Virus record (IMG/VR): IMGVR_UViG_3300031991_000010
Location: 1 to 59,551 of that record
Length of the DNA stretch: 59,551 nt
Source of the DNA: a virus
Strand: one strand, 5' to 3'
In this document: positions 1 to 59,551 of the stretch, piece by piece
Position numbering within the stretch: position 1 is the stretch's first letter
How the letters are laid out: each line of letters opens with the position of its first letter
Position numbers and translations under genes: made by a program
Notes under the pieces: generated by a model
Told to the model about the DNA's origin: nothing
The model's input: the letters and a program-made list of their open reading frames with translations, nothing else
The model's database searches: none

Positions 1-55
1 TGGCGGGGCCCAAAGTGTTGTCCATCCACCAAATGATCTCCTCGCCTTCTTGGCG
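1..55. repeat. Terminal direct repeat, copy 1 (identical to 59497..59551)
   Basis: The string tggcggggcccaaagtgttgtccatccaccaaatgatctcctcgccttcttggcg occurs at both ends of the window. This is a circular-assembly overlap or a short terminal redundancy. Confidence 0.95.
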
Positions 56-127
56 TGCGTCGATCATAATGGTTTCTTCGGCGGCCATGCACTTGCATTT
101 GTAGGTAATGGCGATCTGCATCGTCAC
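1..127 (-). CDS. Hypothetical small protein, 5' part of a junction-spanning gene (continues from 59496 down to stop at 59384)
   Basis: GTG at 127 (GTGA overlap with the upstream stop; GGAGG 8 nt upstream) or ATG at 121. It reads (VT)MQIAITYKCKCMAAEETIMIDARQEGEEIIWWMDNTLGPA... and continues in frame at the right end of the window. Joined length is 79 aa. Confidence 0.6.
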   Translation of the reverse strand, partial: MTMQIAITYKCKCMAAEETIMIDARQEGEEIIWWMDNTLGPA

Positions 128-375
128 TTCACATACCTCCGTTCAAGTTCGGCCATGCCGTCGAGCACCTTGCGGATCGTCGCCATCGGCACATCGCAGG
201 CGTCGTTGATCAGGAGAATGATGGCGCGGTCGGTCAGCCGTGTGCGTCGCAGCGCTTCCACGCCGCGTGAAATCTCGACGATGCTCGCGGCCAGCACAGC
301 GGCCGTCGTGTCGTCAGGAATGACGTCGATGACAGCGCGCTTTTTGGCGGGGGTTTTCTTGGCTGCTTTGCGCAT
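124..375 (-). CDS. Hypothetical protein (83 aa)
   Basis: ORF 124..414. The internal ATG at 375 overlaps the upstream stop (TAATG), so the shorter start is preferred. Lys-rich N-terminus. Confidence 0.6.
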   Translation of the reverse strand: MRKAAKKTPAKKRAVIDVIPDDTTAAVLAASIVEISRGVEALRRTRLTDRAIILLINDACDVPMATIRKVLDGMAELERRYVK

Positions 376-641
376 TAGTGTGGCTCCGATTTTTTCAAGT
401 GCGCCGTGATCCACTCCTGAACTTCTTTAGCGACGCGCAGATACGCTTCGCTCGGCGTCTTCGTGATCTCTTGCCCCGGCACATAGGTGCGCCACACCTT
501 GTCGCGGATTTGTTTGGGGAGTGTGAACCAATGCGCTTTGCATCCCCACATCGCCGCCGGCACTTCCTTCGTGCATCCCGGCCAATGGCATGTGTGTCCG
601 CCGCCTTTCGGTTGAGTCAGGACATAATCGACTTTGCTCAT
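375..641 (-). CDS. Hypothetical Cys/His-rich (zinc-binding-like) protein
   Basis: 88-aa ORF with HTCHWPGC...WGCKAHW. Confidence 0.65.
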   Translation of the reverse strand: MSKVDYVLTQPKGGGHTCHWPGCTKEVPAAMWGCKAHWFTLPKQIRDKVWRTYVPGQEITKTPSEAYLRVAKEVQEWITAHLKKSEPH

Positions 642-820
642 CAGAAAATTGCCTCACCTAAATTGAGGCGAATTACTTCTTCACCTTCATTGCAGGTTGA
701 CTCGACGTGCGCCTCTTGCACTTGAAACATATGATCGTCGTCATCGACGTCGCCATGCACAAGCACGTCGAGATCGAGCGGCAATGCAGAGAGCATCGCA
801 ATAAGTTCAGAGTTTTTCAT
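641..820 (-). CDS. Hypothetical acidic protein (59 aa)
   Basis: Internal ATG at 820 overlaps the stop of the upstream ORF by 1 nt (TGATG). MKNSELIAMLSALPLDLDVLVHGDVDDDDH... Confidence 0.55.
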   Translation of the reverse strand: MKNSELIAMLSALPLDLDVLVHGDVDDDDHMFQVQEAHVESTCNEGEEVIRLNLGEAIF

Positions 821-1356
821 CACCCCACCTTCTTCGGCCAGGCCGACATACGGTCGGCGATTGAAAGAGCGTCGTCGACCTTCAGTTCCGGTTGCACGGC
901 GACATTCTCGCGCACCCAAAATCGCACCGCGCCCTCGGCGGTCGGGTCCGAACCGATCAGCACGAAGAACGGCATGCCGGCCGTGATCTTCGACAGACAT
1001 CCATTTTCAAGCTCATTGGCAAGCTCAGTGAGACCAGCGGCGCGAAGCTCACGGGCGGCGCGCTGTCGCGCCATGGCCGCCAGTTCCGCAGGCGGTATAG
1101 GTATCGGCATCGCGCATATCGTCTCGATGGCGCAGCGCATGGCCTCGGCATCGCAACCGCCGATCTCACTGGCGTAAGCCTGCGCCGCCATCGTGACCGC
1201 ATCGTTGATGTGCTTACGCGCATCGAGCATTACGAATGCCGCCTTCAGCGCGAGCTTCATGGCGGCGATATTGCACGGTCGATCCGTTATCAGGGCGTAA
1301 TATTGTCCTACCCTTCTCGTCATTTCCTCGGTGACGCGCTCTTCAGTGTTTGGCAT
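820..1356 (-). CDS. Hypothetical protein (178 aa)
   Basis: Long ORF packed directly after the primase gene. No family recognised. Confidence 0.7.
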   Translation of the reverse strand: MPNTEERVTEEMTRRVGQYYALITDRPCNIAAMKLALKAAFVMLDARKHINDAVTMAAQAYASEIGGCDAEAMRCAIETICAMPIPIPPAELAAMARQRAARELRAAGLTELANELENGCLSKITAGMPFFVLIGSDPTAEGAVRFWVRENVAVQPELKVDDALSIADRMSAWPKKVG

Positions 1357-1359
1357 GAC

Positions 1360-3765
1360 CTACTCCACTACCTCGTAAAAGATCGGCGCGCGCCCGCCGT
1401 TCGCCGGCAAATCGCCAAGCACCTGGCGCACCTGATTTGCTTCGATAAGGCCGTCGAGCATCATCTTCACGTCGCGTGTTTTCATCCGGTGCTGGAGCTT
1501 GCGTAGCAAATCGCTATAGCTAAGTCTACCGGCCTCTTTGATAAATCGAACGGTCCTTTGCGCCTCCGATTGATGTTCGTTGTCGGCCATCCATTCCTTG
1601 ACCTCGATCATCATGCGCTCGCTCGACCACAGCGCCAGTTCACACCCCCACTCGATATCGCTGACGCCGATGCGCGGCTGCACGGGATCGATGCCGATGG
1701 CGCGGATGCTCGCCATGCGCACGGCCATTTCCACGGTGCGCGCGAAGAAGTCTATATCAGCCTCGCGTTCGTTCTCGATGTAGCGGCCAAACTGTTTGTA
1801 AACCGTCTCGGCCTCGATGTTGCGCCACATGACCACCGTCTCGGGCGGATCGACGCCGTTGACGTGCATGGTCGCCGCGCGAAGCTGATTGCCGCCCAAG
1901 GCGATGGCCTTGAGATCGGCGGCGATCACGTCGGGCACCCCGGGCTCGACCTTGGGATCGCGCTCTTCCGGCCGCAGGCGGGTGCTCATCAGCGTGAAGC
2001 GGTTGAGAAACCCGTTGGAGACATCGCCGCCGCGCAAAGCGTCATAGAACTCCTGCGGCGTCGAGATTCCATAGATCGAGAGCGACGGCGCGTGAATCGG
2101 CTCGGCGCTCCGGCTCGCCCACTCCGGCGGCACGACAGTTTGAAAGCTCGCGCCCCACAGCGAGCGCAGCATGCCGCTGATTGCGGCCTCGTGCGGCGCC
2201 GCGCGCCGGCTGTTGATGCGCCCGAGGAAGCTGCCGAACTCGTCAATGCCCGACAGGGTGTTCGGCTCCCGTGACATGCGGTTGATCACCGCCGAGAGCG
2301 ACATGAACTGCGACGGCCCCAAAGTCTGCGGCGCGCCGGCCGCTTTCAGAAGGTGCGGGATCATCCGCAGGGCGTGGTCTTTCCCCGCCGAGGTGCGGGC
2401 CAGGCCGAGCACATAGAGGTGTGTCCCTGACCGCGTGGGGCCGGCGTAGCGGCGTCCGGCGGCCGTGCCGAGCACGGTGAGCGCGGCGCCGAGCGCCAGG
2501 CCGGGTTGTGGCCGGCGGGCGGTGTCGCAAATCCACGAGGTGACCGCGCCGAGGAGGCCCGGCGTGCGCAGGAGGGCCGCCGGTATCTCGGCCTCGGCGC
2601 GGTAGGCATGCACAGGGGGTTTCGTGGGAACCGCACGAGCGGCCGGCGCAAGCTCAGGAATGACGACGTTAGGAGCGGTCTGGCGCGCCACCTGACCCGA
2701 CAGGTCTGCGGTGGTGATCGTCGGCCGCTCCAGCCCGAGCCGCTGACGCAGCCACGCCGTCGCCAACACCTCATCGAGCCGCAGGGCTTCCATGACCAAA
2801 TCGATGGGCGAATAGCCCCTGCTGTCGCCGAAGTCGGTGATGCCGTTCGGCTGGATCGAAAGGTTGCGCTTCCGGTCAGCAATGGGCCGCCCGGTGCCGC
2901 CTGGCCGCCAGTGCGCGGTGGCGTGGTAGCCGTCCCGCGCCCGCTCGAAATTCACGAGGCCGAGGTGCGGAACCCACGCGTCCAGATTCGCCATCGCCGC
3001 GACCTTGGCCTGCGTGAAGTAATCGCTGTCGGACGTCGATGTTTCACGTGAAACGCTGGCGTCGGGCTTGCGGCTGGCCTTGTGGCCGCCCCACCCCCGC
3101 ATGCGCAAAAGCTCTTCCACGGTTTCGAGCGCATCCGACGACAGGAGCGGAAGGCGGGTGACGTGCACAAGCCCGGCCTCATCGATCCATTCATAGGGGC
3201 GCTTAGTCTCGGGGTGAATGCTCGGCGGCGCGATCGTCTGGCGGTGGTAGGCCAGAAGGTCGATGATCCGCTTGCCCTTCACGATCTCGTACATGGCGTT
3301 ACCCATGGCGAGATCGGCGAGATAGAAGTTGGTCTGCCCTTTGCGTCCACGCTTCTTGTTCGGCGTCCACGGCAAATGCCGCAAAATCTCGTCGGCCAGG
3401 TCGATATCCGGCGTGTCGATATCGAAAGCGATCAGCTTGTAGACTTCATCGTCGGCCGCCGCTTTGACCTTCGTGCCGAGGGCGATGCCGACGTTGGCGC
3501 TCGGCCAGTTGCGGCCCCATAGCTCATATTCAAATTGCGATGGGTGGCGCTCGCAATACTTGTCCCACTCCTTCGCCGGCCACCACCGGCCCCGTGAGAA
3601 CTCGCCCGGCGCTTTGCCGTGCGCGTTGTTCACAGGCTCCCACTTGGCCGATGCGCCGTCATCGAACTCGGCCGGCAAGATCGGAAGGATCGAGAACCCA
3701 AGCTCGATGAGCCTGGCCGATCCTTCCGCCAGCGGCGACAGGGCTTTTGTTGATACGAACGCCAC
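1360..3765 (-). CDS. Bifunctional primase-polymerase (Prim-Pol) fused to a DUF3987-like helicase/NTPase domain
   Basis: 801-aa ORF. N-terminal Prim-Pol-like motifs ANVGIALGT...LIAFDIDTPD. C-terminal DUF3987-like segment GAALTVLGTAAGRRY...HLYVLGLARTSAGKDHA...LSGIDEFGSF. Confidence 0.85.
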   Translation of the reverse strand: MAFVSTKALSPLAEGSARLIELGFSILPILPAEFDDGASAKWEPVNNAHGKAPGEFSRGRWWPAKEWDKYCERHPSQFEYELWGRNWPSANVGIALGTKVKAAADDEVYKLIAFDIDTPDIDLADEILRHLPWTPNKKRGRKGQTNFYLADLAMGNAMYEIVKGKRIIDLLAYHRQTIAPPSIHPETKRPYEWIDEAGLVHVTRLPLLSSDALETVEELLRMRGWGGHKASRKPDASVSRETSTSDSDYFTQAKVAAMANLDAWVPHLGLVNFERARDGYHATAHWRPGGTGRPIADRKRNLSIQPNGITDFGDSRGYSPIDLVMEALRLDEVLATAWLRQRLGLERPTITTADLSGQVARQTAPNVVIPELAPAARAVPTKPPVHAYRAEAEIPAALLRTPGLLGAVTSWICDTARRPQPGLALGAALTVLGTAAGRRYAGPTRSGTHLYVLGLARTSAGKDHALRMIPHLLKAAGAPQTLGPSQFMSLSAVINRMSREPNTLSGIDEFGSFLGRINSRRAAPHEAAISGMLRSLWGASFQTVVPPEWASRSAEPIHAPSLSIYGISTPQEFYDALRGGDVSNGFLNRFTLMSTRLRPEERDPKVEPGVPDVIAADLKAIALGGNQLRAATMHVNGVDPPETVVMWRNIEAETVYKQFGRYIENEREADIDFFARTVEMAVRMASIRAIGIDPVQPRIGVSDIEWGCELALWSSERMMIEVKEWMADNEHQSEAQRTVRFIKEAGRLSYSDLLRKLQHRMKTRDVKMMLDGLIEANQVRQVLGDLPANGGRAPIFYEVVE
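1502..1517. promoter_or_regulatory. 16-nt motif CGTAGCAAATCGCTAT (copy inside the 3' end of the primase gene)
   Basis: Identical to 12885..12900 and near-identical to 8120..8135. Contains TAGC-N5-GCTA dyad symmetry. Confidence 0.5.
3041..3054. repeat. Perfect 14-bp palindrome GTTTCACGTGAAAC (copy 1)
   Basis: Exact palindrome inside the primase gene, where it encodes VSRET. Confidence 0.9.
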
Positions 3766-3789
3766 GCTGTGCCCCGCCGTGCTCGACGG

Positions 3790-3993
3790 CTACTTGCCGT
3801 CGTCGATCAGATTGACCTTCAAGTCACGAAGTTCGCGCATGATTGTCAACACACGTTTCGAGTCCCACGCCGGTACGTGGATCGGCCCCTCGGAGGATCG
3901 CGCAAGCTGATCCTTCATTTCGTGATAGATGCGGTCATCGGTGATGCGGTTCGCACCCTCGAATGCGCCGGCTGCGGGGGTCTCGTTGCTCAT
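3790..3993 (-). CDS. Hypothetical protein (67 aa)
   Basis: ORF with ATGA-type coupling to the upstream gene. Confidence 0.55.
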   Translation of the reverse strand: MSNETPAAGAFEGANRITDDRIYHEMKDQLARSSEGPIHVPAWDSKRVLTIMRELRDLKVNLIDDGK

Positions 3994-4259
3994 CCCGGCA
4001 CCTGATCGGTGATGATGTTGCCGTTGCTTTCCAGTCGGCGGATGAAGCCCGAAAGCGCATCATGCGTGGCGAAGTGCATTGCATGCACAATCACCGTCGT
4101 GTTGAAGCGGTGGAACTCTTCCTTGGTGAGCTTGGTGAGATCGAACTTGCCGATCTTGTCGAGGTACGCGCCGCCAGCCTTGCCGCCGGCTGTGATCGCC
4201 TCCGGCGATATCTCGATGCTGACGCGCAACCGTTCGGGTGTTTCTTGTCCGTCTGCCAT
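3990..4259 (-). CDS. Hypothetical protein (89 aa)
   Basis: The ATG at 4259 is preceded by TAGGAGAA and a 5-nt spacer. The longer ORF-track start overlaps the upstream gene. Confidence 0.6.
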   Translation of the reverse strand: MADGQETPERLRVSIEISPEAITAGGKAGGAYLDKIGKFDLTKLTKEEFHRFNTTVIVHAMHFATHDALSGFIRRLESNGNIITDQVPG

Positions 4260-4269
4260 GTTCATTCTC

Positions 4270-4656
4270 CTAGATGATCTTGCCGCTAACGCTGTCGCCC
4301 GCCTCGCGTTTGATCTCGAACTCTTCCATGAGCGCATCGAGATCGATGGGCGGGTTCGTGCTGAATGGGTTGAAAACCCAAACCTTGTATTCCTCCACCA
4401 AGTCCATGTTCTCGGCGGTGCCCTTCCCGATCATCCCGTAGTTCGTGAGGATGAACGCGCCAAGCTCGCGCCCGGCGTCGATGCGGATTTCCGCGATCTT
4501 GTTCTCGCGCGCCACGTGGCCGAGGAGCCGCACGTTGCCGGGGATCGTCACTTTCGTGCCGACATCTGAGAGCGCATAGAGAAAATCTTCGATGATGCCG
4601 TGATAGCGCACAAGCTCGGCTTTCAGCGCGGTGTTTTCGTTTTCCGGTGCGATCAT
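4270..4656 (-). CDS. Hypothetical protein (128 aa)
   Basis: The ATG at 4656 overlaps the upstream stop (ATGA). Confidence 0.65.
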   Translation of the reverse strand: MIAPENENTALKAELVRYHGIIEDFLYALSDVGTKVTIPGNVRLLGHVARENKIAEIRIDAGRELGAFILTNYGMIGKGTAENMDLVEEYKVWVFNPFSTNPPIDLDALMEEFEIKREAGDSVSGKII

Positions 4657-4835
4657 ATGAACCCCTTGTCTTCGGCGAGCCAAACCGGAATGGTTAGCTC
4701 CTCACCTTCCAACGTCACTTGGGATTTCGGAACCCACACCGCGTTGTCTTCCTCGCCGTCGTCGCTCACGAGATAAGCAAGCTCGGTTTGGTGGTGAAGG
4801 TGAACGTCGACTGTGATTGTGTCGTTGCGGCTCAT
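4653..4835 (-). CDS. Small protein with a VWVPKSQV...IPVWLAEDKGFI motif (paralogous to 8203..8532)
   Basis: 60 aa. The ATG at 4835 overlaps the helicase stop (ATGA). Shares the W(L/V)P.K.V...(I/M)P.WLAE..GF motif with the second copy. Confidence 0.65.
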   Translation of the reverse strand: MSRNDTITVDVHLHHQTELAYLVSDDGEEDNAVWVPKSQVTLEGEELTIPVWLAEDKGFI

Positions 4836-7654
4836 GCAAACCCCCTGATCTTCTTGATGAATTCTTCCGGCCAGCGCCGGCCGGCGATGCGCCAGAACTT
4901 GCCTTGCGGCTCGACGAAAATCTCGCTCGGCGCAGTCAGTTCGCCGACGCGGCGCAGACCGTCCGTCACGGTGTCGGGCGCCGGTATCTGGCCGCCGTGC
5001 ATCTTCCACCACTCAACGGCGCGCCGCCTGGCGGGGCCGTCATGCTCAAAACAAATCCACTCGCGGTGTTGCGAAAGGCCAGCATAGTAGGTCACGCACA
5101 TACTGTTGGGCGCGCCGATCTTCTCGTGACGCACCATGTTCCAATGATCGACGCGCACGCCTTGGTTGGTGACTTCCGTGCTGATCACGGCCACGTTCTC
5201 ATCGGGCTCGGCCGCGTGCTTCTCCTTGACCGGATACTCATAGCCGCAGTCGACGCATTCGAGCGCGCGCAGATCGTTGAGTGCGTCGCAGTTGGGGCAA
5301 AGCTTCGCCTGCACGCTGTTGACCGCGACCTTGCCGTCGCCCTCGCCTTTCGGCTTCTTGTCGCGCCCTTCCACCATGTCGACAGGGCCGTGACGCATCA
5401 CGTTGCCGGCGAAGTCGAGCACGAGACAGTTCGCCTTCGCGCCAGCCGCAATGGATGCCCTGCGCTCTTCGCGCGTGGCGTCGTTCGGCTCGAACCCCGG
5501 TTCATAGATCGGCCGGGTGCCGCGCCCGATCATCTGCGTATAGAGGCCGCCTGAGAGCGTCGGGCGCAGGAAGCCGATCAGATCGACGCCAGGCGCATCG
5601 AAGCCCGTCGTGTTTCCGACAACCGCAACCTTGCCGCCGCGTCGCGTAATGATGTTGCCCGTCACCGATGTGACGCACCACACACGTTCAATTCTGAAGT
5701 CAGTTTCAATGGAAAGTCGATCAACCGTAAGCTCCACGCTCTCACGCTTCCGCCAACTTAACTTCCACTGATCGGAGTGCTCTGGATTGCGATTGGCGAG
5801 CGGACTTTTCGTAAATCTGTAACCACGACATGCGCCCACAGCTTGAAGGAGATCATAGAGATCACTTTGCGCTCCAGCGACGTTTATGCCGCGAGAATTT
5901 GGCGTTTCACCGTCTCCGTGGTTTCCGTCCGCCATCCAAAATCCTTCAAGCAGGGCGGCGAATTGTTCCTCGTTTAGCGCCCAAAATTCAGGCACACCTT
6001 TCTTATCAAGATACGCCTCAAGTGGGAAATAGCCGCTCTCTCGTGCTTGGTCTGACCCGCCAGTTCCGCGAGCAATAGACCACCGAGCGACGCCGTTTCG
6101 TTCTGCGCGCGAATGTGCGAGATTGAGCCTCGCAAGCACGCCATCAAACCATTCAATGATTTTCGGATAAACGCATGATTGCGAGAACTCACAACGCGGC
6201 GATAGCGTGCCGTCGCCAAGCCAAAAACCAATGAACCTACACTCATCCAAGGAGAGGAGTTTAGGGCTTTTAGTCTCCATGCGGGCGCGACGGTTAACGT
6301 GCAGCTCAGCCGCCACCTTCGCGGCATCGACCGTCATGCCACGTTTTCGGTAAACGTAAGAAAGCGACCGGACGCGCGCGCGAACCGTAGTCGCGTCAGG
6401 CGCCTCGCCTGGTGCAAAGCTGATATCGAGCGGAGCCGCCACACCGGACACAGGTATATGAACCCGCTCATAAGCAACGTCTTCTGCGGCCTCAATGCGC
6501 CACGCTGTATGCTGTTCACGGACCACCATTCGGTGGTTACCTGTAACACGAATATTGTTGCGGGCGCTGTCGACGCTCACCATTTTTTCGTGCGCCTGGC
6601 GAGAACGTCGAACGATGTTTTGGGGCGGCGCGAAGACGACACTGCCGTCAAAGTCCCACGACGCTACCTGATGATCATAGGTCATGTCGTCAATCGACGT
6701 CCAACCGGACGACGTAAGAATTTCAGTTTTGTGATCCAAACAGAGCACGTTGGCGTTCGTCAGGCACCGGATGCGCCGCCCCTTGAACGCATTAATGATC
6801 TGTTTGCGCTCGGCCTTCGGCGTGTCGCCGGTAATTGTCTGCGTCTCGATCCCGAGTCCGCGCATGGCCTCGGCCACGGCATAGGCGTGGTTCACGCCAG
6901 AACAGAACATCAGCCACGAGTTGCGATCCCCGCCCCGCTGAAGCGTTGCCTCGCAGGCGGCGGCGATGAGATCGTCGTGCATGGCGGCTTTCTCAAGCCC
7001 GCCGGCAACGAACTCGCCGCCCCGCTTGGCGACACCCTGCACATCGATCTCGACGCCACTGCGTCGCGCTGTGATCGGCGCAAGCCATCCGTCTTCGATG
7101 CCCTCGCGGATGCCATAGTTGAACACGATCTCATCGAACAGCGCGCCGTTCCGGCCGACGATGTTGCCGCTGTCGAGCCGGAACGGCGTCGCCGTCAGCC
7201 CGAGCACCCGCATGTCCGGCGTGATCTTCCGCTGATCCTCAAAGAACTGAAGATACATGCCTTCGCCCTCGGCGGGCACGAGGTGCGCCTCATCGACGAC
7301 GATCAGATCGAACGCGCCGACTTCCCGCGTGCGCTTGTAGATCGACTGAATGTTCGCGCAGATCACCCGCTGATGGGTGTCCTTCCGGCCAAGGCCGGCG
7401 GAGTAGATGCCAATGCTGGCGCCCGCCCACAGGCCGCGCAGCGTGTTGTAGTTCTGTTCGACAAGCTCCTGCACGTGCACAAGCATGGCGATTCGCATGT
7501 GCGGAAACCGCTCGATGATCCTGCGCACCTTCTCCGCGAAGATCACCGACTTGCCGAGGCCGGTCGCCATGACGACAAGGGGATTGCCCCCGCCGCCACG
7601 CCAATAGGCGTCGATGCTGTCGAGACACGCGGATTGATAGGGGCGCAGTTTCAT
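4832..7654 (-). CDS. SF2 (DEAD/DEAH-like) DNA helicase, intein-containing precursor
   Basis: 940-aa ORF. Motif I ATGLGKS, II VVDEAH, III LTATP, V NANVL|TTGFDAPGVD (split by the intein), VI QMIGRGTR. C-terminal zinc ribbon CPNC...CVDC. Confidence 0.9.
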   Translation of the reverse strand: MKLRPYQSACLDSIDAYWRGGGGNPLVVMATGLGKSVIFAEKVRRIIERFPHMRIAMLVHVQELVEQNYNTLRGLWAGASIGIYSAGLGRKDTHQRVICANIQSIYKRTREVGAFDLIVVDEAHLVPAEGEGMYLQFFEDQRKITPDMRVLGLTATPFRLDSGNIVGRNGALFDEIVFNYGIREGIEDGWLAPITARRSGVEIDVQGVAKRGGEFVAGGLEKAAMHDDLIAAACEATLQRGGDRNSWLMFCSGVNHAYAVAEAMRGLGIETQTITGDTPKAERKQIINAFKGRRIRCLTNANVLCLDHKTEILTSSGWTSIDDMTYDHQVASWDFDGSVVFAPPQNIVRRSRQAHEKMVSVDSARNNIRVTGNHRMVVREQHTAWRIEAAEDVAYERVHIPVSGVAAPLDISFAPGEAPDATTVRARVRSLSYVYRKRGMTVDAAKVAAELHVNRRARMETKSPKLLSLDECRFIGFWLGDGTLSPRCEFSQSCVYPKIIEWFDGVLARLNLAHSRAERNGVARWSIARGTGGSDQARESGYFPLEAYLDKKGVPEFWALNEEQFAALLEGFWMADGNHGDGETPNSRGINVAGAQSDLYDLLQAVGACRGYRFTKSPLANRNPEHSDQWKLSWRKRESVELTVDRLSIETDFRIERVWCVTSVTGNIITRRGGKVAVVGNTTGFDAPGVDLIGFLRPTLSGGLYTQMIGRGTRPIYEPGFEPNDATREERRASIAAGAKANCLVLDFAGNVMRHGPVDMVEGRDKKPKGEGDGKVAVNSVQAKLCPNCDALNDLRALECVDCGYEYPVKEKHAAEPDENVAVISTEVTNQGVRVDHWNMVRHEKIGAPNSMCVTYYAGLSQHREWICFEHDGPARRRAVEWWKMHGGQIPAPDTVTDGLRRVGELTAPSEIFVEPQGKFWRIAGRRWPEEFIKKIRGFA
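5612..6742 (-). mobile_element. Intein (377 aa) with LAGLIDADG homing endonuclease, inserted in helicase motif V
   Basis: Starts CLDHKTEIL (block A, Cys1). Block B is IRVTGNHRMVV. LAGLIDADG motifs are FIGFWLGDGTL and LLEGFWMADGN. Ends VAVVGN followed by Thr+1. Removing it restores NANVL-TTGFDAPGVD. The region looks clearly lower in G+C than its flanks. Confidence 0.88.
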
Positions 7655-7665
7655 CGAGCGGGGCG

Positions 7666-8094
7666 CTACTTCAAGCCGCCGAGAACGTCGCCAGCAAGGA
7701 TGCGAATGCCTTCGTGCGCCAATCGCTCAAGATCGGCGTCCGTCTGACCTTCTGCGCGCGTGATCTCCGCAACTATCAGGTATGCGGTGATCAGTCCGAG
7801 GAGCGCGATGGCGGGGGATTTATTGCATAGTTGCGCGGCCCTTGTGGCGTATGCGGCAATGTCTGCGCCAAGTACGGTTGCATCAATCTTGGCGATGATC
7901 GCATCATTGTCACCGAAGCTGACTTGCGTATGCACGATGCCGCAGATCGCGCACTTCTTGTTCTCCTTCGGCGGATCGCCAGCAACGCCAGCAACCTCGA
8001 TGTTCTCACTCACGCCGCCAAGCATGGCGAGAACGGAGTCACGCACTTCCTGCGGCGCGCCCTCTAGGCCGTGAACAATGATCTTTGGTTTCAT
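7666..8094 (-). CDS. Hypothetical protein (142 aa)
   Basis: The ATG at 8094 is preceded by GGGAGA. The longer ORF-track start lacks an RBS. Confidence 0.65.
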   Translation of the reverse strand: MKPKIIVHGLEGAPQEVRDSVLAMLGGVSENIEVAGVAGDPPKENKKCAICGIVHTQVSFGDNDAIIAKIDATVLGADIAAYATRAAQLCNKSPAIALLGLITAYLIVAEITRAEGQTDADLERLAHEGIRILAGDVLGGLK

Positions 8095-8119
8095 GTGAGT
8101 CTCCCTGTGACGTTTGAGG

Positions 8120-8135
8120 CGTAGCAAAATGCTAC
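8120..8135. promoter_or_regulatory. Variant of the 16-nt motif (CGTAGCAAAATGCTAC), intergenic
   Basis: Dyad GTAGCA-N3-TGCTAC. On the minus strand it reads ...TTGCGC-N16/17-GCTACG about 25 nt upstream of the 7666..8094 RBS. Confidence 0.5.
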
Positions 8136-8138
8136 GGA

Positions 8139-8339
8139 TCAGCGCAAGTCCTTTTTTGCCTTGGCGATGCGCGAGTCGTGCTCGGTCAGCATAGGCGAAT
8201 AATCAATGTCCTTCTTCTTGGTCTTGCGGCCTGGCGACTTCACCGCCGTCTGATGCAAGATCACCTCGCGGCACCGATCCCCCACTTCCGCCCCGCACGT
8301 GGGGCATTTGACTCCACGCGCCGCCATAGTCTCGCTCAT
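8139..8339 (-). CDS. Small zinc-ribbon-like protein (66 aa)
   Basis: CPTCGAEVGDRC motif and a basic C-terminus. Protein-like composition. Confidence 0.6.
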   Translation of the reverse strand: MSETMAARGVKCPTCGAEVGDRCREVILHQTAVKSPGRKTKKKDIDYSPMLTEHDSRIAKAKKDLR

Positions 8340-8532
8340 AAAGCTCGAACCCCTCTTCTTCCGCGAGCCATCGCGGCATCTGCATCGACTGATCGTCGGG
8401 ATAGTAAATGACCCACTTCGCCGGCAACCAAAGCTGACGCAAGCCGTCGAGCGTGCGGATCAGCACCGAGCGGCCGAGGTTGACGCGCAACACCGTCATG
8501 CGCACCTCGACCGTATCCCATTTGCTAGGCAT
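8203..8532 (-). CDS. Small protein, second copy of the WLAE..GF motif family, with a long out-of-family tail overlapping 8139..8339
   Basis: MPSKWDTVEV...LWLPAKWVIYYPDDQSMQMPRWLAEEEGFELYE, followed by a Gly/Ser-rich tail of 44 aa that overlaps the next ORF by 137 nt. Confidence 0.55.
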   Translation of the reverse strand: MPSKWDTVEVRMTVLRVNLGRSVLIRTLDGLRQLWLPAKWVIYYPDDQSMQMPRWLAEEEGFELYERDYGGAWSQMPHVRGGSGGSVPRGDLASDGGEVARPQDQEEGH

Positions 8533-8914
8533 CGCCTCCCACTTTCAAGCCGGTGTCGGCCCCGCCACGCGTCGCGGCGAGCAAGGCAATCTGCACCGCG
8601 CCGCCGCTGATTTTCAACTTCTGCGCGACCACCTCAACGCTGTACCGCTTGTAGAGCTTAACAATCTCCTCCTGATGCACGCGCGCGTTATAGTCGTCGA
8701 CTTGTTGCTCCGTGTGTGGCCGACACCGCACGTCGCCTTTGCCCTTGTTCCACCGCTCGGTGATCAGATAGCGCACGCGCGGCTCGCCAATGCCGGCCCA
8801 CCTGGCGATGGCGTGCGTCGGCGTGCCTTCAAAATAGGCGTTGAAGATGCGCTCATTGCGCGCTGCGCGCTGTGCCTTCAACGCCAAGCTGACCCCCTTA
8901 CCAGACTTAGACAC
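8525..8914 (-). CDS. DNA-binding protein with two HTH-like segments (129 aa)
   Basis: GTG at 8914 preceded by AAGGAGG and a 6-nt spacer. HTH-like stretches THAIARWAGIGEPRVRYLI and VEVVAQKLKISGGAVQIAL. Confidence 0.6.
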   Translation of the reverse strand: MSKSGKGVSLALKAQRAARNERIFNAYFEGTPTHAIARWAGIGEPRVRYLITERWNKGKGDVRCRPHTEQQVDDYNARVHQEEIVKLYKRYSVEVVAQKLKISGGAVQIALLAATRGGADTGLKVGGDA

Positions 8915-9890
8915 CCTTCGCCTCCTTGAACCCGTCGCGCCATGTCTGGCCGGTGTGCAAGCGGTACTCGACCCACTCTTCCTCTTGATTGGCCTGCACG
9001 ATCTCGCCAGGCACGAGCGCGGGATTGTAGAGGTGATTCGGGCAACCGGCGCGTTGCTCCGTGGTGTCGAGATTTTTCTTGTGGCGCGCGCAGGACCACA
9101 CCGCCTCACCGTGCATTTCCGGCGTCACGTGCAGGCACGTGCGACAGTTGCGCTCCGGCTGGCCGCCGTTGTGGCAAAGCTCCTTGGCTTTGCACCAACC
9201 GCACGGAAAGGCGCCCTTCTCCTCGGGGCTTTGCCACGCCTTCGGCGGCGGTGTCTCGGCGCGGATGATCCGCTCGGCTTTCGATTTCAGGTTCATCGCA
9301 AAGTCGGCATCGAGCCGCACCCGCTCGGTGAAGCGCTCGCTGTCATCCTTGCACTCGGCGACATAGAAGGCGCGCTGCAAACCCCAATCGATCATGTACG
9401 CCTGCATCTGCGCGTAGTGTTTGGGTGCGCCGAGCATCACGCCCTTTTCGAGCTTGTTGTACGAGCTTCGCTTGTGCGACTTGCATTCGAGAAGGTGTTC
9501 GGTCTTCGGCGCTTCCGGCAATCCGCGAATGATCCCGTCGAACTTGCCGACGAAGTGTCCGCCGATGCTCGTCACCTCCCACTGGCCGCCGGTCGCCGGG
9601 TTGCGATCACGTACCGCATCAGGATCATCGACGGTGTTGAAAGCCCGCTTCAGATCGTCGACCATCTCCTCCTCCAGCCGGTGACCGGCGCGGAAGATGC
9701 GCAGTTTGGCGGCGGTGAAGACTTCCGGCGGGTACGCCCACCGAAATCCGTACCAGATCGAGCGGTCACACTCCTCGCCGATCACCGAGCCGCCGAGGCG
9801 ATTGGAGTGGCGCGGTTGCTGCGACGCCTCGTGTGCGGCGTCAGTATGCTTGGCGCTCTCCGTCGCCACGATGAGATCGATCTTTGCCAT
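8907..9890 (-). CDS. Cas4/RecB-like PD-(D/E)XK exonuclease with Fe-S cluster cysteine pattern
   Basis: GKFDGII...LLECKSHK core. N-terminal Cys (GEECDRS) plus CGWCKAKELC (CX2CX5C). Extra C-terminal Cys/His cluster CRTC...C...C. Confidence 0.75.
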   Translation of the reverse strand: MAKIDLIVATESAKHTDAAHEASQQPRHSNRLGGSVIGEECDRSIWYGFRWAYPPEVFTAAKLRIFRAGHRLEEEMVDDLKRAFNTVDDPDAVRDRNPATGGQWEVTSIGGHFVGKFDGIIRGLPEAPKTEHLLECKSHKRSSYNKLEKGVMLGAPKHYAQMQAYMIDWGLQRAFYVAECKDDSERFTERVRLDADFAMNLKSKAERIIRAETPPPKAWQSPEEKGAFPCGWCKAKELCHNGGQPERNCRTCLHVTPEMHGEAVWSCARHKKNLDTTEQRAGCPNHLYNPALVPGEIVQANQEEEWVEYRLHTGQTWRDGFKEAKGV

Positions 9891-9893
9891 GGA

Positions 9894-10658
9894 TCAGCCC
9901 CACGGCTTTGACGTGCTCGTCTCAGCCGGCGGGGGCGGCAGAAGCGAGGTTTGTTGCTCCGGTTGCGGGCCGTTGGGATACGGCGACGGTCGGTAATTCG
10001 GATCGGCCTTCAGTTCGGCGGCGGTCTTTTCGGGCGGTGCTTCGCGCGTCTCCATGACGGGCCGGTCGCGGGGATCGTCAGGTTCCTCGGCGTTGAGCAT
10101 TTCGCCTGCGTGGCCGGTGCCAATCCCGTTGTCGTTGTCGTCGTCGCCCGCGAAGAACTCATCTTCTTCGCTCAACGCTTCCGTGCTCGCCGGCTGCGCC
10201 TTGTACGGGTTGGTGTGCGGGTTCGTCTTTTCCCATGTGGACGCCACCGCGTCGCGGAACGGGCCGGCGGGAAGGTTGCCGGTCTTGATCCGCGAGACGG
10301 TCGACTGTGGCAGAAGCGGCACGGCCTTCTCGACCGTCGCGTTCGCGGCGCCGCCCGCCAGCAAGCCGGCGGCAAACCGCCCGGCCTTGATCGCAGCCGG
10401 CGACGTGTAGTCGAGCGCCTTCCCTTTCTTGCCTGGCGTGCGCGGTGGGCGCGCGTCCGTCATGGGGAGTGTTTTGCCAGCGGCGAGCATCTTCGCCACC
10501 ATGTCATCGGCTGTGTCGACGACGGGCGGCTCGGCCTCAAGGCCGTTTAGATCAAAGTCATTCAGCAACGCATTGGCGTCGTCACGGCTGAGAAACAGCG
10601 TGCGCTCCGCGCGCACCTGACCGCGCTGCACGGCGATAGTCATCTTCAAATGTTCCAC
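9894..10658 (-). CDS. Hypothetical acidic protein ending in ...PPPPAETSTSKPWG
   Basis: GTG at 10658 sits 8 nt after AGGAGG. The C-terminal tail matches that of the adjacent SSB-like protein. Confidence 0.7.
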   Translation of the reverse strand: MEHLKMTIAVQRGQVRAERTLFLSRDDANALLNDFDLNGLEAEPPVVDTADDMVAKMLAAGKTLPMTDARPPRTPGKKGKALDYTSPAAIKAGRFAAGLLAGGAANATVEKAVPLLPQSTVSRIKTGNLPAGPFRDAVASTWEKTNPHTNPYKAQPASTEALSEEDEFFAGDDDNDNGIGTGHAGEMLNAEEPDDPRDRPVMETREAPPEKTAAELKADPNYRPSPYPNGPQPEQQTSLLPPPPAETSTSKPWG

Positions 10659-10665
10659 GTGAAAC
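10652..10665. repeat. Palindrome variant GTTCCACGTGAAAC (one mismatch)
   Basis: Overlaps the GTG start of 9894..10658. The 16-mer ATGTTCCACGTGAAAC is identical to the one at 15856..15871. Confidence 0.85.
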
Positions 10666-10778
10666 TCCTCCTGAAAAAGAAAACATGCCGGGCTGACGCA
10701 GCCACAGGGGCGGGTGGGGACGCGTGACCAGCGTCGCCCGGCATGTTCCTAGATCACGCTTGCGCGCGACCTATACGA

Positions 10779-11300
10779 TCACCCCCACGGCTTGCTGTCG
10801 TCCTGTGCGGGCGGCGGGGGAGGAGAAGCGTTTGCGAATGCGCTTTGCTGCGCTGACGCAGGTGCGGCGGCCTGGCCTTGCTGAAGCGGCGCGCCTGGCG
10901 TCCACGGGTTCACCGCTGACACGTCGTTGCGCTCGCTGTACTCGCCTTTGGCGGGCGTGATCTTCAGCTTGATCCGCGCCGGCTTCATGTGAAGCTGAAC
11001 GGTGTCCTCAATGGCGGCGACGTTGAGGGCAACCTGAATGTCGTTCAGTTGCCCGAGGCCGATCTTCTGCGCCTTCTCGCTGTCGTTCTTATAGTTGATG
11101 TTCTGCCAGATGCGCCGACCCTTGTTCGGCCCTTCCATGATCTCCCACGTAAGCGAGATCATCAATCCGGTGCCGCCAGCGCCGACAGTCTTGATCTCGC
11201 TGTCGACGATTTGCGCGACGTACTCGCCGGGCGGGAGGGTGTCGAATGACGCCTTCGGCGCATTCGGGTCGGCGGTAAACGTCATGCCAAGTTGGGCCAT
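10779..11300 (-). CDS. DUF669-like phage single-stranded DNA-binding protein
   Basis: FDTLPPGEYVAQIVDSEIK...LMISLTWEIMEGPNKGRRIWQNI pattern typical of DUF669. Sits next to the Sak4-like gene. Low-complexity tail ends in DDSKPWG. Confidence 0.75.
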   Translation of the reverse strand: MAQLGMTFTADPNAPKASFDTLPPGEYVAQIVDSEIKTVGAGGTGLMISLTWEIMEGPNKGRRIWQNINYKNDSEKAQKIGLGQLNDIQVALNVAAIEDTVQLHMKPARIKLKITPAKGEYSERNDVSAVNPWTPGAPLQQGQAAAPASAQQSAFANASPPPPPAQDDSKPWG

Positions 11301-11339
11301 TTTCTCGTTCCTTGTTTCTCGTTAACTCGTTTCTCGTTT

Positions 11340-12206
11340 CTAGTTTGCGTCTGCGTTTTCTTGTGCCTGATCCTCCCTCGGTTGCAAGTGATTTTCGATC
11401 TGCGGCGACGGCGCATCTTCGCGCGCCGCAATCAGATATGGCTTCAGTTGCGCAAAGCCCTGCCCTCGCGGGTACGGCACGCGCGCCGGAATGTCATAGC
11501 GGTTCTTCGCCACGTATGCCGCCGCCGGTTGCGAATAAATCCACCGCAGTTCGCCGCTCTGCGCAATGGCGCGGGCGTTCTTTTCGGAGCCGAACCCTTG
11601 CGTGTCCTTGGTGATCACCACGTCTTGCTTGATCAGCAAGATCGCATCGACCTCGCGCTCCATGATTGCCGCCGCACGTTTGTGCAGGGAGAGGCCGCGC
11701 CGGTTGAAGGATTGTGATCCCGGCTCATCGACCCGTTCAAGCTCGCTGTGCGCAAGAATGAGCACCGCCATGCCGGTTTCGCGCAGGCGCTTCACGCCAT
11801 CCATGAACTCGGCCCACAGGTAATCGCATTCCTTGTAGCCTTTGCCGTAGCCGGGTTGTTCGATGCTCTTCCACGAGTTGCGCGCACACACCTCGGCTTG
11901 GATCAGCCGCTCAAGCGGACCCGCAGAGTCGAACACGACGGTGAGATAGTCGTGCTTCTCGGTGAGAAGCGAAATCATCGCCTCTTTGATTTCGCCATAG
12001 GAGACAAGTTGCCGCCCGCCCATTACGTCGACGTCGAGCCCTTTGGGAATGCCGGTCTCCGTGAGGATAAACACCGGGCGCGGAAACTCGGCCGCGAGCG
12101 ACGTCTTGCCGAGCCCTTGTTCAGCGTAAATCAACAGCCTTGGCGGCTCCGTCCCGCCCTTCACTTTCTTCAGTGACGCCAAATCGATTGCCATAGTCTT
12201 CTCCAT
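11340..12206 (-). CDS. Sak4-like (AAA_24) RecA-fold recombination ATPase
   Basis: Walker A LLIYAEQGLGKTSLA. Walker B-like VVFDSAG. Synteny with the DUF669 gene. Confidence 0.8.
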   Translation of the reverse strand: MEKTMAIDLASLKKVKGGTEPPRLLIYAEQGLGKTSLAAEFPRPVFILTETGIPKGLDVDVMGGRQLVSYGEIKEAMISLLTEKHDYLTVVFDSAGPLERLIQAEVCARNSWKSIEQPGYGKGYKECDYLWAEFMDGVKRLRETGMAVLILAHSELERVDEPGSQSFNRRGLSLHKRAAAIMEREVDAILLIKQDVVITKDTQGFGSEKNARAIAQSGELRWIYSQPAAAYVAKNRYDIPARVPYPRGQGFAQLKPYLIAAREDAPSPQIENHLQPREDQAQENADAN

Positions 12207-12627
12207 TGAGGGCGGTGAGGAACCATCCGCCAGTAAAACCGTCAGGGGTTAACGGAATGTATTCGAGCGTGATCCGCTGCGTCGCCGGCAACATCATCAC
12301 CTGCATCAGCGGCGCGCTGTCGGGTTGCCAGGCGGCTGCAACCGCCGTGACCATGTTGTCGTCCTTGTAGACGCCGGCACTCTTCAGCGCATCGAGAAGC
12401 GGCTTGATCCGGTTGTCGATATCCGCCCGCGCGTTCGAGCGCGTCACGCCGACGATGATCACGCACCGCGTGGCAATGTTCTTGGGGAACTTCTGAAGGC
12501 GCGTCGCAGTCACGACGTGTGTCGTCCATGAGGCATACTCAAACGTGCGCACGCGCCGCGCGCCTTGCTGTTTCCACAGGTTGTTCGCTGACGGCGGCGG
12601 CTGAAGGAGAAGGATCGCGGGCTTCAC
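12121..12627 (-). CDS. rusA: RusA-family Holliday junction resolvase
   Basis: SANNLWK...ARADIDNRIKPLLDALKSAGVYKDDNMV. The 3' end overlaps the Sak4 start by 86 nt. Confidence 0.75.
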   Translation of the reverse strand: MKPAILLLQPPPSANNLWKQQGARRVRTFEYASWTTHVVTATRLQKFPKNIATRCVIIVGVTRSNARADIDNRIKPLLDALKSAGVYKDDNMVTAVAAAWQPDSAPLMQVMMLPATQRITLEYIPLTPDGFTGGWFLTALNGEDYGNRFGVTEESEGRDGAAKAVDLR

Positions 12628-12875
12628 GCCGCCCTCGCCCGCTTGGCCGCGTGCATTTCAGCGATCACCTCGTGGGTGACGTCTGCCATGCCGCAGTTGT
12701 AGGCGGCGATCACCACCGGGCGGTGGTACGTCGCCGGGATGCGCTTGCGATGAAACCAGTCGCGCGGTTGCCACGGCTTGCACTTTACGCCGGTCGCGGC
12801 CACGTCTTTCGCCATGGCGGGGAATGATTCCCAACGCCGAATGAACGCTTGAACGGGTGTGAGCTTTTTCGCCAT
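12624..12875 (-). CDS. Cro/YdaS-like HTH regulator, first gene of the leftward early operon
   Basis: 83 aa. The segment FPAMAKDVAATGVKCKPWQPRDWFHRKRIP...VT resembles YdaS/Cro-type HTH proteins. There is no SD; the ATG lies about 10 nt after the 16-nt motif, suggesting a short or absent leader. Confidence 0.5.
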   Translation of the reverse strand: MAKKLTPVQAFIRRWESFPAMAKDVAATGVKCKPWQPRDWFHRKRIPATYHRPVVIAAYNCGMADVTHEVIAEMHAAKRARAA

Positions 12876-12973
12876 TGCCCGAGCCGTAGCAAATCGCTAT
12901 GGTCGGTGTCAATACACGACGTCAACACTTTGTTAGGATTTGTCGGGTAGGCCGGAGCGGTAAGGAGAACCCC
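12876..12973. promoter_or_regulatory. Divergent early control region
   Basis: 98-bp gap between oppositely oriented first genes. Contains the 16-nt motif (12885..12900) and, on the minus strand, two TTGAC boxes (GTGTTGACgtcgtGTATTGACA) placed so that TTGACA-N16-GCTACGGC forms a plausible promoter. Confidence 0.6.
12885..12900. promoter_or_regulatory. 16-nt motif CGTAGCAAATCGCTAT (intergenic copy)
   Basis: Exact repeat of 1502..1517. Confidence 0.6.
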
Positions 12974-13234
12974 ATGAGCAACGTCATCAACCTGGCCGAC
13001 TATCGCAAGCCGGCGCCCCCGCTTCCCGCGACGGTCGATATCGAGATCGAGGCGCTTCTCGATGAAGTGCTTCTGTCGTCTAGTCGGGCATGCGTCGCCG
13101 CCTCCAAAGGCGAACATGCCACAGCGGCGCACTACCGGGATCAAGCGATTCGCCTGCGCGGCTACGTGGCGCGTCGCGGTTATTCCAGTGAACAGATCGA
13201 CGCCATGCTCGTGGCGCTCGCGGTGGTGGGGTGA
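12974..13234 (+). CDS. Hypothetical protein (86 aa), first gene of the rightward cluster
   Basis: ATG preceded by AAGGAGA (12962..12968). Confidence 0.7.
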   Translation: MSNVINLADYRKPAPPLPATVDIEIEALLDEVLLSSSRACVAASKGEHATAAHYRDQAIRLRGYVARRGYSSEQIDAMLVALAVVG

Positions 13235-13237
13235 GTT

Positions 13238-13462
13238 ATGGGTATCGGATATCGTGCGGCTATTCAGCGGATCGCGGAAAACGACGACACGGAATTTCTT
13301 GAGGTCGCGCAAATCGAGGACGTCATTCCATCAGTCGCGCTCTGTATGATTGCTGATCTTCAGTGCGTGCCGATAGAAAAGGCGATTCGTGATTTGCGTA
13401 AGGCTGTCGACATTGCCTATCCGCCAAATCGCAACTATCGCGGCGCGCAGCATCCGTTTTAA
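13238..13462 (+). CDS. Hypothetical protein (74 aa)
   Basis: ORF starting 4 nt after the previous stop. Confidence 0.6.
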   Translation: MGIGYRAAIQRIAENDDTEFLEVAQIEDVIPSVALCMIADLQCVPIEKAIRDLRKAVDIAYPPNRNYRGAQHPF

Positions 13463-13513
13463 CTATTCCTTAATCTCTTCGCCTCAGAGTGTCCCTTGTT
13501 GAAGGAGACGAAC

Positions 13514-14164
13514 ATGAAAGAGCAAGGTCAATCTGAAGCCGAGACCATCGTGCGCGAAGGCGTGAGCCTTCTGCGCCCGAGTGGTCAGGCGTTCGCGCAT
13601 TCGCTTCTCAATCAGTTGTCGGAACGCGGTTCGCTGTCGGCCCGCCAGTTCGATTGCTTAGGAACCTTGGCGGCAGAGATCGAGGAAGCGCGCAAGCGCC
13701 AGGCTGCAAAGCCTGTCGAGATCAGCCTCGTGAAGATCAACGAAATGTTCGCCGCGCACGGCGGCAAGAGGGCGTTCTTTATGATCAAGGCCAGCGACGG
13801 TCAGCGCTTCCGCGTTGCCCGCGCCACGTCGAACAGCCGTTACTACGGTCAGTTGATGGTCACGAGCGAGGGCGCGACGTTCGGCGAGCGCAAATGGTAC
13901 GGCCGCATCGACGACGCCGGCAAGTTCCAACGCTCCTACGTGGGCGGCATTCAAAGTTATGACGGCGTGATCGCCGCGCTCGTCGAGTTTGCCGCTGATC
14001 CTGTGGCGGTCGCCGTCGCTTACGGCATCGAGACCAAGGAGTGTTGCTTCTGCGCTATCGAGTTGACCGACCCGCGCAGCGTTGAAGTTGGATATGGTCC
14101 GGTTTGTGCGAAGAAATGGTCGCTTCCGCACTCTGCAAATCGAAAGCTCGTATGCGTGTCTTAA
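13514..14164 (+). CDS. Hypothetical protein with C-terminal DUF6011-like zinc ribbon
   Basis: ATG at 13514 after GAAGGAG. C-terminal CCFCAIELTDPRSVEVGYGPVC matches the CxxC..LTDP.S...G.GP.C pattern. Confidence 0.7.
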   Translation: MKEQGQSEAETIVREGVSLLRPSGQAFAHSLLNQLSERGSLSARQFDCLGTLAAEIEEARKRQAAKPVEISLVKINEMFAAHGGKRAFFMIKASDGQRFRVARATSNSRYYGQLMVTSEGATFGERKWYGRIDDAGKFQRSYVGGIQSYDGVIAALVEFAADPVAVAVAYGIETKECCFCAIELTDPRSVEVGYGPVCAKKWSLPHSANRKLVCVS

Positions 14165-14604
14165 TTTACGCTCTTATTGATCCACGTTTTCCCAGCCAAC
14201 TTCGCTATATCGGGAAAACGACACAGCCAAGAGCCCGCCTGCGAAAGCATGTGCGGGCTCAGGGGCGCGACAGGCCAACACATCGCGGTAAGTGGATAAA
14301 AAGCATCTTAGCTGACGGCGTTGAGCCACAGATGATTCGTTTACTCATGGTCAAAGAAAAACATGCAAATGCCGCAGAGCGCGAAATGATTAAACGATCT
14401 CTCAGTGTCGGCCACCCTCTAACCAACGGAAGTATCGGCGGAGACGGCGGGGCTCTGATGCCGGAAGCTCAGGCGCGCGCCACGGCTAAAATTCGTGATC
14501 ATGTAAAGACTGGAAAGATAAAGCCACCAACAAGGCCAGAAATGAAAGTCTCGGCCGCATTCCTAAAACCTTCAAGACGAAACGTGGATCGCCGGAGTGG
14601 TTAG
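14152..14604 (+). CDS. GIY-YIG homing endonuclease (catalytic domain plus first NUMOD3-like repeats)
   Basis: VLIYALIDP...LRYIGKT...RLRKH...AAEREMI...LTNGSIGG. The region is visibly lower in G+C. The reading frame ends at 14604, but the homology continues in another frame. Confidence 0.8.
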   Translation: MRVLIYALIDPRFPSQLRYIGKTTQPRARLRKHVRAQGRDRPTHRGKWIKSILADGVEPQMIRLLMVKEKHANAAEREMIKRSLSVGHPLTNGSIGGDGGALMPEAQARATAKIRDHVKTGKIKPPTRPEMKVSAAFLKPSRRNVDRRSG

Positions 14605-14741
14605 CAATGATGCGCGAGCGAAATGCGAAGATTAACGCCGATCCTGAGCACGCTAAAAAGATATCAAAGTCATTGAAGGGCGTCCCCAAAAGTGAAGCCC
14701 ACAAGAAGGCGCTAAGCGAATCTCTAAAGAGGAAAAGATGA
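14565..14741 (+). pseudogene. Out-of-frame (-1) continuation of the GIY-YIG gene encoding NUMOD3-like repeats
   Basis: The frame open from 14499 to 14741 reads ...GRIPKTFKTKRGSPEWLAMMRERNAKINADPEHAKKISKSLKGVPKSEAHKKALSESLKRKR*. A switch is possible at CTAAAAC (14563..14569). Confidence 0.6.
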
Positions 14742-14817
14742 GGCGGTGGCGCGCCCAGCCTTAACACTTCCTTTACTTTTATCGGCGAGAATGTGTGCGT
14801 TGAAGGAGTGAAGATAG

Positions 14818-15021
14818 ATGACACGCACAAAGAGAACGCCGGAGTCGCGGGCCATCGATACAGAAAATGCACTGTTTAAAATGGGGATCATCCTCATGCT
14901 CAAAACAGTGCGGAACGCAGTTCGCGGCCAGATGGAGCACAATGAAAAAGACTCGGCGCGAAAGATGGCCCTTGCAAGAGTATGTGACGCAATCTCTGCC
15001 GCCCTGTCTTGGTACGATTAG
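14818..15021 (+). CDS. Hypothetical protein (67 aa)
   Basis: ATG preceded by GAAGGAGTGAAGATAG (strong SD). Confidence 0.65.
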   Translation: MTRTKRTPESRAIDTENALFKMGIILMLKTVRNAVRGQMEHNEKDSARKMALARVCDAISAALSWYD

Positions 15022-15103
15022 CTCGCCACCCACCCACCACCAAGCCGGCCCCGCCCTGAAAAGCGTGGCCGGCTTTCGGCGTTAAGAGGCGCGTCGCCTC
15101 GAA

Positions 15104-15835
15104 ATGGAGAGAACGATGTTTGAGAAAATCAAAAACGAGCGGTGGCTTTCGGCCGCTGCGCTGTGGACGGCAGTCGGTGCGTGGACGGTGGTCGGCGTGA
15201 ACGGCTGGATGAATGCGACGTCGGGCATCCTCATGGTGCTGACCGTCACGTTGACGGTGGCGTTGCAGGTGTTCGGCGTTCGCGCGCTGAAGAACGCCGC
15301 GCAGATCGGCGGCGCTCGCGCCGTCGGCTTGGTGCTCCTCGGGCTCGGGTGCCTCGGGTGGTCGGGCTATTCCGGCCATCAGGGCATGATGGGCGCCGAG
15401 GCGCAGCGGTGGGCGCCGTGGGAGGCCAAGGAAGCGGCCGACGCGGCGGTCGCCATGATCGACGCCGAGATCGCGGCGGTGCCGGCGCTGAACGCGTTCA
15501 ATGAACATGGTCAGCGAATTGGCCCGATCACCCTCGGGGTGCTGGCCGGCGAGCGGGACAAGGTGATTGCCGGGCTGCACGCCCGGCGCGCCGAGGCGGC
15601 GAAGACGGCCGCCACCCATGCCGGCGTCGTGAAACCCGCCACGCGGGCCAGCGAGGCGCTTCTGTGGGCGTTGTCGGTGCTGATCGAGGCTATGGAAGCC
15701 CTCGGCTTCCTGTGCCTCACAGCGCCCCGCAGGGCCGTTGTGGCGGGGGTCGCCCTTGACCCGGCGCTCTCGCCGTCCGAACTTGCCCGCCGTCTCGTGG
15801 CGAACCGCAAGGATCGCCAGCCGCAGGCGGCGTGA
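15104..15835 (+). CDS. Polytopic membrane protein with central Ala-rich helical region
   Basis: 243 aa. About 3 N-terminal TM helices, a helical middle section, and a C-terminal hydrophobic helix. An alternative ATG at 15116 follows GGAGAG. Confidence 0.7.
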   Translation: MERTMFEKIKNERWLSAAALWTAVGAWTVVGVNGWMNATSGILMVLTVTLTVALQVFGVRALKNAAQIGGARAVGLVLLGLGCLGWSGYSGHQGMMGAEAQRWAPWEAKEAADAAVAMIDAEIAAVPALNAFNEHGQRIGPITLGVLAGERDKVIAGLHARRAEAAKTAATHAGVVKPATRASEALLWALSVLIEAMEALGFLCLTAPRRAVVAGVALDPALSPSELARRLVANRKDRQPQAA

Positions 15836-15857
15836 ACGGTAAGCCGCACAGTCGCAT

Positions 15858-15871
15858 GTTCCACGTGAAAC
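15858..15871. repeat. Palindrome variant GTTCCACGTGAAAC, intergenic
   Basis: Same variant as at 10652, abutting the terminator stem. Confidence 0.85.
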
Positions 15872-15900
15872 GGCCCCGGGGAAACTCGGGGCCGTTTTTT
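15870..15900 (+). terminator. Rho-independent terminator of the rightward cluster
   Basis: Stem acggccccg / cggggccgt with an 8-nt loop, followed by TTTTTT. Confidence 0.8.
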
Positions 15901-15914
15901 CGTTCGCGGTAGCG

Positions 15915-15946
15915 ATGGACCGTCCTACGTAGGGCGGTCCATTTTT
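15915..15946 (+). terminator. Second tandem rho-independent terminator
   Basis: 11-bp stem atggaccgtcc / gggcggtccat (one G-U pair), loop tacgta, then TTTTT. Confidence 0.7.
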
Positions 15947-15964
15947 CAGATCCCGTGTGCGCCT

Positions 15965-16120
15965 TCAGCGTCTACGTTGGCCGACCCCTTTCGGGATGGC
16001 CGCCGCCACCACGTCGGTAAGCCAATCGCCGATCTTCAGCCCGACGCAGAGCGTGATGCCGAACACGACGGTCTTCACGAGCGTGAAGCCTGGCGGCAAA
16101 TAGTCGTTGAGAAAGTCCAT
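15965..16120 (-). CDS. Single-TM peptide (51 aa), last gene of the late operon
   Basis: Not in the ORF track (under 60 aa). ATG at 16120 after GGAGAATCACC. MDFLNDYLPPGFTLVKTVVFGITLCVGLKIGDWLTDVVAAAIPKGVGQRRR*. Confidence 0.5.
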   Translation of the reverse strand: MDFLNDYLPPGFTLVKTVVFGITLCVGLKIGDWLTDVVAAAIPKGVGQRRR

Positions 16121-16142
16121 GGTGATTCTCCATTCACGCCTC

Positions 16143-17696
16143 CTAGTCCATCGCCAGAAGCTCTTCGATCTCTGCGCGCGTCATGCCGCTGCCGATGTGG
16201 ATCGAACGCACGACTTCGTTCGCGGGGTTCTCGACGTCGGCCGCGAGGAATGTCGCCATGCCGCCGCGATCCACGCGCGCGCCGATGCGCACCTGCGCCA
16301 AGCCTGCGGCCTGCGGCTCGATATCTTTCAAAATCAAACGCCGCACGTGACGGTTGCCTGACACGTCGTCGCGCTCGCCCTCATAGAAATCGATAACAGC
16401 GGTGCGCTGATCGTCGACCGCCGTGGTGACGATCTTCGATCCGTCGCGCTCAAGAGGGGTGTTGGTTTTCAGGAGCTTCACCATCACGCCGTCAGCGTCA
16501 GCAAAGCCGATGGAGTGGGTGAGACGTTCGTTCAGTGCGAGGTTCTTGATCGTGCCTTGTTCTGCCGCGCCCATCATGGCTGCGCCGTTGGCGACGGCAA
16601 TGTCGAACGGGATATCGCTGCGGCCAGGCTTGCCGAAGATGCTCTCGACGGCGCGCATGATAAGCGGCATCGACGTCATGCCGCCGATCAAGATCACGTC
16701 GTCGATTTCCTCGGGCGTGATCTTGGCCTTGCGCATAGCCGCTTCGCACGGCTCGACGGTGCGCTCGACGAGATCGGCGACGATGCTCTCGAACTCCTCG
16801 CGCGTCAGTGTCTCGCTCAACGTCGCCGTTTCAAGCTGGCCGGCGTCAGAGAGATTTTGCAGAATGATGTTGTGCGTCTCGGTAGAGGAGAGCGCTTCCT
16901 TGGCTTGCTCGACGGCCTCGTGCAGACGTTGCAGGGAAAGGCGGTTGCCGCGCACGTCGAGGCCGGTCTTCTCGTGCAGGCGCGCGATCATCAGTTCGAC
17001 GATGCGCTTGTCGAAATCCATGCCGCCGAGAAACTGATCGCCATCCCACGCGAGTACGTCGAAACCTTTCTTCTTCACTCGCATGATGGTGACGTCGAAT
17101 GTGCCGCCGCCGAAATCGTAAACGGCCACGGTGCGGCCGACGTCGCTCGACATGCCCCACGCCAGCGCCGCCGCCGAGGGCTCGGCCAACGTCTTCACGA
17201 CAGTCATACCGCCGAGCTTCACGGCGCTGACCATCTTCTGCGTCTGGTGCGGATCGAAGAACGCCGGCACCGTGAGGATGCAATGCGTCACGGGCTCGCC
17301 GAGGAACTTCTCGGCGTCGGCCTTCATCCTGCCAACCACCTCGCCGAGCACCGCCTCGGGGGAAATCAGCGTGTTCTCGGGGCCGACAAGGTACGCCTCG
17401 CCATTCGGACCCTCGGCAATGTCGAACGGCGCAAGCTCAATCATTTCCTGCACGAGCGGATCATCGAAGCGCCGACCGACAAGGCGCTTGGTTCCATAGA
17501 ACGTGAACGCCGAATTGCTCATCGACTGCATGCGCGCGATATGGCCGACAAGCGGCGCGCCGCGACCGCTCTCGGGGTAGGCGACAACGGTCGGCGTGAC
17601 GCGACGCTGCGCGTCGTTAGCCGGCGGGACGATCACTGATCCGCCCGTGCGCATGACTGCCATGCATGAGTTGGAAGTGCCGACATCTAGACCCAC
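16143..17696 (-). CDS. Hsp70/DnaK-family ATPase lacking the helical lid
   Basis: DVGTSNS, ILTVPAFFDPHQTQ...AEPSAAALAWG, VYDFGGGTFDVTI, GDQFLGGMDFD, ILIGGMTSMP. SBD-beta LNERLTHSIGF...FYEGER...IEPQAAGLAQVRIG. Ends at ...MTRAEIEELLAMD. The true start may be a non-canonical ATC at 17708. Confidence 0.9.
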   Translation of the reverse strand: MGLDVGTSNSCMAVMRTGGSVIVPPANDAQRRVTPTVVAYPESGRGAPLVGHIARMQSMSNSAFTFYGTKRLVGRRFDDPLVQEMIELAPFDIAEGPNGEAYLVGPENTLISPEAVLGEVVGRMKADAEKFLGEPVTHCILTVPAFFDPHQTQKMVSAVKLGGMTVVKTLAEPSAAALAWGMSSDVGRTVAVYDFGGGTFDVTIMRVKKKGFDVLAWDGDQFLGGMDFDKRIVELMIARLHEKTGLDVRGNRLSLQRLHEAVEQAKEALSSTETHNIILQNLSDAGQLETATLSETLTREEFESIVADLVERTVEPCEAAMRKAKITPEEIDDVILIGGMTSMPLIMRAVESIFGKPGRSDIPFDIAVANGAAMMGAAEQGTIKNLALNERLTHSIGFADADGVMVKLLKTNTPLERDGSKIVTTAVDDQRTAVIDFYEGERDDVSGNRHVRRLILKDIEPQAAGLAQVRIGARVDRGGMATFLAADVENPANEVVRSIHIGSGMTRAEIEELLAMD

Positions 17697-17720
17697 AATT
17701 TTCGGGATGGTCGCCTCCTA

Positions 17721-18842
17721 TTATTCAGTCGGTGGATCGCCAACGGGCGGTTCAGGGGGTTGCGGGGGCTCGGGAGGTTCCGGCGGATCAGCCTGCGGCT
17801 TGGGATCGTTGATGATGCCAAGCTCTTCAGCATCCCACGCGGCAAGCTCCTCATCCGTCGCCGGCCGCACGCGCACCTGATTCGGGCGTGGGCGCGGTTT
17901 CGGCTTGGGTGGTATTGGCGTTTCCACGATCACGATCTTTGCCGGCGCGACGCGCATGTCGAGCGCGGCCAGAAGGCCGAGCGTGAAGAGGGGTGCGCCG
18001 ATGATGATCAGAAGCTCGAACACCGCCGAGCGCGACAGGTCCATGAAGTTCGAGACGTCGCGGCGCTCGAACCCGGTCAGCCGGGACACGAACCCGTCGA
18101 CGGGGCGGGTGTCGGATTTCGTGGCGATGGTGTCGACGTTCGTCGCGCGTGCGCTGTCGAGCGCCTTGACGAGATCAGCCCGCTTGGCCGTGGCAAACGC
18201 CATCGTGTCGCTGCGCGCCTTGGCTGCGGTCTCTGCCGCCGCTGTGCGCTGGCGCACGAGGCGCGACATGCCGGTCGGATAGTTCGCCGGCACCTTGGAA
18301 ATCTGATCGTCGAACAGAGCGAGCGCGCGAGCGCTCTCGGCGTCGATCTTGTCGAGCGCCGCCTTGGTTTCGAGATCATGCGTGTCGAGCGCCGCCTCGG
18401 CCTCGGCGACCGCCGACACGGCGTTGACACCGCTCGTGACCGTCGCGCCCGAGGTGCGCTCATTGGCGTGACTGTAATAGTTGAACGCGCCCACGAGCGA
18501 AAAGCTAAGGAGCATGGCCGCCAGTAGGACGCCGAACCCGCCGATCCACCTGGCGCGCTTCATCATGGCCGCCTGCACCATGACAACGACGAGAAACGAG
18601 CCATAGGTGACGACTGCCGCCGTGTCGTGCGCCAGCCTGGCGTCTTCCGGCGGGAGCCACAGCGCCCATGATTTTTGCTGCGCAGGGAGTACGGCCGCCG
18701 TCAGCGCGAACAGCACCACGGCCAGCCACAAGAGCGAGAAAATGCGCATCAGGAAGGTTGTCGAGATAAAGAAATCCCGCACGACAATCGGGTCGCGCCA
18801 GAACTCGATCCAATACTTCTTCCACAGATTCTCGCGTTCCAT
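17721..18842 (-). CDS. Polytopic membrane protein with coiled-coil region and Pro-rich C-terminal tail
   Basis: 373 aa. About 3 N-terminal TMs, an Ala/Asp-rich helical region, a fourth TM (VFELLIIIGAPLFTLGLLAAL), then PKPKPRPRP...DPPEPPEPPQPPEPPVGDPPTE. Confidence 0.8.
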   Translation of the reverse strand: MERENLWKKYWIEFWRDPIVVRDFFISTTFLMRIFSLLWLAVVLFALTAAVLPAQQKSWALWLPPEDARLAHDTAAVVTYGSFLVVVMVQAAMMKRARWIGGFGVLLAAMLLSFSLVGAFNYYSHANERTSGATVTSGVNAVSAVAEAEAALDTHDLETKAALDKIDAESARALALFDDQISKVPANYPTGMSRLVRQRTAAAETAAKARSDTMAFATAKRADLVKALDSARATNVDTIATKSDTRPVDGFVSRLTGFERRDVSNFMDLSRSAVFELLIIIGAPLFTLGLLAALDMRVAPAKIVIVETPIPPKPKPRPRPNQVRVRPATDEELAAWDAEELGIINDPKPQADPPEPPEPPQPPEPPVGDPPTE

Positions 18843-18851
18843 TGTCAGCCC

Positions 18852-19307
18852 TTAATTGTTCCCGAGGAAGACACGCGAAGCGATATCCGCCGCGTGTCCG
18901 CCGGATTGCGCGCCGGCGCCGAACATGAGCATTCCGACCAACGCTGACACGATCAGAAGTTCTTTCCAGTAGCGCACGAGGAATGACGGCGGCTTGCGTT
19001 GCTCGCTCGCGGCCTCGGCAAACGAGGTGAGGGCGCGCACGAGCGGATCGTCTGCCGCTGCGCGCGGAGGAGGCACGATCACGGGGGTCGCATCCTTGAT
19101 CGCGCGCAGAATTTCGATGTGCCGGTTCGCGGCATCCTGTTTGATCTCGGCGCGAAGCTGGTTAACCGAGCTTCGCAGTTCATTGCTGAGACGATCAACC
19201 GCCGCGCGCGTGTCCCTTTGCGCTTCCGCGACCGCTGTGGTGTGCGCCTCGTTTGCACCGACGCGACCGGCAAGGTCCATCAGATGCTTCATCACATCTT
19301 CGCTCAA
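18852..19307 (-). CDS. Tail-anchored coiled-coil membrane protein (151 aa)
   Basis: TTG at 19307 sits 6 nt after AAGGGG (or ATG at 19292). Helical N-terminal part. C-terminal TM LLIVSALVGMLMFGAGA. Confidence 0.65.
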   Translation of the reverse strand: MSEDVMKHLMDLAGRVGANEAHTTAVAEAQRDTRAAVDRLSNELRSSVNQLRAEIKQDAANRHIEILRAIKDATPVIVPPPRAAADDPLVRALTSFAEAASEQRKPPSFLVRYWKELLIVSALVGMLMFGAGAQSGGHAADIASRVFLGNN

Positions 19308-19325
19308 CGTCAGCCCCTTAGTCCG

Positions 19326-19676
19326 TTAGCCAACCGGAACGCTGGCCCCGTCTGGAATGCCGTCCTTACATCGCGTGAGTCGTTCGGCGTTTACATCGTT
19401 GGCGGTGTTAACCGAGTTGAAGCGCATCTGTATCACGGTCAGCGCCCATGACTGCACGACTTCGTTCGGCGCGCCGGCCGGCGGCTTGGCGGGAACCACG
19501 AACCCTTCCGGCGGCTGCGGCCCGAGCGAGCATTCAGCGGGGAGGGGCTTGGTCTCCTGCGCCACCACTGGCGTCTCGATCAGCACCGGGCGCGTCACCA
19601 CTTCCTTCCGGCTCAATCCCAATGTCCCGCAGGAAGCGGTCAGGATCGACAATGAGAGCGCCACCACGGTTCGCAT
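19326..19676 (-). CDS. o-spanin-like outer-membrane lipoprotein (Rz1-like), overlapping the preceding gene out of frame
   Basis: MRTVVALSLSILTASCG lipobox and a Pro-rich mature part. The start lies 143 nt inside 19534..20355. Confidence 0.65.
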   Translation of the reverse strand: MRTVVALSLSILTASCGTLGLSRKEVVTRPVLIETPVVAQETKPLPAECSLGPQPPEGFVVPAKPPAGAPNEVVQSWALTVIQMRFNSVNTANDVNAERLTRCKDGIPDGASVPVG

Positions 19677-20355
19677 TTGCCTCAAGCTCCTTCTGTTTTT
19701 CCCGGCCTGAACGGATGCGCAAACCCTCGGCGCGCCCGCGCTTGAATGTCTCGGCCTCGCTGGCGATTGCCGCCTTTTGCTGCCGTGTGATTGTCTCGTT
19801 TGCCTGCGCCAGCGCCGAACGCAAGCCGCGCTCGGCCTCTTCCCACCCTCGGTTGGCGTTGACGGCGACCGCACTGTTTGCGCGCGCAAGCTCCAACGCC
19901 CTTTCGAGAGAGGGGATGGTGATGATCCGCATCCACAGCGCCCACGCGAGCACCGCCGCGAAGATCGCCAGGCCGGCGAGCGTCAGCCACACGGGCGTGA
20001 GGAAGGTCGATGGCGCAAACAGGGTGGTCGGCCGAGCCGCCATGACTCCCTGTAGCTGGCCCATTTCGCTGTTCACCTCGACGGTCTTCTTCTTCATCGA
20101 CAGATGAATGAAGCGGGTGAGGTAGCTGATCGACTTGCGCCAGGCGTCGAGGCTCGTGAGATACCACGCGCGCACGGGCGGGAAGACGAGCGACAAACGC
20201 CACAGGAAGAACAGCGCAATCACGGTGGCGAAAACGACGAACCACACACCCTTGATCGCAAGGAAACCGACCCCGAGCACAGCCAAGATCATGTAAACTT
20301 CATTGCCGAACCCATCGGCGAAGCTCTTTTCACTGGTGATCGGTTCTTCTTCCAC
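19534..20355 (-). CDS. Membrane protein with C-terminal i-spanin-like coiled coil (possible holin/i-spanin composite)
   Basis: 273 aa. Two N-terminal TMs, an internal Met (MKKKTVEV...) followed by a third TM, and the coiled coil ERALELARANS...ANETITRQQKAAIASEAETFKRGRAEG. Confidence 0.6.
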   Translation of the reverse strand: MEEEPITSEKSFADGFGNEVYMILAVLGVGFLAIKGVWFVVFATVIALFFLWRLSLVFPPVRAWYLTSLDAWRKSISYLTRFIHLSMKKKTVEVNSEMGQLQGVMAARPTTLFAPSTFLTPVWLTLAGLAIFAAVLAWALWMRIITIPSLERALELARANSAVAVNANRGWEEAERGLRSALAQANETITRQQKAAIASEAETFKRGRAEGLRIRSGREKQKELEANANRGGALIVDPDRFLRDIGIEPEGSGDAPGADRDASGGAGDQAPPR

Positions 20356-20366
20356 GGCCTTGCCCC

Positions 20367-21080
20367 TTATTTTTCCGGCCAGCCCGCCAGCGTGTCATAC
20401 GCATAGATTTCCTCGACTGTCTTCAGTTCGAGAACTTCCATTTCCTTCCGCACGCGCACGTCCTCAAACGGCGCGGCGCTTGAAGCAAGCTCGCCAAATT
20501 GCTCGGCCTCCAGCATCGCGTCGCGCTTTGCCTCGGGCGAGGTGGCAGGATCGTTGATGATCGCCGTAAGTTCCGCCGCGCGCCGCAAGGTGAGGGACGT
20601 GATGCCGCTACGCCGCATCATTTCGGCGGCAATCCGCTGGCGCAGGATTGCACGCATAGCGCCAATATCCGGCGCGGCGACAAGCTCGGCGTCAAGTCGA
20701 GGAGGGGGTTCGGCTACGTCTGGCGCCGCTGTCGCGGCAACATCGAAAGCCACAGGCGGCAAATTAGGGGCGGGCGTATCGCCCGCCGCATCCGCGAGCG
20801 CGGGTTCAATCGGGAGGGGAGTGGCGGTGTCGACGTGCGGTTCTGGTCGCACCCACACAGGCGCGGCGGGTGCCGACACAGGCGCGGCGGGTGTCATCGC
20901 CGCTAGTTCTCGCGCAATGCGCGCCAGGTCATCGGCCAGCGAAGCGTAGTCCGCGCGCGCGCCAGAGTGCCGCGTGCCCGAGTGGTCGCCGGCGATGCAC
21001 CAGAAGCCGCCCTCCTCGCGCACCGTGACGCCAGTCCAGCCGTCGCCGAGACGGACAAGCACTTCGTCGAAGACGCTCAT
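20367..21080 (-). CDS. Hypothetical protein (237 aa)
   Basis: ATGA coupling with the upstream gene. Ala/Pro-rich middle section. Confidence 0.65.
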   Translation of the reverse strand: MSVFDEVLVRLGDGWTGVTVREEGGFWCIAGDHSGTRHSGARADYASLADDLARIARELAAMTPAAPVSAPAAPVWVRPEPHVDTATPLPIEPALADAAGDTPAPNLPPVAFDVAATAAPDVAEPPPRLDAELVAAPDIGAMRAILRQRIAAEMMRRSGITSLTLRRAAELTAIINDPATSPEAKRDAMLEAEQFGELASSAAPFEDVRVRKEMEVLELKTVEEIYAYDTLAGWPEK

Positions 21081-21289
21081 GGCGCGTCCCCATCCGCGAC
21101 GGGCGCAACAAATGGCTCTCGGATCAGTTCAGGAAACGGGCACGGCTCTTCGCTCAACCACTCGCGGATGTACGTGCCGCGCCCGTCGCCGTCGTTTTGC
21201 AAAACAAAGTCACCCGGCTTCGGAAAGCCCGGCGTCGGCACAAAGCCGAGATCGCGGAGACGTTGCGACAGGCTCACTTCTTCAGTCAC
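21077..21289 (-). CDS. Hypothetical small protein (70 aa)
   Basis: ORF directly downstream of the tailspike gene. Confidence 0.55.
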   Translation of the reverse strand: MTEEVSLSQRLRDLGFVPTPGFPKPGDFVLQNDGDGRGTYIREWLSEEPCPFPELIREPFVAPVADGDAP

Positions 21290-21298
21290 GGGTGCCTC

Positions 21299-23092
21299 CT
21301 AAAATTCATATGCCTCGACCCACGTGGTATCAGTGGTGGCGTCAATCGTGCCCGTCGTGGAGACGGTCGTGTCCGCGAAGATAAAGGGCTCGTAGTAGTC
21401 GGTTCCGTTCCCGACAACCGTACACTCCGCCTGCACAATCGTACCGCCAGCGATCGATGAAAACAGCGGCGTCCCCTGACGCGTGTTGCTTCCATTCTTC
21501 CGCCACGCGCACGACGTCACGACGTCGGCTTGTGTGTTCGTGGTCAAATAGGCGCTGAAGAACAACCTCACGCGCTTGCCGACTCCCGGCGTGATGCGCT
21601 TGTTCGTCGCATCCCACAGCGTGTCGGTGTTTTTCACGATGGTGTCGTACAGCACTTTTGTCCATGTGCCGTCAGCCACGCTCCCTTGGTTGGCGGCCAG
21701 CGTGACGATGCAGTGACCGCCGCTGCTCAATACAACATTGGTCGATGTGGCGTTGTCGTCTTTGACCCTCTCCGTGACGTTGGTCCACTTGTTGTGGCCG
21801 ACCACGTTGTTGACGGAGCCTGACTTAAACCAGATGCCGCGTCGAAACGTGTCGCCGCCAGCGCCGAATTTATTGCCTTCGATTATAGCTCCCGAGATCG
21901 CATCGTTGATGACGATTGCGTCTTTGTGGCCGGTGTGGCTTTCGCTGTAGAAAATGTTGTCCCTGACAATGCCGCCGTCCAATGCCGAAAAGCTGGAGCC
22001 GATCAGGATGCCCGTGGCAACAGCCGGCAGTGTGTAGATGCCGATGCCACTGAGATCGATGCGGTTGTCGCCAATCATCGGATGGCGGGCGTTGATGTAC
22101 ATGCCGCTCTCGCTACACTGCATGTAGTTGCCGAAGACTTGCACAAGATCGCTCGCCACTTCCACGTCGAGACAACGGCTCATGCCGACCCATGAATTGT
22201 CTCTGAACGACACGCCGCCGAGGCTGACGTTGCCGCTAAATTGCAAGCCATTGAGCGCGCCGATGAAGCTGTTGCCCGAGAAGAAGAAGACGTTGGGGTT
22301 CGAGGTGTCTGCGTTAACGGTGAAAAGTCGAACGCCGAGACGTTGCGTTCCCTGACTGTTGAACGTCGAGCCGTGACATTGAAGTTGCGACGGGTTCCGC
22401 GCGTAAACCTGCTGCGCCCATCCGCCGAAGCAGTCCGAAAGGTTCGCCGTAGGAACTGAGCCTACATAAGAACGATGAAGGCTAAGAGTGTCGCCCGAGC
22501 CTGTGAGAAAAGTCGTCGGCCAACGCGCGTCGACTGCCGTCCCGCCAAGTGTGCGGCTACCGGGCGAAGCGAGAAACTGAAGCGCAACACCTTCGATGTG
22601 CAGGGTAGGTTGGTGGGTGGTGGCGACGAATTGTAATCCGTTCAGTCCGGCCGCTCCCGCCCAACGCAACCTGGAACCCGTCATCGACGAACCGATGATG
22701 GTCAGCGATTTGTTCGTGCAGGTGAGCGTTTCCGTCAGTTTGTAGGTGCCGCGAGGCGCATAGATGACGGGATTTGGAAATGCGTCGATAGCCGCCTGAA
22801 ATGCCGCCGTGTCATCGGCGGTATCGTCGCCGACTGCGCCAAACCGATGGACGTCGTACTGCGCAAGGCCACGCGCCGTAAGCCCCGTCAGGATAGCCAG
22901 CGCGTCGGCGTTCGCAGCGTTCAGCACAGATCGACCGAACGATGTACTATCCACCTCTGACACCGTGTCGGTGCCAGTCGCGTAGGACATTTTGCCTGGC
23001 GCAGTGAGCGTGCCCGCAAGCGCGAGGATCGTGGTGTCAGCGGCGGCGACGCCGGTGATCATGGATGCGGGGATTTTCTGAAGGTCTGTCAT
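21299..23092 (-). CDS. Tailspike/depolymerase with pectate-lyase-like right-handed beta-helix
   Basis: DVHRFGAVGDDTADDTAAFQAAIDA signature followed by a repetitive beta-helix-like sequence. Confidence 0.75.
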   Translation of the reverse strand: MTDLQKIPASMITGVAAADTTILALAGTLTAPGKMSYATGTDTVSEVDSTSFGRSVLNAANADALAILTGLTARGLAQYDVHRFGAVGDDTADDTAAFQAAIDAFPNPVIYAPRGTYKLTETLTCTNKSLTIIGSSMTGSRLRWAGAAGLNGLQFVATTHQPTLHIEGVALQFLASPGSRTLGGTAVDARWPTTFLTGSGDTLSLHRSYVGSVPTANLSDCFGGWAQQVYARNPSQLQCHGSTFNSQGTQRLGVRLFTVNADTSNPNVFFFSGNSFIGALNGLQFSGNVSLGGVSFRDNSWVGMSRCLDVEVASDLVQVFGNYMQCSESGMYINARHPMIGDNRIDLSGIGIYTLPAVATGILIGSSFSALDGGIVRDNIFYSESHTGHKDAIVINDAISGAIIEGNKFGAGGDTFRRGIWFKSGSVNNVVGHNKWTNVTERVKDDNATSTNVVLSSGGHCIVTLAANQGSVADGTWTKVLYDTIVKNTDTLWDATNKRITPGVGKRVRLFFSAYLTTNTQADVVTSCAWRKNGSNTRQGTPLFSSIAGGTIVQAECTVVGNGTDYYEPFIFADTTVSTTGTIDATTDTTWVEAYEF

Positions 23093-23571
23093 TAGATTGC
23101 CCGCAACTGCCCGACATAGGCGTCCCTTGCTGTTTCTACATCCGCCTGCGTGGTCGCGGCGTTGATGGCGTTCTGTCCAGCTTGGCGCAGCTGTTCAGTC
23201 GCAGCGCCGATCTGTATCCAAGCCGCAGCCGATGCGATCACGGCGTCCGCTTCCGCGCTCACGCTGCGTCCCTGTCCCGCAGCCGAAGCCGCAAGGATGG
23301 GATAGGCGCTCGCATCAGATGGCCTGCCCGCTGCGATGTACGCCTGCGCGTCGATGCGCTTCTGGTCGTAGATCATCGACTGGTAAGCCGTCTCTGGCGT
23401 GGCGTACTTCTGGCGTGCTGCGGAGACGGCTGAGCGGAGTTGCGCCAGCGCCTTGGTCTTGTGCTGCGTGAGCGGCACGTAGAGTTCCACCGGGCCGTCC
23501 ACGTATTCGTCTGTCGATACGCCAGTGATGGCGATGATGTTGCCGTCGTTGTCGCGCTGAATGTATGGCAT
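23092..23571 (-). CDS. Hypothetical tail-fibre-associated protein (159 aa)
   Basis: Coupled to both flanking tail genes. Ala-rich helical C-terminus. Confidence 0.6.
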   Translation of the reverse strand: MPYIQRDNDGNIIAITGVSTDEYVDGPVELYVPLTQHKTKALAQLRSAVSAARQKYATPETAYQSMIYDQKRIDAQAYIAAGRPSDASAYPILAASAAGQGRSVSAEADAVIASAAAWIQIGAATEQLRQAGQNAINAATTQADVETARDAYVGQLRAI

Positions 23572-25718
23572 CAGGTGTTAGCTCCGCGAGCGTCAAGCCA
23601 GCCGTGCGTCTCGATTGAATAAAACACGTTGCTACTTATGCGTGTGCGAATCTGCGCGCTCGCATTGGTTCGCACAAAAATGCCTGTATAAAAGTGCATA
23701 TCGACGTCCGCGTTCGCGGTTCGGCCCGTCCACACGGTAGTTCCCGCGGTGGTGTCCGTTTGGGTCAGGTCGCTCAGAAACAGAGCAAATCCAGCCGCCT
23801 GAACCTGACCAAAAACGTACGCGACAACACGCACCCCCACCGGCACCGTAAGGGCTCGGGAAACCGCAGTCGTCACTCCGGGGCTGGAGTTGTAATCCTG
23901 GATCGGAACCCGCCACATGAACCTGTCGCCGTCCTGCACGAACGCCCGGATGGCCGCGCCCGCCCGCACAATCGACCCGATGCGCCGGAAGCTGTCGTAA
24001 CTCGTCGGCATCTGCGGCCCCGGCAGGCAGGTATGCACGCCAGACTGTGAGCCCGACGTGTTGACCGCGCTTCCGCCATTCGATGTCGAGAACTGGAACG
24101 TCGTTTCTGCCAAGCTCGTCGAGATGACGTAGTATTGCGTCCCCGCCGTCACGCCCGTGGGCAGAGCGCCGGTCGTGGAGAACTTGATGGGCGAGCCGGC
24201 AACGAGACCGTGCCCGGCGCCTGCCGTGCCCATCGTCACCACGGCGGGCGACGCGATGGTCATCGTGCAGGTGGCGCTTTGATCGTGGCTCAGCGAAACG
24301 ATCGCGTCCACTCCGTTCGTGTCCGAACGTCGTATGGTGTGGACGTGATAGGTGCCGTTGCCGATGGTGCCTTGATCCAGCCCGCCCGCCGCAGACCCTA
24401 CAGCCCAAGCCGTGCCGACTATTTTATTGGTGAGCGCGGTTTCGAGGGTAATGTCGTTTGCGTTCGTGGAATTTCGGCAAACCCCTGCCGCCACATCAAT
24501 GCCCGTTGCGCCACCAGCGTTGTTGGAAAGCGTCAGCCCGGCGAGGTAGCCACGGGGGGCGCCCGATGGTGTCGCCGCGATCTGCGCCGCAACGTAAGTG
24601 CGCGTCGCTTTCTGCGAGGCAACTTTCACATCGCTGTTCGCGGCCAGCGTGCCGTCTGTATCGACCCACGTCGCGGCAACCATGTCGCCGGAACCGGAGC
24701 CAGTTGGCCCGGTGGCGCCCGTTGCCCCTGTCGCACCGGTCGCGCCAGTTGCGCCCGTGTCGCCTTTCGATGCGATCAGCAACCACTTCGCTGCGGCCAG
24801 GTCCGTCGCAAACGTGCCCGACGTGTGCGCAACGATGCACACGTAGCTCGATCCACCCTCCGTCACGACGCTGGCCGGCGCGGTGGCGCTATATGCAGTT
24901 GCCGTCAGCCATGCGGCGCTCGCCGCCCAAGAGGCCGGGCCAGTAGCGCCGGTTGCGCCCGTCGCCCCAGTCGCGCCGGTCGCGCCGTTTGTTCCGTTTG
25001 TTCCGTTCGTGCCGTTCAATCCAAGCAATGTCTTGGTCATGCACTGGATCAGCACGCCGTTTGGAGGATAGGTCGGCCCGCCGAACGTGATCAGCGTGTC
25101 AGCGCCATCCAGCGTTAGCGTGAACCCGTCAAGCTGCGGCGTGGTCCCCACAACCACATCGCAGCTATACCGCGACGGCGCGCTAATGTTGGGAAGCCGG
25201 AATGGTCCCGCCGTTCCGTTGGCGGTCACGCTTGAATACGCGAGCACGAGGTTGTTGAGCGTGTTTTGCTCGACGAGCACGGTTGCCACAGCATCCAAGG
25301 TCTGAAGCTCTAGCGTCGCGGCCACGTCTTGCGTGTAGGCGACGGCAAGATCGAGACCGGTCTCGGTGTTCTTGGAATTGAAGTTGCCAGCGTTGGCATA
25401 TGCGGTCGACTGGTTTGTAGGCGTGTTGCGCACCACCTCAAGAAGTTCGTCGTCATAGAGCGGGTCTTGATCACCGATAAGTGTCAGCGTTCCCGTCAAC
25501 CACCCAACTGAACCGACCGGCGTGGTGGCGATGGTATAGTCGACGTTGAGCGTCAGCGTCGCGCTCCAATTCCCGTCACTGTCCCGACGACGCACGCGAA
25601 GGTGTGACGTGCTGCGAAAGGGAACATCAACACCGCTGCGCTGAATGTTGAAGGGGCCAAGCGATCCACCAATCGTGCCGGCCACGCGAACGGCGGGTAT
25701 GACGCTGGCGATGGTCAT
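23571..25718 (-). CDS. Tail fibre with two collagen-like Gly-X-Y tracts
   Basis: The ATG at 25718 (MTIASVIPAV...) lies downstream of a terminator hairpin. GTNGTNGTNGATGATGATGATGATGP and GDTGATGATGATGATGATGPTGSGSG. Confidence 0.8.
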   Translation of the reverse strand: MTIASVIPAVRVAGTIGGSLGPFNIQRSGVDVPFRSTSHLRVRRRDSDGNWSATLTLNVDYTIATTPVGSVGWLTGTLTLIGDQDPLYDDELLEVVRNTPTNQSTAYANAGNFNSKNTETGLDLAVAYTQDVAATLELQTLDAVATVLVEQNTLNNLVLAYSSVTANGTAGPFRLPNISAPSRYSCDVVVGTTPQLDGFTLTLDGADTLITFGGPTYPPNGVLIQCMTKTLLGLNGTNGTNGTNGATGATGATGATGATGPASWAASAAWLTATAYSATAPASVVTEGGSSYVCIVAHTSGTFATDLAAAKWLLIASKGDTGATGATGATGATGATGPTGSGSGDMVAATWVDTDGTLAANSDVKVASQKATRTYVAAQIAATPSGAPRGYLAGLTLSNNAGGATGIDVAAGVCRNSTNANDITLETALTNKIVGTAWAVGSAAGGLDQGTIGNGTYHVHTIRRSDTNGVDAIVSLSHDQSATCTMTIASPAVVTMGTAGAGHGLVAGSPIKFSTTGALPTGVTAGTQYYVISTSLAETTFQFSTSNGGSAVNTSGSQSGVHTCLPGPQMPTSYDSFRRIGSIVRAGAAIRAFVQDGDRFMWRVPIQDYNSSPGVTTAVSRALTVPVGVRVVAYVFGQVQAAGFALFLSDLTQTDTTAGTTVWTGRTANADVDMHFYTGIFVRTNASAQIRTRISSNVFYSIETHGWLDARGANT
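24687..24764 (-). repeat. 9-nt-period tandem repeat encoding collagen-like tract 2
   Basis: Direct reading of (GXY)n codons. Confidence 0.85.
24936..25013 (-). repeat. 9-nt-period tandem repeat encoding collagen-like tract 1
   Basis: Direct reading of (GXY)n codons. Confidence 0.85.
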
Positions 25719-25734
25719 TGACGGGGCGGCCCTC

Positions 25735-25773
25735 AAAAAAAATGCCGCGTCGAGCGTCCGATCCCGACGCGGC
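25735..25773 (-). terminator. Rho-independent terminator between the giant gene and the fibre gene
   Basis: Minus strand: GCCGCGTCG - 12-nt loop - CGACGCGGC followed by ATTTTTTTT. Confidence 0.75.
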
Positions 25774-25847
25774 CTTAGTACGGGGTTGCCCGGATTGGGG
25801 GCCATCGCGTACTGCGGTGGCCCACGGCGCTTGTCTAGGCCCGCCCT

Positions 25848-28800
25848 TTACTGGCGGTCGCGCATGAGCCCTTCCTCGTAGAACATGCCGGGATCGTCCA
25901 TCGGGCCGGGCGCGCGGCCGGTGAAGACGTCGGCGATGTAGTCGAGCGTGATCACCGCCTGGCGCGTCGGCAGGGCGAACCAATAGCCGGCCGTCATCAC
26001 CCCCTTTTTGCCGATCTTTTCCCACTCGTCGTCGGCGATATAGCCGTCTTCGTACACCTTGCCGCCGAGCTTCACGAAGTCCGCCGTCGTCGACATGGCG
26101 TCGCTAACGGGGGTGATGCTGTAGTCATAGGGTGAGAGCACCGCTGACACGAGATCGCGCACGCCGATGATCGTCGAGAGCGGGTAGGCGGCCACGGTCA
26201 TAATCACCCGCTTCAGCCTGTCGTCTTCGTCTTCGCCATTCTCTGCGTCGAGCCGGCCGCCGATGGCTTCCGACAGGATTGCCGGCAAAATCCACAGGAA
26301 GAGGGTGGCGTTGACGAACGATGAACGCGGGATGCGCCCGGTTGCGGCGCCGGGAAATTGCTCGCCGAACAGTTGGTTATAAAGCACGCTCATGTACGAG
26401 TAGAATTGCGTGAACAGCCGCATGCCCTCGCCGCCGCGCTGAAGGCGCGCCAGGTCTTTCGGGGAGCCCGAGCCCTGCGTCATGCGGATCACGCTGTCGG
26501 CGTGCTGCACGGCCGCATCATCGTCGCCCATCTTCACGTTGCTGATCTTTCCGCCGAGCGCTTGCTCGTAAGCGGTCAACCACACGGGCACAGACACGCC
26601 CATATCCATGATCCCGGTCAACCAGAAGAAGGAGCGGCGCACCTCAATCGGCACGATATCCCAATCCTGTCGCCCCTTGATCGATTGAAGCGCGTCGCGC
26701 ACGTCTCGATCCCATGTCGTCATCCGGTAGCGCAGCACGGCGCTCTTATCGAGCGCGAACTGAACCCTCCTCGGGATCACCTGCGGCTCGCCAAAGAACT
26801 TCCGCACTTGGTTCGGCAACGCCTGCGCAATGACTTGCATGTCGATGGACGCGGCGCGGCCCATGGATTTGGTCAGGCCGATGACGCCGATTCGCGGCAC
26901 CGCGCCGAGCATGCCGAGCGGTTGCACGATGGCCGTCGTGATCTTCATCCCCATGTTGACCACCGACGATCCGGTGCGCAGGCGAGAGAGAACTTTCTGG
27001 TAGGCGTTAGACGGATCGCGCACGTCGGCCGCCACGTTTTGAAGCCATGCGTTAATCTGGCGGTACTGTTGCGTGCCGGCGGCATCCTTGATCGCCGCGA
27101 TCATCTTGGGGTGGTTCGCCATGCGATAGACGTCGATCAGCGCACGGCGGTGCGTGAGATCGTGGATCACGTTATAGACGTGCTCCTGCATCACCATGAG
27201 ATCGAGCTTCACCGGCAAGCCGCCCGATCCGACGCGCTCCTGAAGGTGGCCCTTCTTGGTCTGCGGTCTGATCCAGTTGCCGCCCTTGGCGTCGAGCGTG
27301 ATAATCTTCTCGTCGCGCTTGTTGACCTTCTCGCTTTGCGCGCCGTCATACTTCAGCGGGTAGTAGCCGCCCGCGAAGATGCCATGTTTAGAGATCACGG
27401 GCGTAGCCTGCACGGCCGCCGGCATAACGCCGGTCAGTTCGTATTGCAGGGCGAACGACGGCTCACGATATTCGCCGATCCAATCCCAAATCGATTGCAC
27501 GACGTTCCAGTCGCGCGCCGTGAGGTGCGTGTCGAGAATATCCATGATCTCTTCGGGCGACTTGCCTGTGCCGTCCGCGACCGCCTTGACGTTGCCCTCG
27601 TTTCCCATGTTGAGCGCGAGCGCGATGATCTGCGATTTGGTCAGCGCATAGCCCTTGCCGAACTCGGGCATGCTGATCCGCTTCGACATGAGCGCGCCGC
27701 GCTCGATGCGCGTGTAGACCGAGAAAATCTTGTTCAGCCTGGCCGCCGCGACGGCGCTCATATCAAGCTCGGCTTCCTCGGCGCGGGCGATGGGTTGGAA
27801 CATGTAGCGCTGCACAGGGCCGGCGTCTTCCAAGCCGTCGAGCCACCGGAAAAGAAATTCGGGCTTGGTGTGGTCGGCGTGTGCCAGTTCGCGGAAGTCA
27901 TCGAGCTTGTCGAGCGCCGAGAGCGCGCCCTTGTCGCGCGCCTTTCCGCCTGGCGCATGGTTGGCGATCTGCGTCGTCATTTCGTCGATGGCGGCGCTCA
28001 TCGTCGCCTTGTTACGGGCGTCGAGGAGCTTCTTGGAATTGCGCGCGATGTGGTCGATGTTGCGGATGGCGTCGACCACCGCCTCGGCATCCGTGATCGG
28101 CATCTTGGTCAGTTCGCTCGCCGGCATTGCCACGATGGAACCGGGGATATCGAGCATGTGGCCCATCCCCATATCCTCGATTGTCTGCATCCACTCGCCG
28201 AGCGATTGCTCGCCAATGATGCGTGGCGCAAGCTCGGGCGAGATACCGAACTTCACGAGGAGTTGGTCGATCTGATCGCGCGCCTCGTTGTCATAGTTCT
28301 TGCGCGTCTTCTCGTTGTCGAACTTCTTCGTCCACCGCACGCCGGCCTCGAACCGCTCGGCGCGGTCGCGCGCAATGCGGTAAATGTGGAACGACATAAG
28401 CTGACGCGACTTCGCGCGCTCGGCCTCGGGGAACTTGCCGTCGCGGTAGAAGTCCTGCGCCTCTTTCGCGGCCTTCCGCTCGGCGCGAAGGTATTGCTCA
28501 AAGTTCAGCACCTCGCGCACCATCATGCGGTCGACGTGCGCCTCGGCCAGCTTCTTTGCGGCGCGGATCAGCACGTTCACCCGGTTGCCGGTGGCGCGGC
28601 CAATCGCTTCAAGCTCGATCTCGATCTTGCTGGCGGCGGCCATGTTGTGCGCGGCGCGCTTGGCAAGCTCGTCGACCGTGCCATCAAGGAACGGATCACT
28701 CAAGCCGTCGCTCTGAAGGCTAGCCTGCACATGATCCTCCACCGCATCCTTCAAGCGGGGCAGGGCGGCAAGTTCCTTCACAAGCTCATCGCCGCTCGTG

Positions 28801-31800
28801 TAGTCGAACACCGCGTGCATGTCGCGCAACGCCTCGATAGCGTCGTCGGGGTGCAAGCCGTCGTCGGCCATGGCGGCGCGCAGCTTCTTCGCTTGCTCGC
28901 GCCACAGTTGGCGCATCACCTTGCGGTTCAGCTTGATCGGCTTCAGCCCCGCAGGGCGCGGCTCGATGGCGGGATCGTCGGGCGCGCCAGGCTTAGACTG
29001 AAAAAGCGCAAACCCCTGCGTCGTGATCTTGGCGCGCATTTCCGGCGTGATCTGCATCACCCAAGCGCCGGCAACGTCGCCCTTCTCGATGACGTCATGT
29101 AATGCCTGATTAATCGCGCCGCTATCTCCTCCGGCCGCTGAAATCAATTCTGCGAATGCGCCGTCTTCATCCCACAGCATCGCGCCTTGCACCCAAATAT
29201 GGTAAGCGGCGACAAGCGGGTTTCTCTTGGCATCGTGCTTAAAATCCCATTCATACGAGTCGAGCGACACACCTTTGTCGTCATTGCCGGGGCGGCCTTT
29301 CGAGGCGACGAAAAACTCGCCGTCGTCGGTGCGACGCATAAGCGGCATGTTGCGACGAAGCGCAGACTTAACTTCGGTCGACATCCTATCCCACAGCGAG
29401 TGAAGGATTGCCTCGGCGGAGTTTGGATCGACAGGCCAGTCGGCAATGCTGTAAAACTCTCGATCCAGCGCGCTACTGCGCTCTGCGATGCGGCCGAAAA
29501 GCTCTTCTCTCTCAGCCTTCAAACGCTCTATATCGTCGTTCAGAGAAGAGCGCGGCGCGACGTACTCTTCAATCTGCTTCTGCGCTTTGGCGGCAGTTAT
29601 CTTTCCATCATTGGCTTCTTTCAGACGCTCGCCCGCATACTCCGCCTTCATGCTGTTGCGCTCGATCATGCGCGCGCTGTTGGCTTCTCCAAGAAGATCG
29701 TTAACCTCAGACCATCGCGGCTCGATTTCGCGCCACAGGGCGTTTTTCTTGTCAGTTAGTGCGTCAAGTTTTGTGCTGCGGCTCGGGTCATAACGATTGA
29801 ACCGCTCGATCAGTTCGAGCTTGTTCGCCGCGATGTGCTCGATGACGGCCTGTTTTAATTGCTCGCCGCGCGCCTTCGTGCCATCGAGCAATTCACTTAG
29901 TCCGACATAATCAAACTCGGCGCGCTTAGGCGTCACGCCATCAGCGCCTTTCAAGATTGCATCGCGCGCCGCTTTCCAGCCAAGTCCCCACGTGTGATCG
30001 GAAACCTTCAGCGCGCTTTGTTCGACGGCGGAATAGAACCCCATGGGGTCAAGTTGGCGCGACTGCCCCATGCTCCGCTGCGGCCACAGGATATCATCGA
30101 CGTCAGCGAACGTGTTATCGGTCGCCTGAAAGCGATCTCCAATGCGGCGGAAAGCGCCCGTGCGCACCTCGGCGCCGTGACCTTCACGGCCGCCACTCTC
30201 GAACAGATAGCCTTCCGGCAACAGACCAAGCGACTTCAGCGCGCCCGCCATCTTGTCGTGCAGTACGCCGCTTGGCGCGACGTACACGCCGCCTTTGCCA
30301 TCTGCGATCCATCGCGCGCTATCGTACTCAAACGGCCGTGCGCCGTTGGCGCGCTGCATCAAAGTCGGCGACGTCATGCGCGTCACTTCCTCGCGTGACG
30401 GGTTGTGGATCATCGTCACCGCCTCGCCCATGTTGTTCTGCACGGTGAACTTTCGCGCCGGGGCCGACTGCCCCATCGTCCCGCCGCTGTCGCTCTCCCA
30501 CGCGATCAGTTGCCGTTGCAGGCGCGTGCGTTGCGAGGGCTCCGTTGCGCGTGCCTCGGCAACCGCTTGCGCGTACTCGTCGGTGCCGGGCTCCGGCGTC
30601 ACGGCGATGGCGCGGTTGCCTTTTTTGGCCCACCCGCGCATGTCTTCGCTGTAGTCTTCAATATTGCTAATTAGCGCGGAAGCACGGCGACGTTGATCGA
30701 GCGCCTTGTGCGCACGGTCAAGATCGTCTTGCGTCATGCGGATCGTCGGGATCGCAATGCGCATCAGCGCCGGCTCACGAGCCAGCACATTTTCGGCTGA
30801 AGTCTGGGCGAGGAAGGTGTCTTGCGTCTCGAACGCTTCCACCTCTCCAGACAGAAAGCGGTAAAGCACTGCGTCATTGTCAGGATCGAGTCCGAGTGCG
30901 CGGATATCCGCTTTCAGTTTTTTTCGTTTGGCAGGCTCTAGCATATCCATGAACACCGCCGCGTGCGAAGACGCGCCGCCGATATGGAAAAGCTCGATGT
31001 ACTGAATGATGTGCTGAAGTTCATGGATCAGCCCGCTCATCACGCGAACCATGTTGTCGTCACGGCCAATGATAATCTGGTTGACGCCGCGCGCATGGTG
31101 GATGGCGGCGGCGTTGCCGGGGCCATAACCATCCCAAAAAATGACTTCGACGTTTCGCAGTTCAGGGTAGGCGTCAAACAATTCAGAGTGCGAAATGACA
31201 TCGCCGAGCAGCACGCGCATATCGAAATCCGCGCGCTGATTGAGCGAGGCGGAATAGCTCAATAGTTCACGCACGTTGGCGCGCGTCAAGCCGCTGCGCT
31301 GCCACGCTAGTTGCGCAGCGTCCATGATCTTGACGAACGTGTCCTGATTGAACGTGAAACGCACGTCTTTGTCAGAAATCCAGTAACGCCATTCACCGTC
31401 TGTTGGCGCGCGATACCATCCGAATGCTTTCAGGATTTCGCCCATCGAGACGCCGGCGGCCTCGGCCGCCTTCGCGCCCGCGAGTTTGGATCGGTTGGCC
31501 GTCTTGGAGTAGGTTCCGGCCCACTGCCCCATCGTCTCGATATCGTCGCCGTACTCGATAGCGTCGTCGATCTCGGCGTCGGTCACGTCGTCCGCCTCGG
31601 TCGCCGCGTCTGGCCCTGCGGCGCCGTCTTCCCACACGCCGCGTTCAAGCAATGCCTTGGCGCGATAGCCGCGCTGACCGCGCAATTCGAGGAGGGCGGT
31701 GCGGCGACGACGCGCAAGCTCGCGCTGCCATGAGAGCGTCTGTTCGCGGTAATGCGCACGCATGACGCTGGCGAGAAGATCGTCTTCAGACTGCGCGCGG

Positions 31801-33800
31801 GCGTTGTCGATGGCGGCCAGGTAGCCCCTCCACTTGTCTTCCGACATGCCGGACTCTTCGCGCGTGGCGAACATCTTGTCGCTGACCGCCTTGTTGGCGT
31901 TTTGCATCGCGGCGATTTCTTCCTCGGTGGCGAGGAGGCGGTCAAACAGGCTTTTCGCTTCCGGCGTCAGAAGCGTCGTCGCACCGTCTTCGCCGACGAT
32001 GCGCTTGAGATCGGCATAGATTTTCCGCAACCAACGGGAGAACGCGCGGAACGGCGTCACGAGCGCGAGTGAGGGGGCGACGCCTTCACGGAGGTACGCC
32101 TCGAACGTCCGCGCCCATAGCTCATGGTGGCGCACCTCAATGCGCTGACCGGGCGCAAGCCCCATCCAGTCGCGGATTTCCTTCAGATAGCCATGGATCG
32201 GCGCGTCGGGCGGCGCGTCGCGTGCAATCGATTGCACAAGCTCAAGATACCAGTGCCCCGCTTCGTGCAGGATGGTCGACTCGTCGCGCCCGCTGAACAG
32301 CCGGATCGCCGTCCATTCACGCTGTTCGCCGATGGCGTCACGATAGGCGAACTCGCCGCGCCGCTTGCCGCTGTCTTCCGCCTGGCCGAGATCAACAAGG
32401 CTCTCGATGGCCTCGCGCATTTCACCGATGTTGGTCGCGGTGCCGAGCGAGCCGTCAACGCGCATGCTCTCATACTCGCGCGTGTCCATGCCGAGCGCGC
32501 GCATTACCTCGCCGTGGTCGACGGAGGTGTTCGCATCCCACACAAAGAGCGCGTCATCGAGCTTCAGAAACTTGACGCCGATCCTCCGCTCGTTGCGCGG
32601 GAGGTGCATCCACTCCTTGTTCTGGCGCGCGATGATGCGTTCCGCCGGGAGCGTCGAGCGGGTGATCGTGATCTCGGCGTCGCGGATCGTCAGCGCCAGC
32701 GGCGAGCGGTCAGTGCGCCGATTCGACTGGCCCATGGAGTGCTGACGCCAGCCCGGCTTGTTGCCCGGCTTAGATTTAGTGACCGTCAATCCAAGTTCTT
32801 GCAAGTCGCGGACAATGGAACCTTTGCTGATCCCAAACTTGCGCGCGAGCGACGAGATCGTCGCTCCCTCTTCCGCCGCTGCCGCTGGCATTGCGGCGCG
32901 ACGCGCCTCCGTCCCCAAGCTCTGCATCGTCTTTAGCCCGAGAAACTGAAGATCGTTCTTCACCGTCATCGTGGGAACGCCGAGCTTTTCCGCTATTCCT
33001 TCTGGCGACAAGCTAGTGTGCCAGCGCTTTACCTGTGCGCGTCGTTGTTCAATGTTGCGGGGCGAAAATGTCGGTCTGAAATCTTCTTGCCCCGCCCACG
33101 TCAAGCGACCACCCGCGCCCGATCCACGTCGGCGCATGCGACCATCGTCGTTGCGATACATCGCGCCGATGACGCGGCCAGCGTTTACGTCAAGATCGCC
33201 GGCAACCTTATCGGCGACTTCCTTCACCGAGTAGCGCGGATAACCTTGATCGTCGCTCTCATTCCAGTAGGCGATGGATTTCTCGTAAATCTTGGCCGTC
33301 ATCGGATCGACGGGTTTCGATCCCTTCTCGCGCGCAAGAAGAAACTTCACCATCGGCTCGCTGATGCGCATGGTGCGCGCAATGCCGCGCACGGTTGCGC
33401 CGTCCGACTCCATCTTCTTCACTTTGTCCGAGCGCGTTTTCAGCATCGCCCGCACGGAACCACTCACTGTTTCGAGGCGGTCGGCGATCTCCTCGTTTGT
33501 GAGATCGTCCATCGCCAACGAGACGGCCTTGCGCCAGTCGCCGCGCGCAAGCTGGCCCATGGAGCCTTCAGTCAACGCGGCGTCTTGCGATCCGCTCACC
33601 TCGGCAAGCACGCGGTCCGCCGCGTGCATCGACGCCGCGTTAACACGCTCGGCGTAGGAGAGCGCGCGCCACGACGCGCGGTTCGCGCGCGAGAGCGTGC
33701 GCATCGAGAACTCGATCTCGCTCTCGATCATTTCGACTTCCGCCATCTTGGGCGCGTAGCCGGTGACTGCGGCGACGCGATCTTTGCAGGCGGCCTTCAT
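25848..33800 (-). CDS. Giant polyvalent internal/ejection protein (2650 aa)
   Basis: N-terminal repeated HTH modules. Two HExxH motifs: HEAGH at 32253..32267 and HELQH at 31011..31025. The second lies in a domain paralogous to one in the 1762-aa protein. Several C-terminal TM helices. Confidence 0.85.
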   Translation of the reverse strand: MKAACKDRVAAVTGYAPKMAEVEMIESEIEFSMRTLSRANRASWRALSYAERVNAASMHAADRVLAEVSGSQDAALTEGSMGQLARGDWRKAVSLAMDDLTNEEIADRLETVSGSVRAMLKTRSDKVKKMESDGATVRGIARTMRISEPMVKFLLAREKGSKPVDPMTAKIYEKSIAYWNESDDQGYPRYSVKEVADKVAGDLDVNAGRVIGAMYRNDDGRMRRRGSGAGGRLTWAGQEDFRPTFSPRNIEQRRAQVKRWHTSLSPEGIAEKLGVPTMTVKNDLQFLGLKTMQSLGTEARRAAMPAAAAEEGATISSLARKFGISKGSIVRDLQELGLTVTKSKPGNKPGWRQHSMGQSNRRTDRSPLALTIRDAEITITRSTLPAERIIARQNKEWMHLPRNERRIGVKFLKLDDALFVWDANTSVDHGEVMRALGMDTREYESMRVDGSLGTATNIGEMREAIESLVDLGQAEDSGKRRGEFAYRDAIGEQREWTAIRLFSGRDESTILHEAGHWYLELVQSIARDAPPDAPIHGYLKEIRDWMGLAPGQRIEVRHHELWARTFEAYLREGVAPSLALVTPFRAFSRWLRKIYADLKRIVGEDGATTLLTPEAKSLFDRLLATEEEIAAMQNANKAVSDKMFATREESGMSEDKWRGYLAAIDNARAQSEDDLLASVMRAHYREQTLSWQRELARRRRTALLELRGQRGYRAKALLERGVWEDGAAGPDAATEADDVTDAEIDDAIEYGDDIETMGQWAGTYSKTANRSKLAGAKAAEAAGVSMGEILKAFGWYRAPTDGEWRYWISDKDVRFTFNQDTFVKIMDAAQLAWQRSGLTRANVRELLSYSASLNQRADFDMRVLLGDVISHSELFDAYPELRNVEVIFWDGYGPGNAAAIHHARGVNQIIIGRDDNMVRVMSGLIHELQHIIQYIELFHIGGASSHAAVFMDMLEPAKRKKLKADIRALGLDPDNDAVLYRFLSGEVEAFETQDTFLAQTSAENVLAREPALMRIAIPTIRMTQDDLDRAHKALDQRRRASALISNIEDYSEDMRGWAKKGNRAIAVTPEPGTDEYAQAVAEARATEPSQRTRLQRQLIAWESDSGGTMGQSAPARKFTVQNNMGEAVTMIHNPSREEVTRMTSPTLMQRANGARPFEYDSARWIADGKGGVYVAPSGVLHDKMAGALKSLGLLPEGYLFESGGREGHGAEVRTGAFRRIGDRFQATDNTFADVDDILWPQRSMGQSRQLDPMGFYSAVEQSALKVSDHTWGLGWKAARDAILKGADGVTPKRAEFDYVGLSELLDGTKARGEQLKQAVIEHIAANKLELIERFNRYDPSRSTKLDALTDKKNALWREIEPRWSEVNDLLGEANSARMIERNSMKAEYAGERLKEANDGKITAAKAQKQIEEYVAPRSSLNDDIERLKAEREELFGRIAERSSALDREFYSIADWPVDPNSAEAILHSLWDRMSTEVKSALRRNMPLMRRTDDGEFFVASKGRPGNDDKGVSLDSYEWDFKHDAKRNPLVAAYHIWVQGAMLWDEDGAFAELISAAGGDSGAINQALHDVIEKGDVAGAWVMQITPEMRAKITTQGFALFQSKPGAPDDPAIEPRPAGLKPIKLNRKVMRQLWREQAKKLRAAMADDGLHPDDAIEALRDMHAVFDYTSGDELVKELAALPRLKDAVEDHVQASLQSDGLSDPFLDGTVDELAKRAAHNMAAASKIEIELEAIGRATGNRVNVLIRAAKKLAEAHVDRMMVREVLNFEQYLRAERKAAKEAQDFYRDGKFPEAERAKSRQLMSFHIYRIARDRAERFEAGVRWTKKFDNEKTRKNYDNEARDQIDQLLVKFGISPELAPRIIGEQSLGEWMQTIEDMGMGHMLDIPGSIVAMPASELTKMPITDAEAVVDAIRNIDHIARNSKKLLDARNKATMSAAIDEMTTQIANHAPGGKARDKGALSALDKLDDFRELAHADHTKPEFLFRWLDGLEDAGPVQRYMFQPIARAEEAELDMSAVAAARLNKIFSVYTRIERGALMSKRISMPEFGKGYALTKSQIIALALNMGNEGNVKAVADGTGKSPEEIMDILDTHLTARDWNVVQSIWDWIGEYREPSFALQYELTGVMPAAVQATPVISKHGIFAGGYYPLKYDGAQSEKVNKRDEKIITLDAKGGNWIRPQTKKGHLQERVGSGGLPVKLDLMVMQEHVYNVIHDLTHRRALIDVYRMANHPKMIAAIKDAAGTQQYRQINAWLQNVAADVRDPSNAYQKVLSRLRTGSSVVNMGMKITTAIVQPLGMLGAVPRIGVIGLTKSMGRAASIDMQVIAQALPNQVRKFFGEPQVIPRRVQFALDKSAVLRYRMTTWDRDVRDALQSIKGRQDWDIVPIEVRRSFFWLTGIMDMGVSVPVWLTAYEQALGGKISNVKMGDDDAAVQHADSVIRMTQGSGSPKDLARLQRGGEGMRLFTQFYSYMSVLYNQLFGEQFPGAATGRIPRSSFVNATLFLWILPAILSEAIGGRLDAENGEDEDDRLKRVIMTVAAYPLSTIIGVRDLVSAVLSPYDYSITPVSDAMSTTADFVKLGGKVYEDGYIADDEWEKIGKKGVMTAGYWFALPTRQAVITLDYIADVFTGRAPGPMDDPGMFYEEGLMRDRQ

Positions 33801-33809
33801 GCGATGATC

Positions 33810-36800
33810 CTATTCTTCGGGCGGCATTTCCAATGGGGCATCCGCCGGAACGGGGAGCGGGTTGCCGCTCGGCTTCCTGTCGAAACCGGGGCTACCCTCA
33901 TCGCCTAAATCCCGTGGTGCATCCATCCGGTCAAGGCGAGGATCGCTCGAACGTGCGGCGCGCGCCCCGCCCGACCATGACGACACCGGCATCAGCGTGT
34001 TTGGATAGCCGTCGTCTTCCGGCGTGAAGGTGGGGAAACGCACCTCATCGGGCGGCAGTTTTTGCCATTCGTCACGCATCCGGCGAAGCACCTCCTGCGG
34101 CGACGCCATTTCGCTCAGTTCTTCCATGTTGCCGGTGCGCATAGCGTTGTCGGCCTTGAGCGGCCGCAGGAAAGCCAGCCCGAGCGGGAGCGCGGCGCCG
34201 GCGGCCAGCGCGTTCCCGGCCATCAGGTTGGCGACCGCCGCCATGACCGGCCCCCCCGCCGCCGCGCCGGATGCGCAGGCGCCGGCCTCGCGGATCGCAT
34301 GGGCCAGCACCGCCGCGTTCTCCCGCTCGATGGCAATGGTCCGTTCGTCGGGCCGGCGGCGCTGCGCGGGCTCCTGTGGCCGGCCAGGCTGGCCCATGGT
34401 GGCGTCGACCCCGCCGGCATAGCGCTGGCGGCCTACAGGGCGCACAGAGAGGAGGGTTTCGAGAATGTCGGCGCTGACGCCGTAATCGGCTTGAAGCGTC
34501 TCCACGGGCACGCCTGTGCGAATGCGGGCGCGAATTGTGGTGCGCAAGGTGTTCAGGTAGGCGCTGAACCCGAAGCTGTTCAGATCGAGATCGACGGCCG
34601 CGCTCACGTTGGGCGACCGCTCGCCGCGCTCCACGGCCTCGGTGTACGCTAGGATTATATCCTTATCCGTCAGTTCGAGCGCGGCCATGTCGGCGGCGAA
34701 GTCCATGATCCGCTGGCCCATGGTGTTCTCGCCCACGGGGATGGTCGGTACCGCATCGAGATCGACGGGCGCGGCCGGCGGCGCCGGCTCGACGGGGAAT
34801 TCGACCAGCGTCGCGTCAGCATCGTCAGCGGTCGGCGGTGAGATCGAGAGCGGTACGCTGGCGCGTGCGCGGCCCATAGCAATGGTTGTCGGTCTCCAAC
34901 GCGGGCCATCCCAAATCTGCGTCCAGTTGAGATCGGACTCATTCAGCGCGCTCGTGGTCGGTGTGATTCTGGCGCGCTCCTCGGCGGTGAAGTTGGCACG
35001 CTCCTGCACCATGCGCGCTTGCACCTCGCCGCGATTGTGCATGTAGGTGAGGTTCGCGGCGCGGCGGCCGGCGACTCGCGCAACCCAAAGAAGTGTTTTT
35101 TCGTATGACCTCAAATGCCGCTGAATATCCTCCTCAGATAAAATTTTAATCATCGGCTTGCCGTCGTCATCTTCTTTAACGACGTTCCACCCTTCGTTTG
35201 GATACTCAGCAACCCACGTGGCAATCCCGGTGCGAAGAACTTCCTCGTGCTTCTTCATTTCCTCGACATGCATTGATCGAGAAAACTTCAATAACAATTC
35301 TTGAAAAAGCGGAACATTCTTAATGCGCGCATCAGCCGGATTGGCACCCCGCGACCACCCTTCGATCACTTGGATTGCGTGCTGCACCTCGTGCAGCATC
35401 GTCGAGCGCAACACCTCATCAATGTTATTCTTGGCTCGAGTTGAGAAGTTGATCTGGATCACGCTGCGCATGCGCAGCCCACCCTTGTCGTCGCGGAACG
35501 ACATGCCGTAGAGATCGAACACGCCCGCGCCGTTGCGGTTGGCGTCGCGGGAGAACTTCACGCGCACGTCGCGCAGTTGCGGGTACTTCTCAAACAGCGC
35601 AGGAAAATCAATCACCGTTTCAAGCGGGAGATCATCGACGACGTTCTTGCCCTTCAGGATTTCTTGAAGATGCGCGGTGCGCATCGTCATCTGACTGGCG
35701 TCAAGCTCCATTTGCCAATCGTCAGCCTTCGGGCCGAACTTGTTCCAGCCGGTCGCTTCCCAAATGTCGTCGGCGCTTCGTCCATCGCGGAACATCTGCT
35801 GCGCGGTGTTGAGATCGGCGGCTTCCTTGTCGGTGAGGCCGGACATGACGCCGATCATCTGGCCCATCAGGTTTGGGCCGTCATAGTCTTCGTTGAAAGC
35901 GGCGGTTTCGGCGCGCACTTGGTTGTTCGAGAAAACGATATAGCTGTCTTTTGCTTTGACCTCTCGAAAGGTGTTAGCCTTTTGCTCAATTTCTTTTAGC
36001 GCGATGTATTCAGGCGTTTGCTGATCCGATTGATCATAGGCATTGAGCGGCTTACCGCGTGCGCGTTGCCCCTCAGTCATCGCGCGGCGCGCGGCGTCAA
36101 CTTGCAGTTGAAGTTCTTGCGCGCCTTCAACTTCGCCTGTGTTCTTATAGACGATGCCGTCATAGCCGAGCCTGATAAGCAAATCTTGCAACGCCTTTAC
36201 CGCACCTGCGGAGTTTCTTATGCCTCGCGTCGCGGCCCGCATTGCCTCTTTGGAGATTCCGGCCCTCTCCAAACCATACTCTAAATTATCATCATTCCAC
36301 GCTCCCATGTCGTCGGTGCGCAGGGGGTTCTTCAACCTCAATCGAACTGGATACATAACAGCACTGTTCGGGTCACGTTGCGCGCGCTGACGTGTCGACA
36401 GATAGTCAATCCGATCTTGCGCCTGGCCGGCGGTTCCGAAGTGAATGCCGATATCATTCAACTTTCTTTTGAACTTGAAGATATCTTTGTCGGTCGCATG
36501 ATACGCCTTGACCGTGAACCCCATCCTCTCCGCACGCGCCAACCTGGCTGCCGTCGTCATCCCTTCGGGGCCATACTTTCGATAGGCCGAGATCCACTCG
36601 GCCGCCTCGCCGCGATCCGCGCCGTCATAGCCAAGCGCCTTGGCTTGCTGCATCGAGCGCTCTGTCGCCGCCTCGCTCGGCATGGCGCCGGGGCGCATGG
36701 CGCGGGTTTCCGCTTCGCGGATCAGGCGGTTCGCGCGCGACTCTGCGGCCTTCTTCTGCGACTTGGAAAGCACGTCGAATTGCGAAATGCGGGTGTCGAC

Positions 36801-39098
36801 GCCTTCCTTGCCGAGCGCCTTGGCGGCAAGGGCGTGGCCGAGGGCGTCGACCGGATCGGCGTCGGCGTGCGCATTGTCGTCAGCGATCTCGGCGTATTCA
36901 TTGGCGACGAACGCGCGGCGCTCTGCGATCTCTTCCGCCTTGGGGAAGCGCAGCGCCGAGCGGTTCCAGTCGTGCTTGCGCCCCCGCGTGTCGGTGAGAT
37001 CGCTGATGATCTCGGTGCGGTGTTGGCTCCAAATCTCGGCGACCGATTTGCGATCCTCGGGGTTCTTAGCCGACATGGCTTGCAGCGCTTTGATGCCGGC
37101 GAACACCTTGGCGAATTGCGTGTTCATTTCCTTACCGAAGCGGCGGCCCGGTTCGAGCGCGTTCAGTTGTTTTTCAATGCCTTCAATGACGGCAAGCGTT
37201 TCCGCGTCTTCCGCCGGCATTTGCTTTTCTGTTTTCTTAACTTCCTCGCGGATGCGCTCAAGGTCTTCTGCGCCCTCCACCATGCCGGCGTGGATTTCAG
37301 CGATACGCTTCTCGGCCTCGGCGCGCACGATCTCGTTTTGCGCCGCCGTGTTCGTCTCGGGGTCGGTGGTGATGTGGCGCGCCACCTTCGGGCCGAACGA
37401 TGTGCGGCCGATCTTGGCGGCGTAGTCGCCTGGCGTCATGGTGAGGAAGCCTGACGCGCGCGCCGACGCGACGAGATCGGGATCGAGCCCGAGCGCTTGC
37501 GTCAGTTCGTCGAAATTCATATTCTCGTCGGCGGCCATTTTCTGAAGGCCGTCCATGTTCACGAGGATTTCGCCTTGACCCAAGCTCGCATCGACGGAAT
37601 CAGCGAAAGCCTCGGGGTCGCGCTTGGCGAGCTTCGACTGACGGGCTACCTCACTCAACCGTTCGACGGTGCGAAGCGAGGCGGCTATATGGTCCGCTTT
37701 CCGAAGATCGCTGTAGAGGCCGGGCGCGCCGAACGCAGCCCCCATGCCGCCGCCGATGAACAGACCAATGAACGCCTCATAACCGGCGTCACCGAACGCT
37801 TTATTCCAATCGAGCGGACCAATGTCGTCACCATAGACCGCACGGTTCAGTTCGCGCCCCTTCGCCTCGAAGAAGCTCGTGACGAGGCTCTGCGCGCCCT
37901 CCTCGATAGCCCCTTCAAATATCGCGCCCTTGACGACTTCTTTTCCAAAGCGCGCAGCGACCGCGCGCCGCGTCATGCTTTGGGTAGCCTCACGACTTAC
38001 GGATCGAATCGGTGACCCCATCGCCATGCCGCCGAACTGTTCGATCATCGAGTTGGCGACACCGGCAGCGTGCGCCATTTCAGCGGCGAGTTTCGGATTG
38101 ATGCCCTCGTTGACGTATTGCTCGAACGCGTTGCCGCTTTCGAGGCGGTAGCTGAAATCAGCCGACGCCGCAGACGGGGCAATGAAGCCCGTTTTGGTTC
38201 CTGAAAACCACGAACCGACTTCGCCAATGAGCGGTGTCGCGGCGGCCGTGAGCCCCATCCATTCGCCGAGCGCCAGGTCGACGTAATCGTCGAGCGTGCC
38301 GCGTCCGCTCTCGATGTTCGTGCGGGCACGGTTGCGCACTTGCGCAAACATCGTGCTCGTGTCGTCAGCCTGGCCGCGCCAAATGTCATAGGCGCTGATG
38401 AACGGGCCACCGACGCGCGCGCCCATGCCGGCAATGGACGAATGCGCCGCCTCGAACACGTCGCGCGCCACGGGGTTCTTGAGGCCGCGCTCGCGCAGCG
38501 CGTCGCGCTCGGGGCCAATGGCGAGAAGGCGACGGTAATCGGAGGGCGCGAAGACATTCTCACCCGTGCGTGTTTCACGTGAAACGTCGGCGAACAGATC
38601 GCCGCGCTCGGTGTTCAGCATGCCAGCGCGATAGCTCGACACCGCGCCGGCCGGATCGGCGACCGCAGAGCCGAGGGTGTCGCGGGTGTTGCGCACACCG
38701 CGCATATAGCTGAAGACGCCACGGCCGGCCGCGCGCCGGATGCCCTCGGGCACGAACGGCGCGAAGTCGTCGAACATGCGTTCGGCGCGTGACAGGTGCT
38801 CGACGTCATCGTGCGCGACGGCGAAGTTCTCAGGCTTGGAGAGCCACGCCCGCGTGCGCGGGGGCGCTGCATCGAGCGTCGGTCGCTCGGTTCCGCGCGC
38901 CATGAGGAGCGGATTGCCGATCACCTGACCGGGCGTAGTGTTTAGTTCCTTTGCGATCCGGCGCGCCTGGCCGATCTGGTCGGGCGTATAGATCGACGTC
39001 GCCATCGGCCCGAAACCGTCGTTGGCCGGCTCGGGCATGGTTGTGTCGCGTGGGCGGTGAATACCAAGCGGATCGTCGTCACGTTCAACGTTCGCCAC
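33810..39098 (-). CDS. Giant polyvalent internal/ejection protein (about 1762 aa)
   Basis: GTG at 39098 sits 6 nt after GGAGG (or ATG at 39038). ART-like segment AYHATDKDIFKF...IGIHFGTAGQA...LGYDGIVYKNTGEVEG (about 36120..36525). Zincin MLHEVQHAIQVIEG (35379..35393). Hydrophobic Ala/Gly-rich C-terminal helices. Confidence 0.85.
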   Translation of the reverse strand: MANVERDDDPLGIHRPRDTTMPEPANDGFGPMATSIYTPDQIGQARRIAKELNTTPGQVIGNPLLMARGTERPTLDAAPPRTRAWLSKPENFAVAHDDVEHLSRAERMFDDFAPFVPEGIRRAAGRGVFSYMRGVRNTRDTLGSAVADPAGAVSSYRAGMLNTERGDLFADVSRETRTGENVFAPSDYRRLLAIGPERDALRERGLKNPVARDVFEAAHSSIAGMGARVGGPFISAYDIWRGQADDTSTMFAQVRNRARTNIESGRGTLDDYVDLALGEWMGLTAAATPLIGEVGSWFSGTKTGFIAPSAASADFSYRLESGNAFEQYVNEGINPKLAAEMAHAAGVANSMIEQFGGMAMGSPIRSVSREATQSMTRRAVAARFGKEVVKGAIFEGAIEEGAQSLVTSFFEAKGRELNRAVYGDDIGPLDWNKAFGDAGYEAFIGLFIGGGMGAAFGAPGLYSDLRKADHIAASLRTVERLSEVARQSKLAKRDPEAFADSVDASLGQGEILVNMDGLQKMAADENMNFDELTQALGLDPDLVASARASGFLTMTPGDYAAKIGRTSFGPKVARHITTDPETNTAAQNEIVRAEAEKRIAEIHAGMVEGAEDLERIREEVKKTEKQMPAEDAETLAVIEGIEKQLNALEPGRRFGKEMNTQFAKVFAGIKALQAMSAKNPEDRKSVAEIWSQHRTEIISDLTDTRGRKHDWNRSALRFPKAEEIAERRAFVANEYAEIADDNAHADADPVDALGHALAAKALGKEGVDTRISQFDVLSKSQKKAAESRANRLIREAETRAMRPGAMPSEAATERSMQQAKALGYDGADRGEAAEWISAYRKYGPEGMTTAARLARAERMGFTVKAYHATDKDIFKFKRKLNDIGIHFGTAGQAQDRIDYLSTRQRAQRDPNSAVMYPVRLRLKNPLRTDDMGAWNDDNLEYGLERAGISKEAMRAATRGIRNSAGAVKALQDLLIRLGYDGIVYKNTGEVEGAQELQLQVDAARRAMTEGQRARGKPLNAYDQSDQQTPEYIALKEIEQKANTFREVKAKDSYIVFSNNQVRAETAAFNEDYDGPNLMGQMIGVMSGLTDKEAADLNTAQQMFRDGRSADDIWEATGWNKFGPKADDWQMELDASQMTMRTAHLQEILKGKNVVDDLPLETVIDFPALFEKYPQLRDVRVKFSRDANRNGAGVFDLYGMSFRDDKGGLRMRSVIQINFSTRAKNNIDEVLRSTMLHEVQHAIQVIEGWSRGANPADARIKNVPLFQELLLKFSRSMHVEEMKKHEEVLRTGIATWVAEYPNEGWNVVKEDDDGKPMIKILSEEDIQRHLRSYEKTLLWVARVAGRRAANLTYMHNRGEVQARMVQERANFTAEERARITPTTSALNESDLNWTQIWDGPRWRPTTIAMGRARASVPLSISPPTADDADATLVEFPVEPAPPAAPVDLDAVPTIPVGENTMGQRIMDFAADMAALELTDKDIILAYTEAVERGERSPNVSAAVDLDLNSFGFSAYLNTLRTTIRARIRTGVPVETLQADYGVSADILETLLSVRPVGRQRYAGGVDATMGQPGRPQEPAQRRRPDERTIAIERENAAVLAHAIREAGACASGAAAGGPVMAAVANLMAGNALAAGAALPLGLAFLRPLKADNAMRTGNMEELSEMASPQEVLRRMRDEWQKLPPDEVRFPTFTPEDDGYPNTLMPVSSWSGGARAARSSDPRLDRMDAPRDLGDEGSPGFDRKPSGNPLPVPADAPLEMPPEE
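38572..38585. repeat. Perfect 14-bp palindrome GTTTCACGTGAAAC (copy 2)
   Basis: Inside the 1762-aa gene, where it again encodes VSRET. Confidence 0.9.
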
Positions 39099-40662
39099 GC
39101 GCAGCCTCCACTTCCTTGTCATACGCCGCGACGACTTCAGCCTTGGTTGGTGCGCGCCGCAGGCGTGCAGCCTCGGCGTTACGGATGCGCGCGCGGTCGC
39201 TCTGCGGCATGTATTGATAGCGCACGTTCGCCTCGCGTGCGTTTTCATTCATGTAAAGCGGGCGGTTGTTGAAGTCAGCAAAGGCGCGATTGAGAATGTC
39301 TTGCTGCGCCGCGTCGTCAGGGATCGCGCCGCCATTAGCCTTCATATAGGCTTCCACGTCCTGAATGACGAACGCCTTGAACTGGTTAAATCGCGGACGG
39401 TCCTGCGCATTGTTGCTGATCGTCATGTTCACGCCGCTGCGGCCAGGCGCAAGCATCTGGCCGGTGGAAATGATGCGCTCGGTCACTTCTTGCTGCACGG
39501 TTTTGCGGCCTATGTCCGTGCGCGCTTCAGAACGTGCACGCTCACGGTAGCCGCGAAGCTGTGCGTACTGACCCGGCGTCAGTTGTCCGGCGTATTTTTC
39601 CAGATTGCCGGGCGCGACGAACGCCTCGCGGTTTTCATCCATCGAGACAAGCAGGCTGTTGTACGTGTCGGTACTCACGCGGTCGCGGGAGGCGCGACCA
39701 CGCTCGCCGAGCATGTAGGCGTGATCTGCTTTTTGCTGGCGCATTTGCAGAATGGCGTTGCGTAGATCGGCGTTCTCGGGCGCATCGTAAGCGGTTTGTT
39801 GTTCCGGCGTGAGGGGCGTGCCCTCGTTAACCCACGCCATCGCCGCATCGGTCAGCGCTTCAAGCTGCAAACCCTCGGCTTGTTTGTCGCGCGCGGCCTC
39901 TTCCATGATCCGCGTGGTGACTTCCTCGCGCACCTCCGGCGGCAACGTGCGCGCCTCGGCAAGCTGGCCGGCGAGATCGTTCGGGTGTTTGCCACGCGCC
40001 GCGTCCACGGCGCTGATGACTTGCTGTTCGCGGCCGATCTTGGCCTGGCGCGCCGCGAGCGTGCCCTCAACCTCGGCATCCACACGGGCAATGTCGTCTT
40101 CGCCGACAAAGCCCCGCTGACGGCCAAGGCGCACCACGGCCATGGCATTTCCCTTCAACCGCTCAAGCTCGGCCTGTGACGTCTGCGGGTCCGCTGCGGC
40201 GCGCGTGAAAGCCGCCTGTGCGGCGATGATCGCGCCGCGCTCGATCTCCGCGCCGCGCTCAAGCCCGAGGCGTTGGCCGCGCTGGCGGCTCTCGCTTTCC
40301 AGCCTGACGCTGTTATCGTTCCACTTCTGCGCCGCGATCAGTCCGCCGATCCTCGGGCGATAGCGCGCCGTCGTTTCGCGCGCGATGCGGCCGGCGTGCG
40401 CCTCGAACTGATCCCAATCGTCTTGCTTGCGCAGTTCGATCATCTGCCGATCAATGTCGGCCGCTGCGTCGGCGTTGGCTTGCAAAATCGAACTGTCGAT
40501 CTGTTGTTTGCGGATGCGCGAACCAAGCTCATAAAGCGCCTCGCCGCCCTCGGCCATCTGTTTGCCGGCGTCGCTGACCGGCTGTTGCACGACGCGCAGC
40601 GACGGGCTGACGCGGGCTGCGTTCGGATCGATCTCCTCGTAAGTGCCGCCGATCTTCGCCAT
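39085..40662 (-). CDS. Internal virion protein (525 aa, helical)
   Basis: The ATG at 40662 overlaps the upstream stop. Position equivalent to T7 gp15. Gln/Arg/Ala-rich helical sequence. Confidence 0.65.
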   Translation of the reverse strand: MAKIGGTYEEIDPNAARVSPSLRVVQQPVSDAGKQMAEGGEALYELGSRIRKQQIDSSILQANADAAADIDRQMIELRKQDDWDQFEAHAGRIARETTARYRPRIGGLIAAQKWNDNSVRLESESRQRGQRLGLERGAEIERGAIIAAQAAFTRAAADPQTSQAELERLKGNAMAVVRLGRQRGFVGEDDIARVDAEVEGTLAARQAKIGREQQVISAVDAARGKHPNDLAGQLAEARTLPPEVREEVTTRIMEEAARDKQAEGLQLEALTDAAMAWVNEGTPLTPEQQTAYDAPENADLRNAILQMRQQKADHAYMLGERGRASRDRVSTDTYNSLLVSMDENREAFVAPGNLEKYAGQLTPGQYAQLRGYRERARSEARTDIGRKTVQQEVTERIISTGQMLAPGRSGVNMTISNNAQDRPRFNQFKAFVIQDVEAYMKANGGAIPDDAAQQDILNRAFADFNNRPLYMNENAREANVRYQYMPQSDRARIRNAEAARLRRAPTKAEVVAAYDKEVEAARGER

Positions 40663-41258
40663 TAGTAGCCGAGCCCCTTGAGCTTCTTGGCGGTCTTGTT
40701 GCCGACGCCGTTGTCGCCCATGCCTGTGCCGATGGGGCCTTTGGCCTTGCCGAATGACGCATACTGCGACGCCCAATCGAGGCCGACGCCGACGACGGTC
40801 GCGGTGTTGGCGCGGCGCGCGCTGGCCTGAATGTTGTTGGCGTCGGTTTCGAGCGCGGTCGCCTGGCGCTCGGCCTGTTTGCGCATGGTGTCGGCCGCCA
40901 TGTCGGCCTCATGGCGCACGAGCAATTCCTCGACGCTCATTTCCTGCACGGTCTTTTCCAGAATGTAGTCCGCGCCCGCGTCGCCCTGACCGGCGCCGGC
41001 GAAGCCCGAGCCTGCCATCTGCGCGCGTTGCGTGCCGATCATCTTGCGTGTGGCGCGACGCACGATGCCGGCGTTGTACTGGCCGACGGCCTCAGTTTCA
41101 TTCGAGGTGCGGATCGCATCCTCTCTGATCTGGCGCGCTTCCTCGCGGCGGGCGGTCGCTTCAGCCCGCGCCTGCGCCTTCTGACCTTTGACTTTCTTGC
41201 CCGCTCCCACGGCTTGCGCGCCGAGGGAGACGCCTGCGGCCACTAGGGGAGCTACCAC
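40662..41258 (-). CDS. Internal virion protein with N-terminal TM helix (198 aa)
   Basis: GTG at 41258 sits 8 nt after GGAGGA. VVAPLVAAGVSLGAQAVGAG TM segment. Position equivalent to T7 gp14. Confidence 0.6.
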   Translation of the reverse strand: MVAPLVAAGVSLGAQAVGAGKKVKGQKAQARAEATARREEARQIREDAIRTSNETEAVGQYNAGIVRRATRKMIGTQRAQMAGSGFAGAGQGDAGADYILEKTVQEMSVEELLVRHEADMAADTMRKQAERQATALETDANNIQASARRANTATVVGVGLDWASQYASFGKAKGPIGTGMGDNGVGNKTAKKLKGLGY

Positions 41259-41595
41259 GTTTCCATTCCTCCGTTCCAATCACAGGCTCAAAGCCTAGAG
41301 ATTCTATCCACTGCCGCGCGCCGGGGATTGTCTCGTCGCAGCTTGCGAATACGTCGACCCCTTGCTCATCCATGATCGCAAAGATGCGCGCCGCATAGAG
41401 TGGCCCCCACTTCGGGATCGGTCCACCTGCCATGGCCCACACCCGGTTGTCATCTTCCAAGTAGATGACGCCGAAGGCGCGACAGATGCCGTCTTCATCA
41501 ATGCCGGCGTAGCCGAGAAAGCTGTCATTCGGGAGATCAATACTCCAGTCGCCAAGGTGCGCACGCGTGAGCGGCGTTGAGTCGAGCTTATCCAC
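41161..41595 (-). CDS. Hypothetical protein (144 aa), possibly acetyltransferase-like
   Basis: The GTG at 41595 overlaps the tubular B stop. The 3' end overlaps the next gene by about 98 nt. The fold assignment is weak. Confidence 0.45.
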   Translation of the reverse strand: MDKLDSTPLTRAHLGDWSIDLPNDSFLGYAGIDEDGICRAFGVIYLEDDNRVWAMAGGPIPKWGPLYAARIFAIMDEQGVDVFASCDETIPGARQWIESLGFEPVIGTEEWKRGSSPSGRRRLPRRASRGSGQESQRSEGAGAG

Positions 41596-43900
41596 GCGCG
41601 GCCCCCACCATGTTCGGCACCATGAACAGCACCGTCGCCGGCCCCGCCCACCGGGCACGCAGGGCGAACCTGGCGTCAAGCGACCACGAACTATCGAACG
41701 TGATGACGTCGATGCCTGAGAGCGTCTGAAGCGCGCTGTCAAAGCGCAGTGTGTCGCTCATGCCTTCGCTGGCGAGGCGATCCTCAAACGAGAACATTTC
41801 ATCATTCAGCGCCTCGCCCATTTGCAGGATGGCGGGCGGCGTATCGAGGATCGAAATGCCGACACTCGTCACCTTTTGAAGTTGCGTGAGCGCGGTGCCG
41901 CCGGCCGTCGCCGCGTAGGCCAGCACGCCAGACAGGTATTCAGCCGGCGCTTCAAGCCCGATGTAAACTTTCTGCGTTGGCGCAAACCCGAGATCGACCT
42001 CACCATCCCCATCGGGGATCAGCGGATTGTCATCGTCAGTGCCGACAACCTGACCGTCAGCCCACCCATAGACGCGCTGACCTTCAAGGTGGCCAAGCCC
42101 GCCGACAACCTGTCCCGGCACGGCTTGCTCGATGGCGCAATGCAGGCGGTGCGCGGTGAGGGTTGGCAGTCTCGCTTCGCTTTCCGTCACCTCCAAAAAA
42201 CGCCGCATCGTGCCGTCGATGTTGCGATCCACAACGAACATAATGCGGTCTTCGGTCGGGAGCGGATGGACCGAGAGGCTTTGGAAAACGTCCCCCTCGC
42301 GCCGGTAGCGCTGCCATCCTTCAACTTGTTCGGCGCGCTCGTACAGAAGAACAGCAACCTCGCCGTCTTCCCGAATCATCCACCCGCGAGGCTCGGGCTC
42401 TTGCTGGAAATCGTACTCGATGAAGCCACCGCCTGCGATGGAGCTATGAAGACGCGTCAGATCGCGCGGAATGCCCGTGTCGCTAAAGTCAATCTCATAC
42501 ATTCTCAGGCCACTCGCATTCGCCCAAAGAACGCGCTGGTCGACAGACATTGCGTCGCTGCCGTTCGATCCTTTGTCGGATTGCAGGCGCGCCCGCACGT
42601 TCGTGGGCGTGATCACCTCTTCAAGCGATCCGGTTCCAAGTGTGCTCTCATTGACGCGACTGCCGAGCATCAGGGGGCCGACGCTCTTGGCCCACGTCAT
42701 GCGGCTCGATTTTCCCACCGTGGAAATGCGGTTGATGGCTCCGGCGTCGGTGTCGTCAAGCTCGAAGTTCTCATAATCGCTCGGTTGTGAAAGCCAGCGA
42801 TTCGTATCGCGCCCAACAAACAAGCGATCATCGTGGAATGCGCCAGCTTCCGGCCAGCCGAAAAGTTCATTCCATTGCCCGAAGTACCAATCACTCGTGT
42901 ACTCCGTTTTTCCAAACGGATCATAAATCTGAATGTTGGCCTCGGACACACTCGTTATTGAAGTGATGCGGGCCGTGCCTGTGGTCGACCCATAAAAATA
43001 ACTCAAATCAAAATCAACTTCTCCGCTCGTGTAAGCGCTCAATCCAACGCGATAATAGACAACTTGATTGTCGAGACCGTCATCAATGGTGTTCAAGCCG
43101 TTTACGATTGAGCCACCCGTGTAGGCTCGGAAGTCGTCGTCATTGCCGATTGAGCGCTGAATGGCGAGTGTGCCGACATACGTGCCGGTAACATTGACGG
43201 TGAAAACGCGCTCGGCGTCGATACCGAAAACGCGGATTGGCGGCGACCACGTTTCGATTGCAGACGCCGAGAAAATAATGTTCTGGCCGGGGTGTACGAG
43301 CTTCACCAAGGTATCAACATGGCCGGCGCGAAAGAAGTTTGCGGCATCGCCCATGCCAACGCGCGCAAACAGCTTGCCGGATACGGTGCGCGTGTCCGGG
43401 GCGAGCGTTACGCTTGACACGTTGATCGAGCCGAACGGCCCCTTTTTAGGTAGAAACTTCCGCAGGCTCCACGAGTTTTGATCCCACCGCTCCAGCACGC
43501 GGATGGCGTGGCTGCGATGAAACATAAACATGGCGTTGTCGGTCTGCGCCAGCTTGATATCGCGCGCCTCGGCGAGCGAATAAGGCGTTGCGAGCTTCAT
43601 GTTCGGATCGGTCACGAGTGTCGGCTCGCTGACATAGCGGGTGCCGAACTCATCAGCGCTGAAAGTAACGTAACATATCGCGCTTGGCGTGAAGGTCATC
43701 AGGTGTACGCCGGGGTAAAGGCGACGACGCGGCATGATGTCTTCATCGCCATCTGTCGTTCCTACATAAAAATCAAACCAGTCTCGTTCTATGTCGAACT
43801 TCAGTGTCACGGGCGTAAATGGCGCAACAACAATCACGCTAAAGCTCCGCTTTACGCTTCCTCCGTTTCCGACGACAAATGTAAATCCGCCACTTGGCAT
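41588..43900 (-). CDS. Tail tubular protein B (T7 gp12-like), main part
   Basis: 770 aa. ATPYSLAEARDIKLAQTDNAMFMFHRSHAIRVLER..W and DDRLFVGRDTNRWLSQPSDYENFEL resemble conserved gp12-family blocks. No SD before the ATG. Confidence 0.7.
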   Translation of the reverse strand: MPSGGFTFVVGNGGSVKRSFSVIVVAPFTPVTLKFDIERDWFDFYVGTTDGDEDIMPRRRLYPGVHLMTFTPSAICYVTFSADEFGTRYVSEPTLVTDPNMKLATPYSLAEARDIKLAQTDNAMFMFHRSHAIRVLERWDQNSWSLRKFLPKKGPFGSINVSSVTLAPDTRTVSGKLFARVGMGDAANFFRAGHVDTLVKLVHPGQNIIFSASAIETWSPPIRVFGIDAERVFTVNVTGTYVGTLAIQRSIGNDDDFRAYTGGSIVNGLNTIDDGLDNQVVYYRVGLSAYTSGEVDFDLSYFYGSTTGTARITSITSVSEANIQIYDPFGKTEYTSDWYFGQWNELFGWPEAGAFHDDRLFVGRDTNRWLSQPSDYENFELDDTDAGAINRISTVGKSSRMTWAKSVGPLMLGSRVNESTLGTGSLEEVITPTNVRARLQSDKGSNGSDAMSVDQRVLWANASGLRMYEIDFSDTGIPRDLTRLHSSIAGGGFIEYDFQQEPEPRGWMIREDGEVAVLLYERAEQVEGWQRYRREGDVFQSLSVHPLPTEDRIMFVVDRNIDGTMRRFLEVTESEARLPTLTAHRLHCAIEQAVPGQVVGGLGHLEGQRVYGWADGQVVGTDDDNPLIPDGDGEVDLGFAPTQKVYIGLEAPAEYLSGVLAYAATAGGTALTQLQKVTSVGISILDTPPAILQMGEALNDEMFSFEDRLASEGMSDTLRFDSALQTLSGIDVITFDSSWSLDARFALRARWAGPATVLFMVPNMVGAARG

Positions 43901-43912
43901 AGAGAGTTATTC

Positions 43913-44419
43913 CTAAGCAAGCAAAGTCCCGTCATAGGAACCGCCGTAACCACCGCCCCCCGGATCGCCGGGAAGGTCTGGCGGTAAGGGTGGTGGCGGT
44001 GGTGGTGGTACTGATGGGGGCGGCGGCGGGGGCGGCACCGTGGGCGCGCCGGGCGGCGAAAGCGGTGATGCTGGCGTGCTCCACGCGCCGAGAGTTGCGG
44101 CCCCAACGGGAAGTACTACGCGGCCCGCTGGCGTGAACCACGCAAGCTCTTCCTCGGTGTAGACGATGCTGAACGCCTCGCCCTCCTCGCGGTTGTAGGA
44201 AAAGCGCCGCACGATGGGCGGATCGCCCTCGGCGGCGCCAAAGTCCCACAGGTAAAACGTGCCTGGCGCGCGATCCATCGGACCCTGCACCTTGGCGAGC
44301 CAATTCACGAGCACCGCCGCGCGCGTCTCATAGCCTTCAAGGTCGATGCGGTTGATGGCGAGATCGTCAACCTCGCCGCCATTGAACGACAGAATGGGAA
44401 CCCTGCGGCGCTGCGCCAT
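43913..44419 (-). CDS. Tail tubular protein B N-terminal module as a separate ORF, with polyproline tail
   Basis: ILSFNGGEVDDLAINRIDLEGYETRAAVLVNW matches the gp12 N-terminal pattern (..GG.S....R.D.......N.W). Ends in PPPPPPPSVPPPPPPPLPPDLPGDPGGGG. Confidence 0.6.
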   Translation of the reverse strand: MAQRRRVPILSFNGGEVDDLAINRIDLEGYETRAAVLVNWLAKVQGPMDRAPGTFYLWDFGAAEGDPPIVRRFSYNREEGEAFSIVYTEEELAWFTPAGRVVLPVGAATLGAWSTPASPLSPPGAPTVPPPPPPPSVPPPPPPPLPPDLPGDPGGGGYGGSYDGTLLA

Positions 44420-45054
44420 CAGCTATCTCGCCACCCACGCCCGGTCGGTCGGTCACGGCTTTGGTTCCACGAGCTTTCCGTGCGCTGAATGCGCTTCGGG
44501 GATTGCTGCGCGTCGGTCACCGTCACATCGCTCCACGACTTCGTGGTCATGGCGTCAATGCGTTTCATGCGTTCAGGATCGAGCGTGGCCGGCGCAATCA
44601 CTTGCGCCATCCGCCACCCCATCCAGTCGCAGAAGAGTTGCGACCACCGCCCGACATAATCCTCGCGCACGAAGTCGGCCGACACGAAAGTCGCCCACAC
44701 GCTGTCGGAATTGGAAACGACATAGCCGTTCTCGACGACGGCGCTCACCGGATAGTCATCCGCGCCGGCATAGGTGTAGCCCTCGGTGCGCAGCGCGCGC
44801 GCCGGCAGATCGTACACGTAGTCATGGCTGACGCGGATAATGGCCGGTGCGGCGCGGTTCAGTTCCTCGCGCACGATGGCGAAGTTGAACGGGTACTGTT
44901 CAAGCGCGCCGCGCGCGACACCCTCCCACCGACGCGCCAGCTTCTTCACGAAGGGGCTCGATCCCGCGTTGGTCTCGGTGTTGACGACTGACTTTTCCGC
45001 GATCTCGTCGAGCGCGAAATTCCAGATATCAAGGAGGGTGCCGGTGCTCGCCAC
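44419..45054 (-). CDS. Tail tubular protein A (T7 gp11-like)
   Basis: LLDIWNFALDEIAEKSVVNTE...ARRWEGVARGALEQYPFNFA pattern, and a position immediately upstream of tubular B. Confidence 0.65.
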   Translation of the reverse strand: MASTGTLLDIWNFALDEIAEKSVVNTETNAGSSPFVKKLARRWEGVARGALEQYPFNFAIVREELNRAAPAIIRVSHDYVYDLPARALRTEGYTYAGADDYPVSAVVENGYVVSNSDSVWATFVSADFVREDYVGRWSQLFCDWMGWRMAQVIAPATLDPERMKRIDAMTTKSWSDVTVTDAQQSPKRIQRTESSWNQSRDRPTGRGWRDS

Positions 45055-45057
45055 GGC

Positions 45058-45621
45058 CTAGTTTTTCTCGGTAGTGCGGTAGCCGGCGAGATAGTTGTAG
45101 CCGCCCATGTACGAAGCGAAGCCACCGCGCAGGAGCTTGTTGCCGTCTTCGCGCAGGACGCGCCAGCCGGCCGCCTTCGACCCGCTGAACTCGATCTTGA
45201 AGCCGCGCGGCGGGTTGGGCCGGGAGAACTTCACCACGTCGCCCACGGGCTCCACGAGCACGAGGCCGGCGAGCTTGTCGACCTCATTGACGCGCAGCTT
45301 GCAGAACCACGAGCCATCGAACGGCTCGACGTCGAGATAGTCGCCAGGCTGCACGTCGGCGGCGAAGTTCGACCAGTACGTCGGGTCAAGGAGATCGATC
45401 GGTTTGTGCGTGTGGTCGACGTACACTTCCCACGAATTGCGCGCCGTGCCGGGGAGATTGAGGGTGGCGTCGAGCGCGGTCGGCTTGCGATTCTCGGGCT
45501 CGGGCGCGGCGCCCACGGGGCGCGAGAGCGCAGGGTGGTCCTTCAATTGGTCGGGCGCCGGCTTTGGCGGCTCCTTCCAATCCTTCTCGTTGTGATCGAC
45601 GATCTTGGTGGCGTCAGCCAT
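45058..45621 (-). CDS. Hypothetical virion protein (187 aa)
   Basis: Located in the structural module. Confidence 0.6.
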   Translation of the reverse strand: MADATKIVDHNEKDWKEPPKPAPDQLKDHPALSRPVGAAPEPENRKPTALDATLNLPGTARNSWEVYVDHTHKPIDLLDPTYWSNFAADVQPGDYLDVEPFDGSWFCKLRVNEVDKLAGLVLVEPVGDVVKFSRPNPPRGFKIEFSGSKAAGWRVLREDGNKLLRGGFASYMGGYNYLAGYRTTEKN

Positions 45622-45648
45622 GGCGTAATCCTTCAGCCCTGAAACGGA

Positions 45649-45681
45649 AGATGGCGGGGAGGTTTCCCCCGCCCGCCATCT
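45649..45681 (-). terminator. Strong hairpin, possible partial terminator after the 116-aa gene
   Basis: Minus strand: AGATGGCGGG...CCCGCCATCT with a 10-bp outer stem, followed by UCCGUUUC (a weak U tract). Confidence 0.4.
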
Positions 45682-45706
45682 GGCCGTGCGCCATGCTGAA
45701 GGTCAA

Positions 45707-46057
45707 TCAGGAGGAAACGAGGGTCTGAGACTCCGCTTCCGTCAGGACCGCCGCCCCGGCGGCGTTGAGCCCCCGAATGCGGTAGTTCGCCACCACGGCG
45801 ATGGAGCCCGAGCCGGTGAGCGGCGTCGTCGTGCCGTCCGCCGGGGTGATCGGGTTGGGGATCGCCGTCGTCCACACCGTGACCGACAGCTTGTCGCCCG
45901 GCTTCATGCCAAGCTCTTGCGCGTTGCTGAAGTAGCCCGCGCCAGCCGTGCCCTCAATCGTCACAAGCGCGTCGAGGGTATCATAGTGCCACTGAGAGTT
46001 GGCGAAGACGCCGAACGCGCCCGCCGCAACCGCCAGCCTGTTTGCATTGTATGCCAT
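45707..46057 (-). CDS. Hypothetical capsid-associated protein (116 aa)
   Basis: Immediately downstream of the major capsid gene. RBS AAAGGAGAA. Confidence 0.6.
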   Translation of the reverse strand: MAYNANRLAVAAGAFGVFANSQWHYDTLDALVTIEGTAGAGYFSNAQELGMKPGDKLSVTVWTTAIPNPITPADGTTTPLTGSGSIAVVANYRIRGLNAAGAAVLTEAESQTLVSS

Positions 46058-46102
46058 GTGAAAATTCTCCTTTGGGTTTCGATCAGACCGTCAGACGCTC
46101 GC

Positions 46103-46945
46103 TTACGAGAACGTCGTCGTGTCGTTGTGAACCCACTTGGTGACGCCCTTCACAAGCGCTATGGTCCCGGCCTGCATCACCTGGCCGTTGCATTTGAACT
46201 TGCGGTGCTCCTCCGAATAGAACGCGTGGAAGGGCTCTTCCCGTTGGTGGTACTCGATGGCGCCCGAGTGGAAGATGTAGCAGGTCGCCGTTGCCGTGCC
46301 GGCTCCCGGCATTTCGGGGAACGGCACCCACAGGATGCCCCGGTGGCGGAACGCGCGGCGCTCCTGCAACTTCAGTTCATTCACGTAGTCACGCGAAGAA
46401 ACCGTCGTCTGCCGCTCGTACTCGATGTGTGCGTGCTCGGTCAGGAGGCCGATGATCTCGCCCTCTTGCGCCTTGATCCGCGTGCGGAAGTCGGCGGCGA
46501 AGTTGTCGACGGTCGCGGCGCTGAACACCTGCGCGTTGCCTGAGTTGGTCTGATAGGTGGCGCCGGCGAGCACGTCGAGCACGTAGGTGTTCTGCGCGCG
46601 TTTGATCGCGTTGCGCACCTGCATGTACATGATTTCGCGCTGATCGACGCTCGACTTGAACGCCTGAAAGTTCGCGATCTCGGTGCCGTCGACCGCCTCT
46701 TCCAGCGTCATCGTGACGACGGATTGGCCGCCGCGACGATAGACGATGTTACCTTCACGGGTGCGGCCACGAGCAACGCCGTCGTCGGCGGCAATCGTGA
46801 ACGTCGCGGTGTTGAAGCCTTGCTCAATGCCCTTCTGAGACACGAGCATCGGCAGAAGCGCTTTGTCGACCGAGTAATCCTTCTTGTACTCGGACATGTA
46901 GAGAAGGCGTTCGGATGCGGTTACTGAATTGGCATCATAGGACAT
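46103..46945 (-). CDS. Major capsid protein
   Basis: 280 aa. Position after portal and scaffold. The long structured leader suggests high expression. The fold was not verified. Confidence 0.65.
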   Translation of the reverse strand: MSYDANSVTASERLLYMSEYKKDYSVDKALLPMLVSQKGIEQGFNTATFTIAADDGVARGRTREGNIVYRRGGQSVVTMTLEEAVDGTEIANFQAFKSSVDQREIMYMQVRNAIKRAQNTYVLDVLAGATYQTNSGNAQVFSAATVDNFAADFRTRIKAQEGEIIGLLTEHAHIEYERQTTVSSRDYVNELKLQERRAFRHRGILWVPFPEMPGAGTATATCYIFHSGAIEYHQREEPFHAFYSEEHRKFKCNGQVMQAGTIALVKGVTKWVHNDTTTFS

Positions 46946-47080
46946 GGTTCACCTGTCGATGTTTTGAGAGGCGATCTCGACAGGAAACCGGGTGATCCGC
47001 CCACTCTTGCGAGGATTTGGCGGAGCCGCATAACCGTCGTCAGTAAAACGGAGCCGCATGACCGGGTGATCCGCCGCGTC

Positions 47081-47114
47081 GGCCCCCATCAGATCGCCAG
47101 AAGTGATGGGGGCC
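47081..47114 (-). other. Perfect 11-bp-stem hairpin 12 nt downstream of the scaffold gene
   Basis: ggcccccatca / tgatgggggcc with a 12-nt loop and no U tract. Confidence 0.6.
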
Positions 47115-47125
47115 GAGCGCTGTTA

Positions 47126-48172
47126 CTAACGGCCTGTACGTGCGCCTTCGCGCTTTTCAAGGTCTGAAATCGTCGAAAGCAGACTTTGAAGACGTTTCTG
47201 TGTTTCGGGTGCGTTGTATTGAGCACGCTGATCGGGCGTGCCTTTGCGCAGATCGGAGAGTCGATCAGCCTCGGTGCGCAGGTTGTCGAGCGAGCCCGAG
47301 AGCGCGGTGTCGGTGTTGTTGAACGCGAGGAAGGTGTCGTCGGCCGCGAACTGAAGTCCGACTTGCGCGAGCACTTGGGCCACGAGCGGGTGTTCGATCA
47401 CCTTTGTGCCGTCGTCGAGCAACAGGCCCTTGAACGCATCCATCTGCCCCTGCGGCGCAAACTTGCCGATCACCGCGCCCGCATAAGCCATGTTCTTTTC
47501 GTACTTCTCGTCACCGCCCCACCGCTCGATGAGCGCCGTCTTGTTGGCCTTGGCAGTCGCAGCGGCCTCCTCGGCGAAGGCGTTCAAGCCCTCGGTGTCG
47601 AACTCGGCGAGCGCCGCCGCGAGCTTGCTGGCGCCGTGAGCGTCGAGCCCCAATTCGGGGCCGAGCTTGGTCAGCACGCCGATGCCGGCCTCGACTGTCG
47701 GCGTCGGTGTGTAGCCGGCGGGGAGCGCGAGCTTGTAGCCAGTGGGGTCTTTCGGCACCCCGAGCTTGTCATAGAACAGCCTAGCCGCCGCCGGGTCTTT
47801 CCATGAGCCGTCTTCGTTGCGTTCGGGAATGCGCGTGGTGCGGTTGTCGCTCCACCGCGATTGCAGATCGAGGAGACTGTCGGCCGCCGCATTCAGGTCG
47901 GTGAACCGCCCCATGATGTTGGCGCGCTTCTCGGCAACCTCACCCTCGCCGAAGGAGTGCTCACCGTACCATTTCGAGGCGGCGGCGGGCGGCGGGGGTG
48001 GTGAGGCCGGCGGCGAGCCGGGAGGCGGCGCAGGAGGGCCGGGCGGGGGCGCTGGTGGTCCCGGTGGTGACCCCGGCGGTGGTGGAGGCGAACCCCCTCC
48101 ACCACCGCCACCAAGTCCCGGATCGCCGGGAATGGGGAGCCGCGAGATCGACGTCATCCAGTTAATCTTCAT
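47126..48172 (-). CDS. Scaffolding protein with Gly/Pro-rich N-terminus
   Basis: 348 aa between portal and capsid. Helical body. N-terminal GGGGGGGSPPPPPGSPPGPPAPPPGPPAPPPGSPPASPPPPP. Confidence 0.65.
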   Translation of the reverse strand: MKINWMTSISRLPIPGDPGLGGGGGGGSPPPPPGSPPGPPAPPPGPPAPPPGSPPASPPPPPAAASKWYGEHSFGEGEVAEKRANIMGRFTDLNAAADSLLDLQSRWSDNRTTRIPERNEDGSWKDPAAARLFYDKLGVPKDPTGYKLALPAGYTPTPTVEAGIGVLTKLGPELGLDAHGASKLAAALAEFDTEGLNAFAEEAAATAKANKTALIERWGGDEKYEKNMAYAGAVIGKFAPQGQMDAFKGLLLDDGTKVIEHPLVAQVLAQVGLQFAADDTFLAFNNTDTALSGSLDNLRTEADRLSDLRKGTPDQRAQYNAPETQKRLQSLLSTISDLEKREGARTGR

Positions 48173-48488
48173 TGTCGTCAGCCCTTGTCGTTGGTGGTTT
48201 TCGTGTCAGTTTCGGAAACGCCGGCATCGCCAAGCTGGCCGCAGCGCAAAATGATTGCGCCACGAAGTGCCGCCCGGCGTTGAACTCCGCCGTTCCCGGT
48301 GCGTCGCCTGGCGTGAATGATGGCAGGGTGAATGCGCACGGCCCACTCAACAGCCACGAGATCGCAAGCTGTTGCTGGTAGCTGTCGGCGACGCCGGCCG
48401 CGAGGTTCTGACATGCCGCCATGATCTCGAAATCGGCCGGCGGATACGGCGCCGGCATTTGATTCGGCCCGCCCGGTCTAGTTGACAT
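48162..48488 (-). CDS. Hypothetical protein (108 aa)
   Basis: ORF overlapping the portal stop and the scaffold start. Confidence 0.5.
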   Translation of the reverse strand: MSTRPGGPNQMPAPYPPADFEIMAACQNLAAGVADSYQQQLAISWLLSGPCAFTLPSFTPGDAPGTAEFNAGRHFVAQSFCAAASLAMPAFPKLTRKPPTTRADDNED

Positions 48489-50211
48489 AAGCCGGCGCTC
48501 CTATCGGCTGCTGCATCATGCCGTTGACCATCTGCGTCGCCGCGCCCGGGTTTTCCTCCAGCGCCTTGTCGGCGATAGCGCCAACAGGTTTGGTCTTGCC
48601 AAGCTCGGCGGCCATGGCGATGGCGTCTTGCTGTTCGCGCTGTTCGTTGTCGGCCTCGATCTCGGCCTCGACGTCATCGGGATCGCGCTGCCATCCGACC
48701 GGCGCCAGACCCGAGAGAACCGTCTTCTGCACCTTATCCCAATTCACCCGCTTGCGGGCGTGCGGATCGACGACTTCCGACTCCGTAACCCACAGCGCGA
48801 CTTGCTTGCCTTGCATCACGCGCAGTTGCTTGATCGCCTTTTGCACGGGCGTATCGAAGTCATACTTGGCGTCCTGCCCCTGAAGCTCATCGGGCGCGGG
48901 ATCGAAGACGCGATACTCGTTGCCGATATCGAAGATCATGTCGAGCAAGCGCGACTGATCAGCTTCCATCGGCTCAAAGATCGGCGACACCGACGCGATC
49001 AGTTCCTCGATCCGTTGCTCGACTTCACCGAGCGTCATTTCATGCTCGGTGGGGAGCTTGAACATCGATTCAAAGAAGACGGCGCGCAGCCAATCGCCTT
49101 TGTATTTGATGTAATCCATCCCATAGGACGGGTTGCCGATCTCGTGGGCCACCTCAATCGGGCGGCCGTTCTTGTAATCGTAATCCTTCACGCCGTAGGT
49201 CAGGCCACCGGCAGTCAAGTCAACTTGCGCGCCGACGATGGCCTCGTGCTTGGCGATCAATGGCGGGTCGGCGGTCTTCTCGACAGCCTCGCAAATGCTG
49301 CGATCCGCCTTGCTCAACAGCCGGCTATCGGAGAGCGCCATCGGCGTGATGATCGACATACCCCATGGGCGACCGCCAGCGCGTGACCAACGCCGCACGT
49401 GGTACGGAAAATAGGTGAGCCAGGTCTCTTTCAGCACCTCGCCCGAAGTTTCGCAGATGTAGACGCAGGCGAACTTCGCCATCTTCGGGGGTAGCATCCC
49501 CATCTTGTCGCGCTCGAACTTCCATTGCGACACGGGCATGGTGATCTGGCGCACCGGGAACGTCTTGGTCGGGTCGCCCTTCATGGGATCGAGCGCTTCG
49601 CGGATCGCCTTCAGCGACTCCTTTTGCAGCACTTCTTCGCCGCACTGATCCTTGATCGTCTGCGCGGTGGGCCGCGTCTTCTCGTGCATCTGATTGACGA
49701 CGCGCTCGCCGTTCTCGACCCATGCGCAGTCGCGCAGATGCTTGTTGGTGAAGATCAAACCCGTCTTCGCCATATTGACGAGCACGGTGCTGACGGAAGA
49801 GCCGAAAGTCACATAGTCATTGTCGTCGAGCACCATCGTCTCGGCGAACAGAGCGCTCGCGCGATACATCATGTTGCGCATGCGCTTGCTGGTCTCTTCC
49901 AACCAGATCAGCGTCGGATGCGAGACAATCGGCGGCTCTTCCTCGGGGTCGCCCACCGACATGCAAAACCATTCACGCCCACGCGGGCGAATCATGGTGC
50001 CAATGCGGTTCGAGGTTTCCCGTCGCAGGCGCGCCGGCTCATTGGCGGCGTTGCCTTCATAGTCGCTGATCATCGGCGGCGAGACAGACATGAAGCTGCC
50101 GCGCTCGGGATAGAAGATCAGCCGAAGCTGTTCACAGATCGAGTGGTAGAACTGAAACTCGCCGAACACCTTGTCAGATTGCTTCAGCGCGATCTTGCCG
50201 CGCTCGCTCAT
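48478..50211 (-). CDS. Portal (head-tail connector) protein
   Basis: 577 aa, two small ORFs downstream of terL and before scaffold/capsid. Size and order are typical of T7-like connectors. Confidence 0.75.
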   Translation of the reverse strand: MSERGKIALKQSDKVFGEFQFYHSICEQLRLIFYPERGSFMSVSPPMISDYEGNAANEPARLRRETSNRIGTMIRPRGREWFCMSVGDPEEEPPIVSHPTLIWLEETSKRMRNMMYRASALFAETMVLDDNDYVTFGSSVSTVLVNMAKTGLIFTNKHLRDCAWVENGERVVNQMHEKTRPTAQTIKDQCGEEVLQKESLKAIREALDPMKGDPTKTFPVRQITMPVSQWKFERDKMGMLPPKMAKFACVYICETSGEVLKETWLTYFPYHVRRWSRAGGRPWGMSIITPMALSDSRLLSKADRSICEAVEKTADPPLIAKHEAIVGAQVDLTAGGLTYGVKDYDYKNGRPIEVAHEIGNPSYGMDYIKYKGDWLRAVFFESMFKLPTEHEMTLGEVEQRIEELIASVSPIFEPMEADQSRLLDMIFDIGNEYRVFDPAPDELQGQDAKYDFDTPVQKAIKQLRVMQGKQVALWVTESEVVDPHARKRVNWDKVQKTVLSGLAPVGWQRDPDDVEAEIEADNEQREQQDAIAMAAELGKTKPVGAIADKALEENPGAATQMVNGMMQQPIGAPAYVN

Positions 50212-50471
50212 CCGCCGCCACCCGCAAGCGGCGTGATCGCGGCGCCCGTCGCCATCGGCTTGACGGTCTTCACCTGGCCCTTCGCGCCCGAGCGGCCAGC
50301 GCCGTAGCTTCCGGCGCCAACGCGCTTGGCCGCAGCCGCCCGCGCCCTGCGCATGCGATCCACCACCGAGCCGCCATCCGGGTCAGGAAGCGGCGTCGGC
50401 GGCGCTGGCGGAGGTGGTAGTGGCGCGGCCACGGGTGCGGGCTCCGCCCTTTGTTTGCGACGGAGCCCCAT
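50208..50471 (-). CDS. Hypothetical Ala/Pro/Gly-rich protein (87 aa)
   Basis: ATGA coupling with the portal start. Low-complexity sequence. Confidence 0.45.
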   Translation of the reverse strand: MGLRRKQRAEPAPVAAPLPPPPAPPTPLPDPDGGSVVDRMRRARAAAAKRVGAGSYGAGRSGAKGQVKTVKPMATGAAITPLAGGGG

Positions 50472-50482
50472 GGGCGCGTCTC

Positions 50483-50707
50483 CTAGGAGGCTGGCGGCGG
50501 CGGATAGAGTGCGTTCAACGACGCGTTGACGCGGGTGCGCAGGGCTGGCGTACCGTCTTTGGCTGGCAGATCGCCCCCGAGACGGCGCACCGCTTCATCG
50601 ACGATCTTGTCGCGGGAAATGGTGAACTCACCATTCTCGGTGTGCTGATCGACCACGTTGTTCACGGTGTCGTCGATGGTGGCGTCGTCGAAATCTCGTT
50701 CGTCCAT
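50483..50707 (-). CDS. Hypothetical acidic protein (74 aa)
   Basis: ATG preceded by AGGAGA, which lies inside a hairpin (50708..50735). Confidence 0.6.
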   Translation of the reverse strand: MDERDFDDATIDDTVNNVVDQHTENGEFTISRDKIVDEAVRRLGGDLPAKDGTPALRTRVNASLNALYPPPPAS

Positions 50708-50858
50708 GGGAAGTCTCCTAGCTAGGGAGCTTCCCGCTTATGTGCGCCACGGCAGAGTGCAAGCCCCACCGTGGTGCATAGGGCTCACACCCGAGGCGGC
50801 CAGGCCCATCGTCTTCCTCTTCGACTTTCTTGCCGATCATATTCAACTTGGTTCATCT

Positions 50859-52523
50859 TCAGCCCTTTTTCATATGCTCATTGGCCCGTTTAACCTTGAG
50901 CATGCCGGGGTGCTTACCATAGCGCCCGCTATGCTGGTAGCGCGCCCGTTCAATTTCTTCGGGATGCACGACAGGGGCGTTGATCGCCAGCACCACGGCG
51001 ACGCCACGGTCGGGCGAGCGGCCTATGCGCACCTTCAAGTCTTCCGCCGACTCGGCGACCACGACGCCGCTCACCACGCGGAAGCGCGCCGCGCAGAGAT
51101 CGGCCTTCATCTTGGGATCGTCAGGCAAGGCCAGTTCGCAATCGAGGTTGACCGGGTTTGATGGATCGAGCGCTTCGCGCGTGCGCCACAGGTACTCGGT
51201 GCGCATGTTCTTGAAGCCCCAATTCGAGGCGATGGCGCGGGCGTTCGACGCCTTGGAGCCCGTGTAGCGCGCAGGCTCGGGCACCATCTTGTCTTTGAGG
51301 TGCGTGTAGCAGCTATCACCGTAGCCGCCGCCCATGTCGATCACGAGGCGCGCGTGATCCTTGTGGTGCTGCACCACCATGCCGGCGAGGAACGTGCCGT
51401 CAGGCACCTCCTTACCTGGCCGCGCGATGAGATCATCGATAGTCTTGTTGTCATACATGGGCGCGAGCACCGCCTCGTCGGCCCCGCCGAGGGCGCAGTC
51501 GAGCCCGAGCGCAGTCATTACCCGACGCGGAGCCTGGCCCGTCTCGCGCAGCCGCTTGCGCTCCTTGCCGATCTGAATGGCGCGGTTCACCCACGCGGTC
51601 GGGATGATCTGATACTCGTGATCCTTCACGCCAGCTTGGAAGTCGCCGTGCAGAAGTTGCGAGCGGTAGGGCTCGGGCATGGCCGCGATGCGGGCTCGAT
51701 AGTCGGCATCGAGATACGGGTTGTCGTGCAGGTTTGCGTGAATGAACGTGCGCGATTTCGGCTTGATCTCGTTGCCGTTCTCATCACGGCCGCGCCAGTC
51801 TTCGGTCACCTCCGTGTCGACGCCTTCGATGGTGGTGAACCACCGCAATTCGCCGTCCATCGCAGGGTTCGGGTGCGCAGGATCGAGCCACACGGCCCAC
51901 CGGCGCCGCACCCACTCGCCCTCGGGGCTGTCTGGCGGGTTTCCAGCGACCACCACGCGACACCGCTGCGTCTCAGGCACACCCGAGCCGGGGCGGTTCC
52001 AGCCGATGATGTAGGTGTATTGCGACTCGGTGAAGTGACAGATTTCGTCGAATGCCTTGAGATCGTCAGCCTGGCCCTGAAAGCCGGTCTTGTCCTTCTC
52101 GTGCGGACACGACGACAGTCGAATGGTGCGCGGCAACGCATTGCCCTCGCACACACCGAAGCGCATGCGCTTCTTCTGCGAATTATAGCCCTTGTCGCCG
52201 CAGATATTGGTCAACCGGCCTTCGATGCCATCGAGATCGGTGCCTTGCCGGCGTAGGATCAGCGACCGGCGGTGCGCCGTCGACGCTAGGCCGATGATCA
52301 GATCGGTCTTTCCGCCGCCGGCCGCGCCGCCATAGAACAGTTCCTCGGCCTTGCTGAAGTACGCCTCAGTCTGCGGGCCAGGCGAGGGAAACCAGATTTG
52401 ATCCTTCGTCCACCGCATAGCGATGGCTGCGATCTCACGGCCACCTTCGCCGGCCAGGCGACGCATGATCTCATCGAGATCGACGCCGCCACCGCGCGCC
52501 TGCGTTGGAGCGCGGACGTCCAT
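50859..52523 (-). CDS. terL: Terminase large subunit
   Basis: 554 aa. Walker A LFYGGAAGGGKTDL. Typical TerL N-terminal ATPase and C-terminal nuclease layout. Close to the portal gene. Confidence 0.88.
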   Translation of the reverse strand: MDVRAPTQARGGGVDLDEIMRRLAGEGGREIAAIAMRWTKDQIWFPSPGPQTEAYFSKAEELFYGGAAGGGKTDLIIGLASTAHRRSLILRRQGTDLDGIEGRLTNICGDKGYNSQKKRMRFGVCEGNALPRTIRLSSCPHEKDKTGFQGQADDLKAFDEICHFTESQYTYIIGWNRPGSGVPETQRCRVVVAGNPPDSPEGEWVRRRWAVWLDPAHPNPAMDGELRWFTTIEGVDTEVTEDWRGRDENGNEIKPKSRTFIHANLHDNPYLDADYRARIAAMPEPYRSQLLHGDFQAGVKDHEYQIIPTAWVNRAIQIGKERKRLRETGQAPRRVMTALGLDCALGGADEAVLAPMYDNKTIDDLIARPGKEVPDGTFLAGMVVQHHKDHARLVIDMGGGYGDSCYTHLKDKMVPEPARYTGSKASNARAIASNWGFKNMRTEYLWRTREALDPSNPVNLDCELALPDDPKMKADLCAARFRVVSGVVVAESAEDLKVRIGRSPDRGVAVVLAINAPVVHPEEIERARYQHSGRYGKHPGMLKVKRANEHMKKG

Positions 52524-52976
52524 CTATTCAGTCTCGATTATCTCTTCAGCTTCACGCTGCATCGTTTCAAACTCGGCATACGCCTGGCGGAAATGGTCCT
52601 TCTTCACCGGCCCGCGCGCCAGATCGGCGCTCTCGGTGAACACGCGCGACGGGTCACAGCGGGGATCGAACACGATGGTGGCGCGCAGCACCGTCGCCGA
52701 GCCTCGTATCTCGCGCGATGCGCGATCCTCTCCCATGAAGACGACGAGCCCGCCACCCACCTTGACGCGCGAAATGGTGGCGTCGACCAGGCGCACGCTC
52801 TCGTCGTTGTCGAGCCGCGTCTTGCCGAAGCGGTCGATCAGAAACGGAATGTACTTCTGCGGCGCGACCATCACATAGCGCGCGTCGGCGTCGATCATGT
52901 GCTCGATCATCAGAGCCACCATGATCTTCAACCGCGCGTCGAACGCGGCGGTCATTTCGGCGATAGAGCGGGCCAT
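52524..52976 (-). CDS. Hypothetical protein (150 aa)
   Basis: Abuts the terL start (stop at 52524, terL ATG at 52523). Confidence 0.65.
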   Translation of the reverse strand: MARSIAEMTAAFDARLKIMVALMIEHMIDADARYVMVAPQKYIPFLIDRFGKTRLDNDESVRLVDATISRVKVGGGLVVFMGEDRASREIRGSATVLRATIVFDPRCDPSRVFTESADLARGPVKKDHFRQAYAEFETMQREAEEIIETE

Positions 52977-53275
52977 CAGACCTTCTCAAAGTACGAGGTT
53001 TCACGCGCCGGAGTTTCACGGGCCGGAGGCTGTGCTCGCGCCATACGCAAGACAACAAACGCCAGCGCCAGAAATGCAACGCAGAAGAGCGCCGGCATGA
53101 CCATGAGATTCATCATAAATGCGATCATCAGGAAGCCGAGGACCATGATACATGCGTGCAGCATCCACCGCACCACGCCCATGACGTCACGATCACGAAG
53201 AAGCCCGAGCACCTTCTCGACGACGGCCACGGCCGCCAGCGGCGCGAGAAGTCCGGTGATAATCACGGGGTCCAT
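52976..53275 (-). CDS. Small membrane protein (99 aa, about 3 TM)
   Basis: ATG at 53275 after GGAGGTAATGAC. C-terminal PARETPARET encoded by a tandem GTTTCACG repeat. Confidence 0.65.
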   Translation of the reverse strand: MDPVIITGLLAPLAAVAVVEKVLGLLRDRDVMGVVRWMLHACIMVLGFLMIAFMMNLMVMPALFCVAFLALAFVVLRMARAQPPARETPARETSYFEKV

Positions 53276-53439
53276 GTCATTACCTCCTTCAAGGCGACCA
53301 TAACAGCACCGCCAGCGACGGTGATCGCGCATCCGAACGCGATCAAACTGACGTCGCGTTGACCGCGCTGCGTGTGCAGCCACATCGCCACAAGGGTAAT
53401 CGCCAATGCGACCGCGCACATGACACCTACTTTGACCAT
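53263..53439 (-). CDS. Small membrane protein (58 aa, 2 TM)
   Basis: The ATG at 53439 overlaps the upstream stop (TGATG). Confidence 0.55.
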   Translation of the reverse strand: MVKVGVMCAVALAITLVAMWLHTQRGQRDVSLIAFGCAITVAGGAVMVALKEVMTWTP

Positions 53440-53702
53440 CAGCGGTGCTTGAACACCCCGTCGCGCACCCACATCACAGCCAGCGCCAGGCCGAGAGCGG
53501 CGAGGCCAGACCACAACACGCGGTGCGCGTTCGGAGCCGCCCACGCCGCCATAATCGCGGCGATAAACACGAGCACGATGGCGGCCAGCAAGAGCCCGCG
53601 CCAGGTCCACAGCGTGACCTTCTCCTGCATTTCGCGGGGCGCAGGAGGCTCGACCGCTGGCGTCGGCTCGACTGCCGGCACAGGCTTCACAATCTCAATC
53701 AT
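53439..53702 (-). CDS. Small membrane protein (87 aa, 2 TM)
   Basis: The ATG at 53702 overlaps the terS 3' end by 8 nt. Confidence 0.55.
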   Translation of the reverse strand: MIEIVKPVPAVEPTPAVEPPAPREMQEKVTLWTWRGLLLAAIVLVFIAAIMAAWAAPNAHRVLWSGLAALGLALAVMWVRDGVFKHR

Positions 53703-54492
53703 CTTCGCCCTCAAAGAACGGATCAACGGGATCGTCGCGCCACGGAGCCGGTGGCGGCGCATCCTGCGCCATCGTTTCACGTGAAACAACTACATTTGGA
53801 TCGTGTTCGATGATCTGCGGCGCAACATCGGCCTGCGCGCGCAGGAAGTACGCCACGCGCGTGGCCTCCTCGCGCGCCTTCAGCGCAGGATTTTCATCGA
53901 CAATACGCTCTTCAAACTCGCCTTCGATGATGCGCCCATCGCGGCCACGCGGACGATCATCGAGAATGTCGGCGAGCTTGGCGAGCGCCTTCATCTTGTC
54001 ATGCAACTTGACTTTGGTTTTGAGGATGATCTCGCCGCCATCCTCGGCGTCGTTGTCATCCTTCATCACCACGTCGGTCTCAATCGACTGGATCGCCGCG
54101 AAGTGATGCGGCTCCGCTTTCGAGAGATCGAGGTACGCGGACTTGCCGCGAACCTCGCTGATTTCACCGATGTTGCTGAAGGCTACCTTGGCGATCTCGG
54201 CGGTCACATCGGCGATTGTGGCGCCCGCCGCAGCCATCTTTCCGGCGCGGATCGACTGGCGGTAGAACTCAATTCGCGCCTGAATGCTATCATTCTCCAG
54301 CAGTCGATGCGCTGCCGTACTGCATGAATTGCGGGCGATCTTGCCACCACGCGCTTCGTAATACGCGCCAACATACGACATGCCCGACGCCACGTTGAAA
54401 CAGAAGTCGTCTTCGTGGTCTTTCAATTCACGAACGCGTTGAATGGTCTCCAATTCAGCGCCCGAATGAATAGGCTCATTCACCGGGTCCAT
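53695..54492 (-). CDS. terS: Terminase small subunit (Terminase_2-like)
   Basis: FNVASGMSYVGAYYEARGGKIARNSCSTAAHRLLENDSIQARI... and KVKLHDKMKALAKLADIL match the small-terminase pattern. Confidence 0.75.
   Translation of the reverse strand: MDPVNEPIHSGAELETIQRVRELKDHEDDFCFNVASGMSYVGAYYEARGGKIARNSCSTAAHRLLENDSIQARIEFYRQSIRAGKMAAAGATIADVTAEIAKVAFSNIGEISEVRGKSAYLDLSKAEPHHFAAIQSIETDVVMKDDNDAEDGGEIILKTKVKLHDKMKALAKLADILDDRPRGRDGRIIEGEFEERIVDENPALKAREEATRVAYFLRAQADVAPQIIEHDPNVVVSRETMAQDAPPPAPWRDDPVDPFFEGEDD
53774..53787. repeat. Perfect 14-bp palindrome GTTTCACGTGAAAC (copy 3)
   Basis: Near the 3' end of terS, where it encodes VSRET. Confidence 0.9.
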
Positions 54493-54894
54493 TCACGGGC
54501 TCCGCCCGCGATCAACGCCTGCGTCGTCGCCATAGTCAGCCTTATCCTCAATCGCAGCCTTCGCGCTGCCAATCGCTACGCCTTGGCCCACGGCCGCAGC
54601 CGTGGCCGCCACACGGGCTTCCTCGCCCGTACGCATGGCCCACGTAGCCCCGAAGAAGCCGAGCAACACGCCAACCCCGAGCCCCATGGAGAGCCCACGC
54701 CAACCGTGAAAACCCTGCACCGCCTTAATCGCGTCGATCTTCCCGTCGCCGTCCCGATCAAAGAAGCTCGGCTTGTGCCCGGGCGACGGCCGCAGCACCT
54801 CGGCCCGCACGGCGGTCGACGTGGAAGGCGGAAGCGGCGCCCCACGCACCGCCTTCGGCGCAACTTTCGCGGCTTGCTTGTCCTTCCACATCAC
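54493..54894 (-). CDS. Membrane protein with DxDxDG calcium-loop-like motif
   Basis: FFDRDGDGKIDAIKA followed by the TM GLSMGLGVGVLLGFFGATWA. Confidence 0.6.
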   Translation of the reverse strand: MMWKDKQAAKVAPKAVRGAPLPPSTSTAVRAEVLRPSPGHKPSFFDRDGDGKIDAIKAVQGFHGWRGLSMGLGVGVLLGFFGATWAMRTGEEARVAATAAAVGQGVAIGSAKAAIEDKADYGDDAGVDRGRSP

Positions 54895-55448
54895 CGGACA
54901 AGCCCGCTCTGAGGCGTGAGATTGTCCACCTCGATACCGCCGTTCAAAACGATCGGTTCAGCCGCCACCGGGAGCGCGGGGGGCTGGTCCTTTGTCCCGA
55001 TGGCGGCATCCCCCAGCCCGTCGCGTTCTGCGTCGGGAGCCAATGGCGTCATCGCCGTGAAGGGTTCGGCGTTGTCCAGCCGCATCATCGGCGCCGCCTT
55101 CAGCAACGCCACATCGGCCAGCGCATCGACAAGCTCGGCGATGGTGTAGCGCGTCGGCCGGTTGATCGAATTGAGCTTGGCGACGTCAGCACGAAGCTCG
55201 GTGCTTTGCTTGCTCAAAATATACCGCGTCTCGTAATGAGCATTCGCAAGGGACGAAATATCTTTCGAGAGCGCCGTGATCTCCCGCTGCCGCGCGTCGT
55301 CGCGCAGCTTCGCCGCGCCGGCCATCGTCTCAAGCTGTTCGAGGCGCTCCTCGTGCGACTTGATCGCGGTCTCCGTGACGCCGGTTGCGGCATCCACCTG
55401 GCGCAATGAACGACGACGCGCCGCAGCCTTCAATCCGAAATTCCACAT
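54891..55448 (-). CDS. Hypothetical coiled-coil protein (185 aa)
   Basis: ATG after GGAGGGCTGACC. Confidence 0.65.
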   Translation of the reverse strand: MWNFGLKAAARRRSLRQVDAATGVTETAIKSHEERLEQLETMAGAAKLRDDARQREITALSKDISSLANAHYETRYILSKQSTELRADVAKLNSINRPTRYTIAELVDALADVALLKAAPMMRLDNAEPFTAMTPLAPDAERDGLGDAAIGTKDQPPALPVAAEPIVLNGGIEVDNLTPQSGLVR

Positions 55449-55477
55449 GGTCAGCCCTCCAGTGGTGATGGTTTAAT

Positions 55478-55963
55478 TTACGCGCCGACAAGCGCTGCGC
55501 CAGGCGCATCCGTCAAGTCTGGAGCCATAACTTCGGCCAACGCATCAAACGCCAGCCGGATCGCCACATGCGACTTGCGTGCGTCGCCAAGGTCGGGACG
55601 CTCGGGCCGAACAAAGCCCGCCGACAGGGCGATCTGCGCCGGGGTCACCCCCTCGCACACCGCCGCGATCAAAGCCGCGCCAGTGGCCCCCACACGCGCC
55701 GTGAGCGCCTTCTCGACCTTGGTTCGACCGCCACCCCTCAGCCGATCAAACGCCTGCGCAGCGGCCACGTGCGACGGCCTCAGCACGCCGTCCGCGTAAA
55801 GCTGATCGAGGCACCCGCCTGGCCGGCGGATCAGCGGCGTATTGGCCGGCTTGGCTTTCCAGAACTGCGGCGGCACAGGGCGCTCCGCGTGGCGTTTCGT
55901 GAGCATCGTCTCGCGCTCGACCGGCGTCATGCGACGCGCCTCGGAAATCGCCGTCTTGCCCAT
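55478..55963 (-). CDS. Hypothetical protein, first gene of the late operon (possible regulator)
   Basis: Internal ATG at 55963 after AAAGGGG. The upstream part of the ORF-track ORF runs into the non-coding control region. Confidence 0.55.
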   Translation of the reverse strand: MGKTAISEARRMTPVERETMLTKRHAERPVPPQFWKAKPANTPLIRRPGGCLDQLYADGVLRPSHVAAAQAFDRLRGGGRTKVEKALTARVGATGAALIAAVCEGVTPAQIALSAGFVRPERPDLGDARKSHVAIRLAFDALAEVMAPDLTDAPGAALVGA

Positions 55964-56515
55964 TGCTGGCCCCTTTGTCCGCCCGAACACTGATGGGGGT
56001 GTGGTCGACGACGGGAAGGGAACTTGCCGCCGCCGACCATTGCCGCAGACCCCGCAGGCACGGAATCTGTCCATCAGCCCATGAAGCCAATCGCATTCGC
56101 AGCCGGCGTCAATCCGCGCCGCCAAGCGCCGGCCGGCCCGAAACCGGGCGCCAGAACCGATCTTCACGCAATTCATTCACGTCGAGGGAGTATGTATATG
56201 TCCTAAGGATTTCCAAGAAAATCAGACCCACTACCCTCGTGAATGAATATCGATATATATATGATAATTCCCATACCTCCCAAGGGCTATAGCCCCGCTC
56301 ACGAGCTTCACGGTCTTCACGTTTCAAAACCGAATTAAGGCAAACTGCCTTATTTCCCTGTGCATAACCCTGAAAAAGCCACAATCGAGTTTTTTTTCCT
56401 GAAACCCGTGAACCTCGCTGTCATGTTCGCGGCCCCGCAGGGCGACGGCGAAAAAAGTTTCGTGACACCTGAGTTATGCACAGTTTCGTGCGATAGTGGA
56501 CAAAATGCGGTCACG

Positions 56516-56546
56516 AAAAAACCCGCCACGAAACGACGGGGGCGGG
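56516..56546 (-). terminator. Rho-independent terminator (second of a tandem pair) ending the early operon
   Basis: Minus strand: CCCGCC - 13-nt loop - GGCGGG followed by TTTTTT. Confidence 0.55.
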
Positions 56547-56569
56547 CGCATCCCCACCCCCAAGACACG

Positions 56570-56602
56570 AAAAAGCCCGCCGACGCGGGCGCATCGACGG
56601 GC
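56570..56602 (-). terminator. Rho-independent terminator (first of a tandem pair) ending the early operon
   Basis: Minus strand: GCCCGTCGA - 10-nt loop - TCGGCGGGC (one mismatch) followed by TTTTT. Confidence 0.65.
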
Positions 56603-56635
56603 TTCGGGGCTTTCAGGGAAGGTCTCGATGGGGGA

Positions 56636-56836
56636 TCACGCCATGCGCACGCTCCGTCGCGGTGGGTGGCCGGGAGGAATCTGGCCGGGGGTCCATGGAA
56701 CCGCGCGCCAAGGGCCCGCGCAAGAGATTTGCGGCGCCGGTGCGTTGTCGTGCTCGACCACCTCGTCGACGACCTCAGACGGGGCGTAGGCGACGTTCTC
56801 GGGCCACCTGGCGTGTTGATCGGCGAAAGCTCTCAT
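56636..56836 (-). CDS. Hypothetical protein (66 aa)
   Basis: The ATG at 56836 overlaps the upstream stop (ATGA). Contains copy A of the 32-bp repeat. Confidence 0.45.
   Translation of the reverse strand: MRAFADQHARWPENVAYAPSEVVDEVVEHDNAPAPQISCAGPWRAVPWTPGQIPPGHPPRRSVRMA
56686..56717. repeat. 32-bp exact direct repeat, copy A
   Basis: cgggggtccatggaaccgcgcgccaagggccc, identical to 57121..57152. Confidence 0.95.
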
Positions 56837-57471
56837 TTGCGCGGCCGGCCCTTCCTGACCGCCTTCACCGCCGCCTTCGGCACAGCTTCCACTGCCTCGC
56901 ACTTCCCGCCCCGGCACCGCGACACGGGCATCTTGGTCTCACGGTCGACGCCAAGATCGGCGTCGCGCCCATAGATCGATCTATGGCAGCAATCGGTAAT
57001 GAACACCTGGCCGGCCGACGTCGGGTAGTTCGCCGCGACCGGCGTCCACAGCTTCACGCGGGCGAGCTTGGCGCGGGTAAACGCCAGGCGGCCGGCCTTG
57101 GTGTTCATGTTGAAGGTGGGCGGGGGTCCATGGAACCGCGCGCCAAGGGCCCCCGGAATATCGAGCGACCAATAGCCATCGCCACGGTCGCGCCACTCGC
57201 CAACTTTGATCGACTTTCCTTCCGGCGTCTCGACTTCCACGAAGCGCCCCGCCTCCGGCCCCGGCGGACCATCGAAGAGAATGCAAATCGTCTCGGGACC
57301 GTTCACCTCATCGGCCGGCCGCGCATGGTATGAGCGCAGCTTCCTTAGAGCCTCGATGACGCCTCTCGTCTCCTCATTGAATCCGAAAAGGGGATTCTTG
57401 TTTGCGAGCGCGTTGTACGCCGCCAGAATGTTATCGATCTGTTTGATCGTCAGAACCGGCTCATCACTCAT
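56833..57471 (-). CDS. Hypothetical protein (212 aa)
   Basis: Long ORF coupled on both sides. C-terminal Cys cluster and a basic tail. Confidence 0.7.
   Translation of the reverse strand: MSDEPVLTIKQIDNILAAYNALANKNPLFGFNEETRGVIEALRKLRSYHARPADEVNGPETICILFDGPPGPEAGRFVEVETPEGKSIKVGEWRDRGDGYWSLDIPGALGARFHGPPPTFNMNTKAGRLAFTRAKLARVKLWTPVAANYPTSAGQVFITDCCHRSIYGRDADLGVDRETKMPVSRCRGGKCEAVEAVPKAAVKAVRKGRPRK
57121..57152. repeat. 32-bp exact direct repeat, copy B
   Basis: Lies inside 56833..57471, in a different reading frame from copy A. Confidence 0.95.
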
Positions 57472-57803
57472 CCCACCACCTCATTCAGCCACTCCGGCCA
57501 CTCGGTCAGCACCACCGCGTGCGTGAACCCGTCGACCACGATATAGAACGCCGCCCTTGGCAACGCGTCTATCGCCACCATCGGCATGCCGCACACGTGC
57601 CCGACAATAGCGCCGGTCTTCACGCGGGCGGAACCCGTTCCAGTGACGATGTTGGTGAAATCACGCTCGGCCTCCCAAAACAACCGCTGAAACTCGTCAG
57701 GGTGTCCGGTGACGCAGAACGACATGGGCGCGGCCAGCGTCCGCCGCTCACGCTCGCGCAGCGTGCGCAAAATCTCATCGCGCAGCGCGAACAGCATGCT
57801 CAT
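57468..57803 (-). CDS. Hypothetical protein (111 aa)
   Basis: The internal ATG at 57803 overlaps the upstream micro-ORF stop (ATGA). Confidence 0.6.
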   Translation of the reverse strand: MSMLFALRDEILRTLRERERRTLAAPMSFCVTGHPDEFQRLFWEAERDFTNIVTGTGSARVKTGAIVGHVCGMPMVAIDALPRAAFYIVVDGFTHAVVLTEWPEWLNEVVG

Positions 57804-57934
57804 CTGCGCCTCTTTCTGTGCCTGCTCTCCATCAGCACCAACATGCCGACATAGCCGACCACGACGACGAGCGTCACGAACGGATCGATGCCGAGGGCGG
57901 CGATGAGGGAGAGGGTGAGCGCGCCGAGGATCAT
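57800..57934 (-). CDS. Micro-ORF encoding a 44-aa TM peptide
   Basis: MILGALTLSLIAALGIDPFVTLVVVVGYVGMLVLMESRHRKRRR*. ATGA overlaps at both ends. Not in the ORF track. Confidence 0.45.
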   Translation of the reverse strand: MILGALTLSLIAALGIDPFVTLVVVVGYVGMLVLMESRHRKRRR

Positions 57935-58017
57935 CCTTCAAACACCTCGAACGTCCGCAGGAACGACACGCACGCTGCAATCGAAACGATCAATACGATT
58001 AACAAAAACACGTTCAT
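57931..58017 (-). CDS. Micro-ORF encoding a 28-aa TM peptide
   Basis: MNVFLLIVLIVSIAACVSFLRTFEVFEG*. ATGA overlaps at both ends. Confidence 0.4.
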   Translation of the reverse strand: MNVFLLIVLIVSIAACVSFLRTFEVFEG

Positions 58018-58274
58018 GGAAGCCTCCCCTTTGCTGACGCGCCAATATGCGCCGCGCCGGTCTCGGTCACGACGAACTTCAGAAGCCGGCTGTTGTCGTC
58101 AAGCTCGCGCCTGGCCCATCCACGCCGGCAGAGCGCCGCCCACGCCTTGCCAATCGGCGAAGCCGCCTCAGCATAGTAGCGGTTGCGATGCGGGGCGCTG
58201 TGATGATCGTCGAGACCAAGCGCCTGGCGCATGATGCGCCGCTCAACGGGTGTCGGGACATACTCTCTAGCCAT
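58014..58274 (-). CDS. Hypothetical protein (86 aa)
   Basis: ORF in the coupled chain. Confidence 0.6.
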   Translation of the reverse strand: MAREYVPTPVERRIMRQALGLDDHHSAPHRNRYYAEAASPIGKAWAALCRRGWARRELDDNSRLLKFVVTETGAAHIGASAKGRLP

Positions 58275-58275
58275 G

Positions 58276-58482
58276 CTATTTGCCCTTCACTTCCAGCTTA
58301 ATCATTTCCCACGCGAGATCGGCCATTTCGTGATTGTTGGCCGCCGCGTAGTTCTCGAACTCCTGCACCGTGTCCGGTGACACGTACCGGGTCATGCAGT
58401 TCACGCACAGGTACTCTTCCATGCCCTCATCCTTGGCCTTCGACGGGCATCCGCGCACCATGCAACTCACTGTCTTCGCCAT
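58276..58482 (-). CDS. Small Cys-rich (zinc-ribbon-like) protein (68 aa)
   Basis: CMVRGC...CVNC. Confidence 0.6.
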   Translation of the reverse strand: MAKTVSCMVRGCPSKAKDEGMEEYLCVNCMTRYVSPDTVQEFENYAAANNHEMADLAWEMIKLEVKGK

Positions 58483-58509
58483 CTGTCAGCCCCTAAATGT
58501 AAACAAACT

Positions 58510-58947
58510 CTAAACAGCGCCAGCAATGATCTTGCGCGCCTCGTGGACGGCATAGCCGAGCCCGGTGGCGATCACCTTGCCGCTCTCGGCATACTTGCGC
58601 GAGGCCACGGCTACGCTGTAATCGAAATGCACGAGCCCCTTGGCGTGCAGCGTGCGGCAAAAGCCGTCCGTCTGCGCAGGGCTCACCTCCTCCGAAATCC
58701 AGATCGGCGCGACCGCCAGGCGGCCAAGCGTGTACGCCTCATCTTCCGTCAGGCTCTCGACCAACTCACGAATTTCCGGCCGCATTTGCGCCATCCTCAG
58801 ACCCTCTATCGCATCGGCCAGCATTAGGCGCAGACCGCTCGCGCGCTCTTCATAGAATTTCACATACGCCTCGGCGCTCCTCAGTCGGAGTTCCAGCCGC
58901 GTGACGCGTCGTTTGGCGTTGTAGAGAGCGGGGTCGGCGCTGATCAT
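58510..58947 (-). CDS. Hypothetical protein (145 aa)
   Basis: Long ORF with no family recognised. Confidence 0.65.
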   Translation of the reverse strand: MISADPALYNAKRRVTRLELRLRSAEAYVKFYEERASGLRLMLADAIEGLRMAQMRPEIRELVESLTEDEAYTLGRLAVAPIWISEEVSPAQTDGFCRTLHAKGLVHFDYSVAVASRKYAESGKVIATGLGYAVHEARKIIAGAV

Positions 58948-58951
58948 AAGA

Positions 58952-59134
58952 CTATCTCAACCTGTCAGCCTGGCGCGCCGCCTCGCTGCCATCATAGGCA
59001 ATCTGAAGGTCGGCCCACCGCGCCGTGATCACGAACAGATAAACGATCATCGACGCAACGATGACGCACAGAAGCGGAAGCGCCATGATGGCGAAACCAA
59101 TACCATAGACGATCCATGCAAGAATTTTCTTCAT
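58952..59134 (-). CDS. Small membrane protein (60 aa)
   Basis: The ATG at 59134 overlaps the upstream stop (ATGA). MKKILAWIVYGIGFAIMALPLLCVIVASMIVYLFVI. Confidence 0.6.
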   Translation of the reverse strand: MKKILAWIVYGIGFAIMALPLLCVIVASMIVYLFVITARWADLQIAYDGSEAARQADRLR

Positions 59135-59379
59135 GGCGGATTTCCTACTGTAAGCGCAATCGGCGGCTGACCACCCCAAACCTTAACCTCAATTTTGCCG
59201 CCGGCCACGATGCGCATGATCTCATCCGGCGACGGCTCCCACGCGCTCGTGAACGTGCGCCCATCGCCGGCCGCTTCTATCCTCACGGCCAGGCCGACGC
59301 ACTTCCCATCGCGCGCCTCATCCCAACCGGGAGGTGCGCCGAGAATGCGGGTAAAGTTTTAAATGCGAACGGGGAGCAT
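59131..59379 (-). pseudogene. Small gene with an in-frame TAA at codon 7 (or a shorter CDS starting at GTG 59286)
   Basis: ATG at 59379 sits 10 nt after AAGGAG. It reads MLPVRI-TAA-NFTRILGAPPGWDEARDGKCVGLAVRIEAAGDGRTFTSAWEPSPDEIMRIVAGGKIEVKVWGGQPPIALTVGNPP*. Confidence 0.4.
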
Positions 59380-59383
59380 CGCC

Positions 59384-59551
59384 TCAGTGCTCCTTCATAG
59401 GGCCGCCGATGGGACGGTCATCCTCAACAGGGATTTTAACATATTCCATCGTGGTTGCGATGCACACTGGCGACCGCCAACGATGATCCTTTGCGATGGC
59501 GGGGCCCAAAGTGTTGTCCATCCACCAAATGATCTCCTCGCCTTCTTGGCG
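59384..59551 (-). CDS. 3' part of the junction-spanning gene (same gene as 1..127)
   Basis: ...GPAIAKDHRWRSPVCIATTMEYVKIPVEDDRPIGGPMKEH* with stop at 59384..59386. 59497..59551 duplicates 1..55. Confidence 0.6.
   Translation of the reverse strand, partial: RQEGEEIIWWMDNTLGPAIAKDHRWRSPVCIATTMEYVKIPVEDDRPIGGPMKEH
59497..59551. repeat. Terminal direct repeat, copy 2 (identical to 1..55)
   Basis: Exact 55-bp match to the window start. Confidence 0.95.

Follow-up and report, generated by a model that had tools for sequence, protein, structure and literature searches.

A naturally lidless Hsp70 encoded beside membrane proteins at the spanin end of a phage late operon

Ssz1/HSPA14 of the ribosome-associated complex are naturally occurring Hsp70s whose SBD is truncated and which remain bound to one partner, and Tim44 (for mtHsp70) and Sec63 (for BiP) hold an Hsp70 at the matrix or cytosolic face of a membrane protein; import motors built on a membrane-tethered Hsp70 are well established. 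All of these systems are eukaryotic, all have J-domain partners, and none shows sequence kinship to the phage membrane proteins described below; the comparison would be mechanistic only. HscA and HscC are single- or few-client Hsp70s that work without a NEF; HscA binds only one short Pro-containing segment, and a membrane-localised function has been inferred for HscC (PMC8215388). The client of HscA is IscU, with its LPPVK motif, and HscC goes with DjlB/DjlC. Unlike the phage Hsp70 described here, HscA and HscC retain the lid and have dedicated J-proteins.

Among viruses, a closterovirus-encoded Hsp70 homologue adjoins a ~6-kDa single-span membrane protein (PMC7595835) in a quintuple gene block composed of the small TM protein p6, Hsp70h, p60, CPm and CP. 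Viral proteins that match the phage Hsp70 best in structure include Hsp70h (E~1e-34, TM 0.67–0.72, at 17–22% identity). However, closteroviruses are eukaryotic RNA viruses, Hsp70h serves in the virion tail and in movement from cell to cell, and the block has neither polytopic nor tail-anchored partners; the resemblance is best read as analogy, with no common descent of the module. Phage-encoded parts of the Hsp70 system are known from moraphages (PMC12619734) and from the J-domain protein Rki (PMC7824862), and Lak/jumbo phages gave tblastn matches to the Hsp70. Moraphage DnaKs are full-length, recently acquired from hosts and often accompanied by DnaJ, in genomes above 200 kb (PMC12619734), whereas the present clade is old, lidless and J-less, and is fixed in the lysis region of ~58-kb podovirus-like phages. 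CnuD of CoCoNuT is an Hsp70-derived NBD/SBD unit in a conflict-related operon of type IV restriction systems (PMC10542128); it has degenerate ATPase motifs and McrBC/HEPN linkage, in contrast to the intact motifs and membrane-protein neighbours of the phage Hsp70.

Architecture of the Hsp70 at the end of the late operon

The sequence analysed is IMG/VR virus record IMGVR_UViG_3300031991_000010, positions 1 to 59,551 (59,551 nt in all, here called the window). Its late operon ends with the genes for an Hsp70 and for proteins of 373, 151 and 51 aa, which follow an overlapped i-/o-spanin-like pair and precede a terminator. An earlier note on this DNA had placed the four ORFs at 16143–17696 (Hsp70), 17721–18842, 18852–19307 and 15965–16120; all are present there on the minus strand, and hydropathy agrees that the three neighbours are membrane proteins, the 51-aa one being a borderline call. 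The features of the region are as follows.

15868..15900, strand not assigned: bidirectional intrinsic terminator, a GC-rich hairpin between an A-run and a T-run that closes the late operon (folding)
15915..15942, strand not assigned: a further strong hairpin, between the convergent genes (folding)
15965..16120, minus: small membrane peptide, 51 aa, with a basic C-terminus; final gene of the operon (hydropathy, L002 homologue)
16143..17708, minus: lidless Hsp70 (NBD, linker, SBDβ, helix αA), with its probable start (PF00012, DnaK alignment, AF2, start-codon analysis)
17714..17719, minus: Shine-Dalgarno AGGAGG, 5 nt 5' of the ATC codon (sequence, comparison with relatives)
17721..18842, minus: polytopic inner-membrane partner, 373 aa (hydropathy, AF2, alignments, 28-cluster family)
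18852..19307, minus: tail-anchored helical protein, 151 aa (hydropathy, homologues in other loci)
19326..19676, minus: o-spanin-like lipoprotein, 116 aa (lipobox, PLPAEC motif, homology)
19534..20355, minus: i-spanin-like protein W_273, 273 aa, TM plus coiled coil (hydropathy, L002 and L001 homologues)

The segment 15830–15975 folds with −62.9 kcal/mol (z=−4.3), a value reached by 0 of 200 shuffles. This strong terminator stands at the cassette end; no internal promoter or terminator was found in the window cassette.

The earlier note's assignment of the ORF to Hsp70/DnaK is borne out by a match to Pfam HSP70 (PF00012) of 428 bits (E=5e-128, profile positions 2–510 of 599). Residue-by-residue alignment with E. 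coli DnaK (2KHO) spans DnaK residues 5 to 516, and identity to DnaK is 36–37%. The protein ends 3 residues past the aligned end, at ~DnaK 519, and its lid is reduced to helix αA, as that note had seen; helices B–E of the SBDα lid and the C-terminal tail are absent from it and from 12 of 12 full-length clade members. The AF2 model (pLDDT 88.1) comprises the NBD, SBDβ and one terminal helix at 507–515. In SBDβ the alignment is continuous through DnaK 393–507, and eight β-strands are modelled at 387–500. A Foldseek search, which the note had proposed, returned truncated DnaK structures as the best PDB matches (TM 0.78); bacterial DnaK and engineered lid-truncated DnaK/BiP (PDB 7KRU/7KRV, 7A4U, 5OBU) have the same fold and the domain order NBD-linker-SBDβ-helix αA. 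Against the NCBIfam equivalogs the Hsp70 falls below the cutoffs for DnaK (NF001413, 419 vs 648 bits; TIGR02350, 404 vs 822) and HscA (TIGR01991, 317 vs 709); by these scores DnaK is the nearer of the two families.

As in DnaK, the catalytic residues K70, E171 and T199 are kept, being invariant among 14 clade members; the window Hsp70 also retains D8, D194 and D201, and its phosphate-1, phosphate-2 and adenosine motifs line up with those of DnaK. Judged from its sequence, ORF 16143–17696 is a true Hsp70 with intact ATPase residues and predicted catalysis. Unlike DnaK, it is naturally lidless and tail-less, phage-borne, fixed beside membrane proteins and without a co-encoded J-protein or GrpE. 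The clade departs from DnaK at cleft positions that do not vary in DnaK itself: the arch residue M404 is replaced by Ala or Gly in every member, Asp is the usual residue at T403, and N170 varies. The interdomain linker reads LALN where DnaK has VLLL, with the alternating hydrophobic residues kept. The altered cleft and linker residues fit a specialised client.

An actin/ParM/MreB-like cytoskeletal ATPase misread as Hsp70, the outcome that the earlier note had named as fatal to its assignment, would explain the sub-threshold matches to MreB_Mbl (19.5 bits, cutoff 27) and FtsA (19 bits, cutoff 31.8), but any ASKHA-fold protein gives such weak matches. The HSP70 score, the complete SBDβ sandwich and the DnaK structures as best structural matches refute this identity, the probability of which is negligible.

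The ORF itself stands as the note described it, but its start probably does not. The annotated GTG at 17696 gives 517 aa; the true start is probably a non-canonical ATC at 17708, 12 nt upstream (521 aa), because AGGAGG lies 5 nt before this codon and its position is homologous to the ATG of relatives.

A single clade linked to a wider membrane-protein family

Lidless Hsp70s were found in about 12 lineages, all from metagenomes, a rare phage group in which a cut-down Hsp70 and two membrane proteins are encoded side by side where the cell-lysis genes end. Their split from DnaK has a bootstrap of 100/100 on a long branch, in a tree that takes in the fragmentary Hsp70s of two divergent loci, L016 and L019, and the truncation point is identical across these lineages, which span 38–72% identity. 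The comparative data refute the idea that the Hsp70 is only a piece of host dnaK, decaying or captured recently, that serves no function by itself. Its about 37–42% identity to bacterial DnaK, its truncated C-terminus and its probable non-ATG start in the window point to such a fragment, but the truncation shared by monophyletic, long-branched lineages, the invariance of the catalytic residues, a DnaK score far below the NF001413 cutoff and a GC3 of 0.81, like that of the rest of the phage, make it very improbable.

Nor does the Hsp70 lack conserved linkage to the flanking membrane genes, which the earlier note had held would count against its proposal. In all 10 Hsp70 loci examined the Hsp70 gene lies 3' of the polytopic partner, directly so in 8; in 6 of these 8 the two genes overlap by 1–8 nt, suggesting translational coupling. 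An HNH endonuclease is inserted between them in two lineages. Identities of Hsp70 and partner drop in parallel (72/66, 61/51–53 and 52/48%), as expected under co-inheritance.

The polytopic partner belongs to a family of 28 clusters at 50% identity, and three of six loci found with the partner as bait have no Hsp70. The slot after the partner is variable, holding an Hsp70, a 66-aa gene, an HNH insertion or, in one Hsp70-less locus, an unrelated 824-aa GNAT-containing protein, and it behaves partly like a variable cargo site. The earlier picture of an autonomous four-gene Hsp70 cassette had to be revised: the Hsp70-less loci, together with a partner family that trails the spanins, argue that the membrane pair is the core module. 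On these sequence comparisons, the Hsp70 is an add-on to the spanin-linked pair, added once.

The membrane partners and the putative spanin pair

Hydropathy predicts four TM segments in the 373-aa protein (34–52, 76–94, 102–120 and 273–291). Its AF2 model contains a confident helical hairpin at 137–233 with the tip PANYPTG, and a disordered Pro-rich/charged tail; by the positive-inside rule the hairpin would be periplasmic and the tail cytoplasmic. The earlier note was right that the protein is polytopic with a Pro-rich tail, but in alignments the PPEPPEPP stretch is not conserved and the conserved part is RVRPAT-DEELAAW (324–336). This conserved segment (RVRPAT/LPxAT) contains Pro, as does the client segment of HscA. 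Since the motif is also present in Hsp70-less partners, e.g. P0128, it is no specific Hsp70 docking signature.

The 151-aa protein consists of a helical N-domain and, from hydropathy, a single C-terminal TM (117–135); homologues occur in 12 other loci, each time immediately 5' of the polytopic partner. For the 51-aa ORF, hydropathy gives one borderline TM (residues 8–26); its product is 44% identical (E=4e-13) to a 50-aa gene at the equivalent position in L002. Genes of 44–50 aa fill this slot in five loci (L001, L002, L008, L010 and L013), and an unrelated 69-aa ORF does so in L003.

Placement of the cassette directly 3' of the spanins, another claim of the earlier note, was confirmed. W_273 has a TM at 122–140 followed by a helical, charged C-terminal half, and two extra N-terminal TMs that are kept in its homologues, which occupy the same position in L002 (53%) and L001 (38%). 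Its 3' end is overlapped by 143 nt, out of frame, by the lipoprotein ORF 19326–19676 (MRTVVALSLSILTAS-C, lipobox LTASC), which is Pro-rich and has two conserved Cys. The lipobox Cys, the Pro-rich part and the overlap with an i-spanin-like gene are those of an o-spanin. This protein is homologous to small genes of L001, L007 and L010, and the lipobox and a conserved PLPAEC motif are found in 11 loci. Of 14 loci screened for a lipobox, 11, among them Hsp70-less and siphovirus-like ones, have the CC-TM/polytopic pair immediately 3' of an overlapped i-/o-spanin-like pair.

J-domain, GrpE, endolysin and holin families are missing from the about 59 window ORFs in Pfam and PHROGs, as the earlier note had concluded. 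A six-frame J-domain HMM search of the window found no J-domain (lowest E 1.5), and the HMM did pick up both positive controls, DNAJB1 and SV40 LT. The 373-, 151- and 51-aa proteins have a lysis-cassette position, TMs and a charged tail; they match no holin family, nor any lysis family in Pfam, PHROGs or PDB, and their sizes are atypical of holins, being bigger than typical holins/antiholins. Against PADLOC-DB v2 neither the Hsp70 nor the polytopic partner had a match; the sole match was a marginal one, DrmC (E=0.006), to a coiled-coil segment of the 151-aa protein. A search of the phage collection yielded no relative, and literature searches revealed nothing comparable to a lidless phage Hsp70 with membrane partners, in line with the note's statement that no described system matches.

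Possible roles of the Hsp70

The reading that we prefer, at a probability of roughly 0.35, is that the Hsp70 is a dedicated chaperone of the membrane proteins encoded with it, and that it serves them at the inner membrane as part of a complex associated with lysis. An ancestor of these phages would have acquired a DnaK-derived ATPase in a single event; the lid would then have been lost, and the gene would since have been passed on along with that of the membrane protein next to it on the 5' side. Having no signal peptide, the Hsp70 should stay cytoplasmic, and it may act at the inner membrane face on cytoplasmic parts of its co-translated neighbours. In the four-TM protein the candidate client is the disordered basic/acidic tail, and in the 151-aa protein it is the helical domain or the C-terminal TM before insertion; as a holdase or remodeller, the Hsp70 could set the insertion or oligomeric state of these partners. 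The two membrane proteins would form a conserved accessory pair at the spanin end of the lysis cassette, a location that makes lysis control (timing or efficiency) by an inner-membrane complex the most likely output. It is purely the gene neighbourhood that favours a role in lysis. Host DnaK may do the same job in lineages without a phage Hsp70.

A bolder and unlikely version is a chaperone-gated lysis or envelope machine, in which the four-TM and tail-anchored proteins would form a holin-like complex whose assembly or triggering is set by the Hsp70, held by the cytoplasmic tail of its partner without J-protein, NEF or lid. If so, lysis timing would be coupled to the ATP and proteostasis state of the cell, and the protein would be a natural minimal Hsp70 motor.

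The earlier note had also suggested a link to the giant proteins or an anti-defence role, and we found no support for either. As a morphogenesis or ejection chaperone, the Hsp70 would prevent the giant polyvalent proteins, of 2650 and 1812 aa, from folding, or keep them competent to fold, so that they can be packaged; or, tethered to the membrane, it would pull or refold them at entry like Tim44-bound mtHsp70. The Hsp70-bearing contigs of the window, L001 and L013 each encode LPD22/LPD23 polyvalent proteins of 2650–3220 aa, the cassette is predicted to be co-expressed with structural genes, and the import motors noted above set a precedent. However, tail-fibre, tailspike and spanin genes lie between the cassette and the giant genes, the giant proteins have no J-like element (an HPD at residue 1650 scores only 0.1 bits), a late-made cytoplasmic protein would be absent at ejection unless packaged, and the membrane pair also occurs without Hsp70 in a siphovirus-like context (Phage-tail_3). 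We regard this function as improbable.

Somewhat less doubtful, though still given low odds, is a superinfection-exclusion or envelope defence moron, in which the inner-membrane pair, with the Hsp70 as ATP-driven accessory, would block entry of the genome or ejection proteins of competing phages into lysogens or infected cells. Such a role would suit the variable slot after the partner and a cassette in which every protein but the Hsp70 is a membrane protein. Against it, the cassette has no promoter of its own, lies 18 nt from the o-spanin gene and is packed closely against the late genes or overlaps them; the PADLOC search yielded only the marginal DrmC match; and the pair is fixed after the spanins although i-spanin-like proteins can barely be aligned between lineages, which is atypical of morons. 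The cassette is the very last part of the late operon, and the adjoining opposite-strand block carries an integrase in L001 and L017; this position beside a lysogeny block fits a moron too.

Identity of the lidless Hsp70 and layout of its operon

The minus-strand ORF at 16143-17696 encodes a DnaK relative. The Pfam HSP70 profile matches it with E=5e-128 over positions 2-510 of 599, and matches to MreB and FtsA are sub-threshold; an actin-like ATPase, which the earlier note had named as grounds for refutation, is thus refuted by the data and keeps practically no probability. The alignment with E. coli DnaK spans residues 5-516, and the phage protein, which ends three residues further on, comprises NBD, linker, SBDβ and, of the lid, helix αA only. 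An AF2 model (pLDDT 88.1) has exactly this architecture, and the closest PDB structures are engineered truncated DnaKs (TM 0.78). 

The catalytic residues K70, E171 and T199 are invariant across the lidless clade. The Hsp70 misses every NCBIfam equivalog cutoff (DnaK, 419 vs 648; HscA, 317 vs 709), and several positions invariant within our own DnaK sample have changed: arch residue M404 is Ala or Gly throughout the clade, T403 is mostly Asp, and N170 is variable. An alternating polar/hydrophobic pattern replaces the VLLL linker of DnaK. Such changes across the clade at these positions suggest a remodelled, more open cleft. A 4-residue gap at the DnaK D211 loop was considered as a clade-specific loss of J-domain contact and dropped because non-proteobacterial DnaKs in the sample share it.

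The Hsp70 lies in a run of minus-strand genes (15965-20355), listed here in transcription order; W proteins are window proteins numbered by length in amino acids.

Genes of the cassette and its spanin region
19534-20355, minus strand: W_273, i-spanin-like; first
19326-19676, minus strand: lipoprotein ORF, o-spanin-like, overlapping W_273 out of frame; second
18852-19307, minus strand: W_151, coiled-coil/TM (CC-TM) protein; third
17721-18842, minus strand: W_373, polytopic partner; fourth
16143-17696, minus strand: Hsp70; fifth
15965-16120, minus strand: W_51, small TM peptide; sixth and last

These genes are tightly packed, with intergenic gaps of 9-24 nt, and GC3 of the three cassette genes scored (Hsp70, W_373 and W_51) is ~0.81, against 0.72-0.88 elsewhere in the phage. 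No convincing promoter or terminator was found inside the cassette, and two strong hairpins (z=-4.3) occupy the convergent gap past W_51; one has an A-run on one side and a T-run on the other, as expected of a bidirectional terminator. Together these features place the cassette at the distal end of the late operon, in agreement with the earlier note.

The true start of the Hsp70 is probably a non-canonical ATC at 17708 (codon 17708-17706), homologous to the ATG of relatives; the Hsp70s of two related loci, L002 and L010, begin MPKIVG. AGGAGG ends 5 nt before this ATC, and the annotated GTG lies 17 nt from the SD. In the same region (17694-17723), W_373 is closed by two stop codons (TAA TAG). 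The weak ATC start could mean that the Hsp70 is expressed at a low level relative to its partner.

Relatives of the cassette

Only a handful of short Hsp70 relatives were found in a 5.8-billion-protein database (P0002-P0007, later P0024, P0151, P0152 and P0176), and all stop just past helix αA. A neighbour-joining tree, which included the cut Hsp70 fragments of L016 and L019, parts the lidless clade from alphaproteobacterial and acidobacterial DnaKs with a bootstrap of 100/100. Every Hsp70 locus examined has the same gene order, a CC-TM protein of ~150-175 aa, a polytopic protein of 343-503 aa and then the Hsp70, and the flanking genes are true homologues. A peptide of ~44-50 aa and a strand switch follow in most loci; L003 carries an unrelated 69-aa ORF in the peptide position, of which L007, L016 and L019 end short. 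At six of eight uninterrupted junctions the Hsp70 gene and that of its partner share 1-8 nt. The observation of the earlier note is confirmed, far beyond chance, and its interpretation is supported in part. The second objection foreseen in the earlier note, a recently captured host dnaK fragment lacking conserved linkage, fails on the shared end point, the 100/100 clade and the conserved neighbours. That the gene is a decaying dnaK fragment is scarcely more credible than an actin-like identity, being refuted by its invariant catalytic residues, common end point and monophyletic clade.

In two separate lineages an HNH_3 homing-endonuclease gene sits exactly between partner and Hsp70 (L003-L006, e.g. 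L003:9363-10004, and L007:3014-3628); this junction therefore accepts mobile insertions or attracts them.

Searching 1.84 billion representatives exhaustively with a profile of the partner (W_373) family returned 28 clusters, 23 of them at E <= 1e-10. Six genomic contexts were recovered with this bait, three with an Hsp70 (L013, L016, L019) and three that have other genes in its place: a 66-aa gene in L015, an 824-aa protein after the partner in L017 (7641-10115) and a coiled-coil/TM protein in L018. Among genes replacing or opposite the Hsp70 in other loci, Pfam gave only a weak GNAT acetyltransferase match, to the 824-aa protein, whose location suggests that the position after the partner also serves as a cargo slot. 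Because the Hsp70-less lineages interleave with the Hsp70-bearing ones by similarity to the partner profile, and the Hsp70 has a single origin, secondary losses are favoured.

The membrane pair follows a TM/coiled-coil gene and an overlapped lipoprotein ORF in 11 of 14 loci checked, with or without Hsp70 (L009, L011 and L012 being too short to reach this region). The lipoprotein ORF is Pro-rich, with a lipobox and the conserved motif P-x-P-A/P-E-C, and overlaps the 3' end of the preceding gene out of frame, an arrangement like that of an overlapped two-component spanin. L013 has a non-canonical lipobox candidate, NAAC, and L019 a small two-TM protein at the lipoprotein position. Since the pair follows spanin-like genes whether or not an Hsp70 is present, the conserved unit comprises the spanins and the membrane pair, to which the Hsp70 and the small peptide were added once. 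The linkage behind the four-gene Hsp70 cassette of the earlier note is thus conserved, but its core is this unit and the Hsp70 an addition.

In the window, the o-spanin ORF (lipobox LTASC) shares 143 nt with W_273 in a different frame; in most loci gene callers missed or shortened it. Ahead of the TM and coiled coil usual for an i-spanin, W_273 carries two additional N-terminal TM segments, conserved in L001, L007 and L010, and may be a holin/i-spanin fusion.

Membrane partners and a proposed function

Neither W_373, W_151 nor W_51 has a meaningful match in Pfam, NCBIfam, PHROG or solved structures. Fold and PDB profile searches of W_373 and W_151 returned nothing at E <= 0.001; the best PDB match, apolipoprotein A-I (E=0.013), is probably compositional. 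W_373 has four predicted TM segments. In its AF2 model three helices are bundled in the membrane, residues 137-233 fold confidently (pLDDT above 90) into a helical hairpin tipped by the conserved PANYPTG, and a fourth TM leads into a disordered tail in which 330-340 form one short helix. From the positive-inside rule we infer a periplasmic location for the hairpin and a cytoplasmic one for the tail. Within the tail, conservation covers RVRPAT-DEELAAW and does not extend to the PPEPP stretch. The acidic-helix half of the motif also occurs in P0128, a partner lacking an Hsp70, so this putative family-wide tail motif is not claimable as an Hsp70-specific docking site. W_151 is a predicted helical protein with a C-terminal TM; that it is a lid homologue supplied in trans was rejected, since hhalign matched its family to DnaK lids with a probability of 0.2%. 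W_51 is a predicted small TM peptide, conserved in L002.

We propose, with a probability of about one in three, that a dedicated DnaK-derived Hsp70 at the inner membrane controls biogenesis or assembly of its partners' spanin-linked, lysis-associated complex. The Hsp70 would work at the cytoplasmic face, with the co-translated partners as clients, namely the W_373 tail and the cytosolic domain or uninserted TM of W_151, and would thereby set the biogenesis or assembly state of the complex. The lysis role is proposed from gene neighbourhood only. Speculatively, in lineages without a phage Hsp70 the tail motif may attract host DnaK instead.

HscA, with IscU/LPPVK, and HscC are documented narrow-client Hsp70s needing no NEF (PMC8215388) and provide precedents for a dedicated Hsp70 of this kind; a membrane-localised function of HscC with DjlB/DjlC has been inferred in review (PMC8215388). 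Moraphage Hsp70s, found in large phages, are full-length, recently host-acquired DnaKs, unlike the lidless protein, and jumbo phages encode J-domain proteins that are believed to bring in host Hsp70 (PMC12619734, PMC7824862). The ATPase motifs of the CoCoNuT Hsp70-like protein CnuD are degenerate and its neighbours differ (PMC10542128), whereas K70, E171 and T199 are kept here. The viral proteins that match best in structure are giant-virus Hsp70s and closterovirus Hsp70h; none of the named matches is recognisable as a phage Hsp70, and several top matches are nameless. The closterovirus block, in which the small TM protein p6 lies beside Hsp70h, is the nearest viral analogy, and its module is not homologous (PMC7595835). 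Literature searches found neither a lidless phage Hsp70 nor an Hsp70 within a lysis cassette; this is an Hsp70 machine of undescribed architecture, partner set and genomic niche. If the Hsp70 truly works on its membrane neighbours, this small system of three or four genes would be the first phage-encoded Hsp70 machine with dedicated partners, a natural experiment in which Hsp70 parts (lid, tail, J-protein, NEF) are removable under continued selection, and a pointer to a conserved, uncharacterised inner-membrane protein pair at the spanin end of lysis cassettes.

A terminal -AA that resembles an ssrA-like ClpX/FtsH degron, frequently with an acidic context (-EAA or -RAA), closes about 11 of 30 partners and a number of Hsp70s in the clade. 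It is found on the Hsp70s of L001, L003, L007, L008, L013 and P0176, and on partners in L001, L003, L007, L008 and L013 and among P0127-P0144. The subclade formed by the window, L002 and L010 has lost it from both proteins.

The host phage and other possible roles

In agreement with the earlier note, no J-domain, GrpE, endolysin or holin family was found among ~59 window ORFs. A six-frame J-domain HMM search also found nothing, and it detected the controls, DNAJB1 and the SV40 LT J-domain. Because their phages show no recognisable holin or endolysin, the membrane pair could have a new function in lysis or in its control. A spanin-like pair is clear in the window despite the lack of a detectable endolysin or holin family in 59.5 kb. 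Just upstream of its i-spanin-like gene, L001 encodes a 158-aa Peptidase_C93 (BTLCP)-like protein (6880-7356; 26.5 bits, cutoff 27) as a possible endolysin of that phage, for which the window lacks a counterpart.

Two other roles compete with control of a lysis-associated complex. That the cassette is an exclusion or defence moron is unlikely; PADLOC gave no meaningful match for it, its only hit being a marginal one of W_151 to DrmC (E=0.006). Less likely still is that the Hsp70 serves the giant proteins as a chaperone in morphogenesis or ejection, as the 2650-aa protein contains no J-like element: an HPD candidate scored 0.1 bits, against 67.7 and 15.6 for controls, and was rejected.

The phage, itself novel, resembles podoviruses and encodes a T7-type connector together with giant LPD22/LPD23 polyvalent proteins; its portal is only 20-25% identical to those of known phages. 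Partner searches of an annotated phage collection, IMG/VR (twice), GTDB genomes and JGI metagenome contigs returned nothing, nor did a DNA-level search of the cassette against phages. The two giant polyvalent proteins (25848-39248, minus strand; 2650 and 1812 aa) also show several HTH-like segments and a weak ART-PolyVal match; their counterparts in L001 and L013 have 2800 and 3220 aa.

A plus-strand multi-TM protein of ~243 aa (15104-15835), ending in -QAA, converges on the cassette and is 55% identical to its L010 equivalent. Similar-sized proteins with at least one predicted TM segment occupy this position in L001, L013, L015 and L017, that of L013 with an HTH-like segment at its end; the window protein could belong to a lysogeny or immunity region. 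Between the replication genes and the cassette lies a short plus-strand island (13496-14604), where DUF6011/zinc-finger and GIY-YIG matches from a pooled Pfam scan, not ORF-resolved, probably sit; this would suggest an insertion of homing-endonuclease type.

Follow-up and report, generated by a model that had tools for sequence, protein, structure and literature searches.

The window, a 59,551-nucleotide stretch of viral DNA analysed at its full length, carries two adjacent, co-directional giant ORFs on its minus strand, here called genes B and A (Table 1). Together they take up 13.25 kb of 59.5 kb, or 22% of this podovirus genome; both ORFs were found as anticipated in the original prediction, which had described neighbouring giant proteins of 1762 and 2650 aa filling about 22% of the genome, and whose coordinates for the HELQH, HEVQH and HEAGH motifs proved exact. 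Since the contig ends share an exact terminal overlap of 55 bp, we regard the contig as a complete circular assembly. Genes are arranged in the order terminase, portal, capsid, tail tube B, a 205-aa and a 563-aa protein, B, A and tail fibre. The 205-aa and 563-aa proteins show weak similarity to AF internal virion protein B and Bbp11, and at the P0004 locus of a relative a T7_gp14-like gene (Pfam T7_gp14) lies two genes upstream. The portal is at most 23% identical to that of any deposited phage, and megablast with the 13.4-kb region found no match among 50,697 phage records. Searches of IMG/VR and JGI metagenome contigs with A, B and a B/P0215 alignment yielded either no match or one distant match. 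Word-index homolog searches recovered almost nothing for B or for the zincin profile; exhaustive HMMER searches recovered the family, P0215 and P0088.

Table 1. Positions of genes, modules and boundary strings at the locus; B ORF residue numbers, here and in the text, refer to the full 1812-aa ORF, 33810..39248
Feature	Position	Strand	Details
Gene B	33810..39098	(-)	1762 aa; ORF open to 39248 (33810..39248 maximum, 1812 aa)
LPD22 domain	38766..38990	(-)	Pfam PF18834, E 4.6e-11, 43.3 bits (cut-off 28.6)
Junction-like SLGQ	37575..37586	(-)	B ORF 555-558; VMGQ in ortholog P0215
Junction-like SMQQ before ART	36645..36656	(-)	B ORF 865-868; TMKQ, TLEQ in orthologs
ART-PolyVal-like ADP-ribosyltransferase module	35868..36515	(-)	Candidate H 36498..36500, Y 36402..36404, D 36159..36161
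LMGQ	35859..35870	(-)	B ORF 1127-1130; end of ART/start of LPD23
LPD23 + HExxH module of B	34722..35867	(-)	HEVQH 35379..35393, downstream GEVQA
TMGQ	34713..34724	(-)	B ORF 1509-1512
TMGQ	34389..34400	(-)	B ORF 1617-1620
B C-terminal modules	33813..34721	(-)	108-aa HTH-like module, then 195-aa tail
B/A junction	33801..33812	(-)	TAG stop, 9-nt spacer, ATG of A in same frame
Gene A	25848..33800	(-)	2650 aa; AGGA Shine-Dalgarno 7 nt before ATG
A N-terminal module, 80 aa	33561..33800	(-)	phrog_684 'virion structural protein' positions 1-71, E 5.8e-12
SMGQ	33552..33563	(-)	A 80-83
HTH array, four modules	32736..33560	(-)	33441..33533, 33342..33416, 32958..33050, 32793..32873
SMGQ	32727..32738	(-)	A 355-358
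HEAGH...HELWARTFEAY domain, second type of HExxH	31596..32363	(-)	HEAGH 32253..32267 (A 512); phrog_9880 940-1202
TMGQ	31524..31535	(-)	A 756-759; start of LPD23
LPD23 + HExxH module of A, paralog of that in B	30477..31532	(-)	HELQH 31011..31025 (A 926), GEVEA 30834..30848
TMGQ	30468..30479	(-)	A 1108-1111
Two further inserted modules	28938..30476	(-)	A 1109-1243; A 1244-1621 with coiled-coil-like stretch
SMGQ	30063..30074	(-)	A 1243-1246
Junction-like ALFQ before C-terminal domain	28998..29009	(-)	A 1598-1601; TLFQ in P0088
Conserved ~1000-aa C-terminal domain, Bbp10/phrog_9880 family	25851..28937	(-)	phrog_9880 E 3e-235
Hydrophobic segments of A C-terminal domain	26874..26963, 26574..26630, 26262..26318, 26139..26216	(-)	

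The best start for B is the GTG at 39098, which is preceded by a GGAGG Shine-Dalgarno sequence 6 nt upstream; the gene caller had taken M43, giving 1770 aa. Gene B encodes an N-terminal LPD22 domain, a Gly/Ala-rich hydrophobic segment, an ART-PolyVal module, an LPD23-zincin module, a small module and a hydrophobic C-terminus, and its ortholog P0215 is 39-50% identical. The 195-aa tail of B holds a further Gly/Ala-rich hydrophobic segment (34158..34286) that is kept in orthologs. Gene A encodes an N-terminal module, an HTH array, the HEAGH domain, inserted modules and a conserved C-terminal domain. The 80-aa N-terminal module of A is common to P0088 and the L004 ortholog, and gave no match in phages by tblastn. 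When all parts of A and B were compared with PDB sequences (phmmer/profile), nothing was found at E ≤ 0.1.

The profile phrog_9880 matches A with two of its own stretches, profile positions 1206-2222 (E 3e-235) and 940-1202 (E 1.6e-47), and tblastn matched 88 phages, including BPP-1, AF, Cp2 and Caulobacter phages. The 66 homologs are mostly single proteins with LPD22 and variable PBECR, ART or LPD domains, and 65 of them could be aligned over the HEAGH and C-terminal domains. Both domains of A are shared with Bordetella phage BPP-1 Bbp10, Pseudomonas phage AF gp16 and Xanthomonas Cp2 ORF24 (ΦXacm4-11 gp35) at 28-36% identity (E down to 1e-167), and these proteins occupy the same place in the structural module, after gp14/gp15-like genes. 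LPD22 is likewise N-terminal in Bbp10 and AF_016, although in the window it sits on the separate upstream gene B instead of heading a single polypeptide. By homology, then, B and A together are the counterpart of one giant protein, and the family core can be taken as LPD22, the conserved HEAGH domain and the C-terminal domain of about 1000 aa. Whereas Bbp10, AF gp16 and Cp2 ORF24 are each one polypeptide of 2052-2300 aa and have a single variable module (PBECR1 in Bbp10, LPD23-zincin in AF), the window has two genes with 4412 aa in total, an ART, two zincins and four HTHs. In addition, the HEAGH and C-terminal domains are contiguous in all relatives, whereas in A the core is split between them by an insertion of about 890 aa composed of the LPD23-zincin module, A 1109-1243 and A 1244-1621. 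A cluster of C-terminal TM helices had been proposed for A; four moderately hydrophobic segments are indeed present, but only one of them is strong (2495-2513), and this one is conserved in relatives.

The Shine-Dalgarno sequence for A sits within the last codons of B, and the two genes are predicted to be translationally coupled. The same two-gene split occurs in two metagenomic relatives, L004 and L006, and we consider it real and conserved on this comparison. It is very unlikely, in our estimate, that B and A are one gene whose in-frame stop is a sequencing error or is subject to programmed read-through, yielding a fusion of about 4400 aa. Such a fusion would be in keeping with the shared frame of the B TAG and the A ATG, 9 nt apart, with the in-frame arrangement in L004 (TGA + 3 nt), and with the single protein of up to 4445 aa seen in relatives. 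However, the stop and restart are kept in both independent relatives with different stop codons, the L006 genes overlap by ATGA and are out of frame, A has its own Shine-Dalgarno sequence and an N-terminal module matching the N-termini of other protein families, and other genes of the window are free of in-frame TAG. Stop-codon reassignment was rejected too, as the remaining genes are unbroken and the stop in the relatives is TGA or an overlapping one.

Several modules of unrelated type are carried by each protein. An ADP-ribosyltransferase-like segment had been suggested for the 1762-aa protein, and is borne out through its relatives: against B, ART-PolyVal (PF18760) scored 22.4 bits with the whole protein and 28.1 bits with the isolated segment (E 4e-6), short of the cut-off of 31.2, but a domain with a score of 51.5 bits shares 39% identity with the segment (E 1e-28), and P0215 exceeds the cut-off at the same position (44 bits). 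The candidate H-Y-D residues lie on columns conserved across 101 related domains, in yHgT (H917), Y949 and g.DG (D1030); their assignment to strands is putative. Within A 81-355, HTH modules matched Sigma70_r4_2 (40 bits), HTH_23 (39.7) and HTH_11 (30.9), all above cut-offs, along with a weak, GerE-like fourth, in agreement with the earlier proposal of at least three N-terminal HTHs in the 2650-aa protein.

A paralogous module had also been expected in both proteins, and A 752-949 and B ORF 1123-1309 are indeed 25% identical (BLASTP E 3e-5), with Pfam LPD23 scoring 39.5 and 31.4 bits in the two proteins against a cut-off of 27. The profile of the LPD23-HExxH family, which comprises 12,199 representative clusters, shows an invariant H-E-x-Q-H-x-I-Q and a downstream Y...GE.EA, and no change in H, E, H or GE is seen among 17 aligned modules. 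Eleven of these 17 homologs match Pfam DUF6782, 'putative metallopeptidase' (best E 7.7e-7), with weak M78/SprT matches, whereas the window's own two copies match LPD23 only and do not reach DUF6782. An AlphaFold2 (AF2) model of the A module (pLDDT 76) has three strands followed by the HExxH helix (161-180). With this model, IrrE/PprI-type zincins came out on top in a Foldseek search of the PDB, at a non-significant best E of 0.13, and BFVD gave 17 matches to phage LPD-containing proteins at E ≤ 1e-3; PDB sequence and profile searches with the LPD23-HExxH modules were negative. An earlier model from a five-sequence alignment was of low quality (pLDDT 51) and gave Foldseek results without meaning. 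The motifs, the family-level DUF6782 matches and the non-significant Foldseek ranking suggest a zincin fold for the window copies. Of the original metallopeptidase assignment, the shared HExxH module is confirmed, with LPD23 and with homologs that match DUF6782.

The second type of HExxH previously noted in A, HEAGH, is present and conserved in the family. Its domain has invariant S, H27, E28, H31, E75, A, E82 and Y84 across 14 sequences, and the motifs are kept across 66. Comparison with Pfam and PDB gave sub-threshold matches only (M78 0.032, M3 0.032).

What is new at this locus is an [S/T]-M-G-Q signature at the boundaries between modules. The string MGQ occurs eight times against 0.43 expected, only in A and B and always at module boundaries (Table 1). 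At the DNA level, ATGGGSCAG occurs 11 times against 0.74 expected, 8 of the 11 being in frame in A or B, and the looser pattern [ST][LM].Q occurs 11 times compared with 1.9 in shuffled sequences. Codons vary synonymously among the sites for Gly, Ser and Thr, on which ground a DNA-level element was rejected. Membership of a tandem repeat was also rejected: MGQ is dispersed, whereas the PMLT motif of P0062/P0063 belongs to an 18-aa tandem repeat. Since searches of metagenome contigs gave at most one distant match, conservation could be judged in P0215, P0088 and the L006 protein only. The junction Q is kept at five of five positions in P0215, against a baseline of 40% for Q, orthologs have [ST]-[LMF]-x-Q at the corresponding positions, and P0088 and the L006 protein carry positional equivalents. 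MGQ itself is absent from more distant family members; at the start of LPD23 it aligns with a family-wide conserved phi-x-[QS]-F-A-G. In the literature searched we found no description of such junction strings or of a cleavage consensus for polyvalent proteins, nor of Bbp10 processing. A 23-aa junction, 'QIKSA...NPDIRFS', recurs in other polyvalent proteins; it consists in part of the conserved C-terminus of ART-PolyVal-type domains and is therefore weaker as evidence for a general junction. The recurrent [S/T]MGQ, the conserved split and the correspondence of B and A to one protein in relatives had all escaped the original prediction.

The [S/T]MGQ sites may mark processing sites for the zincin modules. 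Tentatively, [S/T]-[L/M]-x-Q, fixed here as [S/T]MGQ, would be a self-processing site: the LPD23-zincin module would dock its own phi-x-Q-F/W-A-G and cut the other boundaries, turning a two-gene 'polyprotein' of about 4400 aa into some ten effectors after ejection. Alternatively, and with as much reserve on our part, phi-x-Q might be a structural or evolutionary boundary element, such as a first strand or a shuffling-tolerant seam, in giants that escape proteolysis and act intact. AF2 models MGQWAG at the start of LPD23 with high confidence as an ordered stretch (pLDDT about 92) and not as an exposed linker, the same position is conserved within LPD23 in thousands of proteins, and several MPTase-bearing polyvalent proteins are delivered unprocessed (Iyer et al., 2017; PMC5512222), all of which fit a boundary element. 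Against it, six of the eight MGQ sites precede unrelated sequences and not LPD23, the segments around the sites are rich in G/S/T/D/P and show little other conservation among orthologs, and identity of four residues over eight unrelated boundaries fits a shared recognition site.

The presence of a zincin does not imply self-cleavage, because N4 vRNAP, ArdC and TraC1 have MPTase domains, yet are transferred unprocessed (Iyer et al., 2017; PMC5512222). The HExxH modules might instead be effectors that cut host defence or envelope proteins, any self-processing being left to another protease, which we think rather unlikely. This is one of the possible MPTase roles named by the same authors, and IrrE/PprI M78 and SprT, the closest weak matches by structure and Pfam, are proteases of other proteins. 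However, between portal and capsid there is no evident gene for a prohead protease or any other, so that the three HExxH domains are the sole protease candidates in the structural module, and the LPD23-zincin module itself has the junction motif as its conserved N-terminal beginning. It is most improbable that the strings are internal translation starts, or scars of the start codons of fused genes, with modules made as nested products. Every site does contain an ATG, a purine-rich stretch precedes a few of them (e.g. GAAGG before 33560), and the modules of the family are clearly shuffled and fused. Yet a properly spaced Shine-Dalgarno sequence is not consistently present before most sites, initiation leaves the conserved S/T before Met and the G-Q after it unexplained, L or F replaces M in orthologs (ILGQ, TLNQ, TFEQ, TLFQ), and the equivalents in the LPD23 family are R-F-S or L-x-Q, without Met.

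Polyvalent proteins of this kind are already known: phage-type examples were defined by Iyer, Burroughs, Anand, de Souza and Aravind (2017; J Bacteriol 199:e00245-17; PMC5512222), who proposed that they enter with the DNA as early effectors and may be processed by their own metallopeptidase. Judged from its sequence, the B and A pair is a further phage-type example. Like those proteins, B and A are giants encoded beside virion genes with LPD22, LPD23, an ART-PolyVal with H-Y-D and more than one zincin-like HExxH per locus. Several unrelated domains are found in each (LPD22, ART-PolyVal and LPD23 + HExxH in B; four HTHs, HEAGH and LPD23 + HExxH in A), the family Pfam domains LPD22 and LPD23 score above their gathering scores, and the genes lie among those for virion structure, between tail tube B and gp14/15-like genes on one side and the tail fibre on the other. 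Unlike those proteins, they are split into two conserved genes, have cargo inside the core and show an explicit [ST]-M-G-Q signature. The N4-like vRNAP and P1 DarB/DdrB are also large polyvalent proteins with an MPTase, some with an ART, which are packaged in the capsid and injected for early action, P1 DdrB being proteolytically processed and N4 vRNAP packaged unprocessed (Iyer et al., 2017; PMC5512222). In contrast to these, A and B have no RNAP, methylase or helicase modules, and the homology is confined to LPD, ART and zincin module types.

The position of T7 gp15/gp16-type ejection proteins, as originally suggested, is supported by synteny, the gene order between nozzle/tail-tube and fibre genes being that of T7 gp14-gp15-gp16; the resemblance is positional only. 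Pfam, PHROG and PDB comparisons gave no sequence, profile or fold match of A or B to T7 gp15/gp16 or to any solved ejectosome, a lytic transglycosylase domain as in T7 gp16 was not found in either protein, and both are far larger than the T7 core proteins and carry effector modules. In a preprint on ΦXacm4-11, gp33/34/35 are treated as gp14/15/16 analogs and core density is described above the portal, the gp35 homolog being a core-protein candidate, which is the one indirect hint that B and A are packaged; the paper on phage Ab31 holds no proteomics for its homolog.

We consider it probable that this novel podovirus of about 59.5 kb has B and A as a coupled pair in its virion-structural module, and that jointly they make up one phage-type polyvalent protein at the T7 gp16 position, with cargo modules within the core, that is packaged and ejected. 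Packaging, delivery and enzymatic activity are predicted for both proteins. The capsid core would house the pair, which would be ejected before the DNA or together with it, and the core domains would help to build or cross an envelope conduit. The HExxH domains might then cut the chain at [ST]-[LM]-x-Q junctions and free the modules, and the cargo would act early in the host, the ART ADP-ribosylating a host target and the HTHs binding DNA or RNA polymerase.

The junction tetrapeptide offers a concrete and cheap handle on the proposal that zincins process these giants. If self-processing at these sites is true, the metallopeptidases of polyvalent proteins, a set of more than 12,000 representative clusters, would gain their first defined cleavage consensus; cargo boundaries would become predictable from sequence, and individual anti-host modules, among them the ART and the HTH array, could be delimited and expressed by that rule. 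With this locus, the polyvalent strategy, in which a single injected chain would bring many early effectors, is placed at the gp16 position in a podovirus lineage that is deeply divergent, and the locus illustrates how such proteins grow: a conserved core takes up cargo cassettes and can split into two coupled genes.

The two adjacent giant ORFs on which the original prediction was built, here called A and B, are both present as consecutive reading frames on the minus strand (Table), and its motif coordinates all proved exact on checking. The GTG at 39098, which yields the proposed 1762 aa, was accepted as the start of B; it has GGAGG 6 nt upstream and shows a 14-nt overlap with the stop of the preceding gene. 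The protein database's own gene caller starts B at M43, giving 1770 aa. Since the window begins and ends with an exact 55-bp direct repeat, it corresponds to a circularly closed assembly and a complete genome of ~59.5 kb, of which A and B together occupy the estimated 22%. Compared with 50,697 deposited phage genomes, the portal protein reaches 22.6% identity at most, and the 13.4-kb region of A and B has no match at the nucleotide level. The phage belongs to a deeply divergent lineage.

Table. Coordinates of features in the window and residue ranges in the encoded proteins
Feature	Strand	Nucleotides	Residues or length
A	minus	25848..33800	2650 aa
B, maximal ORF	minus	33810..39248	<=1812 aa
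B end/A start	minus	33801-33812	
HTH array			A 81-355
HEAGH domain			A 480-735
LPD23-zincin module, A copy, aligned part			A 752-949
LPD23-zincin module, B copy, aligned part (numbering of the 1812-aa ORF)			B 1123-1309
Terminal direct repeat		1-55 and 59497-59551	55 bp
Portal		48478-50211	
Tail fibre		23571-25805	
Collagen-like Gly-X-Y stretch of tail fibre			264-289
Replication module		1360-12206	
Cas4-domain exonuclease		8907..9890	
Sak4-like annealing protein		11340..12206	
Conserved phage protein, PHROG 22485		16143-17696	517 aa
ORF with additional MGQ	minus	19534..20355	273 aa
Additional MGQ (NSEMGQLQG)	minus	20056-20064	
Direct repeat, 89% identical		56677-56723 and 57112-57158	47 nt

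Above Pfam gathering scores, LPD22 was recognized in B (43 bits) and LPD23 in both proteins. The N-terminal HTH modules of A, predicted to number at least three, form an array of four units (Sigma70_r4_2, 40 bits; HTH_23, 39.7 bits; HTH_11, 30.9 bits; and a weak GerE). The second HExxH claimed for this protein lies in a domain, HEAGH...HELWARTFEAY, that is distinct from the LPD23-zincin and present in 65 of 65 family relatives, with invariant S, H, E, H, E, A, E and Y; Pfam and PDB searches with it returned no more than sub-threshold peptidase hints.

A and B had also been said to share a metallopeptidase-like module. The two copies do align (25% identity, E 3e-5), and homologs from other giant proteins resolve the module into two parts, LPD23 (phi-x-Q-F/W-A-G ... 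TGW..G.DG.WR.EI.D) and a domain in which L..Y(P), HExQHxIQ, GG and Y...GE.EA are invariant. An exhaustive HMMER search recovered the module in 12,199 representative clusters, with up to seven copies per protein. Pfam DUF6782 ('putative metallopeptidase family') was matched by 11 of 17 aligned homologous modules, and a few gave weak matches to Peptidase_M78 or SprT-like; the window's own copies matched LPD23 alone. In an AF2 model of the A copy, built from a 17-sequence alignment (pLDDT 76, pTM 0.74), three strands lead to the HExxH helix, after which come more helices. Foldseek found no significant match to this model in the PDB (best E 0.13), IrrE/PprI-type HExxH proteins dominating the top of the non-significant list, and 17 significant matches in BFVD, the named ones being annotated as phage LPD-containing proteins. 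Identification of the module as a zincin is therefore well supported by motif and family, but the fold remains putative.

The segment of B suspected to be ADP-ribosyltransferase-like falls just below the ART-PolyVal cut-off (28.1 against 31.2 bits). It shares 39% identity (E 1e-28) with a domain scoring 51.5 bits, and the same position in P0215, a metagenomic ortholog 39-50% identical to B, scores 44 bits. Alignment across 101 related domains shows that B has the H (yHgT), a Y and the D (g.DG) of the H-Y-D configuration expected for the ART-PolyVal clade (Iyer et al. 2017). Separately, a 23-aa element, QIKSAxgNnGxFdxxNPDIRFS, occurs at module ends in two other polyvalent proteins from the HMMER search, P0107 and P0124, with 5-7 copies each; 35 matches were found in 148 proteins, compared with 2 in shuffles. 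The conserved C-terminal strand of ART-PolyVal-type domains makes up part of this element, and the element's local equivalent in B reads ...QVRAETAAFNEDYDGPNLMGQ.

The C-terminal 1000 aa of A match PHROG 9880 with an E of 3e-235, and tblastn detected blocks of the HEAGH and C-terminal domains in 88 phages, including BPP-1 (Bbp10), Pseudomonas phage AF (gp16), Xanthomonas Cp2 and Caulobacter phages. Most of these proteins, like most of 66 metagenomic homologs, are single polypeptides that start with an N-terminal LPD22, continue with variable modules (PBECR nucleases, ART, LPD23, HTHs) and end in a HEAGH domain directly abutting the C-terminal domain. In the window, by contrast, LPD22 is located on B and the remaining core on A, where ~890 aa, comprising the LPD23-zincin module and two modules of no known function, are inserted between the HEAGH and C-terminal domains. 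B and A together thus correspond to a split, cargo-expanded protein of the Bbp10 type.

The split itself is genuine. B ends in ...PEE-TAG, and 9 nt further on lies the ATG of A, served by an AGGA Shine–Dalgarno (SD) sequence. On the locus of P0215, where the junction lies at 10147-10155, the upstream gene ends in ...PEE-TGA and after 3 nt an ORF starts MKAECKTRVSAV..., matching the N-terminus of A; in both cases the ...PEE codons constitute the SD of A. A more distant A-type protein, P0088, comprises the A N-terminal module, the HEAGH domain, two LPD23-zincins and the C-terminal domain; on its locus, L006, a B-type gene lies directly upstream and the two share an ATGA overlap. The N-termini of two further PHROG families, one annotated 'virion structural protein', are also matched by the first 80 residues of A. 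The B stop and A start share a frame in the window and on the P0215 locus but not on that of P0088, indicating that read-through is not required.

On the minus strand the genes for the small and large terminase come first, followed by those for portal, capsid, tail tube B, a 205-aa protein and a 563-aa protein, then B, A, the collagen-like tail fibre and a tail spike; a prohead protease gene is not evident. Weak similarity links the 205-aa protein to AF 'internal virion protein B' and the 563-aa protein to Bbp11, and in a relative's locus a Pfam T7_gp14 gene occupies the corresponding position. According to a 2026 preprint on the Cp2-like phage ΦXacm4-11, the homologous gp35 (2,300 aa) is by position the counterpart of T7 gp16; core density was seen above the portal, and no structural match was found for gp35. 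Neither T7 core proteins nor any PDB chain matched A or B in sequence, so that the proposed gp15/gp16 position holds as synteny but not as homology. Elsewhere, the tail fibre gave a weak CBM_5_12 hint, the replication module includes an 801-aa primase and a 940-aa helicase, and PHROG scans of the larger ORFs returned no RNA polymerase. The protein matching PHROG 22485 (E 1.5e-114) has no annotated function. The small-gene region that precedes the terminase genes contains two copies of a 47-nt direct repeat spaced 435 nt apart, possibly a repeated regulatory element.

A contains five copies of the tripeptide MGQ and B three, compared with 0.27 and 0.15 expected; in seven of the eight, S or T stands in front. 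In the DNA, ATGGGSCAG has 11 occurrences across the window (0.74 expected), of which eight lie in frame inside A or B. The codons vary synonymously (Gly GGC/GGG, Ser TCC/AGC, Thr ACC/ACG), which places the constraint on the peptide. All eight sites are module boundaries: after the N-terminal module of A, just beyond where the PHROG match stops; after its HTH array; before each LPD23; flanking small modules of no known function; and after the ART module of B. The looser [ST][LM].Q (11 against 1.9 in shuffles) adds SLGQ and SMQQ in B, and ALFQ precedes the C-terminal domain of A. Among long ORFs other than A and B, MGQ occurs in frame once, with no S/T before it, in a protein of no assigned function encoded downstream of the tail-spike genes.

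We consider these junctions, with moderate confidence, to be candidate processing sites. Cutting there would divide A into residues 1-80, 81-355, 356-756, 757-1108, 1109-1243 and 1244-2650, perhaps with a further cut at 1601, and B, in 1762-aa numbering, into 1-1077, perhaps with further cuts at 507 and 817, 1078-1459, 1460-1567 and 1568-1762. P0215 keeps Q at five of five B junctions (40% baseline for Q) and M or L two positions upstream of it, even in gapped, poorly conserved linkers; at equivalent places P0088 and the L006 protein have TLNQ, TFEQ, TLFQ, TLEQ and ILAQ. The MGQ before LPD23 corresponds, across thousands of proteins, to the conserved start of that domain (RFS-FAG, LNQ-FAG, LFQ-IAG). 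Internal translation starts are an unlikely explanation, given that the sites lack a consistent SD and that orthologs carry L or F in place of M. Alternatively, the junction may be an uncleaved structural seam, a reading backed by the AF2 model, where the N-terminus is ordered, and by the existence of MPTase proteins known to stay unprocessed, N4 vRNAP among them. Zincin-mediated processing of polyvalent proteins has been proposed, with no site or boundary motif described (Iyer et al. 2017), and a literature string search for the junction motif found nothing.

What is shown is the set of domains, the kinship with the Bbp10 family, the conservation of the split, the synteny, and the frequency and conservation of the junctions; the mechanism is inferred. 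A and B are proposed to be capsid core components, packaged and then ejected, and their core of LPD22, HEAGH and C-terminal domains, with its hydrophobic segments, would take part in an envelope-spanning step. The three HExxH domains would release the modules at the junctions. The HTH array, including its sigma region-4-like unit, may bind DNA or the transcription machinery early, and the predicted ART may modify a host target. The finding is real and was correctly read, and it is of a described kind, phage-type polyvalent proteins, not a new system. Its value lies in a deeply divergent phage, a conserved two-gene architecture and, above all, a testable junction signature.
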